A DNA stretch of 64,000 bases from Candidatus Multivoradales bacterium (GCA_965223325.1 CBDCWI010000001.1:992001-1056000), one strand, 5' to 3'; shown: positions 1 through 64,000, numbered from the stretch's first letter. Notes: generated by a model not told the origin, from the letters alone. Numbers and translations are program-made.

Positions 1-148
1 CTTCTTCTGGACGATCGACGTCGAAAGCGACGATGGGATCGAAAACAATCGAGGCATTGGCCCGCTGGAGCTCCTCTGCCGCGCTCGGAGTAAGAGGCAG
101 CAGAACGAGTACCGTCAGGCCAAGAGTCAGAGGCAGCAGATCTTTCAT
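1..148 (-). CDS. Secreted hypothetical protein, 5' part only (runs off window start)
   Basis: Not in ORF track. Manual translation MKDLLPLTLGLTVLVLLPLTPSAAEELQRANASIVFDPIVAFDVDRPEE..., signal-peptide-like N-terminus, GGAG RBS upstream of ATG at 148. Confidence 0.65.
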   Translation of the reverse strand, partial: MKDLLPLTLGLTVLVLLPLTPSAAEELQRANASIVFDPIVAFDVDRPEE

Positions 149-341
149 TGTTCGAATCTCCGGACGGCCAGCCGGCAAGGGGCCGGTGACCGTCGGAACC
201 AGAAAGGGGAAGAGCCAGAACTGGCGGAAGGAGCCGAGGAAGCGGGAAGAAGCCCGATGGCTCGCGACCGAGTCTAGCCAAGCCCGCCGGCGAAACAAAA
301 CCGAGAGGCTCTCGGCAGGCGCTCGGGCAACCGTGCAGCCC

Positions 342-1394
342 CTAGGGCGTCACGACGCGCAGGCGCGGCGGCGTGCTCTCACCAAGACCAACCATCAACT
401 GCGTTTTACCCCCAGGGAACACGTCGAGCGCAGCGGACAGCTCGTCCTCGAGACCGAGCACGACGGTGTAGCGACCCGACGGCAGCGCAACGACCTGGCC
501 GACGTTCCCTCGCGCGACCAGTTCTCCGGCAGGAGAGCGAACGTCAAAACCCAGCGCCGCCAGTTCAATGCGCAGCATGCCGCGCTCGACGTCGCTTGCA
601 CTGGCCGGTAGCTCGAGCTGGCCGCGCCCGGCGTTGACTGCGTCGCGCAGCATGCGCTCGATCTGCGCGGCGCGCTCGGGGTCACGCCGACCATGACGGT
701 CGACTCCGATCCCCGGCGCAATCACGTGCAACCGGATGCCGTCGCGACCTACCTCGCGCGCCACCTCGTCGAACCGACCTTCGCACTCATCGAGCCCGTC
801 AGTCACCACCACGATCCGCCGGTCTCCCTCGAGGTTGCTCAAGGCCTCGCGAGCCTTCTGGACGGCGTCGGCGAGTGGAGTGTCGCCGCGGTGAGTGCTC
901 CGTACGATGCTCCTGATCCAGGCCGAAACGGCCGCGTCGTCGTTCTGATCGGGGGCTACGAGGACTTCGATGTCCAGGCAGGACTCACGTCGCCGCGCAG
1001 TTCCTTCTCCACCGGTCGGCTTGCGGTGACCGAAGGCGACCAGGCCCTGACGGTCCTTGGCTGCGGTGCGTTCGAGATAGCGCCGCAATCCGTCGCGGGC
1101 AGGTTCGAAACGCGGCTCGGGCTGCCCCTCCCCGACTGGATTCGCCATGCTCATCGAAGCGTCGTAGACCACCAGCGTGGTTTGCGGCCGTCGCCAACGA
1201 AGGAGGTCTCCCAGCAGGACGTCGTCTGGTTCACCGGCACCCTGGCCCAACCGAAACGCGAGCACCTCGAGAGTGCCGGGTGCTGCCGGCACCGGTGGTG
1301 GAACATCGGTCGAGGCGCAGCCCAGCACCATGGCGAGTCCAACGAGGGCTACGCTCCGGAAGGGGGCGAGCTTCACACTCTTAGCGACGGTCAC
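342..1394 (-). CDS. von Willebrand factor A (VWA) domain lipoprotein
   Basis: Lipobox VLGC; MIDAS motif VVYDASMSM, GDTPLA, IVVVTDG; GTG start overlaps the stop of the upstream gene. Confidence 0.8.
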   Translation of the reverse strand: MTVAKSVKLAPFRSVALVGLAMVLGCASTDVPPPVPAAPGTLEVLAFRLGQGAGEPDDVLLGDLLRWRRPQTTLVVYDASMSMANPVGEGQPEPRFEPARDGLRRYLERTAAKDRQGLVAFGHRKPTGGEGTARRRESCLDIEVLVAPDQNDDAAVSAWIRSIVRSTHRGDTPLADAVQKAREALSNLEGDRRIVVVTDGLDECEGRFDEVAREVGRDGIRLHVIAPGIGVDRHGRRDPERAAQIERMLRDAVNAGRGQLELPASASDVERGMLRIELAALGFDVRSPAGELVARGNVGQVVALPSGRYTVVLGLEDELSAALDVFPGGKTQLMVGLGESTPPRLRVVTP

Positions 1395-2245
1395 GGCGTA
1401 CTCCCTCTTGGGGTGCGAGCGGCCTCGACCATCTCGACGATCGCCGGCGCCAGGTCATCAGGAACGGCGATCTCCTCGTCGAAGTCGAGCGCCAGCCCGA
1501 TCGACTCGGCCGCCGCGGCGAGAGCACCCTCGGCATGCTGGCACGCTCCCAGGGTCAAGTAGGCACGCGCGGTCTGAGCGGCCGATAGCCAACGGTCACC
1601 AACCAGCGCAGCCACCGCCGGCACGACTGTCGCGCACTCTCCGCTGGCGCGCAAACGGTCGTAGTCGCGCAAGCGAACCTCGAGGTCAGCCTTATAGGCC
1701 TCCTCGACCGTATGGCGCAACGCCTCGCTCGTGCCGTCGCCACAGTCGACGGTACGCAACTGGTTAGCAGCCGCGAGGGCGTCATGAAAGGCGCCGCGCT
1801 CGAGGTGATCGGTAGCAGCACGTTCGAGATCGCGACGCTCCGGCGCGAGTGTCTCGCGCAGCAGGCTGAGCTGGCGCTTCGCCTCGGCATCGTCAGGATC
1901 GAGCACCACCAACCGTGCCCAGGCTTCGCATGCCACGCCAGGTTGCTCGACGAAGAAGCGAAGGCCGCGTTCGATGAGACGCTCGCGCTCCTCCTCGCGC
2001 TGCACTTCGGCCAACGTCAAGAGCACAGTGAGTGCCGTCTGGTCGGGATGCTCTTTGATTCCTGCCTCTAGAACGCCGATCGCCTCGGCGAAACGACCTT
2101 CCTGAATCAGTCGATTCGCCTGGGCGGCAACGTCGGTGTTTTCCTGAGGCAACCCAAGAGCCGGTGCGGCCGCAAGAAGGAGCAGCGCGATCAAGAGCAG
2201 TCCAACGGTCGATGGCTGGCAAGAGCGATGTCGCAAACGCCACAT
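1391..2245 (-). CDS. Secreted TPR-like alpha-helical repeat protein
   Basis: Signal peptide (LLLIALLLLAAAPALG); TPR-like segments (EGRFAEAIGVLEAGIKEHPDQ, AYLTLGACQHAEG); GAGG RBS; coupled to the VWA gene. Confidence 0.65.
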   Translation of the reverse strand: MWRLRHRSCQPSTVGLLLIALLLLAAAPALGLPQENTDVAAQANRLIQEGRFAEAIGVLEAGIKEHPDQTALTVLLTLAEVQREEERERLIERGLRFFVEQPGVACEAWARLVVLDPDDAEAKRQLSLLRETLAPERRDLERAATDHLERGAFHDALAAANQLRTVDCGDGTSEALRHTVEEAYKADLEVRLRDYDRLRASGECATVVPAVAALVGDRWLSAAQTARAYLTLGACQHAEGALAAAAESIGLALDFDEEIAVPDDLAPAIVEMVEAARTPRGSTP

Positions 2246-2364
2246 CTGAAGGTCCTCACCGTCACCTGGTCCGAGGCCAAGACGACGGATTCCTGTGGGG
2301 CAATTCGATCGTCATGAGAGACACGAGTGGTGTTTAGTCTACGCGATCGCCTGCCCTCTCCAGG

Positions 2365-3627
2365 CTAGCGACACTCTTCGCTCAAGACCTCTCCCTCGAT
2401 CACCACGCCACAGACCTGGGTGGTGTACTCAAACGGATCGCCCGTAAACAGCGCCAGGTCACCGTCCATTCCGACGGCGAGCGAGCCAACGCGATCGTCG
2501 ATGCCCAACAACCGCGCCGCGTCACTTGTAACCGCCGCGAGCGCCTCGCTGGCACTCAAGCCGTGCGCGGCATAGTGCGCAACTTCGAAGATCAGAACGC
2601 GCGTCTTGGGCACGTACCCTTCGTGGCCCGTTTGCACGGCGAAGGGAATCCCGGCGTCAAGCAGGATTTTCGCAATCGTGAGCGTTTTGTTCTGGATGCG
2701 AGCGCGGGGCGGGTGGAGAAAGATCGGAACGCCGGCGGCTTTGATCTCGTCGAGTAGAAGGTAGGCCTCAGCCGCCCCGTCGAGAACCATCTCGAAGCCG
2801 AACTCTCGCTGCAGGCGCAGCGCCGCAGCGATGTCGACGGCGGAGTTCGCATTCACCATCAGAGTGATCTCACCTGCCAGCACCGAAGCCAGGGTTTCCT
2901 TCTGCAGATTGCGCTCGGGAGTCGGGGACGGCTTGCCCTCGGCCTCGTCTTCATCACCGTCGCCCTCTGGCGCGTCGAACTTCTCGGCATAGGCCTGGGC
3001 ACCGATCAAGGCATCGCGCAGCATGGCGACGCCCTTGGCCCTGGTGCCCGGCTTCTTGAACGCCGAGTTCAGGTTGCCCAGGGTGACGGCGATCATCTTG
3101 CCGGGGGCGATGAGCGCCTCGTCGACCGTGCTGCCCCTGGTCTTGGCGATCATCGTCTGGCCAGACATGAGCGCGCCCGGACCGTGACCCGTGTGGACGG
3201 TGGTGACACCAAAGGAGCGGGCATATTCGATGAGCTCCTCGCGCGCGTTGTAGGCGTCGAGCGCGCGCAGTTCTGGCTGCAGCGGGCTCGATGTCTCGAG
3301 TTGATCCTGGTCGCGCACCGGACCGACGTTGCTGTTGTAGGCACCCGAGAGACCGAGGGTCGAACGCACGTCGATCAGACCGGGCGTGACCACTGCGGCT
3401 TCGAGAACCCGCAAGCCGTCAGGAATGCGCGTGCTGGCCGACGGCCCCATGGCGGTGATCTTGCCGCCTTCGATGACCACCACCGCATCTTCGAGGGGCG
3501 CGCCCGTCTGGGTGTGCAGAAGTTCGGCTTTGACCGCGACTTGCGCCGCCGCCAGGGAGCTCACCACCATCATCGGTAGCAGCGCGACGCAGAAGCGGGT
3601 GACGTACCTTCTTTCGGTGGACTTCAT
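2365..3627 (-). CDS. Secreted amidohydrolase-family protein, degenerate metal site
   Basis: Amidohydrolase motifs VTPGLID, GIDDRVGSLAVGMDGDLALF; start reassigned to ATG 3627 (GGAGG RBS, ATGA overlap); usual HxH replaced by VRS. Confidence 0.85.
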   Translation of the reverse strand: MKSTERRYVTRFCVALLPMMVVSSLAAAQVAVKAELLHTQTGAPLEDAVVVIEGGKITAMGPSASTRIPDGLRVLEAAVVTPGLIDVRSTLGLSGAYNSNVGPVRDQDQLETSSPLQPELRALDAYNAREELIEYARSFGVTTVHTGHGPGALMSGQTMIAKTRGSTVDEALIAPGKMIAVTLGNLNSAFKKPGTRAKGVAMLRDALIGAQAYAEKFDAPEGDGDEDEAEGKPSPTPERNLQKETLASVLAGEITLMVNANSAVDIAAALRLQREFGFEMVLDGAAEAYLLLDEIKAAGVPIFLHPPRARIQNKTLTIAKILLDAGIPFAVQTGHEGYVPKTRVLIFEVAHYAAHGLSASEALAAVTSDAARLLGIDDRVGSLAVGMDGDLALFTGDPFEYTTQVCGVVIEGEVLSEECR

Positions 3628-4973
3628 CGCCGGCCTCCCCCGAGGTTCCATTCCTGTTCTAGATGAACATGGGCTCCTCTACCGCGGTAGACGTTGTAGC
3701 CCCCGAGGGCGTACTCGAGATGCTCGGGATTCGCACGGTCGAAGACGCGCTCGCCCTCGACCCAGGTCTCGAGTACTTTGGTGTACACGCTCAGTGGGTC
3801 GCCCGACAACACGACCAGATCAGCATCTTTGCCCTCCTCGAGCGAGCCGACGCGATCGTCGAGGCCAAGCTGACGGGCTGGCGCCAGGGTGAGACCCTCG
3901 AGTGCCTTCTCGCGCGACATTCCGTAGCGCACCGAAATCGCAGCGCCGCGCCACAGGAAGCGCGAGTCGGTCACTCCATCGTCGGTGTTGAAGCTCACGT
4001 CGACCCCGGCCTCTTCGAGAATCGCACCGCTGGCCAGGTTCCAACCGAGGGCCTCTTCTTTGCCACCGAAGGCGTCGATGAAGGTGAGCGACACGGCGAC
4101 TCCAGCGGCGGCGATCTCATCCGCCACCTTCCATGCCTCGCTACCGTGCTGAATCACGGGCTCGAAGCCAAACTCCTCTCCAAGACGCAGCAGAGTCATG
4201 ATGTCGTTGTGGCGGTGGCTGTGGAACTGAACGATGCGTTTGCCATCGAGGATCTCCACTAACGCCTCCATCTCCAGGCTACGCGGCGGCGGCTTCGACG
4301 ACGGCAGGTCTTCGACGAGTTTCTCCCGATACTCCTGTGCCTTGACGTACTTCTGGCGGACGAGGGCTGCGCTCTTGCCCCGGGTGCCGGGCGCGGGCGG
4401 CGTGTTGCCGATGGAGTTCGTTCCATTGGCCATCTTCATCGAGCCGCAGATGTCGGTAATCGGGTTCTCACAGAAGAGCCAGTCTTCGACGGTGCGCGCG
4501 TTCTTGCGCAGTTTTAGATGCACCGTTTGCCCACTCATCAGGAGGCCCGAGCCCGGCATCACGTTGAGGGTCGTCAAACCGCCAGCGCGGGCCCGCCAGA
4601 AGCCATCGCTCCTCACGTCGATCGCATCGAGTGCGCGGGTCTCGGCGTGAATCGGAGCCGAACGGTCTCCGCCAGATGGTCCACCGACATGCGAGTGGGT
4701 GTCGACGAGGCCGGGCATGATGAGCTTGCCTGTTGCGTCGATGGTTTCCGCACCGCGTGGAATGCGCGTCGACGGTCCGCCGACCGCGGTGATCTTGCCG
4801 CGGTGAATGACAACCACTCCTTCATCGATCGGTGGCGCCGAGATCGGTAGAACCCGCGCACCGGTGAAGGCAATCGGTGAATCCTGAGCTGCGACTGGTG
4901 GCGCGAGGAAGACGAACAGTAGAGCGGCCAGTCCGCCGACGATCAGGAACGGAACGGCAACGCGTTTCTTCAA
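3624..4973 (-). CDS. Secreted amidohydrolase-family protein, intact HxH metal site
   Basis: MPGLVDTHSH, FHSHRHND, NTDD, RVGSLEEGKDADLVV; start reassigned to TTG 4973 behind AGGAG RBS, followed by a signal peptide. Confidence 0.85.
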   Translation of the reverse strand: MKKRVAVPFLIVGGLAALLFVFLAPPVAAQDSPIAFTGARVLPISAPPIDEGVVVIHRGKITAVGGPSTRIPRGAETIDATGKLIMPGLVDTHSHVGGPSGGDRSAPIHAETRALDAIDVRSDGFWRARAGGLTTLNVMPGSGLLMSGQTVHLKLRKNARTVEDWLFCENPITDICGSMKMANGTNSIGNTPPAPGTRGKSAALVRQKYVKAQEYREKLVEDLPSSKPPPRSLEMEALVEILDGKRIVQFHSHRHNDIMTLLRLGEEFGFEPVIQHGSEAWKVADEIAAAGVAVSLTFIDAFGGKEEALGWNLASGAILEEAGVDVSFNTDDGVTDSRFLWRGAAISVRYGMSREKALEGLTLAPARQLGLDDRVGSLEEGKDADLVVLSGDPLSVYTKVLETWVEGERVFDRANPEHLEYALGGYNVYRGRGAHVHLEQEWNLGGGRR

Positions 4974-5019
4974 GACTATTCTCCTGTGGTACGAAATCGG
5001 GACTAACTTAGCGCATGCC

Positions 5020-5442
5020 TCATGACAGCCGATGCACCATCGCGTGGTCGGCGACCAGCTGCAGGAGATCCCAGCGGTTGCCGTAGAGATCTTCGAAGAC
5101 CGCCACCGTGCCGTAGTCCTGCTCGACGGGTTCGCGAACGAACGTGACCCCACGCTCCAAGAGGAGCTTGTAGTCGCGCCAGAAGTCGTCGGTGTTGAGG
5201 AAAAGAAAAACACGACCGCCAGACTGGTTCCCAACGAAGGGCTCCTGCTCGGGGTTCGAGGCACGCGACAGCAGAAGCGTCGTACCGCGCGAACCCGGTG
5301 GGGCGACCACCACCCAACGTTTGTCTTGCGCTGGTTGGTAGGTGTCTTCGATCAGCTCGAAGCCGAGCTTGCCGGTGTAGAACTCGATGGCCTCGTCGTA
5401 GTCGCGCACGACAAGCGCCACGTGAACGATCTCTTGCCTCAC
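5020..5442 (-). CDS. VOC/glyoxalase/bleomycin-resistance family protein
   Basis: HVALVVRDYDEAIEFY ... YGTVAVFEDLYGNRWDL. Confidence 0.9.
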   Translation of the reverse strand: MRQEIVHVALVVRDYDEAIEFYTGKLGFELIEDTYQPAQDKRWVVVAPPGSRGTTLLLSRASNPEQEPFVGNQSGGRVFLFLNTDDFWRDYKLLLERGVTFVREPVEQDYGTVAVFEDLYGNRWDLLQLVADHAMVHRLS

Positions 5443-5512
5443 GTAAGCCTGACCCTCTATTCATGAATGGAAAGAGTCGCAGGCTAGCAGGGACCGAGCC
5501 CTTGACAGCCGA

Positions 5513-6790
5513 TCAACCTGAAACTCCGAACAGACCTCTGAGATAGGGGTTGAGCATCTTGTTCTCCGGATCGCATTGACGCCGTAGCTCGAGAAAATCC
5601 GGCCAGCGCGAATAGAGCGCCTGGAGCTCGGTAGCCCCCAGGGAGTGAATCTTCCCCCAGTGCGGGCGTCCGCCGTACTCGCGCAGGATCGGCTCGGCGA
5701 CTTCGAAGACCGGTCGATGGTCGAGCGCGGCGTCTTGATGAACGGCGATCACGGCAGAGTCACGTTGGTAGAAGGGGCTCAGCCAGAGATCGTCCGCTTT
5801 GACGGTGCGAAACTCAATCGGGAACAGTACCGGCAGGTCAGCCTGCTCGATCGCAGCCAGGACAGCCTGCAGGCATGCGGCGCCGGACTCTACCGGCACG
5901 GCGTACTCCATCTCGTTGAAGAGATCACTGCGCTCGGAAGGGAAGATCTCGTGGGCAGGACCCAGGTCTTCGGTAGGAGTGGTGCGCAAGAGCGCCCGAG
6001 CAAACGCCTCGCGAGCAGCTCCAGGATCGGAGCGGTTGAGCTCGAGAAGCCTGGCGAATCCACCGCCCGAGGAGTCGGCGGCGCGAACGGTCTCGCCGCG
6101 GTCTGGATCGTAGGGCTCGCGGGAGAGTGTCTTGGCGAGCACCAGGCCGAGGAACGGGAAGGCGAAGAACTCGAAGTGGCGATGCTGATCGCACAGCGCC
6201 GGCCACCCAGCGAGCAGCTCGTCGGTCTCCTCGACCCAGACTCGTTCGCGCAGGTTGTAGCGCGCGTCACACTGCAGCTCGATCTCGGTCACCACACCGA
6301 GGGCGCCCAGAGAAACGACGGCACCACGAAGAGCATCGAGATCGGCTGAATCTCCGAACCGTCGCAGCGTTCCATCGGGCAGAGCGATCTCGAGCCCGGT
6401 CACAGTGCTTGCGATGCAGCCGAGCCCTTGCCCTGTCCCATGGGTCGCCGTTGCCAGCGCCCCTGCTAATGCCTGGCAGTCGATGTCACCCTGGTTGGCA
6501 AGCGCCAGGCCGTCCTTCGCGAGGGCCGGACCGAGGTCGTGAATCGTCGTTCCTCCTGCAACCTGCGCTCGGCGCGTCGACTTGTCGACACCGATCACGC
6601 CCGACATCTTCTCGAGGCTGATCAGGGTGGCGCCTGTCGGAACGAGTCTGCTGAACGAGTGCCCGCTCCCAGCCACGCGCACATTCGAAGCGCCGGCGAG
6701 CGCACCCTGGAGGGAGGAAACATCGGGCGGGGTGAGAAACGCCGCGGGTTCACAGTCGACGTTCCCGGACCAGTTCTTCCAGTGACTCAT
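5513..6790 (-). CDS. FAD-linked oxidoreductase, D-arabinono-1,4-lactone oxidase (ALO) family
   Basis: WKNWSG start, GSGHSF FAD-binding motif, ATHGTG, FNEMEY, GGRPHWGK; ATG 6790 with GGGAG RBS. Confidence 0.9.
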   Translation of the reverse strand: MSHWKNWSGNVDCEPAAFLTPPDVSSLQGALAGASNVRVAGSGHSFSRLVPTGATLISLEKMSGVIGVDKSTRRAQVAGGTTIHDLGPALAKDGLALANQGDIDCQALAGALATATHGTGQGLGCIASTVTGLEIALPDGTLRRFGDSADLDALRGAVVSLGALGVVTEIELQCDARYNLRERVWVEETDELLAGWPALCDQHRHFEFFAFPFLGLVLAKTLSREPYDPDRGETVRAADSSGGGFARLLELNRSDPGAAREAFARALLRTTPTEDLGPAHEIFPSERSDLFNEMEYAVPVESGAACLQAVLAAIEQADLPVLFPIEFRTVKADDLWLSPFYQRDSAVIAVHQDAALDHRPVFEVAEPILREYGGRPHWGKIHSLGATELQALYSRWPDFLELRRQCDPENKMLNPYLRGLFGVSG

Positions 6791-7012
6791 CGGTGCTCCC
6801 TCGATACTCGAGTAGTCACAGTACAACGCTGCTCCTCGTTCTCGCCCCAGTCCCGCGATCAGAACCGCGCCCCTCACCGCCATGGAGTCTCTGTGCACCG
6901 GAGACCCTTGGGTTCTGAACGCAGAACGGCCCCACACCAGAAGGGCGGGGCCGCTCGCTACCGAGATCGACTCGCCGCACAGGCGGACTCGATCTCGAAA
7001 CCTCGGTCCTGA

Positions 7013-7435
7013 TCAGTGAATCTCGATCTGCCGACTGCGCGCCTTCTCGGCCTTCGGCAGCTCGACCGTCAGCACGCCGTTCTCGAACGTCGCCTTGACC
7101 GCCTCAGAGTCCACCGACGTGGGCAAGTGGAAGGTACGACTGAAGGAGCCGTAGGTGCGCTCGATGCGATCGAACTGCGGGCCGTCCTCGCGCGCTTCGA
7201 ACTTGCGTTCGCCCGAGAGAGTGAGGGTGTCGTTCTCGAGGGCCAGGTGAATGTCATCGCGGGTCATGCCCGGAAGGTCGACCTGGACGAAGAAGGCTTC
7301 CTCGGTGCGGCTGAGATCGACGCGCGGCGAGAAGTCCGAAGTGTTACCGCCGCGGCGCGTCGCCTCGTCGAAGAAGGACTCGATGAGACCGGTGAAGGGA
7401 TGGTCATTGCGACGGCTCAAAGACTTGGTGTTCAT
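7013..7435 (-). CDS. Hsp20/alpha-crystallin small heat-shock protein
   Basis: PRVDL, DLPG, ERTYGSFSRTFHLP, ATFENGVLTVELPK; AGGAG RBS. Confidence 0.95.
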   Translation of the reverse strand: MNTKSLSRRNDHPFTGLIESFFDEATRRGGNTSDFSPRVDLSRTEEAFFVQVDLPGMTRDDIHLALENDTLTLSGERKFEAREDGPQFDRIERTYGSFSRTFHLPTSVDSEAVKATFENGVLTVELPKAEKARSRQIEIH

Positions 7436-7534
7436 GCTTCTCTCCTTGGATGAGGGGCCCGGCAGGGGCCCGTTGGGTTGGTTGACTGGGAAAAAGCAGG
7501 CGCCGCTGGCGCCTCTTCCGACCTCTTCAACCTG

Positions 7535-7562
7535 ATTGTATACGACTCATATTCCATGTCAA
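7535..7562 (-). promoter_or_regulatory. Sigma-70-type promoter for hsp20
   Basis: Minus strand TTGACA-N16-TACAAT about 100 nt upstream of the hsp20 start. Confidence 0.7.
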
Positions 7563-7711
7563 GAAGAATCTGATGATCTTTTAGTCAGATTTGTCAAAGG
7601 GTCGGCAGGAGGAGTCCCTTCCTTTCTCTCGCTTCACTTCCTTTCGGCTTCGCACTGGGGGCGACACGCGGCCCGATCTCGAGAGAAGAACGACACGCTG
7701 TACGACCCCAT

Positions 7712-7740
7712 TTGCCACCCCATCGGATTGTTCGTATAAT
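7712..7740 (+). promoter_or_regulatory. Sigma-70-type promoter for the giant adhesin gene
   Basis: TTGCCA-N17-TATAAT ending 65 nt upstream of ATG 7806. Confidence 0.75.
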
Positions 7741-7805
7741 TTGATAGCTTGAAAATCGAGTTTTTCTATTTTCTCGGCAACAACTCTTTCTTTGTGAGGC
7801 TCCCC

Positions 7806-10800
7806 ATGAGCACCCATCGCCCGGCGGTTGTACCCCTTCTTGCGACCCTCTTCCTGTTCGCGCTCAGCGCACCGACCGCGGCGCAAGTCACCCTGCCCTG
7901 GAGTGAGAACTTCGACAGTACGACCAATGCGACGTACACCACGGCCTCGACCATCGTGGGGGCAACCAACTTCGCCTATGACCCCGGCGCCGCGGACAAC
8001 GGCCGTGTGCGAACTCGAGCGATCACAGGCAACGGCGGTTCGATCGGCTCGTTGGCCTTTGACACTTCGAGCGGAAGCGCCGACAACTTCGTCAACCTCA
8101 CCCTCGACCTGTCGTCCTACAACACCAGCCAGACCATCCTGCTCAACTACTACAACAACGACATCGGAGACGAGACCCACTCGCAGGACCAGGTCTGGGT
8201 TCGTGGCTCGAGCGTCGACTCATGGCTGCTGGTCGAGAGCTGGCAGAACCGCACTACCCATGTGTGGATTCCGCACAAGGACATCAACCTCACCTCGATC
8301 CTGGTTGCCGGCGGACAGAGCTTCAGTGCCACGACGGCCATCCGCTTCGGCCAGTACGACACCGTCGGCATTTCTGGCGACGGGCTTGGAATCGACGATG
8401 TCTGCGTTCGCGTCCAGGGTCAGAGTTGCCCGGGGACGACCTCCGGCACCGCGTCGATCGGTGACCGCATCTTCATCGACGCCAACGGCAACGGAATCGA
8501 CGACGGCGAGTCCGGCTACCCAAACGCCGAGGTCCTGCTCCGGGCCAGTACTTGCACTGGCGTCGTCCTCGATGTTGCGACCACCAACTCCACCGGCGCC
8601 TACGACTTCACCGGCCTCGCCGCGGGTACCTACTGCGTCGACGTCAGCGCCTCGACGATCAGCTACGTCTATACCCTGACCACCAGTAACGAACCGCTGA
8701 CCAAGACCCTCACTGCTGGAGAGGACTATAACGGTGCCGACTTCGGCTATCAGAATCAGACCGGCTCGATCGGCGACCGCATCTTCAACGACGCCAACGG
8801 CAACGGTACCGACGATAGTGAAGCCGGCATCAGTGGGGTCCAGCTCTACCTGCGGCAAAACAGTTGCTCCAACGGCCCGAGCTACCTTCGAACGACCAGT
8901 GCCACTGGCGCGTACGACTTCACAGGCATCGCGCCCGGCACCTGGTGCGTCGACGTTCTCGAAAACACCTTGCCCGCCGGCTACACGCTGACGACCGCCA
9001 ACGAACCGAAACTGGTCACCCTCCCCGCACTCGGCGACATCAACAACGTCGACTTCGGTTACCAGGCCCCGGCCCCGGTCCTACCCTTCTACGAAGACTT
9101 CGAAGCAACAAGTAGCGCGACCTACACTACGGCGGCGACGATTGTCGGCGCGACAGACTTCAGCTACGACCCGGCAACCGTCGATACCGGCCGCCTGCGC
9201 ACGCGGGCCATCGCCGGCCACGGCTCATCGACCGGTGTTCTCAGCATGGATGCCACCGGCGGCAACTCGGACAACTACGTCATTCTCGAGCTCGACCTCT
9301 CGGCGTACGCAGTGGCCTCCGACACTGTCGTTCTGGACTACTGGTTCATCGACCACCAGGACGAAACCCACGCCACCTACGACACGGTCTGGGTTCGCGG
9401 CAGCAACACCGACACCTGGATCGAGCTCAACTCCTGGCAAGGTGGCTCGGTCAATGTCTGGGTGCAGAAGACGTCCCTCGACATCACCGATGCACTGTGT
9501 AAGGGCCCGGCGCCGCTCCCCAGCTGCACCCCGTCGAGCCCGGTCCAGGATTTCAGCTCGACCTTCCAGATTCGCTGGGGACAGTACGACAACACAACCA
9601 TCGCCGGCACCGACGGGATGAGCTTCGACGACGTCTGCGTTCGCAAATCGACACAGACCTGCTCACCGCCACCGACCGGCACGGCCTCGATCGGCGATCG
9701 GGTTTACAACGACGTCAACGGCAACGGCGCGGATGACAGCGAGGCGGGTCTGAGCGGGGTCCAGGTACACCTGCGCTCCGGCAGCTGCGGAGGAGCCATT
9801 CTCTCCTCCAAGACCACCACCTCAACGGGCGCCTACGACTTCACCAGTCTGGCCGCGGGTACCTACTGCGTCGACGTCAACGCTGCAACGCTGCCCTCGG
9901 GCTACGTCCTCACCACCTCCAACGAGCCCTACCTGAAGACGCTGACAGCAGCCGAAGACCACAACGGCGCCGACTTCGGCTACCAACAACAGAACGCCTC
10001 GATCGGCGACCGGGTCTTCCACGACGTCAACAAGAACGGCACCGATGACAGCGAAGCCGGCCTTTCCGGCGTCACGGTCCAGCTGCGCTCGGGCAGCTGT
10101 TCCGGTTCGGTCGTAAGCACCAAGGTCACGACAAGTACTGGTGCCTACGATTTCACCGGCCTGGCGGCGGGTACCTACTGCGTGGATGTGACCGCGGGCG
10201 TGCCTGCGGGCTACTCCTTGACCACGAGCAACGAACCTCTCACCACGACGATCGCTGCCGGCCAGGACTACAACAGCGGCGACTTCGGCTACGCGCTGAG
10301 TACTGGTGTGACGCTGCCTTACATCGAAGACTTCGAAAGCACGACTAGCGCCACCTACACCACGGCCTCGACGATCGCTGGTGCCACCAAGTGGTCGTAC
10401 GACCCGGGAGCTGCCGACAACGGCCGACTGCGCACGCAGGCGCTGGCAGGCAACGGCGGCTCGACAGGTGCGCTCATCCTCGACACCTCGAGCGGCTATG
10501 CCGATGGGTTCGCGGTGCTGACCCTCGACCTGTCGTCCTACACCACCGCGCAGACGATTCTGATCGACTACTACATCAACGACATCGGCGATGAGACCCA
10601 CACCCAGGACAAGGTCCACGTACGCGGCTCGAGTTCCGATCCCTGGGTCGTGGTCGAGAACGCCTGGGCCAACAACTCCAACCACTACACCTGGATGCCG
10701 CACAAGAACCTCGACTTGAGTGCGATTCTGCTGGCGAACAGCCAGAACTTCTCCTCGACAACTGCCGTGCGCTGGGGACAGTACGACAACGCATCGACCA

Positions 10801-13800
10801 ACGCTGACGGCCTGGGAATCGACGATGTATGCGTCCGAGTCGCTGGCCAGAGCTGCGGCGGCTCGACCGGGACCGGCTCGATCGGCGACCGGGTATGGAA
10901 CGACATCAACGGAAACGGCACCGACGACTCGGAAGCCGGCCTCGCCGGTGTCCAGGTGATGCTCAAGTCCGGCACCTGCGGCGGCGTCGTCCTCGACTAC
11001 CAGGTCGTACCCGCCAGCGGCGCCTTCGACTTCACGAACCTCGCCGCCGGTACCTACTGCGTCGATGTCAACGCGTCGACCGTTCCGAGCGGCTACTACC
11101 TGACGACCAGCAACGAACCGCTGACCTACACCCTCGCCGCCGCCCAGGACTACAACGGTGCCGATTTCGGCTACCAGTACCAGGCCGGTTCGATCGGCGA
11201 CCGGGTATGGAACGACGCCAACGGCAATGGCATCGATGACTCGGAAGCGGGCATCTCAGGCGTCCAGATCTACCTGCGCGCCAACTCGTGCTCGAATGGC
11301 CCGAGCTACGGCAGGACCACCCTGGCCGATGGTTCGTACGACTTCACCAACATTCCGCCCGGCACCTGGTGCGTCGACATCATCGAGGCCTCGCTACCTG
11401 CCGGCTACACGCCCACGACGACCGAGCCGGTGCTGGTCACCCTTCCGGTCCTTGGTGACATCAACACCGCCGACTTCGGCTACTGCTCCGGTTGCGGGAG
11501 CAGCGTGCCTTCGATCGGCGACCGGATATGGAACGACGCGAACGGCAACGGCACAGACGACTCCGAGGCCGGCATCTCCGGCGTGACCGTCAACCTCCGC
11601 TCTGGAACCTGTAGCGGCTCAGTCACCGCGACCAAGGTGACGACCTCAACCGGCGCCTACGATTTCACCGGCCTGACCGCCGGCACCTACTGTGTCGACG
11701 TCGACGCGTCGACCCTGCCGGCAGGCTTCGTGCTGACTACCGGCAACGAACCGCTGACCTACACCGTCGGCGCCGCTGAGGACTTCAACGGTGCCGACTT
11801 CGGCTACCAACAGCAGAATGCCTCGATCGGCGACCGTGTCTTCGACGATGCCAACGGCAACGGAACAGACGACTCGGAAAGCGGTATCCAATCGGTCACC
11901 GTGTGGCTCAAGAGTGGCAGCTGCTCGGGCTCGACGGTCTCGACGAAGGTGACAACCGCGACCGGCGCCTACGACTTCACCGGCCTCGCCGCCGGCACCT
12001 ACTGCGTCGACATAAGCGAAGCCACCCTCCCCGCGGGTTACAGCCTGACCACCTCCAACGAACCGAAGCTGGTCACCCTCACCGCCGGTCAGGACGACAA
12101 CACCGCCGACTTCGGCTACAGCAACTCGCCACCGACCGTCGGCACGATCGGCGACCGTGTCTGGGATGACCTCAACAACAACGGCGTCGACGACGGCGAG
12201 CCCGGACTCAATGGAATCGAGTTCTTCCTCCGCTCCGGCTCTTGTACCGGCAGCGTGGTCGACTTGGTCACCAGCAACGCCTCGGGTGCCTATGACTTCA
12301 CCAACGTCTCGGCCGGCACGTACTGTGTGGACGTGCGGGGCTCCTCCATACCGTCGGGCTACTCTCTGACCACCGGCAACGAACCGTTGCTCGTCACCCT
12401 CGCCGCGGGCCAGGACTACAACAGCGCCGACTTCGGCTACCACCGTGCCGCCTCGATCGGTGATCGGGTCTACGACGACACCAACGGCAACGGCTTCGAC
12501 GACGGTGAACCCGGTCTTTCCGGGGTCAACGTGCGCCTACGCTCGGGTTCGTGCGCCGGCTCGATCATCTCGAGCCAGGCGACGTCGGGCGGTGCCTACG
12601 ATTTCACCGGGCTTTCGGCAGGCACCTACTGCGTCGACGTGCAGGAATCAACCCTGCCGCCGGGTGGCTACGCGCTGACCAGCGCCAACAACCCGATGCT
12701 AGTCACCGTCACCAACGGCCAGGACTGGAACGGTTCGGACTTCGGCTATCGCATCGGCGGGCCAGTGTTGGCACCGATCACGGCGACCTACGAGAACACC
12801 ACGGCTTCGGCTGTCGATGAGATCTCGAAAACCCTGACGCCGTGCAGTACACCTCTTAAGAGGACCTTTGTGGTGGCCGACAGCATCACGCTCTCTGATG
12901 TCAACGTCGCCCTCAACATCAGTCACCCGAGGCCCTACCAGATGTCGATCGACATCAAGGGACCAACCGGCCTCACCCGGACCATCGTGTCGGGGAATGC
13001 GTCGACCTCAGACCCCAACATCGACGCCATCATCGACAAGGCGAGCTCTCTTCCCCTCGATGATGGTGATCGTCTCGATAACGTCGGGGTCCCCTACTAC
13101 GACCGCGTTGCGACACCGTACGTGATGGGTGGCGGCCTATCGCTCGACGACTTCAACGGCACCGACTCGCAGGGCACCTGGGAGCTTCTCATCTGCGACT
13201 GGCTGCCCGGCTATCACGGCACCTTCCACCGCGCCCAGCTGCAACTCTCGGGCACCGGAGTTGGAGGCTCTTCGGTGGGCAACCGAGTATGGCTCGACGC
13301 GAACGCCAACGGCATCGACGACGGCGAGGCCGGAATCTCCGGCGTGCGGGTCGACCTGCGGCACGGCAGCTGTGCAGGCGCGATCGTCGACTCGAAGCTG
13401 ACCTCGGCCACCGGCGCCTACAACTTCACCGCCATCCGGCGCGGGCAGTACTGTGTCGATGTCGACGAGTCGACGCTACCAGTCGGTGCGGTGCTCTCCG
13501 GTGGACTCGAACCGCACCTGACTTCGGTCCTGACCGCCGGCCAGGCCTACAACCAGGCCGACTTCGGCTACCGCATCGACAACGCCTCGGTCGGTGACCG
13601 CGTCTGGAACGACGTCAACTCAAACGGCAGCGACGACTCCGAGCCCGGTCTGGCGGGAGTCAGGCTCGTGCTGCGACAGGACGACTGCAGCGGCCCCGTG
13701 CTCGCCATGCAGATCACCGATACGAGTGGTGCCTACGACTTCACCCAACTGGGCCCCGGCGACTATTGCGTCGACGTCGACGAGGCGAGCCTGCCCGCCG

Positions 13801-16800
13801 GCAGCACGCACACCGGCGGCACGGAACCCCGCTTGCTGACCCTCAACCCGGGTCAGGATCTCAATACGGTCGACGTTGGCTACAACGCCCCCGGCACCGG
13901 CACCGGCTCGATCGGCGACCTGATCTACGAAGACGTCAACACCAGCGGCACCTACGACGCCGGCGATCTACCGCTTCCGGGAATCGTCGTAGAACTTCAG
14001 AGCGCCGGCTGTACCGCCGGAGTGAACTGCCCCCGGACGACCACCGACTCTTCCGGTCAATACCTCTTCGGCAACCTCCCTGCAACGACCTTCAACGTCA
14101 AGTTGGTCAACAGTCTCTTGCCCACCGGCACGATCAAGACCACGATCGATCCGATCAATGTCGCGCTCGGCGCCGGCCAGAACTACACCACCGCCGACTT
14201 CGGACTCGACACACCGGTGATGATCCGCGGTTGCTTCTGGGAAGACAAGAACTACGACGGGATCCGCGGCCCCGGGGAAGACTATGGAATCAGCGACGGC
14301 GTCTCGTTGCGCGCTCAGCGTACCGTTTCGCCGTTGACGACCTACTCCGCTTCGGTCAACTACGCGACCGGCTGCTACGAGATCACTGGCTTCTCTGCGG
14401 CAGAGCACACCTTGTCCGCCAACCTCAAGACCGCCTACTCCTTCAGCGACATCTCACCGCTCAACAGCGCCGGAAAGAACGGCATGCGGTGGCACACCCT
14501 GGTTGACATCGGCGGCGATGAGCAGTTCGACAACGACTTCGGACCTGGCGATGGCTACTACATCCACGGCGGCGTCCACGGGCCGGTCTTCACGCACAAC
14601 GGCATTGGAACGGTCAGCAACATCGACGTCGGCTACGTCTGGAACCCGGTCCTCGGCGACAAGGTCTGGCACGATGTGGACCAGGACGGCACTCAGGATG
14701 CCTCAGAGCCCGGTGTGCCAGGTGTAACCGTCGAGGTCTGGCGGCCCGACGGGACGGTGCCGTACTACACCACGGTCACCGACCATGACGGCACCTGGGA
14801 GGCTGGCAACTTCTTCTCGCGCCGTGCGATTGGCAAGGCCTCGGAACTCACCCCGGAAGATGACCACCGCGAAGGCGACATGTTGCCCGGCGAGTGGTAC
14901 GTAAAGTACATCCTGCCCAACGGCACGGCCTATCAGTTCAGTCCCCAGGACGCCGCCGGAGACGATGCCTTAGACAGCGACGCCAATGCATCCGGCCAGA
15001 CCGACGTCTTCACGCTGCTTTCGAACAGCACGAAGGACGAGGCCTCTGACCCGGACTACGATGCCGGCGTCTACACCTCCTGCTCGTCGACCTCCGGCAA
15101 GATCAAAGGAATCGTCTTCCAGGACTACAACGGCAACGGCTTCATGGATCCACTCGAGGGCTTCTTCGCTGGCACCGTAGTCAAGGCATACGACAAGACC
15201 AACTCGGTCATCGCCTCGACGACCACAGCCAGCGACGGCACCTACGCGTTGTCGGTGCCCAACGGCAAGGCGGTGCGCATCGAGTTCAGCAGCCTCGCCA
15301 ACAACTCGAACCCCGGCCCGGTCGGGAACGGTGCAGGCGCCACGGTGCAGTTCGCCACCAGCCCGGCGTGTGGAGTCAACCTGGCAATCACCCGTTTCGA
15401 GGACTACTGTCAGCCGAACCCACGGGTGGCAAGCGCCTGCTATGTCGAGTCGGGCGGCGACCAGTCTCTGGCAGCAATCCTCGACGTGCCTTGGGACATC
15501 TCGGAGGCCGACCCACCATGGTTCCAGAGTGGTTTGCACAACTACCCGGCCGACGCCTCAGAGATCGGTTCGGTCTACGGGCTCGCCTACCATCGCTCGA
15601 GCCAGCAGCTTCTGGCCGGCGCAATGGCGAGTGCTGGCACCAACCTGCCGCCTGACGGCCTCGGCGCGATCTACTCGATCGACTACAAGACAACCCCCGA
15701 GACCATAACGTTGTTCATCGACGTCGCCGCGGCGATGCAGTCGAGGTTCGGAATCTCGAACTACTCGGGAACGATCGCCGATCCTCCGCCGGCTGACGAT
15801 CCCAAGATCGCCAAGGTCGGCCTCGGCGATATCGAGCTGAGCGACGACCAGCAGACTCTGTGGGTCATGAGCATCGCGGACTCCTATCGCGAGCTGCTCG
15901 AGCTGCCTCTCGGTGCCGGTGGAACGGCACCAGCACCGGCGGACATCGAGCGCCATCCGCTGCCGTTGAACCAGCTCGACTGCACCAACGACAACGACAT
16001 CCGGCCCTGGGGCCTGGGGATGAACCACTCCGACTCCAATGACGACCTGGTCTACGTCGGAGTGGTCTGCAGCGCTGAGAGTACTGGCGACGTCGAGAAC
16101 CTGCGCGCCTACGTTTATACCTTCAACCCAACCGGCAACACGTGGGCGCAGATCATCAACATGCCGATCGCATGGAAGCACTACGACTACAACTCCTCTT
16201 ACTGGCAGGAGTGGGAAGACTCACAAGACGACGCCGAACCGGTCATTGCCGACATCGAGTTCGACCGCGGCGACATGGTGCTCGGCATCCGGGCCCGCGG
16301 TGGCGACTCTGCGCACAACGCCTCATCACCCACTGGCGACATGATTCGCGTCTGCAAGTCGGGCGCCGTCTGGGAGGTCGAGTCCAACGGCACCTGCGGC
16401 GGACGCACAACCCTGGGGGCCAACAGCGCTCAGGGCATCGGCGGCGGCGAGTACTACTGGGCCGACGACTCAGCGAACGGGTGGGGTGAGATCTTCACCG
16501 GTGGCATGGCGACCCGTCCCGGCTTCTCTGAACTGGTGGCAGCCAACAAGGACGGCCACTACCGGTGGCACAACGGCTTCTCCTGGGTGACCAGCATGGG
16601 CAACCGCACGCGTATGTACGACATCTTCGAGGGCCACGGCAACCAATACGGTAAGACCAACGGTCTCGGCGACGTCGAAGTCCTGTGTGACGCTCCACCG
16701 ATCGAAATCGGCAACCGGGTCTGGGCCGACATCGACGAGAACGGAATTCAGGACCCAGGTGAGTCTCCGCTCGCCGGCGTCGCCCTCGAGCTGGTCGACG

Positions 16801-19800
16801 CCAGCTGTTCAACGGTCGCGTCGGCGGTCACCAATAGCGAAGGTGAGTTCTACTTCATCGGCTCGAACGATCCTCGTGCGGCGGCGGCGATGGGCGACAC
16901 TTCTGTCGGCCAGGTGCCGGGCAGTATCGCCTTCAACGCGACCTACTACGTCAAGGTCCTCGACAGCAACTTCCAAGCGGGCAACGCCCTCGACGGCTAC
17001 GAAGCGACCGCGGCAAACCAGAGCAGCGACCTCCATGACTCCGACGCCAGCACCGTGAGCTGTGGTACCCGCAGCACCGGTCTCGCACAGCGCGCCGCCT
17101 TATCCTTCGTTGGCGCCGTCGTGGTCACCGGAGGTGCGGGCGCCAACAACCACGCGCTCGATCTCGGCTTCGGCGACAACCCCGTCGTTGGCCGCATCGG
17201 AGACCGCGTCTGGTTCGACGTCAATCGTGACGGCGAACAGCAGGGCGGCGAAGAAGGCATCGCCGGCGTCGATGTGCGCCTCTACGTCGACGATGGTGAC
17301 GGCGTCTTCGAGCCCGGCGGAGACGACACTCTGAGCGGTACCCGCACCACCAACGCCGAGGGTGGCTATGGCTTCTTCGGCCTCCTGGCCGGCGACTATT
17401 GGGTCGACCCGGTCGAGTCCACCCTGCCGACGGGCTTCGCAGCCACCGCCGGTACTCCCGCTCAGCTCTTCGTACCGCTGGCTTCCGGTCAAGACATCGA
17501 CACCGCCGACTTCGGCTACGCGCCCGTCACCGGCGTGGCGCTTGGTGACTTCATCTGGCACGACACCGACGGTGACGGTCTACAGGATCCGGGCGAAGCC
17601 GGCATCGGCGGGGTCACGGTGACCGTCACCGGGCCCGGAAGCTACAGCCAGGCAACCACCACGGCGGCCAACGGCTCCTACCTGGTGAGCGGGATCACAA
17701 CGGCCGGTGACTATACGGCAACGGTCAGCACCGGCACTCTGCCGGCAGGTCTGACCACCACGCCGACCAACTTCCCAACCGCAGCACACGTGTTCACAGT
17801 CGACCTGGCGGCCGACGTCTTGATTGCCGACTACGGTTTCACTGGCGGTACCACCGGCACCATCGGTGACTTCGTCTGGCACGATGTCGACGGCGACGGT
17901 GTCCAGGACGCGGGCGAGCCCGGCATCCAGGGTGTGACGGTCGATCTGACCGACAACTCCGGTGAAGTCCTGGCGACGATGACGACCGACGCCTCCGGCG
18001 CCTACGACTTCACTGGGCTGTTCGCTGGCAACTTCCGCGTCGAGGTCACCGACCTCGGTGGCATCACGACTGGCCTCACCTTGACGACGCCACCGAACCC
18101 GACGAACACGATTGCCCTAGCCGCCGGCCAGGACTACAACAACGCTGACTTCGGCTATGCGTCGGCGAGCCTCGGCACGATCGGAAACTTCGTCTGGCAC
18201 GACACAGACGGTGACGGTGTCTTCGACGACGGCGAGCATGGGCTCGAGAGGGTTGTGCTCGGCCTGTGGAAGGACGAGGACTCAAACGGCGTCTTCAACG
18301 CGGCGCTCGACTCGCTGCAACAGTCTCAGCTGACGGACCGCTTCGGCGGTTACCTGTTCAAGAACGTCAACTGGGGTTCCTACTTCGTCATCGTTCACGA
18401 CGACGAGCAGGTGACCGACGCGCTGTCGATGACCTCGGGCACTGCCGGCCAGGACAACAACTCCCAATCGTCACCGTACCCGGTGACCATCACTGCTTCG
18501 CGCGCACCCGCGGTCTTGACCGCCGACTTCGGCTTCACGGCGCCTGGTGCAGCGTTCCAACTCAGTGGCACGGTGTGGTTCGACAACGACGGCGACGGCA
18601 CACGCGAACCGCCTGATGAGTCGGGTGTTGGCGGCGCGACCGTCGAGCTCTACCGCGACATGAATGGGGACGGGGTCCTCGACGAAACCGACCCGCTCTT
18701 CGGAGTGGTGACCAGCCAGACGACCTCGCCTGGGCTTGGCTACTACGAGTTCACCGATCTGCCCAACGGCACCGACTGGATCGTGGTTGTCGACACTTCG
18801 GGTTCGTACCTCGACGGTGCTATCCAGACGACCCAGACGGCCACCGGTGGCCTCGAACCAGTCGCCATTGCTGGCGCCAACTCTCCCAACCACGATTTCG
18901 GCTTCACGCGGCCGTCCACCGACGCTCTGGTCAGCGACTTCGATGTGACTCTCGGCCCGGCCGGAGTGCAGGTCGAGTTCGCCACCGCAAGCGAAGTCGG
19001 CACGGTCGGCTTCTGGGTCTTCCGCGAATACGGCTCGGAGTGGACAAGGGTCAACGACGACCTCGTGCTGGCGGTGCCGGGAGCCGGTCAGGGTGCCAAC
19101 TACCTTCTGCCCGATACGACGGCGGAGCCAGGTGTCGCCTACGACTACTGGCTACTCGAGGTCGAGCTCAGTGGCGCCGAGCAGTGGCACGGTCCCTTTA
19201 CCGTCGCCGCTGTCGACGCGACGGCTCATCCGGTGAGCGCTCTCGAGTTTGCACCACGCGGCAACGAGTACCATCAGCGGCGCATGGAAGATGCGGGGCT
19301 GGTTCATCTCCGGTCGGCTGATTTCAGCCGCGAGCGCGATCGTACGGTCCGCGCCGGCGAGCCAGGCTACCGAGCGCGTCTCGAGGTCGATCGCGAAGGC
19401 GTCTACCGAGTGACCGCCGCCGATATCGCCCTGGTTACCGCCACCACCAGGCCTACCAAGGACCTGGTTGGATCAGGAGCGCTGCGCGTCGTCTCGAACG
19501 GCGAGGAAGTCTCCTGGTGGGCCGAAGGCGCCAATGCGATCCGCTTCTACGCACCCGAACCGGAGCGTCAATTTGCCGAGTTCGACGTGTACTTCATTGA
19601 AATGGTCGAAGGGACTGAGGCCGGTGCGATTTCGTCGCCGACCAGCGGCCCGACGGTCGCGACCTCTCATTTCGACAGGCAGCGTTTCGAAGAGGACATC
19701 TTCTACGCCACCGCCGCGCTGCGCGACGAGACCGTAGACCTTTGGTACTGGAAGGTTCTCGCGGCGGGCAACCCCGATGTCGGCACCCAGACGTTCGACT

Positions 19801-21461
19801 TCGACCTAATAGCCGTCGACGCCTCGGGCCAGGCGACTCTCGAGGTGGAACTGTTCGGTGCCACGACAGCCTCAGACAACCCTGACCACGGCATCATCTT
19901 GCGCATCAACGGTGCGCTGGTGGGTAACGTCGACTGGGACGGCGACGGAACGCGGACTCACACACTGACCTTCGACGGCAGCGTGCTGCAGGCGAACAAC
20001 ACTCTCGAGATTGAAGCGGTCCTACACGACGGTGTCTCCGCGAGTGTCATGTACGTCGACGCCTTCTCGGTGACCTACCGCAGGCAGGCACTGTCGGTCG
20101 GCGACCAGCTGCACGTCGTCTCCGACGCGGCGGCCGACCGCGAGGTCACTGGCTTCTCGACGCCGACGGTGAGGGCAGTCGACGTGACCGATCGCCGCGA
20201 TCCGCTGCGTATCAACGGTGGCACCGTCGACAGCGACGTCGGCGGCTACAGCTTCCGCTGGCATGCCGACGCGGCTTCGGAGTACTTCGTTTACAGCACC
20301 GAAGCGATCAGCACCCTCGTGCCGGTCGCCGCCTATCGACCGAAGGCAGTCGAGGCCGAATACCTGGTCTTCGCACCACCCGAGCTGCTCGACAGTGCAT
20401 TCGATCTGGCCAGCTACCGCGCCGCAGACGGCTACGCCACCAGCGTCGTCGAACTGCTCGATGTCTGGGACGAGTACAGCGACGGGCTCGAGAAGGGCGC
20501 AGCGATTCGCGAATACCTCACCGAAGCCTGGAACGACTGGGCGACGAAACCACAGTTCGCCGTCATCCTCGGCAAGGGCACGCTCGACTTCCGCAACGTG
20601 CTCGGTGGCGACACCAACCTGGCCCCGCCAGAGATGGTGGCCACACCGCAGGGTCTGTTCGCTTCGGACGCCGGCCTCGGTGATGTAGAAGGCGACGACG
20701 GAGTCCCGGAGATCATTGTCGGCCGCATTCCGGCGGTGAGCGAGGCCGAGGTCCTGAACTACCTCGACAAGATGGCTGCCTACGAAGCGAACGCCGGCTC
20801 CGGCCGCGTCCTGCTCGCGGCGGACAACGCCGACGAGGGCGGCGCATTCGAGCGTGAGGCCGAGGAAGTGGCCGGGCTGCTTGACGGTTACGAAATCGAA
20901 AGGGTGTACCTGGAACCAGGTGGTACAACCGAAGCGCGCGCCGCGGTTCGTGCTTCGATCGAAGAAGGCGTCTGGCTGGTGAACTACGTCGGTCATGGTG
21001 GCCTTGACCGCTTCGCGGCCGAGGGCCTGTTGACTACTGCCGACGTCGGCTCCCTCGGCCCGCAGGGGCATCTACCGATCGTCGCCAGCATGACCTGCAG
21101 CGTCGGACGCTTCGAGTTGCCGAACTACTCATCGCTGAGTGAGGCTCTGGTGACGAGTGTCGATCGCGGCGCGATCGCCGTCTGGGCACCGTCGGGTCTG
21201 TCGATCAGTGCGGATGCGAACCAGCTGAACAGGGCCTTCGTCGAGGCGCTGCGCACGCACTCCACCCTGGGTGAAGCGATGCGCGAAGCGATGCAGACCT
21301 ACGAAGGTGGCGATGTGGCCTTCCCCCACATGCTGAAGATCTACAACCTGCTCGGCGATCCCGCCCTCAAGGTCGAGGCCCTGCCTCTCCAGGAAGGCGG
21401 TCTCTTCAGCGACAGCTTCGAGTCCGGCAACACGACCGCCTGGTCGAGAGTCGCCAACTAA
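7806..21461 (+). CDS. Giant secreted adhesin/peptidase (~4551 aa): three beta-sandwich domains, ~22 SdrD B-like repeats, proprotein-convertase P domain, propeller-like region, C-terminal C25 (gingipain-family) peptidase
   Basis: Signal peptide after ATG 7806 (GAGG RBS); repeats SIGDRV(W/F)xDxNGNGxxD...DFGY; P-domain VNVALNISH...LDDFNGTDSQGTWEL; C25 motifs VGRIP, VNYVGHGG, MTCSVGRF, YNLLGDP. Confidence 0.85.
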   Translation: MSTHRPAVVPLLATLFLFALSAPTAAQVTLPWSENFDSTTNATYTTASTIVGATNFAYDPGAADNGRVRTRAITGNGGSIGSLAFDTSSGSADNFVNLTLDLSSYNTSQTILLNYYNNDIGDETHSQDQVWVRGSSVDSWLLVESWQNRTTHVWIPHKDINLTSILVAGGQSFSATTAIRFGQYDTVGISGDGLGIDDVCVRVQGQSCPGTTSGTASIGDRIFIDANGNGIDDGESGYPNAEVLLRASTCTGVVLDVATTNSTGAYDFTGLAAGTYCVDVSASTISYVYTLTTSNEPLTKTLTAGEDYNGADFGYQNQTGSIGDRIFNDANGNGTDDSEAGISGVQLYLRQNSCSNGPSYLRTTSATGAYDFTGIAPGTWCVDVLENTLPAGYTLTTANEPKLVTLPALGDINNVDFGYQAPAPVLPFYEDFEATSSATYTTAATIVGATDFSYDPATVDTGRLRTRAIAGHGSSTGVLSMDATGGNSDNYVILELDLSAYAVASDTVVLDYWFIDHQDETHATYDTVWVRGSNTDTWIELNSWQGGSVNVWVQKTSLDITDALCKGPAPLPSCTPSSPVQDFSSTFQIRWGQYDNTTIAGTDGMSFDDVCVRKSTQTCSPPPTGTASIGDRVYNDVNGNGADDSEAGLSGVQVHLRSGSCGGAILSSKTTTSTGAYDFTSLAAGTYCVDVNAATLPSGYVLTTSNEPYLKTLTAAEDHNGADFGYQQQNASIGDRVFHDVNKNGTDDSEAGLSGVTVQLRSGSCSGSVVSTKVTTSTGAYDFTGLAAGTYCVDVTAGVPAGYSLTTSNEPLTTTIAAGQDYNSGDFGYALSTGVTLPYIEDFESTTSATYTTASTIAGATKWSYDPGAADNGRLRTQALAGNGGSTGALILDTSSGYADGFAVLTLDLSSYTTAQTILIDYYINDIGDETHTQDKVHVRGSSSDPWVVVENAWANNSNHYTWMPHKNLDLSAILLANSQNFSSTTAVRWGQYDNASTNADGLGIDDVCVRVAGQSCGGSTGTGSIGDRVWNDINGNGTDDSEAGLAGVQVMLKSGTCGGVVLDYQVVPASGAFDFTNLAAGTYCVDVNASTVPSGYYLTTSNEPLTYTLAAAQDYNGADFGYQYQAGSIGDRVWNDANGNGIDDSEAGISGVQIYLRANSCSNGPSYGRTTLADGSYDFTNIPPGTWCVDIIEASLPAGYTPTTTEPVLVTLPVLGDINTADFGYCSGCGSSVPSIGDRIWNDANGNGTDDSEAGISGVTVNLRSGTCSGSVTATKVTTSTGAYDFTGLTAGTYCVDVDASTLPAGFVLTTGNEPLTYTVGAAEDFNGADFGYQQQNASIGDRVFDDANGNGTDDSESGIQSVTVWLKSGSCSGSTVSTKVTTATGAYDFTGLAAGTYCVDISEATLPAGYSLTTSNEPKLVTLTAGQDDNTADFGYSNSPPTVGTIGDRVWDDLNNNGVDDGEPGLNGIEFFLRSGSCTGSVVDLVTSNASGAYDFTNVSAGTYCVDVRGSSIPSGYSLTTGNEPLLVTLAAGQDYNSADFGYHRAASIGDRVYDDTNGNGFDDGEPGLSGVNVRLRSGSCAGSIISSQATSGGAYDFTGLSAGTYCVDVQESTLPPGGYALTSANNPMLVTVTNGQDWNGSDFGYRIGGPVLAPITATYENTTASAVDEISKTLTPCSTPLKRTFVVADSITLSDVNVALNISHPRPYQMSIDIKGPTGLTRTIVSGNASTSDPNIDAIIDKASSLPLDDGDRLDNVGVPYYDRVATPYVMGGGLSLDDFNGTDSQGTWELLICDWLPGYHGTFHRAQLQLSGTGVGGSSVGNRVWLDANANGIDDGEAGISGVRVDLRHGSCAGAIVDSKLTSATGAYNFTAIRRGQYCVDVDESTLPVGAVLSGGLEPHLTSVLTAGQAYNQADFGYRIDNASVGDRVWNDVNSNGSDDSEPGLAGVRLVLRQDDCSGPVLAMQITDTSGAYDFTQLGPGDYCVDVDEASLPAGSTHTGGTEPRLLTLNPGQDLNTVDVGYNAPGTGTGSIGDLIYEDVNTSGTYDAGDLPLPGIVVELQSAGCTAGVNCPRTTTDSSGQYLFGNLPATTFNVKLVNSLLPTGTIKTTIDPINVALGAGQNYTTADFGLDTPVMIRGCFWEDKNYDGIRGPGEDYGISDGVSLRAQRTVSPLTTYSASVNYATGCYEITGFSAAEHTLSANLKTAYSFSDISPLNSAGKNGMRWHTLVDIGGDEQFDNDFGPGDGYYIHGGVHGPVFTHNGIGTVSNIDVGYVWNPVLGDKVWHDVDQDGTQDASEPGVPGVTVEVWRPDGTVPYYTTVTDHDGTWEAGNFFSRRAIGKASELTPEDDHREGDMLPGEWYVKYILPNGTAYQFSPQDAAGDDALDSDANASGQTDVFTLLSNSTKDEASDPDYDAGVYTSCSSTSGKIKGIVFQDYNGNGFMDPLEGFFAGTVVKAYDKTNSVIASTTTASDGTYALSVPNGKAVRIEFSSLANNSNPGPVGNGAGATVQFATSPACGVNLAITRFEDYCQPNPRVASACYVESGGDQSLAAILDVPWDISEADPPWFQSGLHNYPADASEIGSVYGLAYHRSSQQLLAGAMASAGTNLPPDGLGAIYSIDYKTTPETITLFIDVAAAMQSRFGISNYSGTIADPPPADDPKIAKVGLGDIELSDDQQTLWVMSIADSYRELLELPLGAGGTAPAPADIERHPLPLNQLDCTNDNDIRPWGLGMNHSDSNDDLVYVGVVCSAESTGDVENLRAYVYTFNPTGNTWAQIINMPIAWKHYDYNSSYWQEWEDSQDDAEPVIADIEFDRGDMVLGIRARGGDSAHNASSPTGDMIRVCKSGAVWEVESNGTCGGRTTLGANSAQGIGGGEYYWADDSANGWGEIFTGGMATRPGFSELVAANKDGHYRWHNGFSWVTSMGNRTRMYDIFEGHGNQYGKTNGLGDVEVLCDAPPIEIGNRVWADIDENGIQDPGESPLAGVALELVDASCSTVASAVTNSEGEFYFIGSNDPRAAAAMGDTSVGQVPGSIAFNATYYVKVLDSNFQAGNALDGYEATAANQSSDLHDSDASTVSCGTRSTGLAQRAALSFVGAVVVTGGAGANNHALDLGFGDNPVVGRIGDRVWFDVNRDGEQQGGEEGIAGVDVRLYVDDGDGVFEPGGDDTLSGTRTTNAEGGYGFFGLLAGDYWVDPVESTLPTGFAATAGTPAQLFVPLASGQDIDTADFGYAPVTGVALGDFIWHDTDGDGLQDPGEAGIGGVTVTVTGPGSYSQATTTAANGSYLVSGITTAGDYTATVSTGTLPAGLTTTPTNFPTAAHVFTVDLAADVLIADYGFTGGTTGTIGDFVWHDVDGDGVQDAGEPGIQGVTVDLTDNSGEVLATMTTDASGAYDFTGLFAGNFRVEVTDLGGITTGLTLTTPPNPTNTIALAAGQDYNNADFGYASASLGTIGNFVWHDTDGDGVFDDGEHGLERVVLGLWKDEDSNGVFNAALDSLQQSQLTDRFGGYLFKNVNWGSYFVIVHDDEQVTDALSMTSGTAGQDNNSQSSPYPVTITASRAPAVLTADFGFTAPGAAFQLSGTVWFDNDGDGTREPPDESGVGGATVELYRDMNGDGVLDETDPLFGVVTSQTTSPGLGYYEFTDLPNGTDWIVVVDTSGSYLDGAIQTTQTATGGLEPVAIAGANSPNHDFGFTRPSTDALVSDFDVTLGPAGVQVEFATASEVGTVGFWVFREYGSEWTRVNDDLVLAVPGAGQGANYLLPDTTAEPGVAYDYWLLEVELSGAEQWHGPFTVAAVDATAHPVSALEFAPRGNEYHQRRMEDAGLVHLRSADFSRERDRTVRAGEPGYRARLEVDREGVYRVTAADIALVTATTRPTKDLVGSGALRVVSNGEEVSWWAEGANAIRFYAPEPERQFAEFDVYFIEMVEGTEAGAISSPTSGPTVATSHFDRQRFEEDIFYATAALRDETVDLWYWKVLAAGNPDVGTQTFDFDLIAVDASGQATLEVELFGATTASDNPDHGIILRINGALVGNVDWDGDGTRTHTLTFDGSVLQANNTLEIEAVLHDGVSASVMYVDAFSVTYRRQALSVGDQLHVVSDAAADREVTGFSTPTVRAVDVTDRRDPLRINGGTVDSDVGGYSFRWHADAASEYFVYSTEAISTLVPVAAYRPKAVEAEYLVFAPPELLDSAFDLASYRAADGYATSVVELLDVWDEYSDGLEKGAAIREYLTEAWNDWATKPQFAVILGKGTLDFRNVLGGDTNLAPPEMVATPQGLFASDAGLGDVEGDDGVPEIIVGRIPAVSEAEVLNYLDKMAAYEANAGSGRVLLAADNADEGGAFEREAEEVAGLLDGYEIERVYLEPGGTTEARAAVRASIEEGVWLVNYVGHGGLDRFAAEGLLTTADVGSLGPQGHLPIVASMTCSVGRFELPNYSSLSEALVTSVDRGAIAVWAPSGLSISADANQLNRAFVEALRTHSTLGEAMREAMQTYEGGDVAFPHMLKIYNLLGDPALKVEALPLQEGGLFSDSFESGNTTAWSRVAN

Positions 21462-21482
21462 ACGGCCCGTCGCCCCAAGCTT

Positions 21483-21557
21483 TCCCAGAATCACCCCAGT
21501 CATTCGACCGGGAAACGCCCGGGAAACGCCCGGGAATTGCCCGGGAGATGCCCGGGC
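21483..21557. repeat. Dispersed intergenic element, copy 1: leader TCCCAGAATCACCCCAGTC plus five 11-bp GCCCGGGAAAC-like units
   Basis: Units start at 21506, 21517, 21528, 21539, 21550; near-identical element at 62739-62812. Confidence 0.85.
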
Positions 21558-21568
21558 GGGTCTCTTGA

Positions 21569-21598
21569 TTGACAAATGACTGACTGGTCAGTTAGTTT
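21569..21598 (+). promoter_or_regulatory. tetR promoter with overlapping palindromic operator (probable autoregulation, probably leaderless mRNA)
   Basis: TTGACA at 21569, TAGTTT at 21593; imperfect inverted repeat AATGACTGAC-TG-GTCAGTTAGT at 21575-21596; ATG at 21605 has no SD. Confidence 0.7.
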
Positions 21599-21604
21599 TT
21601 TGAG

Positions 21605-22237
21605 ATGCTTCTCCGCGCACGGACTGATGCCGCCAAGGACGTCCGCCGGCAGGCGTTTCTCGATGCGGCCCTCGTCGAGTTCTTCGAGCATGGCTTCGCC
21701 GCCTCGCGCATGGACGACATCGCACGGCGAGCTCGGCTTTCCAAGGGCACGCTCTACCTCTACTTCGATTCCAAGCACGATCTCTTCACCGGCCTGGTCG
21801 ACGCGCTCGCGATACCCAACGTCGAGCACTTCGAAAGGATCGCAGAGGATGTAGACGATGCACCCACCGCGATCCGTGTGCTGCTTCAGGCTGCAGCCCA
21901 CATGGTTCGTGAGTCACCCCTTCCGCGGGTGGTCAAGGTGTTGATCGCTGAGGCCGGCGTCTTCCCCGAGCTCGTGCAAAGCTACCGGCATCAGGTCGTC
22001 GAACGGGTTCTCCGAGCGATCACGAAGATTCTCGAGGGAGGGCATGAGCGCGGCGAGCTGACGGTGCCCGACCCAGCGCTCACTGCGCGCATCGTTGTGG
22101 CCCCTGTCATCTTTTCGGCACTGTGGAAAGTCATCTTCGAAACCGACGGCGACGAGCCGGTCGACCTCGATGCGCTCTTCGCGCTGCACGCCGACACCCT
22201 GCTCGAAGGCCTCTCTGCTGGCGAGACAACACAATGA
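21605..22237 (+). CDS. TetR/AcrR family transcriptional regulator
   Basis: HTH MDDIARRARLSKGTLYLYFDSKHDLF. Confidence 0.95.
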   Translation: MLLRARTDAAKDVRRQAFLDAALVEFFEHGFAASRMDDIARRARLSKGTLYLYFDSKHDLFTGLVDALAIPNVEHFERIAEDVDDAPTAIRVLLQAAAHMVRESPLPRVVKVLIAEAGVFPELVQSYRHQVVERVLRAITKILEGGHERGELTVPDPALTARIVVAPVIFSALWKVIFETDGDEPVDLDALFALHADTLLEGLSAGETTQ

Positions 22238-23214
22238 ACCATCACACCCTTTATCCGGGCACCCTTTCTCCGGTCCTCTTCCTCGCCGCACTTTGGATCG
22301 CAGCCTGCCATCCGATGAGAGCGACCGACACCCTGCCCGGCTGGGTGGAAGCCGAGCTGGTATACGTCGCCGCGCCGGCCTCCGGCTGGCTGCTCGGCTC
22401 GGCGGTGGCCGAAGGCGATGAGGTGGTTCCAGGCGATCTCCTCTTCGAGCTCGAGAGTGAACTCGAAAGGGCGCAGCTCGACGAAGCCGAAGGCGGCCTT
22501 CGCCAGAGCGACGCCCAGGCTCGAGACATCGCAACGGGTGCGCGAGAAGAAGAGATCGCCGCCCTCGAGGGTCAGCTCGCCGAGGCCCAGGCGGCGCTCG
22601 CCCTCGCCACCTCGGAACGAGGTCGATGGGAAGCCCTGGCTGACGACGGCATCGCCTCTCGAAAACGCGCCGACCAGGCGGTGGCGGAGCACGAGGCAGC
22701 CACCGCGCGCGTTGAGACTCTCGAAGCCAACATCGAAGTGGCGCGGCTCGGTGGCCGCCAGGGTGCCCGGGCGGCAGCAAGAGCGACGGTCGAAGCGGCC
22801 GAGTCGGCAGTGCGGCAGGCACGCTGGCGACTCGAAGAACGGCGCGTCGAGTCACGCGTCGCGGGGCGTGTCGAAGAGGTGTTCCACCATCCGGGCGAGT
22901 TCGTCACCGCCGGGTCGCCGGTGCTCGCGCTGCTTCCCCCGAGCGGGCTCGAAGTGCGCTTCTTCGTCTCCGCGCCGCAGCTCTCGAGCATTGCGCTCGG
23001 CGACCCGGTCGACGTTCTGGTTTTCTCTTCCGACGGCGAGGCGCAGGTGGTCGCTCGAGCAAGCCTCTCCTACATCGCTCGCGAGGCCGAGTTCACGCCA
23101 CCCGTGAACTACAGCAAGGACACGCGCGACAAGCTGGTCTTCCTGGTCAAGGCTCGCCCTGACGATGCCGCTCTCTTGCGACCGGGCCTTCCGGTCGACG
23201 TCCTTCTGCGATGA
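22234..23214 (+). CDS. HlyD-family membrane-fusion/periplasmic adaptor protein (YbhG-like)
   Basis: VAEGDEVVPGDLLFEL lipoyl half, coiled coil, IAREAEFTPP; ATG 22234 overlaps the tetR stop. Confidence 0.9.
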   Translation: MNHHTLYPGTLSPVLFLAALWIAACHPMRATDTLPGWVEAELVYVAAPASGWLLGSAVAEGDEVVPGDLLFELESELERAQLDEAEGGLRQSDAQARDIATGAREEEIAALEGQLAEAQAALALATSERGRWEALADDGIASRKRADQAVAEHEAATARVETLEANIEVARLGGRQGARAAARATVEAAESAVRQARWRLEERRVESRVAGRVEEVFHHPGEFVTAGSPVLALLPPSGLEVRFFVSAPQLSSIALGDPVDVLVFSSDGEAQVVARASLSYIAREAEFTPPVNYSKDTRDKLVFLVKARPDDAALLRPGLPVDVLLR

Positions 23215-24140
23215 ACCGCGACCTCGCCATCGACGTCCGCGGCCTGGTCAAACGCTTCGGCGACGTGACCGCGGTCGACGGAGTCGACGTGCAGATGCCG
23301 CGCGGCCAGGTCTGGGGCTTCCTTGGGCCAAACGGATCCGGCAAGACCACGACGATCCGCATGATCTGTGGACTCCTACGGCCAACCGCCGGCGAGGGGA
23401 CCTGCCTGGGCTTCGACATCCGCCGCCAGGCCGCCGAGATCAAGCGCCGCACCGGCTACATGACCCAGAAGTTCTCGTTCTGGACCGACCTGACGATTCG
23501 CGAGAACCTCGAGTTCGTTGGCCGCCTCTATGGCATGGAGGACCTCGATGTCGCGGTGGGCAGCACGCTTCGAACCCTCGGATTGCTCGACCGCCACGAC
23601 CAACTCGCCGGTGCGCTGTCGGGCGGCTGGAAGCAGCGCCTGGCGTTGGCCGCGGTGACCATGCATCGCCCGCAGCTGCTTCTCCTCGACGAACCGACCG
23701 CGGGCGTCGACCCGCAGGCTCGGCGCGACTTCTGGGACGAGATCCATCGGTTGTCGTCGGCCGGGCTGACCGTTCTGGTCTCGACCCACTACATGGACGA
23801 AGCCGAGCGCTGCGACCGAATCGTCTACCTGACACACGGACGCGTGGTGGCAATGGGCAGTGTCGCCGAGATCATCGACGCCTCGCATCTGGTCACCTTC
23901 GTCGCCCGTGGCGACGGGGTTCGCCAAGCAGCCGAAGCGCTACGCCAACAAACATCGGTCCAGTACGCGTCGTACTTTGGCGCCGCCTTGCATGCCAGCG
24001 GGACCGATCGAGCAGCGCTCGAAGCGGCCATCGATCAGGCCGGCCGCGGCCTTGACTGGCAAGAGGTCGAACCGAGTCTCGAAGACGCCTTTATCGCCAT
24101 GATGGAGCGCGCCGGCAACGACCCGAGGCAACACGCATGA
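23211..24140 (+). CDS. ABC transporter ATP-binding protein (YbhF/DrrA-like)
   Basis: Walker A GPNGSGKT, signature LSGGWKQR, Walker B LLLLDEPT, H-loop STHY. Confidence 0.95.
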   Translation: MNRDLAIDVRGLVKRFGDVTAVDGVDVQMPRGQVWGFLGPNGSGKTTTIRMICGLLRPTAGEGTCLGFDIRRQAAEIKRRTGYMTQKFSFWTDLTIRENLEFVGRLYGMEDLDVAVGSTLRTLGLLDRHDQLAGALSGGWKQRLALAAVTMHRPQLLLLDEPTAGVDPQARRDFWDEIHRLSSAGLTVLVSTHYMDEAERCDRIVYLTHGRVVAMGSVAEIIDASHLVTFVARGDGVRQAAEALRQQTSVQYASYFGAALHASGTDRAALEAAIDQAGRGLDWQEVEPSLEDAFIAMMERAGNDPRQHA

Positions 24141-25276
24141 GCAGGCTCCGGAGCTCTCTGACACGCATGTACGCGGTGTTCGCCAAAGAGCTGGTTCAGA
24201 TGCGACGCGATCGACTGACCTTTGCCATGATGCTGGGCATTCCAGTGCTGCAGTTGGTGCTCTTCGGCTTTGCCATCAACACCGACCCCAAGCACCTACC
24301 GACGGCTGTTCATGTCGAGGAGCGAACTCCCATCGTGCGCACGATCCTCAACGCACTCGAAGTCTCGCGGTACTACGACCTCGTCCTCGCCACCAGCGAT
24401 CCACGAGAGAGTCAGGACCTCTTGGCGCGCGGCGAGGTCGCCTTTGTCGTCTCCATTCCCGCCGGCTTCACCTCTCGTCTGCTCGCCGGCAAACGACCAC
24501 GCATGCTCATTGAGGCCGACGCTTCCGATCCGGCGGCCGCCTCCAACGCCATTGCCCACGCCCAGACGATCGTCGACCGTGCTCTGCGCCACGAGCTCAA
24601 AGGCCCCCTGGCGCACCTTCGCCCGGCACCGCCACCGGTCGAAGTCGTCGTGCACGCGCGCTACAACCCAGAGGGGATCACCCAGTACAACATCGTGCCC
24701 GGCCTACTCGGCGTGATCTTGACGATGACCTGCGTCATGATCACCGCGATCGCCATGACCCGCGAGGTCGAACGCGGCACGATGGAGAACCTCCTCGCGA
24801 TGCCAGTCAACCCCGCTGAAGTGATGGTCGGCAAGATCGCCCCCTACCTCGGCGTGGGCGCCGTCCAAACGGTCATCATCCTGGCCGCAGCACACTTTCT
24901 CTTCTCGGTTCCGTTCGTGGGTTCAGTCGGCTTGCTGGTCCTCGGCGTGACCGTCTTTCTGGTCGCCAACCTGGCGTTGGGGTTTACCTTCTCAACCATT
25001 GCCCGATCGCAGATGCAGGCGATGCAGCTCACCTTCTTCTTCTTCCTGCCGTCGATCCTGCTTTCGGGGTTCATGTTTCCGTTTCGAGGCATGCCCCTCT
25101 GGGCCCAGACCCTTGGAGAAGTGCTCCCCCTCACCCACTTTCTGCGGGTGGTGCGTGGCGTCATGTTGAAAGGAGCGAGCCTTGTCCATGTCGGCAACGA
25201 ACTCCTGGCCATCGCAGCTTTTACGACCGTCGCAGGTACAGTGGCGATGCTGCGTTACCAACGCACTCTCGACTGA
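24137..25276 (+). CDS. ABC-2 type transporter permease (YbhS/YbhR-like)
   Basis: KELVQMRRD, REVERGTMENLL, LSGFMFP, LPLTHFL; multiple TM helices. Confidence 0.95.
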   Translation: MSRLRSSLTRMYAVFAKELVQMRRDRLTFAMMLGIPVLQLVLFGFAINTDPKHLPTAVHVEERTPIVRTILNALEVSRYYDLVLATSDPRESQDLLARGEVAFVVSIPAGFTSRLLAGKRPRMLIEADASDPAAASNAIAHAQTIVDRALRHELKGPLAHLRPAPPPVEVVVHARYNPEGITQYNIVPGLLGVILTMTCVMITAIAMTREVERGTMENLLAMPVNPAEVMVGKIAPYLGVGAVQTVIILAAAHFLFSVPFVGSVGLLVLGVTVFLVANLALGFTFSTIARSQMQAMQLTFFFFLPSILLSGFMFPFRGMPLWAQTLGEVLPLTHFLRVVRGVMLKGASLVHVGNELLAIAAFTTVAGTVAMLRYQRTLD

Positions 25277-25659
25277 AAGGCGTCTGAACGTTGTGACCAA
25301 TCGACGGATGCAGGTTCGGAGGAACGATCGGGCCGGCCACCAACCGGGGGCCGCGATCCCGGAAGCAGTCACGTCAGGCGACTCATCCTGGGCAACGCCC
25401 TGGCCGTGACCAGGCGGAACGGCCAGCGCGAGAACGTCAGCGAAAAGCCGGCAAGCAAGGTCACTGCGGCGAGTGCGCAGGTGTGCCCTTTCAAGCCGAC
25501 ACCCTCCATTCTTGTGAGTCAACGGCAACCGCTCTGCAAGGTAGCGCTCTCTCCCCGGGGTTCGACGGAGCAGTCAGGCCCGCAACAGACCGCTAGGCGC
25601 ATGGCCTAAGATCTTCGCTGGAACCCCCGACTGAGATTTCAAGACAACGGAGAGCCGCA

Positions 25660-26547
25660 GTGATTCTTCAGAACGACGAGGGTGCGGGCACGCTCGCGCC
25701 CGAAGTGAACGAGGCCCTTTCGATCGACATGAACGCCTGGATCGATCGCGGGCTCGAGAGTGCGACCGGCTTCGGCCTCAATCTGATCGCTGCCCTGGCC
25801 ATCCTGGTCGTTGGCCTCTACATCTCAAAGCTCATCGGACGCATCGCCCGGCGCGCCCTCGAGCGCAGCAAGCTCGACGACACGGTCACCCACTTTCTCT
25901 CCAACCTGGTTTCGTATGCGCTGATCGTCTTCGTCGTCATCGCAGCGCTGTCGCGCCTGGGCGTGCAAACGAGTCAGTTCGTCGCCGTCCTCGGCGCCGC
26001 CGGCCTGGCGATCGGCCTCGCCATGGAAGGCTCGCTGTCGAACTTCGCCGCTGGCGTCCTGATCGCGGTCTTTCGACCGTTCGGCATTGGCGATTGGGTC
26101 GAAGCGGCCGACGCCGAAGGTCAGGTCACGAACATCTCGATCTTCTACACCACCCTCCTCACCCTCGACAACGAGACCATCGTGATCCCGAACTCCGAGG
26201 TCACCGCAGGAAAGGTCACCAATTTCTCAGCCGGCAACTTCGTGAGGGTCGAGATTCCGTTCGTCGTTGGTCACGAGGCCGAATGGTCAGCGGTTCGTGA
26301 GATCGCCATGAGCGTCCCGAGACACTGTCCACGGGTGATCGCCGAGCCACCGCCCGAGGTCCAGATCATCGAACTGGCAGAGGCCGGGGTCCGCGCCCAG
26401 GTCGAGGTCACGACCGAAGCCAAGGACCGCGAGGACGTCATGTTCGAGGTCTCAGAAGTGCTCAAGGCGGGCTTCGATGCACGCGCTGTCCGCATGCCTC
26501 ATCGGCAGCTGGATGTGCGTGTGCAAGAAGGCCGCCTCCCGGGCTGA
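25660..26547 (+). CDS. mscS: Small-conductance mechanosensitive channel (MscS family)
   Basis: GAAGLAIGLAMEGSLSNFAAG, RPFGIGDWV, IVIPNS; GTG start with GGAG RBS. Confidence 0.9.
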   Translation: MILQNDEGAGTLAPEVNEALSIDMNAWIDRGLESATGFGLNLIAALAILVVGLYISKLIGRIARRALERSKLDDTVTHFLSNLVSYALIVFVVIAALSRLGVQTSQFVAVLGAAGLAIGLAMEGSLSNFAAGVLIAVFRPFGIGDWVEAADAEGQVTNISIFYTTLLTLDNETIVIPNSEVTAGKVTNFSAGNFVRVEIPFVVGHEAEWSAVREIAMSVPRHCPRVIAEPPPEVQIIELAEAGVRAQVEVTTEAKDREDVMFEVSEVLKAGFDARAVRMPHRQLDVRVQEGRLPG

Positions 26548-26553
26548 GACCCG

Positions 26554-28002
26554 CTACTGGGCACGGCGCACTGGAGCAACGCCAGTCCACCGTTCGGTGG
26601 TGCCGGTTTCAAAGCCGTCCGAGAAAAGGCTTTCGATCTCGTAGATCCGGTAGAGCTGGCCGTAGATCTCCTCGTCTCCTGGATAAGGATCGCCCGACCA
26701 GACGGTCAGCATCGTGCCGTCCGAGGCCAGCGCAGCACTGATGCTTTCCGCTCGACTCTCGTCGTCGAAGGGCACGCCAATGGCGCTCAGTAGAACCGGT
26801 GACTCGAGCGTCGGCTCGCCGTTCGTGTCGATCAGCTGAACGAAGATCTCGCGGTCGTCATCCTGTCCGGGCAACTCGAAGCGGGCGTCGAAGGCGATCG
26901 GGAAGATGCCATCGGCCGCCGACGCAAACGAGAAGTTCCTCGCACCATGGTCGACGGCAAACTGAGGCCCCAGTTCCGACACCACCTGCCAGGTCCCCAC
27001 CGGGCCCGAGAAGGGGTCGAAAAGCCGAACGGCGACCTGCGGCGCGGCGTTGTACCAGCCAACCAGGAACTGCCCGGTCGAACGATCGTAGGCCATCTGC
27101 GCCAGGTGGCAGTCGACCGGAACCTCGGTACAGTCGTGCACTGTGTGGGAGGGTCCCTCAGGGGTACCGAGCCCATTCACCCGCTGGACTTCGATCGTTT
27201 CTTCCAGAAGGTTGGTGGCGACGTACAGCATCTGGAACTCCTCGAGGCGCGAATCCCACGCCAGGTCGAGGCCGGAGACTTCGCGGGTTTGATCGCCAAG
27301 CCCACCGACCGCTGTCATCCGCCTGTCCTCACCGATCGTGAGGCCCGTCGCCGACAGCACCCGGCGACCGAAGACCTCGAACTCTTCCCGCGCCTGGCCC
27401 TCCTCATTGTCATCGGCCCTATAGATGATCAGAAACTCGCCCCGTTTCGGGTTGAACGCAATCCGCGCGTTGTTGGCACGGTAATCCGAGTTGAACGGCC
27501 CGCCCGCCAGACTGACCTGAGCGGTCGAGCCCCGTGGCGTACAGTCGGCATCGACACCGCGGTAGAAGATTTCGACGCCATCGAAGCCGTTGGGATGCAC
27601 CGCCTGGAAGGCCACGCCCATCCGCTCGAGGAGCGGGTCGAAAGCAGTCACCACGCCATTGATGCCGACAAAGCCCTGTGTCAAGTGCTGCGGATCGTCG
27701 ATCAGCTCCCCGGTGTAGCCATCAACGGCCTGGCACCACAGCTGCGGCGGCCCACCGTCGTCGATATCGCTGAAGAAGACCACCAGATAGCGGTGGCTCT
27801 CCGGCACGTAGACGATCTTCGGGATCGTCGAGAAGGTCGCCGGGTCTCCGGGAGTTGAAGTCGGGTTGCTGATCTGAAAGTCGTCGAAGCCGAAAGGCTG
27901 CGCCTCCAGCCTTACGACCAGCAACATCGTCGACATCATGAAAACAAGCAAAACCGTGGCGAGCTGCGGAGGGAGAAAAGACTGCTGCGACCCGTTCGAC
28001 AT
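26554..28002 (-). CDS. Secreted beta-rich repeat (propeller-like) hypothetical protein with C-terminal LFSDGFETG..W motif
   Basis: Signal peptide; recurring P.IA(Y/F)N....(Y/F)LV(V/I) / EI(F/Y)GQ-type segments; GGAG RBS. Confidence 0.7.
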   Translation of the reverse strand: MSNGSQQSFLPPQLATVLLVFMMSTMLLVVRLEAQPFGFDDFQISNPTSTPGDPATFSTIPKIVYVPESHRYLVVFFSDIDDGGPPQLWCQAVDGYTGELIDDPQHLTQGFVGINGVVTAFDPLLERMGVAFQAVHPNGFDGVEIFYRGVDADCTPRGSTAQVSLAGGPFNSDYRANNARIAFNPKRGEFLIIYRADDNEEGQAREEFEVFGRRVLSATGLTIGEDRRMTAVGGLGDQTREVSGLDLAWDSRLEEFQMLYVATNLLEETIEVQRVNGLGTPEGPSHTVHDCTEVPVDCHLAQMAYDRSTGQFLVGWYNAAPQVAVRLFDPFSGPVGTWQVVSELGPQFAVDHGARNFSFASAADGIFPIAFDARFELPGQDDDREIFVQLIDTNGEPTLESPVLLSAIGVPFDDESRAESISAALASDGTMLTVWSGDPYPGDEEIYGQLYRIYEIESLFSDGFETGTTERWTGVAPVRRAQ

Positions 28003-28298
28003 TCTGGGACTCCTTGGGGGTTCTTTCAGGGCTGCGGGGCGCCATCGCCCTCACTTCCTCCCACGCAAAACGCACCCGATCGCCGCCAGACAGCAGCCAG
28101 CCTCAGGGTCCAGAAAGCCTTCACCGGCCTGGCGACTTCGTGGCACGCTTCGACTTCGGACGGTAGGCCCGGCGAGCGCGTGGCATTCCCGCGCGCCCAG
28201 ATAGCAGCCGGCCCGGCGGGAGCGGTACTCTCCAGGCACCGAACCGATCATCGACCCCAACTCCGAACCGCTAACCGACAGACGAGGACGATTCCGAC

Positions 28299-29528
28299 AT
28301 GACGCAAGAAGCCTGGATCATCGACGCAGTGAGAACTCCGCGCGGCATCGGCAAACAGGGCAAGGGGGCACTCGCCCACCTCCACCCTCAACGCCTCGCC
28401 GCCACCGTGCTCGAGGCGGTCGAGAAACGCAACGATCTCAACACCGAAGAGGTCGACGACGTCATCTGGGGCTGCTCTTCGCAGAGCGGCAAGCAGGCCG
28501 CCTGTATCGGTCGCATGGCGGCTCTCGACGCCGGCTGGAGCACCAAAGCCGGCGGCGTCACCCTCGACCGCTTCTGCGGTTCAGGCATCACGTCGGTGAA
28601 CATGGCCGCCGCCTCGATCATGTGCGGCATGGAGGACTGCGTGGTCTCGGGGGGCGTCGAGATGATGTCGTATACCGCCACCCTCGGCGGCGGCCTGATG
28701 GACCGCGGCAACCTGCACCTTCGCGACCTGCACCCGCAGTGGCACCAGGGAATCTGTGCCGACGTGATCGCAACCCTCGAGGGCATCACGCAAGAAGACG
28801 TCAATCGGGTCGGCTACGTCAGTCAGCAGCGGGCGAAAGAGGCCATCGCGGACGGGCGGTTCGAGAACAGCCTGGCGCCGGTCTACAACGACGACGGAAC
28901 CCTGGCGCTCGATCACGACGAGTACCCTCGCCCGGACACCACCATGCAGGGTCTGGCCGGCCTCAACCCGGCATTCGAGAAGTTCATGGGCGCGCAGTTC
29001 GACGACACCGGTGAGACCTTCGACCAACTCGTCCGCCGCACCTACCCCGACATCAAGATCAACCACGTCCACCACGCCGGCAACTCTTCGGGCGTCGTCG
29101 ACGGGGCGGCGTGCCTTCTCCTGGCCTCGCCCGGGTACGCAAAGGCCCAGGGGTGGAAGCCGCGGGCGCGAGTCAAGGCGATGGCCAACCTGGCGGGAAG
29201 CCCGACCTTGATGCTCAACGAACCCGTCCCGGCTGCCAAGAAGGTCCTCGAGAAGGCCGGTATGAAGCTCGACGACATCGACCTGATCGAGATCAACGAG
29301 GCCTTCGCGGTCGTCGCCTTCAAGTTCATGCGCGACCTCGATGCCGACCCCGAGAAGTGCAATGTGAATGGCGGCTCGATTGCCCTCGGCCACCCCATTG
29401 CCGCGACCGGCTCGGTGCTCATCGGGACGCTCCTCGACGAGCTCGAGCGTCGCGACCTCGCAACGGGGCTGGTTACGATGTGTGCCGGCGGTGGCATGGC
29501 GCCAGCGATCATTATCGAGCGCGTCTAG
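28299..29528 (+). CDS. Thiolase (acetyl-CoA C-acetyl/acyltransferase)
   Basis: DRFCGSG catalytic Cys, INEAF, NGGSIALGHP, TMCAGGG. Confidence 0.95.
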   Translation: MTQEAWIIDAVRTPRGIGKQGKGALAHLHPQRLAATVLEAVEKRNDLNTEEVDDVIWGCSSQSGKQAACIGRMAALDAGWSTKAGGVTLDRFCGSGITSVNMAAASIMCGMEDCVVSGGVEMMSYTATLGGGLMDRGNLHLRDLHPQWHQGICADVIATLEGITQEDVNRVGYVSQQRAKEAIADGRFENSLAPVYNDDGTLALDHDEYPRPDTTMQGLAGLNPAFEKFMGAQFDDTGETFDQLVRRTYPDIKINHVHHAGNSSGVVDGAACLLLASPGYAKAQGWKPRARVKAMANLAGSPTLMLNEPVPAAKKVLEKAGMKLDDIDLIEINEAFAVVAFKFMRDLDADPEKCNVNGGSIALGHPIAATGSVLIGTLLDELERRDLATGLVTMCAGGGMAPAIIIERV

Positions 29529-29549
29529 CGTTCCTGGCACGAGAAGATC

Positions 29550-29876
29550 ATGACGCCAACGCCAGATTCACCTCCCGATCGCCTCGCGATCAACCCGAGG
29601 AGCAAGTTCTTCGACCAGAAGGCGCTCGAGCGTGGGATTGGCATTCGCTTCAAGGGTCGAGAGCGCTTCGACGTCGAGGAGTACTGCCTGTCGGGCGGTT
29701 GGATTCGGGTGCAGGCAGGCAAGGCGCGCGACCGGCATGGCAATCCACTGACGGTGAAACTCACGGGACCGGTTGAGGCCTGGTTCCAGGACGCGGAACC
29801 CGAGGGCATCTCCTCGGAAGAGGGGGCCTCGAGCGGCAGCCCTTCAGAGGTCGATGTCTCAAAGAGCGATGCCTAG
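29550..29876 (+). CDS. DUF3297-like small protein
   Basis: PPDRLAINPRS...GIGIRFKG.ER..VEEYC.S.GWIRV...KLTGPVEAW pattern recalled for this family. Confidence 0.75.
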   Translation: MTPTPDSPPDRLAINPRSKFFDQKALERGIGIRFKGRERFDVEEYCLSGGWIRVQAGKARDRHGNPLTVKLTGPVEAWFQDAEPEGISSEEGASSGSPSEVDVSKSDA

Positions 29877-30900
29877 CGGAGGCGCCGACAGGCAACCGCA
29901 GGAGGGCGAGGAAGCCAGATCGAGCTTCGGCTGGGTCTTCTTCACCGGCCTTTGCATGGGGGCCGCCGACGTCGTGCCTGGAGTCTCCGGCGGCACGATG
30001 GCGTTCATCATGGGCATCTACGAGCGACTCATTGAGGCGATCAAGAGTGTCGACCTGGAGCTCGCGCGCCTCGCGGCACGCTTCGAATGGAAGAAAGCCA
30101 TCGCACATGTCGACGGCTACTTCCTGGCAGCGCTCGCCACTGGCATCCTGGCGGCGGTGCTGGTGCTCTCGGGTCGGGTGGAGTGGGCACTCGAACACCA
30201 GCGAACTCTCCTCTTCGCCTTCTTCTTTGGCCTGGTATGCGCGTCGGTTGTTTCGCTGGCAGCCAAGATCCCCTGGACAGGACCAGCTCTTGCGTGGTTT
30301 CTTCTGGGCGCCGTTCTGGCCTGGGTGGTGGTGGGTCTCTTGGTACGACCGACTCCGGCGACACCCTGGATGGCCTTCGTCGCCGGTGCGATTGGCGTCA
30401 CGGCAATGATCCTGCCTGGGATCTCCGGCTCGTTTATCCTCCTCATCCTCGGTCAGTACGCACCGGTCATCGCGGCGATCAACGACCTCAAAGCCGCCGA
30501 CCTCAACGCCCTTCGAACCCTCGTGCCACTCGGGCTCGGCATGGTGGTTGGTCTGATGCTCTTCAGCCGAGCGCTGAGCTGGCTCCTCGAGCGCTACTAC
30601 CAGGCCACCGTGGCTCTGATGACCGGCTTTATCGCCGGTTCGTTGCGCAAGATCTGGCCCTTTAAGGGCGACGTGCTACAGACCATCCAGAAAAGAGACG
30701 AGCTGGTCGAGGTTCACGCCAACGCCTTACCCGAGTTGAGTTCTCCCGAGTTTCTGATGGCGCTGGGGCTGGCGCTTCTCGGTTTCGTTTTCATTACCGC
30801 TGTCGATCACATGCACGCGCGCAACAACCCGATCGCGTTGGCGCTCCTCGCTTTCGCCGGCCGCGATCGTGCAGCGGGTCGACGAAGCGATCGAGCGTAG
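29869..30900 (+). CDS. DUF368 membrane protein (undecaprenyl-phosphate translocase/PopT family)
   Basis: GLCMGAADVVPGVSGGTMA and AMILPGISGS duplicated motifs; ATG 29869 overlaps the upstream gene. Confidence 0.9.
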   Translation: MPSGGADRQPQEGEEARSSFGWVFFTGLCMGAADVVPGVSGGTMAFIMGIYERLIEAIKSVDLELARLAARFEWKKAIAHVDGYFLAALATGILAAVLVLSGRVEWALEHQRTLLFAFFFGLVCASVVSLAAKIPWTGPALAWFLLGAVLAWVVVGLLVRPTPATPWMAFVAGAIGVTAMILPGISGSFILLILGQYAPVIAAINDLKAADLNALRTLVPLGLGMVVGLMLFSRALSWLLERYYQATVALMTGFIAGSLRKIWPFKGDVLQTIQKRDELVEVHANALPELSSPEFLMALGLALLGFVFITAVDHMHARNNPIALALLAFAGRDRAAGRRSDRA

Positions 30901-30933
30901 GCCACTCTCGACGACGATTGCCGCCGACGCACC

Positions 30934-33474
30934 CTAGAAGGTCTTGCGGTACCCCACACTGACAGAAGTGGTGTTGAGGTCGTCGCGCTCGAGATCGGTT
31001 TCGAGAAGTGCGAACCACGAATGACCTCGCGGTAGCGTGAGATTCAGGCCCGCGCCAACGTTGAGATAGTCGCGATCGGGATTCTCGGTGAGGATTACAA
31101 ACTGCTGGTTCGTTGCGTCGAGCGCCAGACGGCCTGCGACGCTGCGCGCGTCGTTTTTAAACTCATGCAGCCAGGTCAGACGCACGAGCGGTTGGAGAAC
31201 ACCCCAGCGACGAGAGAGCGACCACACCATGTCGGCGCCGACCTCGGTGACCAGCGACGTCGCCGATTGACCGTCGAGTGACACGGCAAAGGAGCCGCCG
31301 GTTTCGACGATTGGATCGACATCGACGTCGGTGTAGTTGACGCGCGCGATCGCACCGAAAAGCCCGCTCTGGCCCATGCGGAAGTCTCGGCCGAAGCCGA
31401 GATGAAGAGCGAGAGCATCGGTCGTCGTTTCGCTCGCCGTTGCAACCGTTCCGAGCCCTGCTGGCTTTCGGATGCGCCGCTCGAGGTCGAAGTCGACCTG
31501 GGCTGTCGTTGCCATGAGGTCAACGTGGAAGGCGTTCACCTGCCAGGCCGAAAACAGCGTCAGACTGTAGCCACTCGAATCGGCCTTGCCGCCGTCGTCG
31601 GCGAGGTCAGTATCGCCCGCTGTGTAACCGACGGCAGCACCGATCCATGTGGTATCGCCGATGCGCCAGTCGAGCCCGGTGGTGATGCCCTGGGTCTCGA
31701 AGTCGTAGGCGTCTTCTCTTGCCGTCGCTTCGCGATCTCCGAACGCGACGCGGCCGTTGAGGAACCAACCCACCCGGCCAGGGCCTTCGCCGAGCTCGAG
31801 GGTCGTCTCAGAATCGGCGCTGGCCGCACCTCCGCGGAGACCTCGGAGCTCACGCTCGACGAGGCTGTTGAGTCGTTCGCGGGTGATCGGGGCGGCGCCA
31901 CTCGCTCTCTGGGCAGCAAGTGCGGCAAGGGGAATCGCCTGCTCCCGAAGGCGCACGTCCAGGTCCGCGATCGAGGCATCGTCGCCGGACGTTCGAGAGC
32001 GCAACGCCGCCAGGCGAGACGACACGTTCTCGGTCTGGGCACGCAAGCCACCGAGACCCAGCCGGACCGGCACTGCGACCGACTCGGGAGTCGCCGCCGC
32101 AATGAGCGAGCGCTGATCTTCCGGCGAGAGGCCGAAAAGCTGCTCGCAACCCTCGGCCAAGGCACCTTCGGCCGATACACAGGCCTTGTCGAGCGCATCG
32201 GCGAACGAAGCTTCGTTGGGGGAGGTCGCGGCATCGAACAGTGCTGCGCTGGCTCCTTCGACCCGGATGGTGAAGGTAATGACCTGGCCAGTCGCTAGGA
32301 CGGTCAGGGTCACGGTGTAGTCGCCGGGGACCGGGCCCAGCAACACCGTCTGACTTACGTGGCCACTGGCGTCGCTGGTCGTGCGAGCACCGTTCTCGAG
32401 GTTCGCACCCGGCGCGTCCCACAGCACAGCACTGTTTGGAATCGGTTCGCCGAAGGCGTTGACCAGATCCGCTTCGAGAACGACCGTGCCGTTCGCCCTG
32501 GCCGTTGGGATCTGGACGGTCGTGTCGGGGGCCGGTGGTCCAGGGCCGCGGCTGGGGGTGTTTCCGCCGCCAGCGCTTCCGCCGTCATCGCCACCGTCGT
32601 CACCGTCGCCACCGTCATCGCCGTCACCGTCATCGCCGTCATCTCCACCGTCGCCGTCATCGCCGCCGTCATCGCCGCCGTCGTCACCGTCATCGCCGCC
32701 GCCGTCACCGCCGTCACCGCCGTCATCGCCGCCGTCACCCCCACCGGCATCGCCACCGTCATCGCCGTCATCTCCACCGTCGCCGTCATCGCCGCCGTCA
32801 CCACCGCCGTCACCGCCGTCATCGCCGCCGTCGTCACCGTCATCGCCGCCGCCGTCACCATCATCGCCGCCGCCGTCACCATCATCGCCGCCGCCGTCAC
32901 CGCCATCGCCACCATCATCGCCGCCGTCACCCCCACCGTCGTCACCGCCGTCGCTACCGTCATCGCCGTCATCACCACCGTCGCCGGCATCGCCGCCGCC
33001 GTCACCGCCGTCGCCACCGTCATCGCCGCTGTCACCCCCACCGTCGTCACCGCCGCCGCTACCGTCATCGCCGTCATCACCACCGTCGCCGGCATCGCCG
33101 CCGCCGTCACCGCCGTCGCCACCGTCATCGCCGCTGTCACCCCCACCGTCGTCACCGCCGCCGCTACCGTCATCGCCGTCATCACCACCGTCGCCGGCAT
33201 CGCCGCCGTCGTCACTGTCATCGCCGCCGTCGCTCGCTCCACGCGCAACGATTCCGAGCACGGGCCCTTCTTCTCCTCTCAGCCCGCCTGTCGTGATCTC
33301 AAAAGCGGAAGTAGCGGAACCCTCCTCTGCCGCGCCGAGGGCCGCAGCACTCACTGCGGTGAACAGCACCACGAGGGCCCAAGACAGAAGAGAGCGAACC
33401 AATCTGTCGTGTGCCGAAGCTCGATTCGCGGCGAGGGCAGAGTCGGGACGGCATAGCGACGTGGCATTGGGCAT
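30934..33474 (-). CDS. Autotransporter: signal peptide, Gly/Asp low-complexity tract, Big-1-like Ig domain, C-terminal beta-barrel
   Basis: Alternating beta-strand barrel (GITTGLDWR, WLHEF) ending VSVGYRKTF; Ig-like TTSDASGHVSQTVLLG; exact start uncertain. Confidence 0.8.
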   Translation of the reverse strand: MPNATSLCRPDSALAANRASAHDRLVRSLLSWALVVLFTAVSAAALGAAEEGSATSAFEITTGGLRGEEGPVLGIVARGASDGGDDSDDGGDAGDGGDDGDDGSGGGDDGGGDSGDDGGDGGDGGGDAGDGGDDGDDGSGGGDDGGGDSGDDGGDGGDGGGDAGDGGDDGDDGSDGGDDGGGDGGDDGGDGGDGGGDDGDGGGDDGDGGGDDGDDGGDDGGDGGGDGGDDGDGGDDGDDGGDAGGGDGGDDGGDGGDGGGDDGDDGGDDGGDDGDGGDDGDDGDGDDGGDGDDGGDDGGSAGGGNTPSRGPGPPAPDTTVQIPTARANGTVVLEADLVNAFGEPIPNSAVLWDAPGANLENGARTTSDASGHVSQTVLLGPVPGDYTVTLTVLATGQVITFTIRVEGASAALFDAATSPNEASFADALDKACVSAEGALAEGCEQLFGLSPEDQRSLIAAATPESVAVPVRLGLGGLRAQTENVSSRLAALRSRTSGDDASIADLDVRLREQAIPLAALAAQRASGAAPITRERLNSLVERELRGLRGGAASADSETTLELGEGPGRVGWFLNGRVAFGDREATAREDAYDFETQGITTGLDWRIGDTTWIGAAVGYTAGDTDLADDGGKADSSGYSLTLFSAWQVNAFHVDLMATTAQVDFDLERRIRKPAGLGTVATASETTTDALALHLGFGRDFRMGQSGLFGAIARVNYTDVDVDPIVETGGSFAVSLDGQSATSLVTEVGADMVWSLSRRWGVLQPLVRLTWLHEFKNDARSVAGRLALDATNQQFVILTENPDRDYLNVGAGLNLTLPRGHSWFALLETDLERDDLNTTSVSVGYRKTF
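32578..33232 (-). repeat. Coding low-complexity Gly/Asp tandem repeat containing three 105-bp (35-aa) units
   Basis: Anchor TCGCCGGCAT recurs at 32981, 33086, 33191; about 220 codons almost entirely Gly and Asp. Confidence 0.9.
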
Positions 33475-33684
33475 GAGCGAGCTCCAGAAGAGGTCGATGG
33501 GAGAATTCGGAGGGCGCCAAAGACGCCGTCAGAAAGAGGAAGAACGGAAAGTCTTCCATAGCAATGAGCACATTCCCTTCCGATCCGGAAGGAAGCGCCA
33601 CTTTGCTCTACCCAGGTACCAGCTATCCCACGAAAGCCAGTTTCAAAACCGCCAAAAACGCACCCGGGTCCCCTACTGCTTCCT

Positions 33685-34740
33685 CTACGGCTTCGCGAAG
33701 CGCGACGAAGACATAACCGAGTCGGGCTCGGTAGCCAGGAAGCCGAGGATGTTTCCGTCTGGGTCGCGCCCGAAGAGAATCGTTCCACCGTCCATCGGCT
33801 CGGGCCCCGTCTCGACCGTGCCACCTGCCTCGACCAACAGTTTCTTGGCCGCGTCGAGATTCCAGGTATCGAAGACGATCATGTTGTAGCCGGGTGCATC
33901 GACCGGTCGTGGCGCGGCAGGTTCGGGTGGGTGGCTCAGGTACTCGACGATCTCGAGCTCGAGATTCCGCACCGAGAACCAGGCCATGAGCAGGCGCGTT
34001 CCTGGAAGGCCAGAGACCTGGTCGAACGGTTCACCCGCGAGGCCATTCTCACCACCGGCACGACGCGGTGACGGCGTCTCGAGAAGCTTGGAGTAGAACG
34101 CAACGGCGCGATCGATGTCAGGACTGGCGAGTGAGACGTGACGAATGCGGTAGAAACCCTCGCGCGCCGTCTCGGCAGCCGCTACATCGATGTGTTCGAC
34201 CTCGAACATGATCCCATCGGGATCGTGCGCGTACGCATAGACGACCGGATTGCGCGGGCTCAAGACCACCAGTTCGGGGTTACCTCGGGTCTTCGCGCCC
34301 GCGGCGATGAACTTCTGGTAGGTCTCGAGCTTTCCGTCGGACTGGTAGCAGACATGCGCGACTCCTGGCCCGTTGACCGGAACCGGGCCTGGAACGCTGC
34401 TCTCCGATACGTCGTCAAACTTCATCAACCGCGTCTGAGCGTTGGTGCTGGCAAGCAGGACGGACTCCACGGCGACACCTTCGCGACCCGCCAGAACGTC
34501 CAACGCTGCGCTTTTCTCGAGTCGGTCCCGGGCAACCTCTTCGAGCCTCGCCGCCTCACCGTAGAATGCGGCCGACTGGTCGACGTCGCTCACTGCAAGG
34601 CCAACGTAGCTGACGCCTCGAATGACTTTTGCATCCATGGGCTTTGCCTCCTGGGCGACGACCGAACTGACCGACGCCACAATGGCCGACAACACACAAA
34701 GGATGGCAGCCAACAGCAGAACGAGCCGTCTTGCGTCCAT
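33685..34740 (-). CDS. Secreted two-domain VOC/glyoxalase family protein
   Basis: Signal peptide from ATG 34740 (GGAG RBS); VGLAVSDVDQSAAFY, DPDGIMFE, HVSLASPDIDRAVAFY, RDPDGNI. Confidence 0.8.
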   Translation of the reverse strand: MDARRLVLLLAAILCVLSAIVASVSSVVAQEAKPMDAKVIRGVSYVGLAVSDVDQSAAFYGEAARLEEVARDRLEKSAALDVLAGREGVAVESVLLASTNAQTRLMKFDDVSESSVPGPVPVNGPGVAHVCYQSDGKLETYQKFIAAGAKTRGNPELVVLSPRNPVVYAYAHDPDGIMFEVEHIDVAAAETAREGFYRIRHVSLASPDIDRAVAFYSKLLETPSPRRAGGENGLAGEPFDQVSGLPGTRLLMAWFSVRNLELEIVEYLSHPPEPAAPRPVDAPGYNMIVFDTWNLDAAKKLLVEAGGTVETGPEPMDGGTILFGRDPDGNILGFLATEPDSVMSSSRFAKP

Positions 34741-34810
34741 GAAATTCTCCCGGGGAGGTGTACGGCGGAGGGTAGCAGAGCAAGGGCCGCCGCACCGGTA
34801 CAGTGCCGGC

Positions 34811-36664
34811 ATGCAACGCAACCTCGCCGCCATCGCCCTCGCCCTCACGATCGCCCTGCCCGTTGCTGACGACAGTCGGCTCGGCGCGCAGGAAACTCCT
34901 TCGCTCACCGGCGAGGCACTGTTTACGAAACACTGCGGAGACTGCCATGAGCCCTCGATTGGCGGAGCACCGACCATCGAGTCAATGAAGGCGATGTCCG
35001 CCGAGCGGCTGCTCGCATCACTGCGCTCGGGCGTAATGCAAGAGCAGGCTGCAGAGCTCAGTGACGAAGAGATGCGGGCCGTGGTCGGCTTCCTGGCGGT
35101 CGACCGGCGGGCCGGCCGGGTGAGCGTCGATCGCAACAAGTGGTCGTGCGAAGGCGTTTGGCCTTCGCGCGGTGCTTCGTACTGGGTACGCTGGGGCCGA
35201 GATGCGAAGAACAGCCGCTTCACGCCCGCCGACGCGCATCGCTTCGACCGTTCCAACGTTGCCGGCCTGCGCCTCGCGTGGGCGTTCGGGTTTCCCGACG
35301 CTGTAAGGGCCCGATCCCAGCCCGTCATTACCGAGAACATGATCTACCTCGGCAGCCAGGAAGGGACGGTGTTCGCGCTCGATCGCGAACGCGGCTGTGT
35401 GTGGTGGACCTTCAGCACCAAGGCCGAGGTGCGTAGCTCTCTGACTCTGGCAACCGACGCCAGCGGAGGCACCGCAACGCTCTACTTCGGTGACTTCGAA
35501 GGCAACGTCTACGCTCTTGACGCCGACAGCGGGAAACCGCGATGGCAGAGGAGCGTCGCCGACCACCGGGATGCAACGATCACCGGCTCGATCGCCCATC
35601 ACGACGGGATGCTCTTCGTTCCCATGTCCTCCACCGAGATCATCAGCGCCTACTACAAGGAGTACGAGTGCTGCACCTTCCGCGGCGGCGTGCTCGCCCT
35701 GCGCGCCGAGGACGGCGAAGCGCTGTGGCGGATGTACACCACTCGCGAAGCCACCAAACAGAAGCGCAACTCCCATGGCGTGCAACTCTGGGGGCCGTCT
35801 GGTGCACCCGTCTGGTCGGCACCGACGGTCGACTCGAAACGCGGCCTGCTCTACGTTGGAACCGGCGAGAACTACAGCACCCCCGCCAACGACAAGAGCG
35901 ATGCCATCATCGCGCTCCATCTTGCGACCGGCAAGATCGAATGGGTGCAGCAGACCATCGCCGGCGACGCCTGGAACGGTGCCTGCGTCGGACCGAAGAT
36001 CAACTGCCCCGAAGAAGACGGGCCAGACTTCGACTTCGGTGCTCCCCCGATTCTCGCCACCGTCGACAGCCGGGACTACGTGCTCGCCGGCCAGAAGTCG
36101 GGAATGATCTTCGCGATGGACCCAGACGACGGTGGCAAGATCCTCTGGCAACGCCGCCTCGGTATGGGCGGCTTCAACGGCGGCGTGCACTGGGGCATGT
36201 CGGTTTCGGGCAGAACGTTGATCGTGCCGATCACCGACACGCCCGGCAGTCGCTTTGCCACCGGCGACCCACGGCCGGGATTGCACGCGCTCGACGTTGC
36301 CACCGGCGAAGAGAAATGGAGCACGCTCCATCCCGCGACCTGCACTGGCAAACGGAGTTGCTACTTCGAGGGCCTCTCGGCAGCCGTCACCACAACCGAC
36401 GAGCTGGCCTTCGCGGCGAGCCTCAACGGCGTACTCAGCGCGTACAACATAGAGACCGGCGAGCGCATCTGGTCCTTCGAAACCCGCCGCGAGTTCGAAA
36501 CCACCAACGCTGTCGAAGCAGCGGGCGGCAGCATCGACTCAGCCGGCGCAGTGATCGCAGGCGATGACCTCTACATCAACTCTGGTTACGACAAATGGGG
36601 CCAGTTCGCGGGCAACGTCTTCCTCGCCTTCGAGCTCGCCGCCGAAGCAAATGTTGGTGGTTAA
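34811..36664 (+). CDS. PQQ-dependent quinohaemoprotein dehydrogenase, polyvinyl-alcohol-dehydrogenase-like
   Basis: Signal peptide, N-terminal haem c motif CGDCH, PQQ propeller repeats, CCTFRG, GPDFDFG, GGVHWG. Confidence 0.85.
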   Translation: MQRNLAAIALALTIALPVADDSRLGAQETPSLTGEALFTKHCGDCHEPSIGGAPTIESMKAMSAERLLASLRSGVMQEQAAELSDEEMRAVVGFLAVDRRAGRVSVDRNKWSCEGVWPSRGASYWVRWGRDAKNSRFTPADAHRFDRSNVAGLRLAWAFGFPDAVRARSQPVITENMIYLGSQEGTVFALDRERGCVWWTFSTKAEVRSSLTLATDASGGTATLYFGDFEGNVYALDADSGKPRWQRSVADHRDATITGSIAHHDGMLFVPMSSTEIISAYYKEYECCTFRGGVLALRAEDGEALWRMYTTREATKQKRNSHGVQLWGPSGAPVWSAPTVDSKRGLLYVGTGENYSTPANDKSDAIIALHLATGKIEWVQQTIAGDAWNGACVGPKINCPEEDGPDFDFGAPPILATVDSRDYVLAGQKSGMIFAMDPDDGGKILWQRRLGMGGFNGGVHWGMSVSGRTLIVPITDTPGSRFATGDPRPGLHALDVATGEEKWSTLHPATCTGKRSCYFEGLSAAVTTTDELAFAASLNGVLSAYNIETGERIWSFETRREFETTNAVEAAGGSIDSAGAVIAGDDLYINSGYDKWGQFAGNVFLAFELAAEANVGG

Positions 36665-37452
36665 GGAATCGTCAGTTGCGAGGTGTTCGGTTCGGCCGTC
36701 GGGAGTGATGGTGGTGATGCCGCCATTGGCGATGGTGGCAACGCAGACGTTGCCGGAACTGTCGACGGCGAGAGAGTCGAGTAGTTGGAGGCCCGGGAGG
36801 CCGGAGAGCAGGTAGCCGGCCTTGGGTAATCGGGGGTGGGAAACGATCTCGCCGGGGCCTACGAGGTTCCAGTACCAGACGCGGCCGGTATGGGTTTCGG
36901 CTACGTAGAGGCGAGTCTCGTCTGGGGAGAGGCCGATGCCGTTGGGAGCGTTGAGCGGGAAGATCTTTTCTTCGATCGATGAGCCGCCTGGTTGGGCGTA
37001 GAAGACACCCGTTCGGTCCTCGTCGCGCTCGCGGGTCCTGCCGTGGTCGGCGAACCAGAAGCCACCTGTATTGTCGAAGATGAGGTCGTTGGGGACCCGG
37101 AGCGGAATGTCCCCTGCACGGGTGTAGAGCGTCTCGACCTCGCCGGTGGCCAGATCGACGGCCTGAATCGAGCCGCCCCGGTAGTCGCTGGCCTGTTGCC
37201 GGGGAATAAGCGCTCGCCCACCTTGCGCCCCTCGAAGCCCCCGTTGTTGCAGAGGTAGCAACGGCCATCCGGGCCGATGGCGCCGCCGTTGGGGCCACCG
37301 CCGGGTTCGGCGACGGTTTCCTTCGAGCCGTCCGGCCGGACGCGAGTGAGACGACCGGCGGCGATCTCGACCAAAAGAGCCGAGCCATCCGGCATCCAAA
37401 CGGGGCCCTCAGGGAAGTGCAGCCCTTCGGTGACGATTCCCTACTGCGTCAT
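36638..37452 (-). pseudogene. SMP-30/gluconolactonase family pseudogene
   Basis: GGAG RBS then ATG ACG CAG TAG (stop at codon 4), GLHFPEGPVW...GGGPNG, frameshift near 37195, PNDL...PNGIGLSPD...DSLAVD...TNICFGG, then abrupt run into the antisense of the PQQ gene. Confidence 0.85.
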
Positions 37453-37654
37453 ACCCTTGTTCTCCCGAATGGCTCTTTCTTGGGTCGGTGCTAGCCCGCA
37501 GTACAGAAACGAAAGGTCTCCTCTCCGCCCTCTGACCCGCCTCTGGGGTCATGCCGAATCTCAGTGCGGCTATGATCGCCCCGCGCAAGACGCTGCCGGA
37601 GGCTCCGACGATCCACGGCGAGAAGACGAACCGCGCCCGCGGCCCTCCCCCACC

Positions 37655-39073
37655 ATGGCAGACGACCACACCCTCAAAGCTCGCCTGACGGAAGGCTCGG
37701 TCAAGGGACAGCTGACGCGAATGACGCTTCCGATGGTGGGCGGCATCTTCGCGATGATGGCCTTCAACCTGACGGACACCTACTTCGTCAGCCGGTTGGG
37801 AACCGAAGAGCTGGCCGCAATGACCTTCACCTTTCCAGTGGTGATGCTCTTCTTCTCGATGTCGATCGGTCTCGGCGCCGGTACGTCTTCGGTTCTAGCC
37901 CGCGCCTTGGGCGGTGAGAGCGACCGCTCGATTCGGCGCATCGCAACCGACAGCCTCCTGCTCTCGGTTCTAGTGGTTGGCGCGTTCTCGGCAATTGGCC
38001 TTCTCTTGTGCGACCCGATCTTTCGCTTGCTCGGTGCCGACGAAGTAACGCTCCCGCTTGTGCGCGAGTACATGATCCTCTGGTTCTCGGGCGCCATCCT
38101 GGTGATCGTGCCAATGGTCGCCAACAGCGCCATCCGCGCAACCGGCAACACCAAACTACCCAGCCTGTTCATGGTCGCGGCCTCGATCATCAACATCGCG
38201 CTCGACCCGATTCTGATCTTCGGCCTTCTCGGCTTCCCGGCCCTGGGTTTAAAGGGCGCGGCCATCGCAACTCTCGCGTCGCGCTCGATCACCCTGGTGC
38301 TTGGCATCTGGGTTCTGTGGCGTGTCGAACGGCTGTTGACTTTCGAAGTGCCTTCCCTGCCAGAGCTGATCACTTCGTGGAAGCGCATCTTGCACATCGG
38401 CCTGCCGGCGGCAGCGACCAATATGATCATCCCCGGCACGATGACCGTGATCACGCCGATGATCGCCGCCTTTGGCGCCCAGGCAGTCGCCGCCTTCGGT
38501 GCCGCATCGCGCATTCAGTCGATGGCACTGATCCTCTTCTTCGCCATCTCGGCGGTCATTGGCCCCTTCGTGGGCCAGAACCAGGGAGCGGCCATGTACG
38601 ACCGCATTCGCGAAGCGGTGCGGGTGACCTATGTTTTCTGCTTCGCATTCGGTGCCGTCGCCGCCATCGCCCTAATGCTCGCTGCCCGGCCGCTCGCCGC
38701 GATCTTCAGCCAGGATCCCGAGGTCATCGACATCGCGGTGCGCTATCTCATGATCATGCCGATCGGCTTCGGCCTCTACGGCATCGTGATGCAGGCCAAC
38801 GCAATCTTCAATGCGCTCGACCGCCCGCTGCGCGCCACCGTTCTCTCGGTCACTCGCATGGTGGGGTTGTTCCTACCGCTGGCCTGGATTGGTTCCGAGG
38901 TCTTCGGCCTGCACGGAATCTGGATTGGTGGCGCGACCGCGAATGTCCTTGCCGGGATCCTTGCCCTCGTGCTCACCCGGGCGATGGTGAAAGACGATGC
39001 CCTGGCCGCGGTGGGCGCGCCCGCCCAGGCACCACCCGCACCGCATCGGCGGGCTGCGGTTGGCCAGCAGTAG
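37655..39073 (+). CDS. MATE family efflux transporter
   Basis: LTEGSV, DTYFVSRLG, NIALDPILIFG, GLKGAAIAT; about 12 TM helices. Confidence 0.9.
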   Translation: MADDHTLKARLTEGSVKGQLTRMTLPMVGGIFAMMAFNLTDTYFVSRLGTEELAAMTFTFPVVMLFFSMSIGLGAGTSSVLARALGGESDRSIRRIATDSLLLSVLVVGAFSAIGLLLCDPIFRLLGADEVTLPLVREYMILWFSGAILVIVPMVANSAIRATGNTKLPSLFMVAASIINIALDPILIFGLLGFPALGLKGAAIATLASRSITLVLGIWVLWRVERLLTFEVPSLPELITSWKRILHIGLPAAATNMIIPGTMTVITPMIAAFGAQAVAAFGAASRIQSMALILFFAISAVIGPFVGQNQGAAMYDRIREAVRVTYVFCFAFGAVAAIALMLAARPLAAIFSQDPEVIDIAVRYLMIMPIGFGLYGIVMQANAIFNALDRPLRATVLSVTRMVGLFLPLAWIGSEVFGLHGIWIGGATANVLAGILALVLTRAMVKDDALAAVGAPAQAPPAPHRRAAVGQQ

Positions 39074-39082
39074 AACCCTTCT

Positions 39083-40735
39083 TCAGGAGAGCGTTGGCAC
39101 GAACGTCGGCGGCCGACGATGCCGGGTGTGCTGTTCGTAGCCGAAGGCGATGGCGAGCAGCCGCGGCTCGCTCCAGGCCGGGCCGAAGATCGAGATGCCG
39201 ATAGGCAACCCTTTGATGAACCCAGCGGGCACGGTGATGTTGGGATACCCAGCAATCGCCGCCGCGCTCGAGCTCCCGAGCCCGAAGCTATCGCCGTTGA
39301 TGTGGTCGGTCACCCACGCGGGGCCGCCAGTGGGCGCAACCAACGCATCGAGTCGATGCTCCCCCACCAGCTGGTCGATTCCTTCCTCGCGGGCCAGGCG
39401 TAGAGCCTTCTCGCGCGCGGCGAGATACGCCGGATCGTCCAGTTCACCCTTGGCAATCGCGGCTTCGAAGATTTCCTGGCCGAACCAGGGCATCTCGGTC
39501 TCGGCGTGCTCCTCGTTGAAGGCGGCGAGCTCAGCCAGCGTTCTGGCCGGTGCGGCCTCGCCGAGCTCCGCCAGGTAACTCGCCATCCCGGCCTTGAACT
39601 CGAACAACATCACCTCGTAGGAGGCGCTACTCATCGCGCGGGCGTTCTCGAAGGTCAACTCATCCTGGATCTCGCAGCCGAGCTTCCGCAGGTCTTCGAT
39701 CGCCGCCAGCATGAGCTCATCGACCCGGTCGTCACGACCGAAGGCGTCACGCACAACACCAACTCGAGCCCCCGCGAGGACGCCACTCGGGTTGTCCTGG
39801 TCGAGAAACTGCAGATAGTCGCGGTGCCCGTTCCGGTCGGCGGCTGAGGTGCTTGAATCTCTCCCGTCGACTCCACAAAGCGCACCCAGAACGATGGCCG
39901 CGTCGCGCACCGACCGCGTCATCGGGCCGGCGGTGTCCTGCGTCGAGGAAATGGGCACGATCAGGTCGCGCGACACCAGGCCCACCGTGGGCTTGAGGCC
40001 AACGATGCCATTGGCCGACGCGGGGCACACGATCGAACCGTTGGTCTCGGTGCCGATCGCCGCCGCCGCGAGGTTGGCCGACACCGCCACGCCAGAGCCA
40101 GAACTCGAGCCGCAAGGATTGCGGTCCAGCGCATAGGGGTTGCGGCACTGGCCACCGCGGGCGCTCCATCCTGAGGACGAGCGCGTCGAGCGGAAGTTGG
40201 CCCATTCCGAGAGGTTCGCCTTACCGAGCAGCACCGCGCCAGCTGTTCGCAGCTGCGCCGCCACGAACGAATCACGCGGCGGAATCGAGCCCGCAAGCGC
40301 CAACGAACCGGCAGTGGTTGTCGTGCGGTCGTGAGTGGCGATGTTGTCCTTGAGCAGCACCGGAATGCCGTGCAGCGGGCCCCGAACTCGGCCCGCGGCG
40401 CGCTCGCGATCGAGGGCAGTGGCGAGGTCGACGGCGTCGGGGTTGGTTTCGAGCACCGAGCGCAGGGCGGGGCCGCGACGATCGAGCAACTCAATGCGCT
40501 CGAGGTAGGCGCGCACCAGACTCTCGGCGGTCAGGCGACCGTCGGCCATCGCGGCACCGAGCTCCTCGATGGAGCGTTCTCTGATCTCGAAACCCGCCTG
40601 GGCACCCGCCTGTTGACCGCCGATGGCTCCTCGTGTCAACGCACCGGACAGAGTCTCTGCGGCGAGATTCATCGCCCCCGCCGCGGCCGTCGCCTTCAAG
40701 AGGTCGCGCCGCTTGATTCCGAAACCTTCACTCAC
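39083..40735 (-). CDS. Amidase-signature family amidase with Tat signal
   Basis: KRRDLLK twin-arginine motif; GPLHGIPVLLKDN, GSSSGS, GTETNGSI (Ser-cisSer-Lys triad). Confidence 0.92.
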   Translation of the reverse strand: MSEGFGIKRRDLLKATAAAGAMNLAAETLSGALTRGAIGGQQAGAQAGFEIRERSIEELGAAMADGRLTAESLVRAYLERIELLDRRGPALRSVLETNPDAVDLATALDRERAAGRVRGPLHGIPVLLKDNIATHDRTTTTAGSLALAGSIPPRDSFVAAQLRTAGAVLLGKANLSEWANFRSTRSSSGWSARGGQCRNPYALDRNPCGSSSGSGVAVSANLAAAAIGTETNGSIVCPASANGIVGLKPTVGLVSRDLIVPISSTQDTAGPMTRSVRDAAIVLGALCGVDGRDSSTSAADRNGHRDYLQFLDQDNPSGVLAGARVGVVRDAFGRDDRVDELMLAAIEDLRKLGCEIQDELTFENARAMSSASYEVMLFEFKAGMASYLAELGEAAPARTLAELAAFNEEHAETEMPWFGQEIFEAAIAKGELDDPAYLAAREKALRLAREEGIDQLVGEHRLDALVAPTGGPAWVTDHINGDSFGLGSSSAAAIAGYPNITVPAGFIKGLPIGISIFGPAWSEPRLLAIAFGYEQHTRHRRPPTFVPTLS

Positions 40736-40757
40736 ATCGCACCTAAGCCTTCTCTCG

Positions 40758-41780
40758 TCATGGACTCTTCTTCCCGCTGGCCTCTTCCGGAGTCACGCCC
40801 AGGAACTGCGACAGAACCTTTCGGGCAGCTCGGGTCGCCGGGACACGCCGGTGGACGACTTCCTCCTCGAGCGACTCGAGCAGCTGACCTACCGCCGGGT
40901 CGCCTTCGAGTGCATCACGCAAGCCGTCGGCGATGAGCGCGTGCATCCAGTCGAGCTGCTGCTGTTGGCGGCGCGCCTCGAAGTCTCCACTTCGTTCGCT
41001 GAGCTCGCGGTGCTCCAGCATCTTCTTCCACACTTCCTCGAGCCCGGTCCCCTCGAGCGCACTCACCATGACGACCGGCGCTCGCCAGGATTCGTCACCG
41101 GCCGCGAGAATATGAAGCGCGGCTCGCAGGTCGGCGGCGGCGCGGCGAGCGTTGGCGACCTGCTCGCCATCGGCCTTGTTGACCGCGATCATGTCGGCGA
41201 GCTCGAGGACGCCCTTCTTGATGCCCTGCAGCTCGTCGCCGGCACCGGGAAGCATCAGCACCAGGAAGAAATCGACCATCTCGAAGACCTGTGTCTCCGA
41301 CTGGCCCGAACCCACGGTCTCAACCAGGATGACGTCGAAGCCCGCCGCCTCAGAGATCAGCATCGACTCGCGGGTGCGACGCGCCACCCCACCGAGGGTT
41401 CCCGATGTCGGCGAAGGACGCACGAAAGCTCTGGGGTCGTTGGCGAGTTTCGCCATCCGGGTCTTGTCGCCCAGAATCGAGCCGCCGGTCCGCTGACTCG
41501 AAGGATCAACCGCGAGCACCGCAACGCGCTTCCCTCTGGCAGTGAGCGACGTGCCGAGGGCTTCGATGAAGGTGCTCTTGCCAACTCCGGGGACCCCGGT
41601 GATCCCGATGCGATGTGCGCCACCGGTTCGTGGCAGGAGTTCGGCGAGGAGCTGCTCGGCTTCCTTCTGGTGCTCGAGTGCGCGCGATTCGATCAAGGTG
41701 ATCGCACGCCCAAGAGCCGCGCGATTGCCCGCCAGGACGCCCTCGACAAGCTCCGCCGCACTGGTTCCCGACACCGGCAA
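40758..41780 (-). CDS. meaB: Methylmalonyl-CoA mutase-associated GTPase MeaB
   Basis: GVPGVGKST, DPSS..TGGSILGDKTRM, VETVG, NKAD; directly downstream of the mutase genes. Confidence 0.95.
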   Translation of the reverse strand: MPVSGTSAAELVEGVLAGNRAALGRAITLIESRALEHQKEAEQLLAELLPRTGGAHRIGITGVPGVGKSTFIEALGTSLTARGKRVAVLAVDPSSQRTGGSILGDKTRMAKLANDPRAFVRPSPTSGTLGGVARRTRESMLISEAAGFDVILVETVGSGQSETQVFEMVDFFLVLMLPGAGDELQGIKKGVLELADMIAVNKADGEQVANARRAAADLRAALHILAAGDESWRAPVVMVSALEGTGLEEVWKKMLEHRELSERSGDFEARRQQQQLDWMHALIADGLRDALEGDPAVGQLLESLEEEVVHRRVPATRAARKVLSQFLGVTPEEASGKKSP

Positions 41781-41784
41781 GTGC

Positions 41785-43941
41785 CTATTCGATACCGAGC
41801 TGCTCGAGCAGCGCCCCAGCAGCTTCAGAGATCACCGTGCCGGGCGGAAAGATCGCCGCGGCACCTGCCTCACGCAAGGCATCGAAGTCCTGCGGCGGAA
41901 TCACGCCACCCACAACGATCATCACGTCTTCGCGACCGTGCTTTCTGAGCTCGTCGCGCAAGGCGGGCACGAGGCTCAAGTGACCGGCGGCGAGCGAGCT
42001 GACGCCCACGATGTGCACGTCGTTCTCGACGGCCTGGCGCGCGACTTCTTCGGGGGTGGCGAACAAGGGGCCTACGTCGACGTCGAAGCCAATGTCCGCA
42101 AACGCCGAGGCGATCACCTTCTGGCCGCGATCGTGCCCATCCTGCCCCATCTTGGCGACCAGGATACGCGGCCGCCGGCCTTCGCGCTCTTCGAAAGAGG
42201 CGATCTGATCGGCGAGCGCCTGCAGCGTTTCACTGTCGCCCACTTCGCCCCCGTAGACTCCCGAAAGCGTTTTCACCGATGCCTGATGTCGACCGAAGCA
42301 TTGCTCGAGAGCGTAGCTGATCTCACCTACCGTGGCGCGCTCGCGGGCTGCATCGACGGCCAGGGCCAGTAGGTTTCCGTCGCCGGTCTCGCCGGCGCGG
42401 GTGAGCGCTCGCAGTTTCTCCTCGACGGCACGTTGGTCGCGCGAGCGGCGCAGGTCCTCGAGGCGTGCGAGCTGTTGCTCGCGCACGGCGCGATTGTCGA
42501 CCTTACGCACCGCGATGGGTTCCTCGTGTTCGGGGCGGAACTGATTGACGCCAACAACCACTTTGCGCCCCGAGTCGATGCGCGCCTGGGTCCGCGCCGC
42601 GGCTTCTTCGATGCGCAGCTTCGGTAACCCCGCCTCGATGGCTTTCGCCATGCCACCTTCGGCTTCGACCTCGTCAATGTGGGTGAGCGCACGCAGGGCC
42701 AGATCGCGGGTGAGCTTCTCGACGAACCAACTGCCACCCCAGGGGTCGATCAACTGGCAGGTGTCCGTCTCCTGCTGGAGAAAGAGCTGGGTGTTGCGGG
42801 CGATGCGGGCTGAGAAGTCACTCGGTAGAGCCAACGCTTCGTCGAAGGCGTTGGTATGCAGCGACTGGGTGCCGCCCTCGGTCGCCGCCATCGCTTCGAT
42901 CGCCGTCCGCACGACGTTGCAGTAGACGTCTTGCGCGGTGAGGCTCCAACCCGACGTCTGGCAGTGGGTGCGCAGTGAGAGGGAGCGCGGCTCCTCGGGT
43001 GAGAACTGTGCCATCAACTTCGCCCACAGGAGGCGCGCGGCGCGCAGCTTGGCGACTTCCATCCAGAAGTCCATGCCAATGCCGAAGAAGAACGACAGCC
43101 GCGGCGCAAAGGCGTCGACAAGAAGACCCGCGCCGATGCCGGTGCGCACGTATTCGATGCCGTCGGCCAGGGTGTAGGCGAGTTCGAGGTCGGCGGTCGC
43201 TCCGGCCTCTTGCATGTGGTACCCGGAGATCGAAATGCTGTTCCAGCGCGGCATGTTCTCCGAGGTGTACGAGAAGATGTCGGCGATGATGCCCAGCGAA
43301 GGCCCGGGCGGGTAGATATAGGTGTTTCGTACCATGAACTCTTTGAGGATGTCGTTCTGAATGGTGCCGGCGAGGGCACTGGGGGCCACGCCCTGCTCCT
43401 CGGCAGCAACGATGTAGAGCGCCATGATCGGCAGCACCGCACCGTTCATCGTCATCGACACCGACATGCGATCGAGCGGAATACCTTCGAACAGAATGCG
43501 CATGTCGAGGATCGAGTCGATCGCCACCCCGGCCATGCCAACATCTGCCGCGACCCGCGGATGGTCCGAGTCGTAGCCCCGGTGGGTAGCAAGATCGAAC
43601 GCTACCGACAGGCCGCGCTGACCGGCAGCGAGGCCGCGACGGTAGAAAGCGTTCGACTGCTCGGCTGTCGAGAAGCCGGCGTACTGCCTGACCGTCCAGG
43701 GCCGAGTCGCATACATCGTCGGGTAGGGCCCGCGCACGTAGGGAGCGGCACCGGGAACACTGTTGAGGTGATCGACCTCAGAGAGCGCTTCGGGCCCGTA
43801 GATCGGTGCCAGGTCGATTCCCTCGGGGGTCTCGAAGCTGGCGCTCGTTCCGTTCCGGCCAGGCGAGCACTCGCTGACCGGCACGTCATCCCAGGCGACA
43901 TCGAGTCGCGCCGGAACACGAGGGCGCTGAGTCTCAGGCAT
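41785..43941 (-). CDS. mutB: Methylmalonyl-CoA mutase large (catalytic, B12-binding) subunit
   Basis: [30 protein letters not shown]12 motif, SSLAAGH. Confidence 0.95.
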
Positions 43942-46054
43942 GGTCCTCTACTCCCAGAGCGCTCAGCACGCCGGCAAGTGTCTTCTCGACATCAATGCCG
44001 AGATGGAACGCCTGATCGAACAGCCCGGCGACCTTCTCCTCAGATGGCTGGCCCTCGGCCGCGAGGGCGCTCGCGCGACCGGCGAGGTAGAGCGGCGCGG
44101 CCCCGGCAGCGGCCAGCGCCTCGGCTGCTGCTCTCCCCCGTCGTTCGTAGAGCTCATCGCTCGAGCACAGAACTGCTGCCTGGCAGCCACTGCTCGAGAA
44201 GGCCTGCGCGAGCGCCGACGCATCGGGGTACCCGTCTTCGCCCACGGTCGCGATGCCGGCAGCGCCCAGCAGGTTGCGCGTGAACCCGGCGCGCGCACTC
44301 CATGCCGCACCGGGGCCGAGATTGGCCAGGAACACCCGCGGCCCGGAGCCCTTGGCAGCACGGTGGCGCTCGGTGCGCGCGCGCAGTCGCTCGAAGGGCT
44401 CGGCGAACCTCTCTGCCGGGAGTGGTGAGATGGTGGTCGGGTTGGGTTCGCTAGACAGCAAGCCGAGCGTCGCGCCCGCTGCCATGGCCTCCACTTGAGC
44501 CTCGAAGGCTTTTCGACTCGTGCACTGTGGCCGCCCACCTCCCCAGGAGCGAGCGGCTCGTTCGGAGGCACGACGGGCATGGTCGCGGGTTCCGAAAGCA
44601 GGCGGTTCAGGCGGCGGCTGGGTGGCGAGGGCGGCAAACTCACTGACACCGGTGAGTGGCACCTTCCGCCGAGCGATGGCCTCCTGCCGGCGCTCGCTGA
44701 CATCACGTAGGCGCGAGGCCAGGGAACCGTCAGACAGTGCTCTTTGCATGCCGCCGGAGGCTTCGATCGCGAGCAGTTCCTGCCAGGCACCGCGCCCGAG
44801 CTCCTCCGTATACGCCTCGATCGCGACCGCGCCCCCGGCGGGATCGAAAACGCGCGCCATGCCGCTCTCGGCGATCAGAATGTGTTGGGTGTTGCGCGCC
44901 ACCCGGCGCCCGAGATCGCTGGTCGCGCCGCCGCTGTTGGCCAGCACCGAATCAAACGAGAGCGTCGTCAAGCGATCGGCACCTCCAATTGCCGCCGCGA
45001 GCCCAGCAGCCGTCACCCGCAGCAGATTCACCCAGGGGTCGACGCGGCTCAGCATGCGCTCAGACGATAGAGCTTCGATGGTTGCGCGCCGGCCATCGCC
45101 ATCGACCCCGCACACCGTGGCGAGTTTCTCCCACAGCAGGCGGAGCGCCCGCAGCTTGGCGATACTTCCGAAGAGCTCGGGGCCAACCGAGACCCGCAAG
45201 GTGATCTGGCGCAGCGCGCGTTCTACCGGCAGGCCGCCGTCGACCAGCACGCGCAGGTAGGAAAGCGCGGTGGCAGCGAGGCAACCCAGCTCTTGCGCGT
45301 CGCCAGCCCCCGCCAGGTGGTAGGGCGCTGAACAGGCCCGCACCGCCTGAACGTTGGGGCGTAGAGAATCAGCGAACACCGCCAGCGCCGCCATCTCCTG
45401 GCGCGCCCGTTCGATTCCCTGGGCCAGCTCGCCGGTACGCGCCAGCTCGCCCAGCGGGTCGGCATTCCACGAACCGCGACGATCTTCCGGGGCAATGCCG
45501 CGCTCCGACCACACGGCCTCGAGCATCGCGGCAGCGGGAGCGAAGGCGGAGCCCGCATCGAGAGCGATCGCCGCCGCCTCGACGTAGACGCCTTCGAGCA
45601 CCCGGCCCAGCGACGATACGTCGTAGACCGGCGCACCGACTCGAGCGCGCTTCTCCCCCGGCGCCGACACATGCAGGTCGCGACCCGCGCGCAAACCGTC
45701 GTCCAGGCGGAGCTCGATCGAGGTCACGCCACCCTCGAGATCATCGAGCACAGCCTGTGCCAGTGCGTCGAGATCGCCAGCGGCGTGCACCTGGCGGATG
45801 TCCCAGCCGTTCGCGGCTCGCCCGGCGACCGGCTGGCGCCATTTGGCGGGCCCGCGATCGGTCGCCGCTCCGGCCTCCAGGAGCGCTGGAACCTCGAGAC
45901 CCTCGAAGGTCTGGGGACCGAGCGTCGCTGGATCACGGCCCGCGAGAGTCTCGCTGGCCATCCGCCGCCAGTCTTCGAGAGACGTGTGTGCGAATTCCTG
46001 CGCCAGCGGAACGGATTCCTTTTGTCGGCCTATCTCGTTCGCTTCCTGAGTCAT
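43934..46054 (-). CDS. mutA: Methylmalonyl-CoA mutase small subunit
   Basis: [33 protein letters not shown]; lacks the DxHxxG motif; overlaps the mutB start. Confidence 0.9.
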
Positions 46055-46323
46055 ACATCTATCTTAGGGTCACCGGAGGACGCTTGGGGTGTGAAAGTCG
46101 TTGCATCCCGCATCGGCCAGGCCCTATATTCGGCTTCTCGAATGCCCACCGTGTGACCACGTGGCCTGTGGCCTGTCCCACGCTTCCATGCCGAGTGCTC
46201 GGCGTCGCCCGTTCGGGCACCGCGCTCCCGCTACTCGAGCTCTCCACCACCACCGAAGACCTTGCAGAAGGGGTTTCATGGCCCCTCGGGGGCTCGTGCG
46301 TGCAGCGAAACCCAAGGGTTAAA

Positions 46324-46374
46324 CCGCGAGATGTTGTGGTATTCATTGACCGACACCACAACCTGTTGTACCCT
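46324..46374 (+). promoter_or_regulatory. nrdAB promoter overlapped by two tandem NrdR boxes
   Basis: CCGCGAGATGTTGTGG (46324-46339) and CCACAACCTGTTGTAC (46356-46371), 32 bp apart, as is typical of NrdR box pairs; TTGACC-N17-TACCCT promoter at 46346-46374. Confidence 0.8.
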
Positions 46375-46967
46375 GCAACTTCGTCCACCGGGCACGCGAG
46401 TTTCCGCCGCAGAGGTTGGCGGAGACCCCTCGAGAGAGGCGGATTCCAGCTCACGTTGCCCTCTGGCAAGTCCATGACCGCGAACGCCATCCGGCCGAGC
46501 AGGAATGGTCACGCTGCGAAAAGCAGGGATGCGAAAAGCAGGGAGTAGGAGAAGCGGAGAGTAGGGAGACCTTCAGCAGCATTCAAGCGGGTCTCTTTCT
46601 TCGCTCGGGGAGCGGCGCGGCTTCGGCCGAGCTTCTTTCTGTTCCTGCCGCGCGGCACCGACTTTTGATTCCTTTCATGCGCCCGATCCATGAGGCACCG
46701 ATCGACCCCCGGCGTACCTCGGGGCGGAGCCTGCCCACACGAGCCTGCAATTCCAGAAACCCGCAGCCTCGAGGTTGGCAGCCCCGTCATGAGAAACGGC
46801 GAGGCGCTCGGAACCTCACTTTCTTCTCGTCATTCGTCTGCTTGGAGGACTGCGCCGGAATCCCCGCGCGTCTCTCCTCTTTCCATCGAAGTGTCGCCAT
46901 GGGCAACACCCCCAAAGTCCGAACGTGAGTTGAGAACCGACGCCAGGCGTCGGAGGAAGGGAAGCAA

Positions 46968-49871
46968 GTGAGAGTAGTCAAGCGCACCGGAGAGATCGTC
47001 GACTTCGATCGTGATCGCATCGCGCAAGCCATCATGGCGGCCGTCTCTGCCAACGGCTCGAGCGTGCCGCGTACCGATATCGACACCATGAGCGAGAACA
47101 TCGTCGACGAGGTCGGCGCTCGTTTTCAGGAGTTCTTTCCGAACGTCGAGAACATCCAGGACATCGTCGAGAAGCACCTGGTGCTCGCCGGCCACTACGA
47201 AGTCGCCAAGTCCTACATCCTCTACCGCGCCGAACGTCAGAAGGCGCGTAGCGAGGCCAAGGAACGAGCCATCGAAGACGCGCGCATGGGCAAGCTCACG
47301 GCCACCACGCGCGACGGCCGCACGGTGCTGTTCAACGTGCGCGAAGTCGAGTCGACGCTTGCCAAGGCGGCGCGCGGTCTCGACGACATCGACCTCGACA
47401 TGGTGCTGCGTGAGGTCGTCCACAACGTCTACGACGGCATTCCCACACGGCAGATTCAGCAGGCGATGGTGCTGGCCACCGCCGCCTTTATCGAGCGCGA
47501 CCCGGAGTACAGCCGTCTGGCCGCGCGCCTGCAGCTCGACGCCGTCTACCGCGAGGTCATCGGCCGCTCGTGTGGCGAGGCCGAGCTCGATGCCATCTAT
47601 CGGGAGAGTTTCAAGGACACGATCACGAACACGGTCCGGCGCGGTCGCCTCGCCGAGGGCATGCTCGCCTTCGATCTCGAGCTGCTCGCCAACAGCCTGA
47701 AGCCCGAGCGCGACGACCTCTTCCAGTTCCTCGGCGCACAGACGCTGTACGACCGCTACCTCCTGCGCAACGACCAGGCCGAGTGTCTCGAGCTGCCGCA
47801 GGGCTTCTGGATGCGCGTCGCCATGGGCCTGGCGATCGAAGAACCCGACCGCAACGAGCGCGCGCTCGAGTTCTACAACACCCTCTCGCAGCTGCACTAC
47901 GTCGCTTCGACTCCAACCCTCTTCCACGCCGGCACGTCGCACCCGCAGCTGTCGTCGTGCTACCTCACGACCATCGACGACCACCTCTCACACATCTTCA
48001 AGAGCCTCGGTGACAACGCGCAGCTGTCGAAGTGGTCGGGTGGCATCGGCAACGACTGGTCCAACATTCGGGCGACCGGCGCGCACATCCAGAGCACCAA
48101 CGTCAACAGCCAGGGTGTCGTTCCGTTCCTCAAGATCGCCAACGACGTCACCATGGCAATCAACCGTTCCGGCAAGCGTCGCGGCGCCACCTGCGCCTAT
48201 CTCGAAACCTGGCACTACGACATCGAAGACTTTCTCGATCTGCGCAAGAACACCGGCGACGACCGTCGTCGCACGCACGACATGAACACCGCCAACTGGA
48301 TTCCAGATCTGTTCATGAAGCGCGTCGCGGCAGACGAAGACTGGTCGCTGTTCTCGCCCAACGAGGTCCCGGAGCTGCACCACACCTTCGGGCGCGAGTT
48401 CGAAAAGCACTACAAGCAGTACGAGGCCGCCGGAGAACGCGGCGAACTACGCCTCCACAAGAAGGTGCGGGCGCAGGACCTGTGGCGCAAGATGCTCACC
48501 ATGCTCTTCGAAACCGGGCACCCCTGGATCACTTTCAAGGACCCGTGCAACATCCGTTCGCCGCAAGACCACGTGGGCGTCGTGCACAGCTCGAACCTGT
48601 GCACCGAGATCACGCTCAACACCTCGGCAGACGAGACCGCGGTGTGCAACCTGGGTTCGGTCAACCTCTCGCTCGCCGTACGGGAAACGGCCGACGGTGG
48701 CTACGAGATCGACGAGGAGCACCTGGCGAAGACGGTGTCGACGGCAATTCGCATGCTCGACAACGTCATCGACATCAACTTCTACCCCACCGAGGAAGCA
48801 CGCAACTCGAACCTGCGCCATCGCCCGATCGGGCTTGGCTGCATGGGTTTTCAAGACCTGCTCTTCAAGCTCAACGTGCCGTTCGCCAGCGAAGAGGCCA
48901 TCGAGATCGCCGACCGTGTGCAGGAGGTCATCTCGTACCACGCGATCCTGACGTCGTCGAAGTTGGCGGCCGAACGGGGCTCGTACCCGAGCTACGAAGG
49001 CTCGAAGTGGAGTCGCGGCCTCTTCCCCATCGACACTGTCGACCTGCTCGAGAAGGAGCGCGGCGTGCCAATCGAAGTGTCGCGCACCCAGCGTTTGGAC
49101 TGGCAGTCGGTGCGCGAGCACGTTCGGGACCACGGCATTCGCAACTCGAACATGATGGCGATTGCACCCACCGCGACAATCTCCAACATCAGCGGCTGCT
49201 TCCCCTGCATCGAGCCGATCTACAAGAACATCTACGTCAAGGCCAACATCAGCGGCGAGTTTACGATCGTCAACTCCTACCTGGTGCAGGACCTCAAGGC
49301 ACTCGGCCTGTGGAACCAGGACATGCTCGATCGTCTCAAGTACGCCGACGGCAACCTCGAGGTGATTCCTGAAATCCCCGAGGCCTTGCGCACCAAGTAC
49401 AAAGAGGCTTTTGAGATCGACGCCATCCACTGCCTACGGCTGACCGCTGCACGCGGCAAGTGGATCGACCAGAGCGCCAGCCACAACGTCTTCTTGAAGG
49501 GCACCAGTGGCAAGAAGCTCGCCGAGACCTACATGGCCGCCTGGCGCATGGGTCTCAAGACGACGTACTACTTGCGTTCGCTGGCCGCGACCCAGGTCGA
49601 AAAGTCGACTCTCGATGCCAAGAAGTTCGGCTACACCCAGAAGCGTGAGTACGGAGCACAGCCGGCAGAGGTGCCGAGTGCGGTAGCGGTGGCGGCGGCG
49701 ATCGAGGGCGCCACACCGAGTAATCCAGCCCAGATCAGTCCAGCCCAGATCAGTCCAGCTCAGCGTCATGGCGCGCTGGCCTCGCCATCGGCAAAGGCCG
49801 GCCTGGCTGCCGTTCCAGAAGAGCCCAAGCTCTGCCGCATTGACGACCCCGACTGTGAAGCCTGCCAGTAG
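46968..49871 (+). CDS. nrdA: Class I ribonucleotide reductase alpha subunit with two N-terminal ATP-cone domains
   Basis: VVKRTG and TTRDG cone starts; LSSCYL, SNLCTEI, VCNLGS, TTYYLR; C-terminal CRIDDPDCEACQ. Confidence 0.96.
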   Translation: MRVVKRTGEIVDFDRDRIAQAIMAAVSANGSSVPRTDIDTMSENIVDEVGARFQEFFPNVENIQDIVEKHLVLAGHYEVAKSYILYRAERQKARSEAKERAIEDARMGKLTATTRDGRTVLFNVREVESTLAKAARGLDDIDLDMVLREVVHNVYDGIPTRQIQQAMVLATAAFIERDPEYSRLAARLQLDAVYREVIGRSCGEAELDAIYRESFKDTITNTVRRGRLAEGMLAFDLELLANSLKPERDDLFQFLGAQTLYDRYLLRNDQAECLELPQGFWMRVAMGLAIEEPDRNERALEFYNTLSQLHYVASTPTLFHAGTSHPQLSSCYLTTIDDHLSHIFKSLGDNAQLSKWSGGIGNDWSNIRATGAHIQSTNVNSQGVVPFLKIANDVTMAINRSGKRRGATCAYLETWHYDIEDFLDLRKNTGDDRRRTHDMNTANWIPDLFMKRVAADEDWSLFSPNEVPELHHTFGREFEKHYKQYEAAGERGELRLHKKVRAQDLWRKMLTMLFETGHPWITFKDPCNIRSPQDHVGVVHSSNLCTEITLNTSADETAVCNLGSVNLSLAVRETADGGYEIDEEHLAKTVSTAIRMLDNVIDINFYPTEEARNSNLRHRPIGLGCMGFQDLLFKLNVPFASEEAIEIADRVQEVISYHAILTSSKLAAERGSYPSYEGSKWSRGLFPIDTVDLLEKERGVPIEVSRTQRLDWQSVREHVRDHGIRNSNMMAIAPTATISNISGCFPCIEPIYKNIYVKANISGEFTIVNSYLVQDLKALGLWNQDMLDRLKYADGNLEVIPEIPEALRTKYKEAFEIDAIHCLRLTAARGKWIDQSASHNVFLKGTSGKKLAETYMAAWRMGLKTTYYLRSLAATQVEKSTLDAKKFGYTQKREYGAQPAEVPSAVAVAAAIEGATPSNPAQISPAQISPAQRHGALASPSAKAGLAAVPEEPKLCRIDDPDCEACQ
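49725..49763 (+). repeat. 15-bp in-frame tandem repeat (PAQIS) x2.6 in the NrdA C-terminal linker
   Basis: CCAGCCCAGATCAGT twice, then CCAGCTCAG. Confidence 0.85.
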
Positions 49872-49993
49872 GAGCCTGCAGGAGCTCGGTCGCCGCCCGA
49901 AGACCCGACTCGAGCCAACAGATCAGAACCATAGGCCACCGAAGCAAACCGCCCAGAAGGGCACCTGTCCCCGAGACCGTGGAGTAAGAGAAC

Positions 49994-50989
49994 ATGCCGA
50001 TCATCAATGCGTCCAAGACCGACCCGAACAAGATCCTTCCGATCACCTACCCGTGGGCGCGGGAGTACTACAAGAACGGGATCGCCAACAACTGGACGCC
50101 CGAAGAGATCTCGATGCAAAAAGACGTCGAGCAGTGGAAGTCCGACCACGTCCTCTCAGACACTGAGCGCCGCCTGATTCTCTGGAACCTCGGCTTCTTC
50201 TCGACGGCCGAGTCGCTGACCGCCAACAACATCGTGTTGGCGGTCTACAACCACGTCACCAACCCCGAGGCGCGCCAGTACCTGCTGCGCCAGGCCTTCG
50301 AAGAGGCGGTACACACCGACACCTTCATCTACTGCTGCGACACGCTCGGACTCGACCCCGACTACATTTTCAACATGTATAAGACCATCCCGTCGATCCG
50401 CGAGAAAGACGACTTCGTCGTCGACCTCACCAAGTCGGTGTTCGATCCCAGCTTCACGACCGAAGGCATCGAGAACATGCAGCGCTTCGTGCGCGACCTG
50501 ATCGGTTTCTACGTGATCATGGAAGGCATCTTCTTCTACGCGGGGTTCGCCATGATGCTCGCCCTGCGTCGCCAGAACCGCATGGTCGGCATTGGCGAAC
50601 AGTTCGAATACATCATGCGCGACGAGAGCCTCCACCTGGCGTTCGGCTGCGACCTGATCAAAACCATCTGCGCCGAGAACCCGGGCGTTTGGACCCAGGA
50701 GTTTCGCGACGAAACCGTCGAGCTCGTGCGACGCGCGGTCGAGCTCGAGGCGATCTACGCCCGCGATGCGTGCCCCGAAGGGGTGCTCGGAATCAACGCC
50801 GAGAAGTTCTGCCACTACGTCGAGCACGTTGCCGACCGTCGTCTCGAGCGACTCGACCTCCCGAAGATCTTCAACCGCGAGAACCCGTTCCCCTGGATGT
50901 CACAGTCGACCGATCTGTCGAAAGAGAAGAACTTCTTCGAGACCCGGGTGACCGAATACCAGACCGGTGCAAGCCTCAGCTGGGACTGA
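49994..50989 (+). CDS. nrdB: Ribonucleotide reductase beta subunit, class Ic (Mn/Fe, R2c) signature
   Basis: FFSTAESL (Glu as first ligand), EEAVHTDTF (Phe at radical-Tyr position), MEGIFF, RDESLH, NFFETRVTEYQ. Confidence 0.93.
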   Translation: MPIINASKTDPNKILPITYPWAREYYKNGIANNWTPEEISMQKDVEQWKSDHVLSDTERRLILWNLGFFSTAESLTANNIVLAVYNHVTNPEARQYLLRQAFEEAVHTDTFIYCCDTLGLDPDYIFNMYKTIPSIREKDDFVVDLTKSVFDPSFTTEGIENMQRFVRDLIGFYVIMEGIFFYAGFAMMLALRRQNRMVGIGEQFEYIMRDESLHLAFGCDLIKTICAENPGVWTQEFRDETVELVRRAVELEAIYARDACPEGVLGINAEKFCHYVEHVADRRLERLDLPKIFNRENPFPWMSQSTDLSKEKNFFETRVTEYQTGASLSWD

Positions 50990-51095
50990 GAACAGCCAAC
51001 CCACAAAAGCGAGCAGGTGAACCCTGAAGAGCAGAGGAAGTCGTTTCGCTGAGTCATGGCCCGCGCGACCGTCGGCCGCCCTGGCCGCACGGTCG

Positions 51096-51557
51096 GTGCT
51101 GGCTCTTTTGGCCGGCGGCATCGTCCTTGCCATTGCGCTGGCGCCCGCACTTCGCCAGCAATCCAACGGCCTGGCCGAATGGATCTACCTGGCCTTCGCG
51201 CCGACCTGCCATCAGATCGCCGAGCGCAGCTTCCATGCGTTCTCGCACCCACTCGCGGTGTGCCACCGTTGTTTCGGGATCTACATCGGCCTGTTGGTCG
51301 GCGTCCTGGCGTGGCCGGCAGCCCAGCGCGCCAAGGCCTGGCTCCAGCAGGACCTCAGGCGGGTGGTCTGGCTCTTCGTCCCCACCGTCGTCGACTGGCT
51401 GCTCTTCGGGTGGAACACGCCGACCAGTCGCTTTCTGACCGGCGCCGTCGCCGGTCTCGCGCTGGCACTCCTGGCTTCTATCGCGGCGCAACAACTCGCC
51501 GCTACCTTTGATCGAACGAGTCAGGCGGCATACGCGGCTCGGGGAGAAACGTCATGA
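51096..51557 (+). CDS. DUF2085-like membrane protein
   Basis: CHQIAERSF...VCHRCFGIY motif, TM helices, SRFLTG; start uncertain. Confidence 0.75.
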   Translation: MLALLAGGIVLAIALAPALRQQSNGLAEWIYLAFAPTCHQIAERSFHAFSHPLAVCHRCFGIYIGLLVGVLAWPAAQRAKAWLQQDLRRVVWLFVPTVVDWLLFGWNTPTSRFLTGAVAGLALALLASIAAQQLAATFDRTSQAAYAARGETS

Positions 51558-52075
51558 ACGATCGTCTGCAACCAGTATTGATCGCCGGCGCCGTGATCGG
51601 CGTCCTGGGCGGCATTCCACTGCTCAACTGCGGCTGCTGCTTCTGGGGCCTGGGTGGTGGCATGTTGGCGTCCTGGCTCTACCTACGCAATCAGAGCCCG
51701 GTCTTCGTTGGGGCGCAACCCGATGTCGGCCAAGGGGCCCTCCTCGGAGCTGGCGCCGGTGCCATTGGGGCGGTGATCGCGGGCGTCATGGGCTGGGGCT
51801 TCAGCCTCGCCATGGGGTCGATGTTCGACAGCTCATCCATCGACTTCAGCGAGATCGAAGGCATCCCACCCGAACTCGCCGACAGCATGACCAACATGTT
51901 TGCCAGCGGCGGCGCGGGCTGCATCGGGCTGGCCTTCAACATCGGCGTCGGGCTGTTCGGCTATGGCCTCCTCGGAGCCCTGGGTGGCATGTTGGGAGCG
52001 GCGTTGTTCACCCCCAAGGCACCGCCTTCGGCCCCGGTCGCACCGCCGCCGCCACCAGATCCAACCACCACGTAG
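51554..52075 (+). CDS. Hypothetical Gly-rich membrane protein with NCGCC motif
   Basis: About 4 TM segments, ATGA overlap with the upstream gene, GGAG RBS, Pro-rich tail. Confidence 0.75.
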   Translation: MNDRLQPVLIAGAVIGVLGGIPLLNCGCCFWGLGGGMLASWLYLRNQSPVFVGAQPDVGQGALLGAGAGAIGAVIAGVMGWGFSLAMGSMFDSSSIDFSEIEGIPPELADSMTNMFASGGAGCIGLAFNIGVGLFGYGLLGALGGMLGAALFTPKAPPSAPVAPPPPPDPTTT

Positions 52076-52093
52076 ACAGCAGCTCGTCCTACC

Positions 52094-52145
52094 AAAAAGG
52101 CGGCGCCCCCACCACTTTTGTGGTTGAGGCGCCGCTTTTTCTTTT
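52094..52145 (+). terminator. Rho-independent terminator (possibly bidirectional)
   Basis: AAAAAGGCGGCGCC...GGCGCCGCTTTTTCTTTT stem with flanking A and T tracts, just after the stop at 52075. Confidence 0.8.
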
Positions 52146-52263
52146 CGCTCATTAGGTGGAGAGGCGTGGGCCGAACGCCAGGAACCCGCGGCCCGCGGCA
52201 TTCTTTCAGGGATCTCGGGTGCTCCCCGAAGCAGCGGGCCGTCACGCCGACAAAAAAAAGCGG

Positions 52264-52279
52264 TGGCACACAACTCGCA
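52264..52279 (+). promoter_or_regulatory. Sigma-54 (-24/-12) promoter for the S8 peptidase gene
   Basis: TGGCACACAACTCGCA fits TGGCAC-N5-TTGCA with exact GG-N10-GC spacing; 95 nt upstream of ATG 52374. Confidence 0.7.
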
Positions 52280-52288
52280 CTACTGGTC

Positions 52289-52338
52289 TGTCGACAGTGT
52301 TCTGTTGACAGCCGTTTGTCGACACCGGTTTGTCGCCA
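52289..52338. repeat. Four palindromic TGTCGACA-like octamers at 14-bp period
   Basis: TGTCGACA 52289, TGTTGACA 52303, TGTCGACA 52317, TGTCGCCA 52331. Confidence 0.8.
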
Positions 52339-52373
52339 CCCACTTCCGCCCGCGCACTTCTGGAAGACCACCC

Positions 52374-55300
52374 ATGCCACGCACCCTCCGCAAAGCGACC
52401 ACCCGCCCCACGCCGTACTCGCTGATCGGCCGCGTCACGGTCGTCCTACTCCTGGCAGCCTCGTTGGCCACCCTCTCGAGCGCCGAGGAACCGTCGAGCT
52501 ACATCGTGCAGGCATTGAGCGACCGCCAAGCAGCGCTCCAGGTCGAAGCCCAGGGCGGCACCGTCGATCAACGGCTTGCGATCATCGATGGCGTCGCCGC
52601 CAGCCTGACCAGGGAACAGGCCGCGGCGCTCACCCTTGTTCCTGGAATCACCCTCCAGCGGAACGCCGCGGTCGAGGTCGAGAGCACAGAGCTCATTCGG
52701 CGTCGCTTCGAGATCACGAGCGGTTCCGACGACGCGATGGAGACCATCGACACTGGCTATGCCAACACCCGCTATGACAAGCATTTCGTGGGCGGCAACT
52801 ATAGTTCCGAGCGCCTCGTCGGGCTTCGATTCCGCAACCTCGACGTGCCTCCGGGAGCCAAGATCGTCAGGGCAATGCTCGAGGTGGAACTGGTATCGCT
52901 CTCCTGGAACCAGACCGAGGTCGATGTGTTGGCCGAGGCCACAGGCCATGCCGAAGCGTTCGCCGACGAGTACTTCAACCTGTCGTCGCGTCCGGTCACT
53001 GCCCACAAGGTGCGCTGGCAGTTGGCCGGTACCGCAACCCCGGGAGTTCGCACCCAGAGCGCTGACCTCTCACCTGTTGTCCAGTCGATCGTCGATCGCG
53101 AAGACTGGCAAGCGGGAAATGCGCTCGCTCTCCTTTTGCACTCCCGCGCCAGCGGCGTTCGCCCGATCGCCGCCTTCGAGGCCTGGGGCAGCGGTCAACC
53201 GGTTCTTCATCTCGAGTACCAGCTCGCCGACGCCGCCTGGCCCGTCGTGAGCTCGAGCGTTCGGCGCGGTAACGCCGATGCACTGCAACGCCAAGACAAC
53301 GGTGTCGTCTTGATGAACACGTCCGATCTCGACTTTTCGGCCGCTGACCAGGACGCGGAGATGGCCAGCACCCAGGTTGGCCTCCACTTCGAGGACCTGG
53401 CCATCCCAGCAGGCACAACGATCCTCTCTGCGAGCATCCAGTTCGAGGCAGCGGCGGCTGCCGCCGGAACAGCCTGGGTCGAGATCCACGCGGAACACAA
53501 CGCCGACGCCACTGCTTTCTCGAGCACCTGGTTCGATCTCACCAACCGACCCCGCACCCGCAGCAATGTGGTCTGGCGGCCAGCGTCATGGCAGGCACCA
53601 GGTCAGCTGCAGTTCACCGACGATCTAGGTGCGCTGGTCCAGGAGGTCGTCGATCTGCCCGGCTGGCAGCCCGGCAACGGCATGTCCTTCTTCTTCGAAG
53701 GCCTCATCGGCACACGGCCCGTCCGTTCAAGCGAGGGCGGCGGCGAGATCCAGCTGCTCGTCGAGTATGCCGGGGACTACGTCGACATCGCGGTCGACAA
53801 CTCGCACGCGGGCGCATGTCAGCAGCCGGTCGGCTCGAGCAACCTGAAGATCGTTGCGGCCTCTCTGAGCGGCGTCGACAGCGCCACGATCGAAGTCGCC
53901 GGTGGCGCGCCCAACGCTCCACTCTCGCTCGACGGCAAGGTCGTCGGTTGCCTTGACGACCATGGCTCGTGGTACGGCGAGCTCTACGGGCACCACTTCG
54001 ACACCTGCGAAGTCACCATCTCGGACGGCCTGTCCAGCATTGGCGTTACGGTTTCCGACTGCGTCGCCTGGCGCGACACCCACTTCCCTCTCCAGACCGG
54101 TGCGCGTGAGCTCCACCGCCAGGGCCTGACCGGCAGCGGCGTGGGCATCGCCTTCATCGACACCGGCATTCAGGGACGCCTCGACTGGGGATCGAACGTC
54201 TTCAAGATGGCAGCCCACTACGACGTTCTGCAGAATCGGGCCCTGCACTTCTGGACTCGCGACGCCGATCGGAACGGCCACGGGAGCCACGTCGCTTCGG
54301 TCGCCGGCAGCCAGGGTCAAACGCCAAACGGCGACTACAACGGGATGGCGCCGGAGGCCGACATCATCATGGTGCGCGCCTTCGATCGTCACGGCCGTGG
54401 CAGCTACGCCAACGTGATCGAAGGCATCGAGTGGGTGATCAACAACCGCCACGCGCTCAATATTCGGGTCCTCAACCTCTCGTTCTCCGCCCCCGCCACC
54501 TCGCACTACTGGCAGGACCCCCTGAACCAGGCGGTGATGGAAGCGTGGCGGGCCGGCATCGTCGTCGTCAGCTCGGCCGGCAACTCGGGCCCCGACCCGA
54601 TGACCATCGGCGTGCCGGGCAACAACCCCTACGTCATCACCGTTGGCGCGATGACCGACAGCTACACCCCGAACGACCCAAGCGACGATCGCATCGCCAG
54701 CTTCTCGGCCGCCGGGCCGACCTTCGAAGCCTTCGCCAAACCAGAGCTCGTCGCCCCCGGCGGGCACATGCTGGGCCTCATGAACTTCGACGCTCAACTG
54801 GCGCTCGACCACCCGACCTTCCACGACGGTCCGACGGCGGTGCCCTATTTCGTGATGTCGGGTACTTCACAGGCTGCCGCGGTCGTCAGCGGCGCAGCCG
54901 CCTTGCTTCTCCAGTCAGAGCCTGGGCTCGAACCGGACGACGTGAAGTGTCGACTGGTCGCGACCGCGAAAACGGCGACACTCGAGAACGGCGACCTCGC
55001 CTTCAGCATCTTCCGCCAGGGCGCCGGCATGCTCGACATCAAGGCGGCGGTCGACAGCAGCGCCCACGACTGTGCCAACAGCGGCCTCGACATCGACCGT
55101 GACCTCGCCGACATCGAACACTACGTCGGCCCGGTGCGATACGACAGCGCCAGCGAACAGTTCTACCTCGAGGGGCCCGACAGTTTCCTATGGAACGTCT
55201 CTGGCCCCGAGAGCGAGAGCATGCTTTGGAACGTCAGCATGCTCTGGAACAACAGCTTCCTGTGGAACGTGAACGACGTCAGTAACGAGAGCTTCTTGTG

Positions 55301-55460
55301 GAACGTCACCTACTCGGCGAACGAGGTCGATCTCGGAAGCTCGAGCATGCTGTGGAACAACAGCTTCCTCTGGAACGTCAGCATGCTCTGGAACAACACC
55401 TACACCGGCGACGCTCTGGATTCCGCGACGGCGGTCAACACCTGGGTTCCCCAGGAGTAA
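52374..55460 (+). CDS. Secreted S8 (subtilisin-family) serine peptidase with two inserted beta-sandwich domains and a C-terminal S-[FM]-L-W-N repeat tail
   Basis: Signal peptide; propeptide SSYIVQA; triad motifs IAFIDTG, NGHGSHVAS, MSGTSQAA; oxyanion SAGNSG; eight SxLWN repeats; ends VNTWVPQE. Confidence 0.9.
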   Translation: MPRTLRKATTRPTPYSLIGRVTVVLLLAASLATLSSAEEPSSYIVQALSDRQAALQVEAQGGTVDQRLAIIDGVAASLTREQAAALTLVPGITLQRNAAVEVESTELIRRRFEITSGSDDAMETIDTGYANTRYDKHFVGGNYSSERLVGLRFRNLDVPPGAKIVRAMLEVELVSLSWNQTEVDVLAEATGHAEAFADEYFNLSSRPVTAHKVRWQLAGTATPGVRTQSADLSPVVQSIVDREDWQAGNALALLLHSRASGVRPIAAFEAWGSGQPVLHLEYQLADAAWPVVSSSVRRGNADALQRQDNGVVLMNTSDLDFSAADQDAEMASTQVGLHFEDLAIPAGTTILSASIQFEAAAAAAGTAWVEIHAEHNADATAFSSTWFDLTNRPRTRSNVVWRPASWQAPGQLQFTDDLGALVQEVVDLPGWQPGNGMSFFFEGLIGTRPVRSSEGGGEIQLLVEYAGDYVDIAVDNSHAGACQQPVGSSNLKIVAASLSGVDSATIEVAGGAPNAPLSLDGKVVGCLDDHGSWYGELYGHHFDTCEVTISDGLSSIGVTVSDCVAWRDTHFPLQTGARELHRQGLTGSGVGIAFIDTGIQGRLDWGSNVFKMAAHYDVLQNRALHFWTRDADRNGHGSHVASVAGSQGQTPNGDYNGMAPEADIIMVRAFDRHGRGSYANVIEGIEWVINNRHALNIRVLNLSFSAPATSHYWQDPLNQAVMEAWRAGIVVVSSAGNSGPDPMTIGVPGNNPYVITVGAMTDSYTPNDPSDDRIASFSAAGPTFEAFAKPELVAPGGHMLGLMNFDAQLALDHPTFHDGPTAVPYFVMSGTSQAAAVVSGAAALLLQSEPGLEPDDVKCRLVATAKTATLENGDLAFSIFRQGAGMLDIKAAVDSSAHDCANSGLDIDRDLADIEHYVGPVRYDSASEQFYLEGPDSFLWNVSGPESESMLWNVSMLWNNSFLWNVNDVSNESFLWNVTYSANEVDLGSSSMLWNNSFLWNVSMLWNNTYTGDALDSATAVNTWVPQE

Positions 55461-55600
55461 CTCTCGAGAAACGGAACCAGAAGATTCACAACCAGGTCGC
55501 AGCGGGACAGTTCCTTGCGGCCGCAACGTAGACGACGAACCCCGCCCGGCTGTTTCCTCTTCAACTCGGGTTCTTCCCCTCACCCCCTTCATTTCCTTTT

Positions 55601-55637
55601 GCCCCGGTGACCTTCTGGTCGCCGGGGCCTTTTCTTT
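55601..55637 (+). terminator. Rho-independent terminator of the S8 gene
   Basis: GCCCCGGTGACC-TTCT-GGTCGCCGGGGC followed by CTTTTCTTT. Confidence 0.75.
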
Positions 55638-55653
55638 GGGGAAGGGCTCTCCT

Positions 55654-58600
55654 TCAGAGTGCGGCGAGGCGATCGGTATCAGAGAGGTTGGTGTCGCCAT
55701 CCGTGGGTTCTTCCTCCGGGGCGAACGAATCGTTGGCCGCCACCTGCGGTGGACCCAGGCGCTCGAGACGGCGACGATAGGTCGTCGTCGTCACACCGAG
55801 AATCGCGGCGCCGCTGCGCCGGTCAACCTCCGGGCGGCGCGCGACTTCTTCCAGCAGGAGACCTTCGAGCAGACCATCGAGGTCAACGCCTTCGGCCGGT
55901 CCACCGTAGCCCGGTCCGGCGATCACCCGCAGGCGGGATCGAATCGCCGTCCACCACGGCGGACGCGGCGACAGACCAGCATCGGCCCGCAGGTTGGCTT
56001 TGCTGCGCCGACGGCGGAAGGTCGTCTCTGCCATACCCAGACGCGCCGCAGCACGGCTCGCCGTGCCGTTTTCGGCATCGTCGGCGGCGAGCACCAGGTC
56101 ATCGGCAAGCCACTCGCCCAGCGGCAGGAGCGGATGCTCGCCGGCCACCATGCCGTCGATGCGCTGTGCGAGCAGTTCACGAATTGACGAAACAGCCTCG
56201 CTGCGGGTCACCGGTTCTTCTTCGTGCCCCTCGGCACGGTTGACGGGCGCACCAGGGGGCGCGCCCTCGGTCGCTCCTCCTATGACCGGGCCCCCAGAGG
56301 CGATCATGTTCTCAGTCTCTCTGCCGTCGAGGCGCAGTGCTTCGGGTCCGATGGCGCTACCTTCAGCCAAAATCACCGCCTGCTGCACCCGGTTCTGTAG
56401 CTCACGTACGTTGCCGGGCCACGAATGGCCCACCAAGAGCGCCTCGGCCTCGGGCGTCAAGGAGACCACCGGCTTGGAGTAGAGCAGCGAGTAGGTCCTC
56501 AGGTAGTGGTAGGCGAGATGCAGAATGTCGTCGGGACGCTCACGCAGAGGCGGCAGTCCGAGGCGGACGACGTTGAGACGATAGTAGAGGTCCTCGCGAA
56601 AGCGACCGGCCTTGACCTCGGCCATCAAATCGCGGTTGGTCGCCGCCACCACGCGCACGTCGACGGAGCGAGTTTCGGTCGCACCGACTCTACTGAGTTC
56701 CTTCTCCTGAACGAAACGCAGCAGCTTCGACTGCACCTCGAGCGGCAGCTCGCCGATCTCGTCAAGAAAGACGGTCGCGCCGTCGGCCTGCTCGAGGCGA
56801 CCAATACGGCGCTGGTCGGCGCCCGAGAATGCCCCCTTCTCATGCCCGAAGAGCTCGCTTTCGATCAAGGTCGCTGGAATCGCCGCACAATCGACGACCT
56901 GCAAGAGCCGGTTGCGACGGCCGCTCGAGCGATGCACGGTACGTGCAACCAGGTCCTTTCCGGTCCCGCTCTCGCCGGTGATCAAGACCGTCGCGTCGGT
57001 CGGAGCGACGCGGCGCACGGTCGCCATGACACTCTCCATCGACTCAGAGCGGTATTCGAGATTGGCCTCTTCGACCGCCTGGCGCAGTCCCTCGACCTCG
57101 GCACGTAGTCGTTGGGCCTCGAGCTCACGCCGCTCCTGCTCGAGCGCTGACAACTTGGCGCGATCGAGCGCGACGGCGAGCTGCGAGGCCAGCGAACGGA
57201 AGAACACCACGTCGGTCCCGTCGACGAGAAAGGTCTCCGTGCTGCCTTCGAGATAGATGGCGCCCAGGCAGCCTTCGCCGACCGACAGCGGAATGGCACA
57301 ACAGCTTCGTGCGTCGCCGACGCCGACACCCCCGTCACTCGCCACCAACTCGACGGTTGGTCGCCCCAGCGCGACGGCGCGCTGGGCCAGATCGGGCGAG
57401 GACACGATGAGCTCGTCGGTCTCTTCTTCGTGACCGCGGCCATGGATCAGGTGCAACTCGAGAGGATCGGAATCTTCGCTCGAGCATTCGAACAGCCCGA
57501 TCTGATCGGGCTTGAGCCCTACCTCGAGACGCTCGACCGCCAGCCGGGCGAGGTCGTGGTAGCTGCTACTCGCCGCGACCACTTTGACGATCTCGGCGAG
57601 CAATTGCATGTTTCGATAGTCCTTCGCCATGTTGCCGGTGAAGACACCGCTCAGTGCATCGGGATCGCCTGCCTTCTCGAGATCTGGCGACCAGTGCACG
57701 ATGGTCTGGCCACTCGAACGACGCGCCTGGAAGAGAGCCTCTTCGGCCTGGACGGTGAGCTCGAGAGGCTGTTTGATCAAGCCCGACTCGGGATCGAGCG
57801 TCGCAATGGCTGCCCGGAAGCGGAGGGTCAACGACTCGCGGTGATACCGCCGTCCCTGCAGCTCCTTGACCAGCTTCTCGGCCACCAGGGCGCTGGCGTC
57901 GCGATTGGCGTCTTCGAGCACCGCGGCAAAGATCGCACCGCCGTAGCGGGCCGCAAAGTCGGACTTGCGTAGCGCCGAACGGAAGGTGAGAGCGATCTCG
58001 CGCAAAACCCGATCGCCCTTCTGATGACCGAAACGCTGGTTGACCATCGCAAAATCATCTGGGCTCACCAGCAGCAGACTCAGCGGGAGATTGCCCTTTG
58101 TGGCACGCGAGAAGGCACGGGCCAGCCGACCCTGAAGCTGCGCTCGACCACCGACCCCGGTCACCGGGTCGCTCAGCACACCCACGACTTCACGCACCTG
58201 GGCCGCCAGTCTGGCCGTCGAACCAATCGAGAAGCGCCACCACAGAAGGTCTGGGTTGGCCTCGATCTGGCTGTCGAGGTCTTTGTCTCGCTCGAGCGGA
58301 CAGGTGCCCGGCGCGAAGCGAAGCCCGATGAGTACCGTCGTCGACGCAATCAGAAGCTCGACCGAGTCACCGCGCCGGCGCCCCCGCGCCTCGGCATCGT
58401 CTCCTGACGCGCGGCGCGGCCGCACGACCTTCCGGAGGATGCAGCAGTCCGGGTCACTGCTCGGCAACACTTCGATGCGCTGTGCAGCGCCGATTGAATC
58501 CAACCCGCTGGGCAACCCTTCGGGACCTCCCTGAGCGTTGCTCTCCGAGGCCAGTTCGGGCGGCGGTGCGCCGCCACTGTTGAGCCACAGCGCATCGAAG

Positions 58601-58701
58601 CCGGCGCCCTCTCCATTGGGTACCCAGACCGTCACCGACAAGACCTTGCCGTGGTCACGCACCGCGCCGAGGTAGCTCCGAAGAATGTCAGCTGGGCCCA
58701 T
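55654..58701 (-). CDS. Sigma-54-dependent enhancer-binding protein: degenerate GGDEF, GAF, AAA+, two HTH-like motifs
   Basis: GESGTGKD, ESELFGHEKGAFSGA, FLDEIGE, RFREDLYYRLNV, WPGNVRELQN; GGDEF-like region RKSD-FAARY-GGAIF; GAF CAIPL...GAIYL. Confidence 0.9.
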   Translation of the reverse strand: MGPADILRSYLGAVRDHGKVLSVTVWVPNGEGAGFDALWLNSGGAPPPELASESNAQGGPEGLPSGLDSIGAAQRIEVLPSSDPDCCILRKVVRPRRASGDDAEARGRRRGDSVELLIASTTVLIGLRFAPGTCPLERDKDLDSQIEANPDLLWWRFSIGSTARLAAQVREVVGVLSDPVTGVGGRAQLQGRLARAFSRATKGNLPLSLLLVSPDDFAMVNQRFGHQKGDRVLREIALTFRSALRKSDFAARYGGAIFAAVLEDANRDASALVAEKLVKELQGRRYHRESLTLRFRAAIATLDPESGLIKQPLELTVQAEEALFQARRSSGQTIVHWSPDLEKAGDPDALSGVFTGNMAKDYRNMQLLAEIVKVVAASSSYHDLARLAVERLEVGLKPDQIGLFECSSEDSDPLELHLIHGRGHEEETDELIVSSPDLAQRAVALGRPTVELVASDGGVGVGDARSCCAIPLSVGEGCLGAIYLEGSTETFLVDGTDVVFFRSLASQLAVALDRAKLSALEQERRELEAQRLRAEVEGLRQAVEEANLEYRSESMESVMATVRRVAPTDATVLITGESGTGKDLVARTVHRSSGRRNRLLQVVDCAAIPATLIESELFGHEKGAFSGADQRRIGRLEQADGATVFLDEIGELPLEVQSKLLRFVQEKELSRVGATETRSVDVRVVAATNRDLMAEVKAGRFREDLYYRLNVVRLGLPPLRERPDDILHLAYHYLRTYSLLYSKPVVSLTPEAEALLVGHSWPGNVRELQNRVQQAVILAEGSAIGPEALRLDGRETENMIASGGPVIGGATEGAPPGAPVNRAEGHEEEPVTRSEAVSSIRELLAQRIDGMVAGEHPLLPLGEWLADDLVLAADDAENGTASRAAARLGMAETTFRRRRSKANLRADAGLSPRPPWWTAIRSRLRVIAGPGYGGPAEGVDLDGLLEGLLLEEVARRPEVDRRSGAAILGVTTTTYRRRLERLGPPQVAANDSFAPEEEPTDGDTNLSDTDRLAAL

Positions 58702-58711
58702 CAGAATCTCC

Positions 58712-61700
58712 TCAGGTCCACACCAGTTGACCGATGTCGAGCGACGAGCTCACTTCGATACGTTTCTCGGCGGCGAGGTCACGCAGGCAACCGGTGTCGA
58801 GATCGGAACTCACGATCCAACCGCCGTCCTCTTCTTGGGTGCCACGAACGCCAACCCAGGCGTTGCGTCCGCTGGTCTTGGCGACGTATAGCGCTCGGTC
58901 GGCGATGTTGACCACCTGCTCTGGCTCGACCACCGCCGGCATCTCGGGATGGAACGGGAAGAAGGCGTATCCGATCGAGCAGCTCAAGCTGCAGTGGCTG
59001 CCGTCGGCCATGACCAGTTCCTCACCGGTAAAGGCAGCGCGCAAACGCTCAGCCATCGACTCGGCGTCCGCGGGCGAAACATCGCGACTGACCACCAGGA
59101 ACTCGTCGCCGCCCCAGCGAATGAGGGTATCGCTCTTTCGGCAGACTCCCTGGAGGACATCCCGCATCTGCAGAATGGCCCGATCACCTGCCGCATGGCC
59201 ATGGTCATCGTTGATCTTCTTGAGGCCATCGAGGTCAATCATCAGGAAGAGAAGGTCCAGCTTGCCCTGACTCTCGTCCACAGCTCGGCGACCGTCGGCG
59301 TAGCCCCGGCGAAGCTCCTCGAAATCCTCCTCGAGGCGACTCATCAGGTAGCGCCGGTTGCGCAAGCCGGTCAACGCATCGCTATTGGCCGCTTCATGCA
59401 GGTCCTGGGTGCGGAGACGGACCTCCTCTTCGAGCCGACTGCTGTACTCCTTCTCGCGCATCATCTTGCGTCGGTGGGAATGTAGAACCCCAGCGAAGAC
59501 ACCGCAAACAGCACCGAAGTAGAAGAGATAGGCCCACCAGGTCTTCCACGGCGCCGGCACGACACGCACTCCCAGCGATGCACCCTCCTCGTTCCACACA
59601 CCATCGTTGTTCGCAGCGCGCACTCTCAAGGTGTAGTGACCGCCGTCGAGGTTGGTGTACGTCGCGCGGCGCTCGTTGCCAATCGATATCCACTCGCGAT
59701 CGAAGCCCTCGAGCTTGTAGGCGAATTGATTGCGCGACGGAGCGAGGTAGTCGAGTGCGGCGAACTCGAACGAAACGACGTAGTCTCGATAGTCGATTTC
59801 GACCTCGTCGGTGAGCCAGATCGGTTGCGGCAGTTCCACCTCACGGTTGAGCTTGCGAAACGAAGTGATCATCACCGGCGGCACGTGGCGATTGGCGTCG
59901 ACCTGGTCGGGCCAGAAGGTGTTGAACCCCGCACTGCCGCCGAAGAACATCTCGCCGCTGGCAGCGCGGTGATAGGCGCCGAAGTTGAACTCCTCTCCCT
60001 GCAGACCGTGCTCACGGCCGTAGTTGGAGAAGTGCTCGCTCACCGGGTCGAAACGCGACAAGCCACCGTTCGAACTGATCCACAAGTAACCCTGGTCATC
60101 TTCGAGCAGACCGTAGACCGTCTGGTCGGCGAGGCCATCTTCGGTGGTGAAACGTCTGAATACCGGTCGTCCCGCCTCGCGGTCGCGCCTCGACCAGGCC
60201 GAGAGCCCGAACTGTGACCCGATCCACAGCGTGCCGGTTCGGTCGATGAGCAGCGACGTCACGCGGTCGTCGCTCAGGCTGTAGGGGTCGTCGGGATCGT
60301 GACGAAAGTGCTGCGTTTTGCCGGTGCGCGGGTCGAACAAGTCGAGGCCTCGGCCCATGGTTCCCAGCCAGAGGCGACCGTCTCGGGAGGCCAGGATGTC
60401 GGCAACCAGGTCGGAGCCCAGGGTCGTTTCGTCTAGAGGGTCGTTCAGCCACGACTCGAAGGTCTCACTGGAACGCTCGAAGCGACTCAAGCCGCCACGG
60501 AACGTTCCGACCCAGAGGTCGCCGTGCGGATCTTCGTAGAGGGACATGACGCCGTTGGCCGGTAGCTGGCCACTGCCCGGCGGCCCGGCAACGAAGCGGT
60601 CGAAAGACCTGCCGTCGGAACGCAACCGGTTGAGGCCATGATCAAACGTACCCACCCAGAAGTCGCCTCGACGATCGGCAAGTAGCGCCATCGTGCGATT
60701 GTCAGAAAGGCTCGCCGGATCTTCCGGATCGTGCCTCCATACCGCCGTGACGTCCCGCTCGTCGTTCATGCGGTTGAGACCACCGCCGAGAGTTCCGATC
60801 CAGAGGTCTCCCGAGGCGTCGGTAGCAAACGATGTCACCGCATTGTGGGACAGCGACCCGTCCTGGGCGGGATCATGCGTGTAGTGGGCGAAAGCGTTGG
60901 TGAGCGGCGCCGTCCGATCGAGGCCGCGCTGGTGAGTTCCAATCCACACCACGCCACCCCGATCCTGATAGAGGCGCTTGATCAGGTCTTCGGCGAGGCT
61001 GTTGGCACGGTTCGACTGGTGGTAGTAGCGCGCGAAGCCCGTGGCTCCAGCCGATCGCAGATTCAGGCCGCTATCGGTTCCGACCCACAGTGCGCCAGCT
61101 CGGTCCTCGAGAACCGCGTGAACGGCGTCGTTGCTCAGGCTGGTCGGATCGTCGTCCAGGTGGCGAAGGTTTTCGACCACCTGGCCTGCCCGGTCGAGGA
61201 CGAAGAGTCCGTGGCCAACCGTGCCGACCAACAGCCGTCCGTCTTCGCTGGCGAACAGGGAGCGCACTTCCGTCGCTCCCTCGAGGCGCACCGCTTCGAC
61301 CACACCGTCGCGCGAGTCCAGGCGGAACAGACCGTTTCGAAGCGTGCCCACCCACAACGTGCCGCGCCCATCCTCGAGTAACGCAAGCACGTGTGGCCCG
61401 CGGTCGAAGCCCGGAATCGCGACGGCTTCGCACGCCCGCGTCCGCGGATCGAGACGGCTGAGCCCGAGCTCGCTTCCGATCCAGACGTCTCCACTCGCTC
61501 CGACTTCGACGGCGCGGACGTCTTGCGGAGCTTCTGGATCACGGTTTCCAATGCGCTCGAAGGAGTCTGTCGTCGGATCGAAACGGTTGAGTCCGCCCTG
61601 GTTCGTGCCCACCCAGAGTACTCCGTCGTCCCCTTCGTCGATCGCCCACACCCAGTTCTGACTGAGACTCGTCTGGTCGTCGGGGCGGTGCTCGTAGACC

Positions 61701-62044
61701 CTGAACTCCTGACCGTCGTAGCGGTTGAGGCCATCCTCTGTACCAATCCACATGAAGCCCAGGCGATCTTGATGCAGCGCCATGATCGAGAGCTGCGAGA
61801 GGCCGTCCTCGTTGGTCAGGTGATCGACGCGCAGCGCCTGCCCTTCGACCGTCGGCACGATGACATTGCTGGTGGCAATCGCCGCAACCCAGAGCATCAC
61901 CCAGCCCAGGAAACGCAGCATGGTCGCGGCGGGCCCCGAGAGGCCCGAGGCTCCGCGCGATGCGGGCGAAGGAGTGGCGAGTCGATGCATCGAGGCAGAA
62001 ACGGCAGGAGGGGACGAAACAGGGGAAAGGTGGTGTCGACCCAA
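58712..62044 (-). CDS. Membrane-anchored sensor diguanylate cyclase: Reg_prop beta-propellers, Y_Y_Y, TM, GGDEF
   Basis: About 14 repeats of D..G.LW(I/V)GT..GL.R; Y_Y_Y YKLEGFD..W...ATYTNL..GHYTLRVRAANNDGVW; PWKTWWAY TM; DALTGLRNRR, DLDGLKKIND.HGH..GD, RWGGDEF. True start may be 61990 or 61921. Confidence 0.92.
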   Translation of the reverse strand: MGRHHLSPVSSPPAVSASMHRLATPSPASRGASGLSGPAATMLRFLGWVMLWVAAIATSNVIVPTVEGQALRVDHLTNEDGLSQLSIMALHQDRLGFMWIGTEDGLNRYDGQEFRVYEHRPDDQTSLSQNWVWAIDEGDDGVLWVGTNQGGLNRFDPTTDSFERIGNRDPEAPQDVRAVEVGASGDVWIGSELGLSRLDPRTRACEAVAIPGFDRGPHVLALLEDGRGTLWVGTLRNGLFRLDSRDGVVEAVRLEGATEVRSLFASEDGRLLVGTVGHGLFVLDRAGQVVENLRHLDDDPTSLSNDAVHAVLEDRAGALWVGTDSGLNLRSAGATGFARYYHQSNRANSLAEDLIKRLYQDRGGVVWIGTHQRGLDRTAPLTNAFAHYTHDPAQDGSLSHNAVTSFATDASGDLWIGTLGGGLNRMNDERDVTAVWRHDPEDPASLSDNRTMALLADRRGDFWVGTFDHGLNRLRSDGRSFDRFVAGPPGSGQLPANGVMSLYEDPHGDLWVGTFRGGLSRFERSSETFESWLNDPLDETTLGSDLVADILASRDGRLWLGTMGRGLDLFDPRTGKTQHFRHDPDDPYSLSDDRVTSLLIDRTGTLWIGSQFGLSAWSRRDREAGRPVFRRFTTEDGLADQTVYGLLEDDQGYLWISSNGGLSRFDPVSEHFSNYGREHGLQGEEFNFGAYHRAASGEMFFGGSAGFNTFWPDQVDANRHVPPVMITSFRKLNREVELPQPIWLTDEVEIDYRDYVVSFEFAALDYLAPSRNQFAYKLEGFDREWISIGNERRATYTNLDGGHYTLRVRAANNDGVWNEEGASLGVRVVPAPWKTWWAYLFYFGAVCGVFAGVLHSHRRKMMREKEYSSRLEEEVRLRTQDLHEAANSDALTGLRNRRYLMSRLEEDFEELRRGYADGRRAVDESQGKLDLLFLMIDLDGLKKINDDHGHAAGDRAILQMRDVLQGVCRKSDTLIRWGGDEFLVVSRDVSPADAESMAERLRAAFTGEELVMADGSHCSLSCSIGYAFFPFHPEMPAVVEPEQVVNIADRALYVAKTSGRNAWVGVRGTQEEDGGWIVSSDLDTGCLRDLAAEKRIEVSSSLDIGQLVWT

Positions 62045-62069
62045 GGCTCGGGTCGAGCAAGGACCCTAA

Positions 62070-62098
62070 ATTTTAGCGAAAAACTAGTTTTAAAACAA
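62070..62098 (-). promoter_or_regulatory. Sigma-70-type promoter for the DGC-bEBP operon
   Basis: Minus strand TTGTTT-N17-TAAAAT in an AT-rich patch; spacer contains the palindrome AAAACTAGTTTT. Confidence 0.55.
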
Positions 62099-62271
62099 TA
62101 CGAATCATGACAAAGCGGCCGAAAAAGCGGCTGAAGGCCTTCTCGGCGCTCTCCGGACCAGGAAGCGATTCCTGGGGAGGGATGACTCACCATTTACATG
62201 GATGCATGAAGGTCTCTAGACTGGGGCGTTCTCTTTTGATGACTTTCCCCGCGATCCCAGGAGGTCCCCCT

Positions 62272-62724
62272 ATGTTCCGCCGCGACACTTCCGAGCCCGA
62301 TACCGAGCCCACACCGCCCCCGACCACCAACAAGGCTCAGGCAACCTCCACCCCTGCTACGCCCACCACCCCAGCGGTCCGCACCACGGCATCACCGACA
62401 GCGACCGCCCGCCTCGGGCCATCGCTGCGCTTCAAGGGCGAAGTCCACGGAGATGAAGACCTCCTGATCGAAGGCAAGCTGGAAGGCGAGGTCCGGCTGA
62501 GCGGGCAGCGAGTCACCATAGCGCCGCAAGCCCGCATCGAAGGCGACGTTCACGCCGAAACCATCGACGTTCGCGGCGAGGTGAAAGGCAACCTGTTCGG
62601 CAAGAGCGAAGTGATCGTCGAACCCGAGGCGAAGGTCGACGGCAACCTCACCAGCCCGCGCGTCAACCTGCAGGAGGGTTGCCGGTTCCAGGGTTCGATC
62701 GACATGAGCGGCACAAAACCCTGA
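62272..62724 (+). CDS. Bactofilin (polymer-forming cytoskeletal protein)
   Basis: LGPSLRFKGEV.GDEDLLIEGKLEGEV...GCRFQGSIDM beta-helix; AGGAGG RBS; Pro/Thr-rich N-terminal tail. Confidence 0.92.
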   Translation: MFRRDTSEPDTEPTPPPTTNKAQATSTPATPTTPAVRTTASPTATARLGPSLRFKGEVHGDEDLLIEGKLEGEVRLSGQRVTIAPQARIEGDVHAETIDVRGEVKGNLFGKSEVIVEPEAKVDGNLTSPRVNLQEGCRFQGSIDMSGTKP

Positions 62725-62738
62725 CGCAACCCGAGGAA

Positions 62739-62812
62739 TCCCAGAACCACCCCAGTCGATTGCCCGGGAAACGCCCGGGAACTGCCCGGGAAACGCCCGG
62801 GGATTGCCGGGC
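62739..62812. repeat. Dispersed intergenic element, copy 2: leader TCCCAGAACCACCCCAGTC plus four to five GCCCGGGAAAC-like units
   Basis: Units start at 62762, 62773, 62784, 62795 and (partial) 62806; matches 21483-21557. Confidence 0.85.
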
Positions 62813-63018
62813 GTGTTTCTACGAAAACTCGTGGACTTGACTGTTTTCAGCGAGCTGAACCATCTGACAACTGCTGATTTGTGGCAAACTGGCTTTATCT
62901 GCACTCCCTGATATCCAGAGGACCACTCGATCTACGAGTGGCCCCGACCCGCTTCCGGCCCTCCTGCAGGGGTACTCGAAGCATCGATCGCGCCGGCAGA
63001 TCGGCGCCTGGTTCTTCT

Positions 63019-64000
63019 ATGACGCCTTCCTTGTCGCATCTCGAGGATAAGTACGAGATTCTCGGCCGCATTTCACAACGCGGCATGGGGGCTGTCTATC
63101 GCGTGCGCCACCGGCTGCTCGACGAGGTGCGTGCGGTCAAGATCCTGCGCCCCGACCTGGTGACGACCGGCGCACTGCGCGACCGCTTCCTCTACGAGGC
63201 GCGCACCGCGACCCGTCTACGCCATCCGAACGTCGTTCAGGTCCATGACTTCAGTATCGACGAAGAGGGAGCCGGGCTGATCATCATGGAGTACATCTCC
63301 GGCTGTACCCTCGAAGACCTGGGCCGGCGCTTCGGCACACCGCCGATTCCTCTCGCCGTCGAGGTCGCACGCCAGAGCCTGCGTGCACTCGGGTACCTGC
63401 ACCGTCGCGGCACCGTGCACCGTGACGTCTCCCCCGACAATTTGATGTTGACCCGCGACGTCGACGGTGAGCCGCTGATCAAGCTCATCGATCTCGGCAT
63501 CGCGCGCAACTCACGAGACGACGCAGTAGAAACCGACGGGCTGTTCATCGGCAAGGTGCGTTTCGCCTCACCGGAACATTTCTCCGACGGGGAACGTGGC
63601 GGAAACCCGATTGATGAGCGCAGCGATCTCTACTCACTCGGCGTGGTGCTCTTCCAATGGCTGACCGGTGTCTGCCCGATCGAAGGCAGCTCCCTGGAAG
63701 ACCTCGCCAACGGCCACCTTTACTACCCGCACCGTGCGTTCGACTCGGTCGACCCCGCCGGCAACGTCCCGGCAGAGCTTCGCCAGCTGATCGAGCAACT
63801 CCTGATCAAGAACCCCGATCGCCGGCTACAAACCGCCGAAGAAGCCCAGGCGCTGCTCGACGAGTTGACGGGACGCTTCACGCACATTCCGCTGGTTCCG
63901 CTGACCGAGGAGCTCCTCGGCCCGAACCCTCGCGACGAACCGGCCGTCGAACTGACCGAAGTGTTCGACCGCGACGACAGTCTCAACGGAGCCCGCCAAC
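63019..64000 (+). CDS. Hanks-type Ser/Thr protein kinase, 5' part (runs off window end)
   Basis: Not in ORF track. Manual translation MTPSLSHLEDKYEILGRISQRGMGAVY...AVKIL...HPNVV...HRDVSPDN...IDLGIAR...ASPE...SDLYSLG; open to the end of the window. Confidence 0.92.
   Translation, partial: MTPSLSHLEDKYEILGRISQRGMGAVYRVRHRLLDEVRAVKILRPDLVTTGALRDRFLYEARTATRLRHPNVVQVHDFSIDEEGAGLIIMEYISGCTLEDLGRRFGTPPIPLAVEVARQSLRALGYLHRRGTVHRDVSPDNLMLTRDVDGEPLIKLIDLGIARNSRDDAVETDGLFIGKVRFASPEHFSDGERGGNPIDERSDLYSLGVVLFQWLTGVCPIEGSSLEDLANGHLYYPHRAFDSVDPAGNVPAELRQLIEQLLIKNPDRRLQTAEEAQALLDELTGRFTHIPLVPLTEELLGPNPRDEPAVELTEVFDRDDSLNGARQ

Follow-up and report, generated by a model that had tools for sequence, protein, structure and literature searches.

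Genes and features of the locus

Within the window (the whole stretch of DNA that was analysed, 64,000 nucleotides long), a secreted S8 subtilase gene on the (+) strand converges with the activator gene of a two-gene operon on the (−) strand. In this operon the gene for a sigma-54 activator (bacterial enhancer-binding protein, bEBP; 55654..58701) lies 3′ of that for a sensor diguanylate cyclase (58712..62044), across a gap of 10 bp. The subtilase open reading frame spans 52263..55460 (+), and a plausible ATG at 52374 would set the gene, on Pfam and sequence reading, at 52374..55460. Directly after this ATG comes a signal-peptide-like N-terminus (about 52374-52484, +), followed by a propeptide-like stretch, a domain of ~200 aa in two copies, the catalytic domain, a C-terminal subdomain and a tail of Trp-containing repeats. 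The N-terminal 484 aa matched nothing in Pfam or Atlas. Terminator-like hairpins were present on both sides of the gene, one predicted upstream at about 52100-52145 and the other, which has a T run, in the interval that separates the two convergent genes (55601..55637, +; 12 pairs, 10 of them G-C), and the gene may be read as a monocistronic unit.

The catalytic domain (aa 624-905; 54132..54977, +) matched Peptidase_S8 of Pfam with E = 4.6e-48 and was modelled by AlphaFold at pLDDT >90. Its motifs AFIDTG, HGSHVAS and GTSQAAA supply Asp (54150), His (54279) and Ser (54861) in that order, and these three residues and the oxyanion Asn were invariant across 58 S8 homologues. By its predicted subtilase fold, Asp-His-Ser triad and oxyanion Asn, the window's peptidase is a member of Peptidase S8.

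As read from the protein, the tail consists of eight [F/M]LWN[V/N][S/T/N] hexapeptide units with short spacers (55182..55436, +), a divergent form of the family repeat [F/Y/M][L/V]W[S/N/A/G]D[G/S]. In the DNA, Tandem Repeats Finder reported a period of 18 nt with 9.8 copies at 55218-55394. Homologue alignment showed the extreme C-terminus, NTWVPQE (55437..55457, +), to be conserved: W-x-x-(Q/H/R)-(E/Q) forms the protein end in at least 46/58 tailed S8 homologues. The same 58 proteins carried 22 consensus repeat words, with paralogues differing in word. Among tail units identical in peptide, 25-42% of codon comparisons showed a synonymous difference, with 0 amino-acid changes in up to 10 units, which argues, from the codons, that purifying selection acts strongly on each hexapeptide unit. 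The tail matched no model of Pfam or NCBIfam, and the region was modelled as disordered (AlphaFold pLDDT 25-30). The tail is probably, on these models, a disordered C-terminal extension maintained by selection.

The cyclase gene (58712..62044, −; likely start ATG at 61921), called by Pfam and motifs, encodes a tandem Reg_prop propeller with Y_Y_Y domain, predicted to be periplasmic (59540-61840, −; Pfam E = 1.3e-57 for Reg_prop and 1.5e-19 for Y_Y_Y), and a GGDEF domain (58862-59389, −; E = 1.3e-31). Hydrophobic segments at aa 42-65 and 836-854 lie one on each side of the propeller, the second transmembrane segment being placed by hydrophobicity at 59483-59539 (−). The cyclase is, with this predicted topology, a Reg_prop/Y_Y_Y extracytoplasmic sensor between two membrane segments. 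It reads RKSD-x5-GGDEF (59099-59140, −), intact, and DLDGLKKINDDHGHAAGD, motifs proper to an active diguanylate cyclase, and is predicted to have that activity.

The activator, called by Pfam, motifs and a structure model, comprises from its N-terminus a GAF-like domain (58174-58701, −; structure model), a degenerate GGDEF domain (GGDEF*; 57715-58173, −; Pfam, motif and model), a GAF domain (57163-57567, −; Pfam), an AAA+ domain (56311-57051, −; Pfam Sigma54_activat, E = 1.1e-68) and a C-terminal region (55657-56310, −) whose sequence shows two HTH-like stretches; for a Fis-type helix-turn-helix, HTH_8 scored only 16.7 bits there against a cut-off of 22. With Walker A (GESGTGK), Walker B (FLDEIGE) and a GAFTGA-type loop (GAFSGA, a Thr-to-Ser variant), its AAA+ domain identifies the protein, by motif, as a bacterial enhancer-binding protein. 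The degenerate domain reads RKSD-x5-GGAIF (57928..57969, −), with the RxxD inhibitory-site motif intact and the active-site motif dead. The same pattern held across the activator family: GG[A/V][I/V/L]F replaces GG[D/E]EF in 18/18 members, and RxxD is kept five residues upstream of the dead motif in 16/18. The modelled succession of GAF-like domain, helix and GGDEF domain resembles c-di-GMP-bound PleD, WspR and GcbC, and the GAF-GGDEF protein Dcsbis. A dead GGDEF domain with RxxD is what marks a receptor of the PelD/PopA type, and the activator probably binds c-di-GMP in the same way.

The gene organisation thus agrees with a preliminary description of this DNA. Its secreted S8 peptidase gene with a Trp-repeat tail, convergent on a two-gene operon, was borne out by open reading frames, Pfam, motifs and coordinates, as was the 10-bp gap within the operon (55654..58701 and 58712..62044, both −). 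Pfam domains, the RKSD-x5-GGDEF motif and the hydrophobic segments upheld the Reg_prop/Y_Y_Y-TM-GGDEF cyclase with intact GGDEF, and the bEBP with degenerate GGDEF and intact RxxD was recovered both in the window and in the family.

A candidate sigma-54-type promoter

About 95 nt 5′ of the S8 ATG lies TGGCACacaacTCGCA (52264..52279, +; GG at 52265-52266, GC at 52277-52278), which matches 10/12 positions of the -24/-12 consensus, with C at -14. The -24/-12 promoter claimed earlier therefore exists as a site upstream of the gene, but the match alone is within chance: the window as a whole held two sites of ≥10/12, against a shuffle mean of 5.1, and so showed no enrichment. The weight of the site comes instead from its position and from homologous genes. 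When the upstream regions of 81 unique tailed S8 genes were scanned at the same threshold (≥10/12 consensus positions), 34/81 had a site on the coding strand, compared with 0/81 on the opposite strand of the same regions, and most of these sites sat 50-80 nt 5′ of the first ATG. The proposal that a GG-N10-GC promoter is conserved among the homologues holds to this extent; 47/81 genes had no site at 10/12, among them the two tailed S8 genes that the cultured Thiocystis violacea carries at locus L041. In the window's genome, the second tailed S8 gene is preceded by TGGCAAaccatTTGCT, about 80 nt 5′ of its ATG, rpoN was found in this genome, and no sigma-70-like match was found upstream of the window's S8 gene. 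On this evidence TGGCACacaacTCGCA is a candidate sigma-54-dependent promoter of the S8 gene.

Recurrence of the gene set across genomes

A tail-alignment search covering 185,579 species genomes recovered 110 relatives in 63 loci of 46 assemblies, and the family of subtilases with Trp-hexapeptide tails spans Acidobacteriota and Gammaproteobacteria. The titles of the hosts, such as Woeseiaceae, Halieaceae and Thermoanaerobaculia, are those of lineages from sediment and sand. The flanks of the 63 loci held a Reg_prop sensor in 27, an EAL gene in 14 and a GGDEF*-GAF activator in 10, and in 15 of the 63 the sensor starts <900 nt past the tail. All-against-all clustering of 583 ORFs showed only S8, the Reg_prop/Y_Y_Y sensor, GGDEF-EAL and the GGDEF*-GAF-AAA+ activator to recur in >3 loci. 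A full-length activator homologue lay beside Reg_prop/Y_Y_Y sensor, GGDEF-EAL and tailed S8 genes in 8/13 fetched loci (L014, L016, L018, L020, L022, L024 and L025, together with the window's type), and the activator adjoins tailed S8 genes in both phyla (L016, L018, L024, L030, L041, L042, L047 and L051).

In the window's genome, Y_Y_Y genes and tailed S8 genes number exactly two each and form two adjacent pairs; the second pair has no activator close by. Tailed S8 genes on adequate contigs of other genomes (G010; G030, 3/3; G036; G040, four contigs) likewise each had a Y_Y_Y gene 2.5-9 kb off. Among 41 relatives, tail and activator occurred together in 8, the tail only in 2, the activator only in 3 and neither in 28. 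Sensors adjoining tailed S8 genes came with four outputs: GGDEF, hybrid kinase, GGDEF-EAL or fused sigma-54 AAA+. The last of these was seen in two loci (L054 and L076), where the sensor runs directly into PAS-Sigma54_activat-AAA_lid, and these fusions support the view that the sensor feeds a sigma-54 activator. In L022, where the sensor is of the kinase type, a REC-PAS-GGDEF-EAL gene stands between sensor and activator, in keeping with reading of c-di-GMP by the activator.

A functional link between peptidase, sensor and activator is supported, at the level of gene content, by recurrence across phyla, co-occurrence across genomes and the 2/2 pairing in the window's genome. As the preliminary description would have it, S8, Reg_prop/Y_Y_Y and GGDEF-GAF-AAA genes occur together elsewhere, both in the two phyla and in the distribution among the relatives, and the claim that a c-di-GMP-linked sensor and a sigma-54 activator belong with the peptidase gained from the same recurrence, the two pairs and the fusions. 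Since the gene set recurs in two phyla, it looks like a real control module; no description of this peptidase, sensor and activator module was found in the published literature, as the preliminary description had guessed of any characterised system with such wiring.

Proposed signalling path and alternatives

The best explanation, in which we have moderate confidence, is a conserved four-part module, moved between phyla, with a path that runs from sensor to c-di-GMP, activator, sigma-54 and peptidase. Its parts would be the secreted subtilase with its Trp-hexapeptide tail, a periplasmic tandem-propeller/Y_Y_Y sensor, enzymes of c-di-GMP turnover and a sigma-54 activator with a dead-GGDEF receiver. 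The propeller/Y_Y_Y part of the membrane cyclase would bind an extracytoplasmic ligand, for which the foremost single candidate, if a tentative one, is a peptide that the subtilase generates. The sensor's GGDEF domain would then make c-di-GMP, to be taken up by the co-transcribed activator at the RxxD of its GGAIF domain; this binding would turn the AAA+ ring on or off, and the activator would remodel sigma-54 holoenzyme at TGGCAC-N5-TCGCA, driving the subtilase gene and probably also the genome's other tailed subtilase gene, which lies elsewhere. Within this path we infer the binding of c-di-GMP, the promoter that the activator serves, the sign of the regulation and the ligand.

Two alternatives bear on the activator. 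Its dead GGDEF domain might sense GTP, or only dimerise or dock, for example for a neighbouring cyclase or phosphodiesterase, with the GAF domains carrying the signal. Dead GGDEF domains that bind GTP are known, as are trigger-enzyme contacts; GGDEF* is flanked by two GAF-type domains, and GTP sensing is a possible reading because the substrate-site Asn and Asp are kept in the family (NPDDF..VNER.G...GD). This is nonetheless unlikely, given that RxxD persists in 16/18 members despite the dead active site, that most members have K or R ~28 positions after it, a basic residue which we take to match the PleD position, and that cyclase or GGDEF-EAL genes lie near the activator in 7/13 loci. It is also conceivable that the activator serves other promoters and that another sigma-54 activator serves the S8 promoter, the neighbourhood reflecting shared c-di-GMP regulation or chance. 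In a relative of the same genus (G001) the activator is present (51% identity) and tailed S8 and Y_Y_Y genes are both absent; in G036 and G040 tailed S8 genes occur together with sensors, but no member of the GGDEF*-GAF-AAA+ activator family does. Other activators are at hand: L022 and L024 also contain NtrC-type REC-AAA+ activators, and the promoter could be served by any of at least 20 further sigma-54 AAA+ matches in the window's genome. Comparison of its two S8 promoters, moreover, revealed no common upstream activator site. Set against the joint occurrence of tail and activator in 8 relatives and their joint absence from 28 (with 2 and 3 having one only), the eight adjoining loci in two phyla and the sensor-sigma-54 fusions, such a separation appears quite improbable.

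Two further alternatives concern the ligand, either of which would close a loop. The subtilase might cut its own tail into Trp hexapeptides that reach the propeller through the periplasm, raise c-di-GMP and so induce the peptidase itself. Consistent with this, the module is self-contained, in that only peptidase, sensor, a GGDEF-EAL phosphodiesterase-type protein and activator recur and the neighbour most tightly linked to the peptidase is the sensor. The tail is modelled as exposed and disordered, its hydrophobic F/M-L-W triplet would suit subtilase cleavage, and its paralogues have different words (22 in 58 proteins). Purifying selection acts on each unit, a pattern shared with multi-copy precursors of peptides; considered as such a precursor, the tail has tandem units that differ only synonymously, and no modification enzyme or exporter was recurrent in the surrounding loci. 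The two sensors of the window's genome share only 41% identity in their periplasmic part, against 54% for its two S8 peptidases, and the distance between tail words correlated with that between sensors when catalytic-domain distance was controlled, albeit weakly and with shared ancestry incompletely controlled (partial Mantel r 0.23, permutation p about 0.04, 17 pairs). Arrays of 7 to >10 tailed S8 paralogues with different words beside one or two sensors (L026/L032, L060/L061) argue, however, against a scheme of one peptide for one sensor. G028 has 12 tail matches and a single Y_Y_Y gene, on another contig; 8/20 loci with full 10-kb flanks have no sensor; and, to our knowledge, those Reg_prop/Y_Y_Y sensors whose ligands have been solved take sugars rather than peptides. 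Self-induction by tail peptides is, of these proposals, the most doubtful. Alternatively, in a manner like that of a polysaccharide utilisation locus, the subtilase might digest environmental protein and the propeller sense the product peptides, the tail being a tether to the cell surface or particles, or a C-terminal pro-region. The same adjacency data would apply, the logic is that of Bacteroides hybrid two-component systems, the hosts are sediment and sand lineages, and one or two sensors for many paralogues are more easily explained by a product in common than by tail words private to each. As it leaves the strict conservation of each hexapeptide unit unexplained, we regard this too as unlikely.

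Comparison with known systems

In PelD and PopA, which serve as receptors, the active-site motif is dead and RxxD is retained. The activator is like them in its dead motif and in the RxxD five residues upstream, but they act on polysaccharide synthesis or on the localisation of proteins, whereas its output is through a sigma-54 AAA+ ATPase domain. Structural alignment of the activator's first 360 aa with the GAF-GGDEF cyclase Dcsbis (PDB 4zmu) and the phytochrome-cyclase 5llw extended over 362-389 columns (sensor domain, helix and GGDEF); these are active cyclases, whereas the activator's domain lacks the acidic residues of the active site and is followed by GAF-AAA+-HTH.

According to PMC10333796 and PMC3424551, FleQ of Pseudomonas, FlrA and VpsR of Vibrio and Nla24/EpsI of Myxococcus are NtrC-family AAA+ activators set by c-di-GMP, which in the FleQ/FlrA/VpsR/Nla24 type is bound on the AAA+ or receiver part (PMC10333796). 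The window's activator shares with the FleQ/VpsR type an NtrC-family AAA+ domain and, by prediction, control by c-di-GMP, but differs in its separate dead GGDEF domain with RxxD, which has a GAF-like domain before it and a second GAF after it. A GAF-GGDEF*-GAF-AAA+ architecture was not found in the literature searched on c-di-GMP-responsive sigma-54 activators and dead GGDEF domains.

The tail recalls aqualysin-type subtilases with C-terminal pro-regions, likewise an extension beyond the catalytic domain, and multi-copy precursors of the yeast alpha-factor type, which likewise have many identical short tandem units; the window's repeats are fused to the protease itself, in a tail without Pfam or NCBIfam match. 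In the hybrid two-component systems of Bacteroides, Reg_prop/Y_Y_Y domains sense products of enzymes under their control. There, as here, a tandem-propeller and Y_Y_Y sensor is encoded beside secreted hydrolase genes and belongs to a family modular in output. The Bacteroides systems sense glycan fragments and use a kinase, a receiver and an AraC-type domain, whereas in the module described here the sensor adjoins a peptidase gene and signals through GGDEF, hybrid kinase, GGDEF-EAL or fused sigma-54 AAA+ outputs.

Module genes in the window

Every element of the preliminary description was found again in the window. The gene for the secreted Peptidase_S8 protein (here the tailed subtilase) was called as an open reading frame of 1065 codons (52263..55460, + strand); its GTG overlaps a promoter-like site, so the ATG at 52374 is most likely the real start. 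Downstream of this ATG the gene encodes first a basic stretch, then a hydrophobic one and LSSA, read from sequence alone as a probable signal peptide. The catalytic domain lies at aa 624–905 (Pfam Peptidase_S8, 4.6e-48) and has the Asp, His and Ser motifs of S8, while the 484 residues N-terminal to it had no match in Pfam or ESM Atlas. That extension contains two copies of a domain of ~200 aa without family match (52488–53939, + strand), which also occurs in the genome's own subtilase paralogue and, as a partial match, in locus L060; most members of the tailed-subtilase family do not have these N-terminal domains, the median length being ~600 aa. Terminator-like hairpins lie on either side of the gene (~52100–52145 and 55601–55637) and no sigma-70-like match was found upstream of it, so it looks monocistronic. 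Just 3′ of its sigma-54-like site, within the predicted 5′ leader, four GT[C/T]G[A/C]CA words (GTCGACA, GTTGACA, GTCGACA and GTCGCCA) follow one another at 14–15 nt spacing (52288–52338, + strand); these could be an operator, and are absent from the leader of the S8 paralogue.

The cyclase (58712..62044, − strand) is composed of many Reg_prop repeats, Y_Y_Y, a second hydrophobic segment and a GGDEF domain whose motif is RKSD-x5-GGDEF. The activator gene (55654..58701, − strand) follows after 10 bp; its product combines a GGDEF domain with the motif RKSD-x5-GGAIF, a GAF domain and a sigma-54 AAA+ domain that has both Walker motifs (A and B) and GAFSGA. Its first 175 aa had no Pfam match, and its long C-terminal region holds two HTH-like stretches below the Pfam cut-off. 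No sigma-54-like site was found before this operon. Divergent from the cyclase gene are genes for a bactofilin and a Ser/Thr protein kinase (62107–63999, + strand), which ORF clustering did not find conserved in other loci. Elsewhere in the window (7749–21461, + strand) is a gene whose 4570-aa product carries at least 21 repeats of SdrD_B/CarboxypepD_reg type and, at the C-terminus, a Peptidase_C25 (gingipain-type) domain.

A family of subtilases with Trp hexapeptide tails

In the last 90 residues of the window subtilase, eight [F/M]LWN[V/N][S/T/N] units precede the terminal NTWVPQE; the corresponding DNA has an 18-nt period (9.8 copies, Tandem Repeats Finder). Activator homologues in relatives of the genome adjoin subtilases that carry 8–12 tandem DGFLWS-like hexapeptides at the C-terminus, ending VN.WV.QE, and the SxLWNxS tail of the window represents a divergent version of these hexapeptides. 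Scanning 185,579 species, each represented by one genome, with the tail alignment recovered 110 relatives, which fall into 63 loci of 46 assemblies. According to the record titles, the hosts of these loci belong to the Acidobacteriota (for the most part Thermoanaerobaculia), to the Gammaproteobacteria (among them Halieaceae, Woeseiaceae, Steroidobacteraceae and Chromatiaceae, with Thiocystis violacea DSM 208 as a cultured member) and, in one case, to the Gemmatimonadota. Among 58 aligned members the number of units per protein ranged from 4 to 14 (median 9), there were 22 different consensus words, FLWSDG being the commonest, and at least 46 ended in W-x-x-(Q/H/R)-(E/Q). Neither Pfam nor NCBIfam holds a model for the tail. 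Tailed subtilase genes form tandem arrays in many genomes, with at least seven in L026/L032 and in L060/L061.

Units encoding the same peptide within one gene showed synonymous differences in 25–42% of codon comparisons, and no residue differed in sets of up to ten units, indicating that selection, and not recent slippage alone, holds each repeat unit. AlphaFold gave pLDDT above 90 for the catalytic and C-terminal subdomains, 25–30 for the repeats and up to 63 for the last six residues. A known sorting signal was considered for the tail and rejected, given its acidic C-terminal end and the lack of a terminal membrane helix. The repeat part of the tail alignment also matched ORFs of 568 to 1507 aa in two relatives (G010:C4:287541, G010:C7:3889571, G010:C6:1728105, G015:C94:1768 and G015:C114:12265), where the N-terminal part of the alignment matched more weakly; the Trp repeat may also be borne by proteins that differ in size or architecture.

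Four gene families recur together

Co-occurrence of these genes in other genomes, on which the preliminary description had made its proposal depend, was borne out: four families recur among the 63 tail loci. When the 583 ORFs of the tail loci were clustered, only four families were present in more than three loci, namely the tailed subtilases (94 members, 56 loci), the propeller sensors (30 members, 25 loci), a GGDEF-EAL family (11 loci) and the activators (9 loci), and no exporter, modification enzyme or further partner recurred. Searches with the window's domains (tblastn) found a Reg_prop sensor in 27/63 loci (26/46 assemblies), an EAL gene in 14/63 and an activator with a degenerate GGDEF and a GAF domain in 10/63 (9 assemblies); in 15/63 loci the sensor starts less than 900 nt past the tail, on the same strand. 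These counts are lower bounds because many contigs are short; among loci whose flanks reached the full 10 kb, 12/20 had a sensor.

Y_Y_Y genes and tailed subtilases each number exactly two in the 6.69-Mb genome of the window, where they are arranged as two adjacent pairs. The second pair (L091, G000:C2:2545000-2564900, at 6482–13223) consists of a divergent Reg_prop-Y_Y_Y-GGDEF gene and a subtilase in which QGFAWD occurs eight times before the end INTWVPQE; the sigma-54-like TGGCAAaccatTTGCT lies ~80 nt before the subtilase start, and no activator was found near the pair. A Y_Y_Y gene lay 2.5–9 kb from every tailed subtilase on adequate contigs in G010, G030 (3/3), G036 and G040 (4 contigs), and from one of the two in G039. 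Of 41 relatives, which are not independent, eight had both tail and activator family (in seven genera), two the tail only, three the activator only and 28 neither. That these genes are chance neighbours was rejected. The families do part company in some genomes: G036 and G040 have peptidase and sensor without the activator, and the same-genus relative G001 has the activator without tailed subtilase or Y_Y_Y gene. In G001 the activator homologue (L013, G001:C3:550000-569900) lies between genes for a DPP-IV/S9 peptidase and a Calx-beta autotransporter.

A common sensor with alternative outputs

Sensors beside tailed subtilases shared a common periplasmic part, 36–47% identical to that of the window, joined to one of four types of C-terminal output. 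GGDEF outputs were found in the window, L091, L042, L051, L061, L041, L084 and L018; hybrid kinases, with PAS, HisKA, HATPase, one to three receivers and Hpt, in L028, L029, L057, L077, L061, L067, L041, L056, L070, L022 and L025; and GGDEF-EAL in L036. In the remaining type the sensor is fused directly to PAS-Sigma54_activat-AAA_lid (L054:4449-8894 and L076:3287-7750), an architecture predicted to be that of a one-component, membrane-bound enhancer-binding protein beside the tailed subtilase. This fusion is the strongest single argument that the sensor's role is to control a sigma-54 promoter. L022, which combines a kinase sensor with the activator, has a REC-PAS-GGDEF-EAL gene between the two, an arrangement that fits c-di-GMP as intermediate.

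Candidate sigma-54 promoters of the peptidase genes

The window site, TGGCACacaacTCGCA (52264–52279), lies ~95 nt before the subtilase ATG and has C at the −14 position, so that the pattern TGGC-N8-TGC does not match. Sites were scored against TGGCACG-N4-TTGCW, GG and GC being obligatory and 10/12 positions the minimum match; by this measure the window held two sites and its shuffles an average of 5.1, and the window match on its own is not beyond chance. The conserved GG-N10-GC promoter for which the preliminary description proposed a check has support at the level of the family: a coding-strand site was present in 34/81 unique tailed subtilase genes having 300 nt of upstream sequence (38/86 with duplicates included), against 0/81 on the opposite strand of the same regions and a background in the loci of 0.065 sites per kb per strand. 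These sites mostly lie 50–80 nt ahead of the first ATG, and rpoN is present in the window's genome. It is very probable that the peptidase family is sigma-54 dependent.

The fusion loci give no promoter support of their own, since the site upstream of the L054 subtilase gene matches at only 9/12 positions and none was found upstream of that in L076. A search for an activator site shared by the genome's two subtilase promoters yielded only a 9-mer at inconsistent positions. Sigma-54-like sites (10–11/12) also lie directly upstream of a GGDEF-EAL gene (L020:3793), a DUF4388-activator pair (L021:3811), a propeller sensor kinase (L022:270) and an activator (L024:13361), which suggests feedback on the regulators in those loci.

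Proposed path from sensor to peptidase

In the activator family the active-site motif is GG[A/V][I/V/L]F, with no acidic residue, in 18/18 members, and the RxxD five residues upstream is kept in 16/18. In the model of the first 360 residues (mean pLDDT 85) a long helix links a GAF-like domain to the GGDEF domain; the model resembles the GAF-GGDEF cyclase Dcsbis and a phytochrome cyclase, as well as c-di-GMP-bound PleD, WspR and GcbC. We infer that the degenerate GGDEF domain binds c-di-GMP. As it keeps part of the substrate site, a role in sensing GTP or as a scaffold is also possible. With c-di-GMP as the ligand, the path would run from the sensor through c-di-GMP to the activator, and from there through sigma-54 to the peptidase.

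The preliminary description had closed this path into a loop, in which the peptidase would release its tail peptides (or substrate peptides) for the propeller to sense. The regulatory half of this interpretation, from sensor to peptidase, finds good support in comparative genomics, and we regard operation of the full path in this window as somewhat likelier than its failure. Closure is another matter: arrays hold many paralogues that differ in their words but are accompanied by one or two sensors, which speaks against private pairing of peptide and sensor. The correlation of tail word with sensor sequence in a partial Mantel test controlled for the catalytic domain (r 0.23, p ~0.04, 17 pairs) is weak and, with shared ancestry as an incompletely controlled confounder, cannot count as evidence; a predicted complex of periplasmic propeller and tail (score 0.00) counts neither way. 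That the subtilase cuts out Trp hexapeptides, to be read by the neighbouring sensor as diffusible words, seems improbable; closure by any peptidase-derived peptide is a better prospect, though still less likely than not.

Significance and relation to known systems

The tailed subtilases form an undescribed family with tail units under purifying selection, associated with propeller sensors in sediment bacteria of two phyla. Cyclase, kinase, GGDEF-EAL and fused sigma-54 ATPase outputs beside one target gene amount to a natural experiment in input rewiring. Only four gene families are involved, and there is a cultured host, Thiocystis violacea DSM 208, whose locus L041 has two tailed subtilases, both types of sensor (GGDEF and kinase) and the activator, so that direct tests are feasible. 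Were the tail-peptide reading true, the module would serve Gram-negative bacteria for peptide autoinduction or kin signalling, relayed by c-di-GMP to a GGDEF-type receptor on a sigma-54 activator, and the arrays of paralogues would encode a vocabulary of distinct words.

The preliminary description knew of no characterised system with such wiring, and neither this wiring nor the module, its tail or the architecture of the activator was found described in the non-subscription literature searched; nor did that literature report a GGDEF-type receptor fused to a sigma-54 activator. The module is a variant of known part types, undescribed in the literature searched. If the path holds, it provides a new c-di-GMP route to sigma-54 promoters: known c-di-GMP-responsive sigma-54 activators, according to PMC10333796, bind the nucleotide on their AAA+ or receiver part, whereas here the candidate receptor is a dead GGDEF domain within the activator protein itself.
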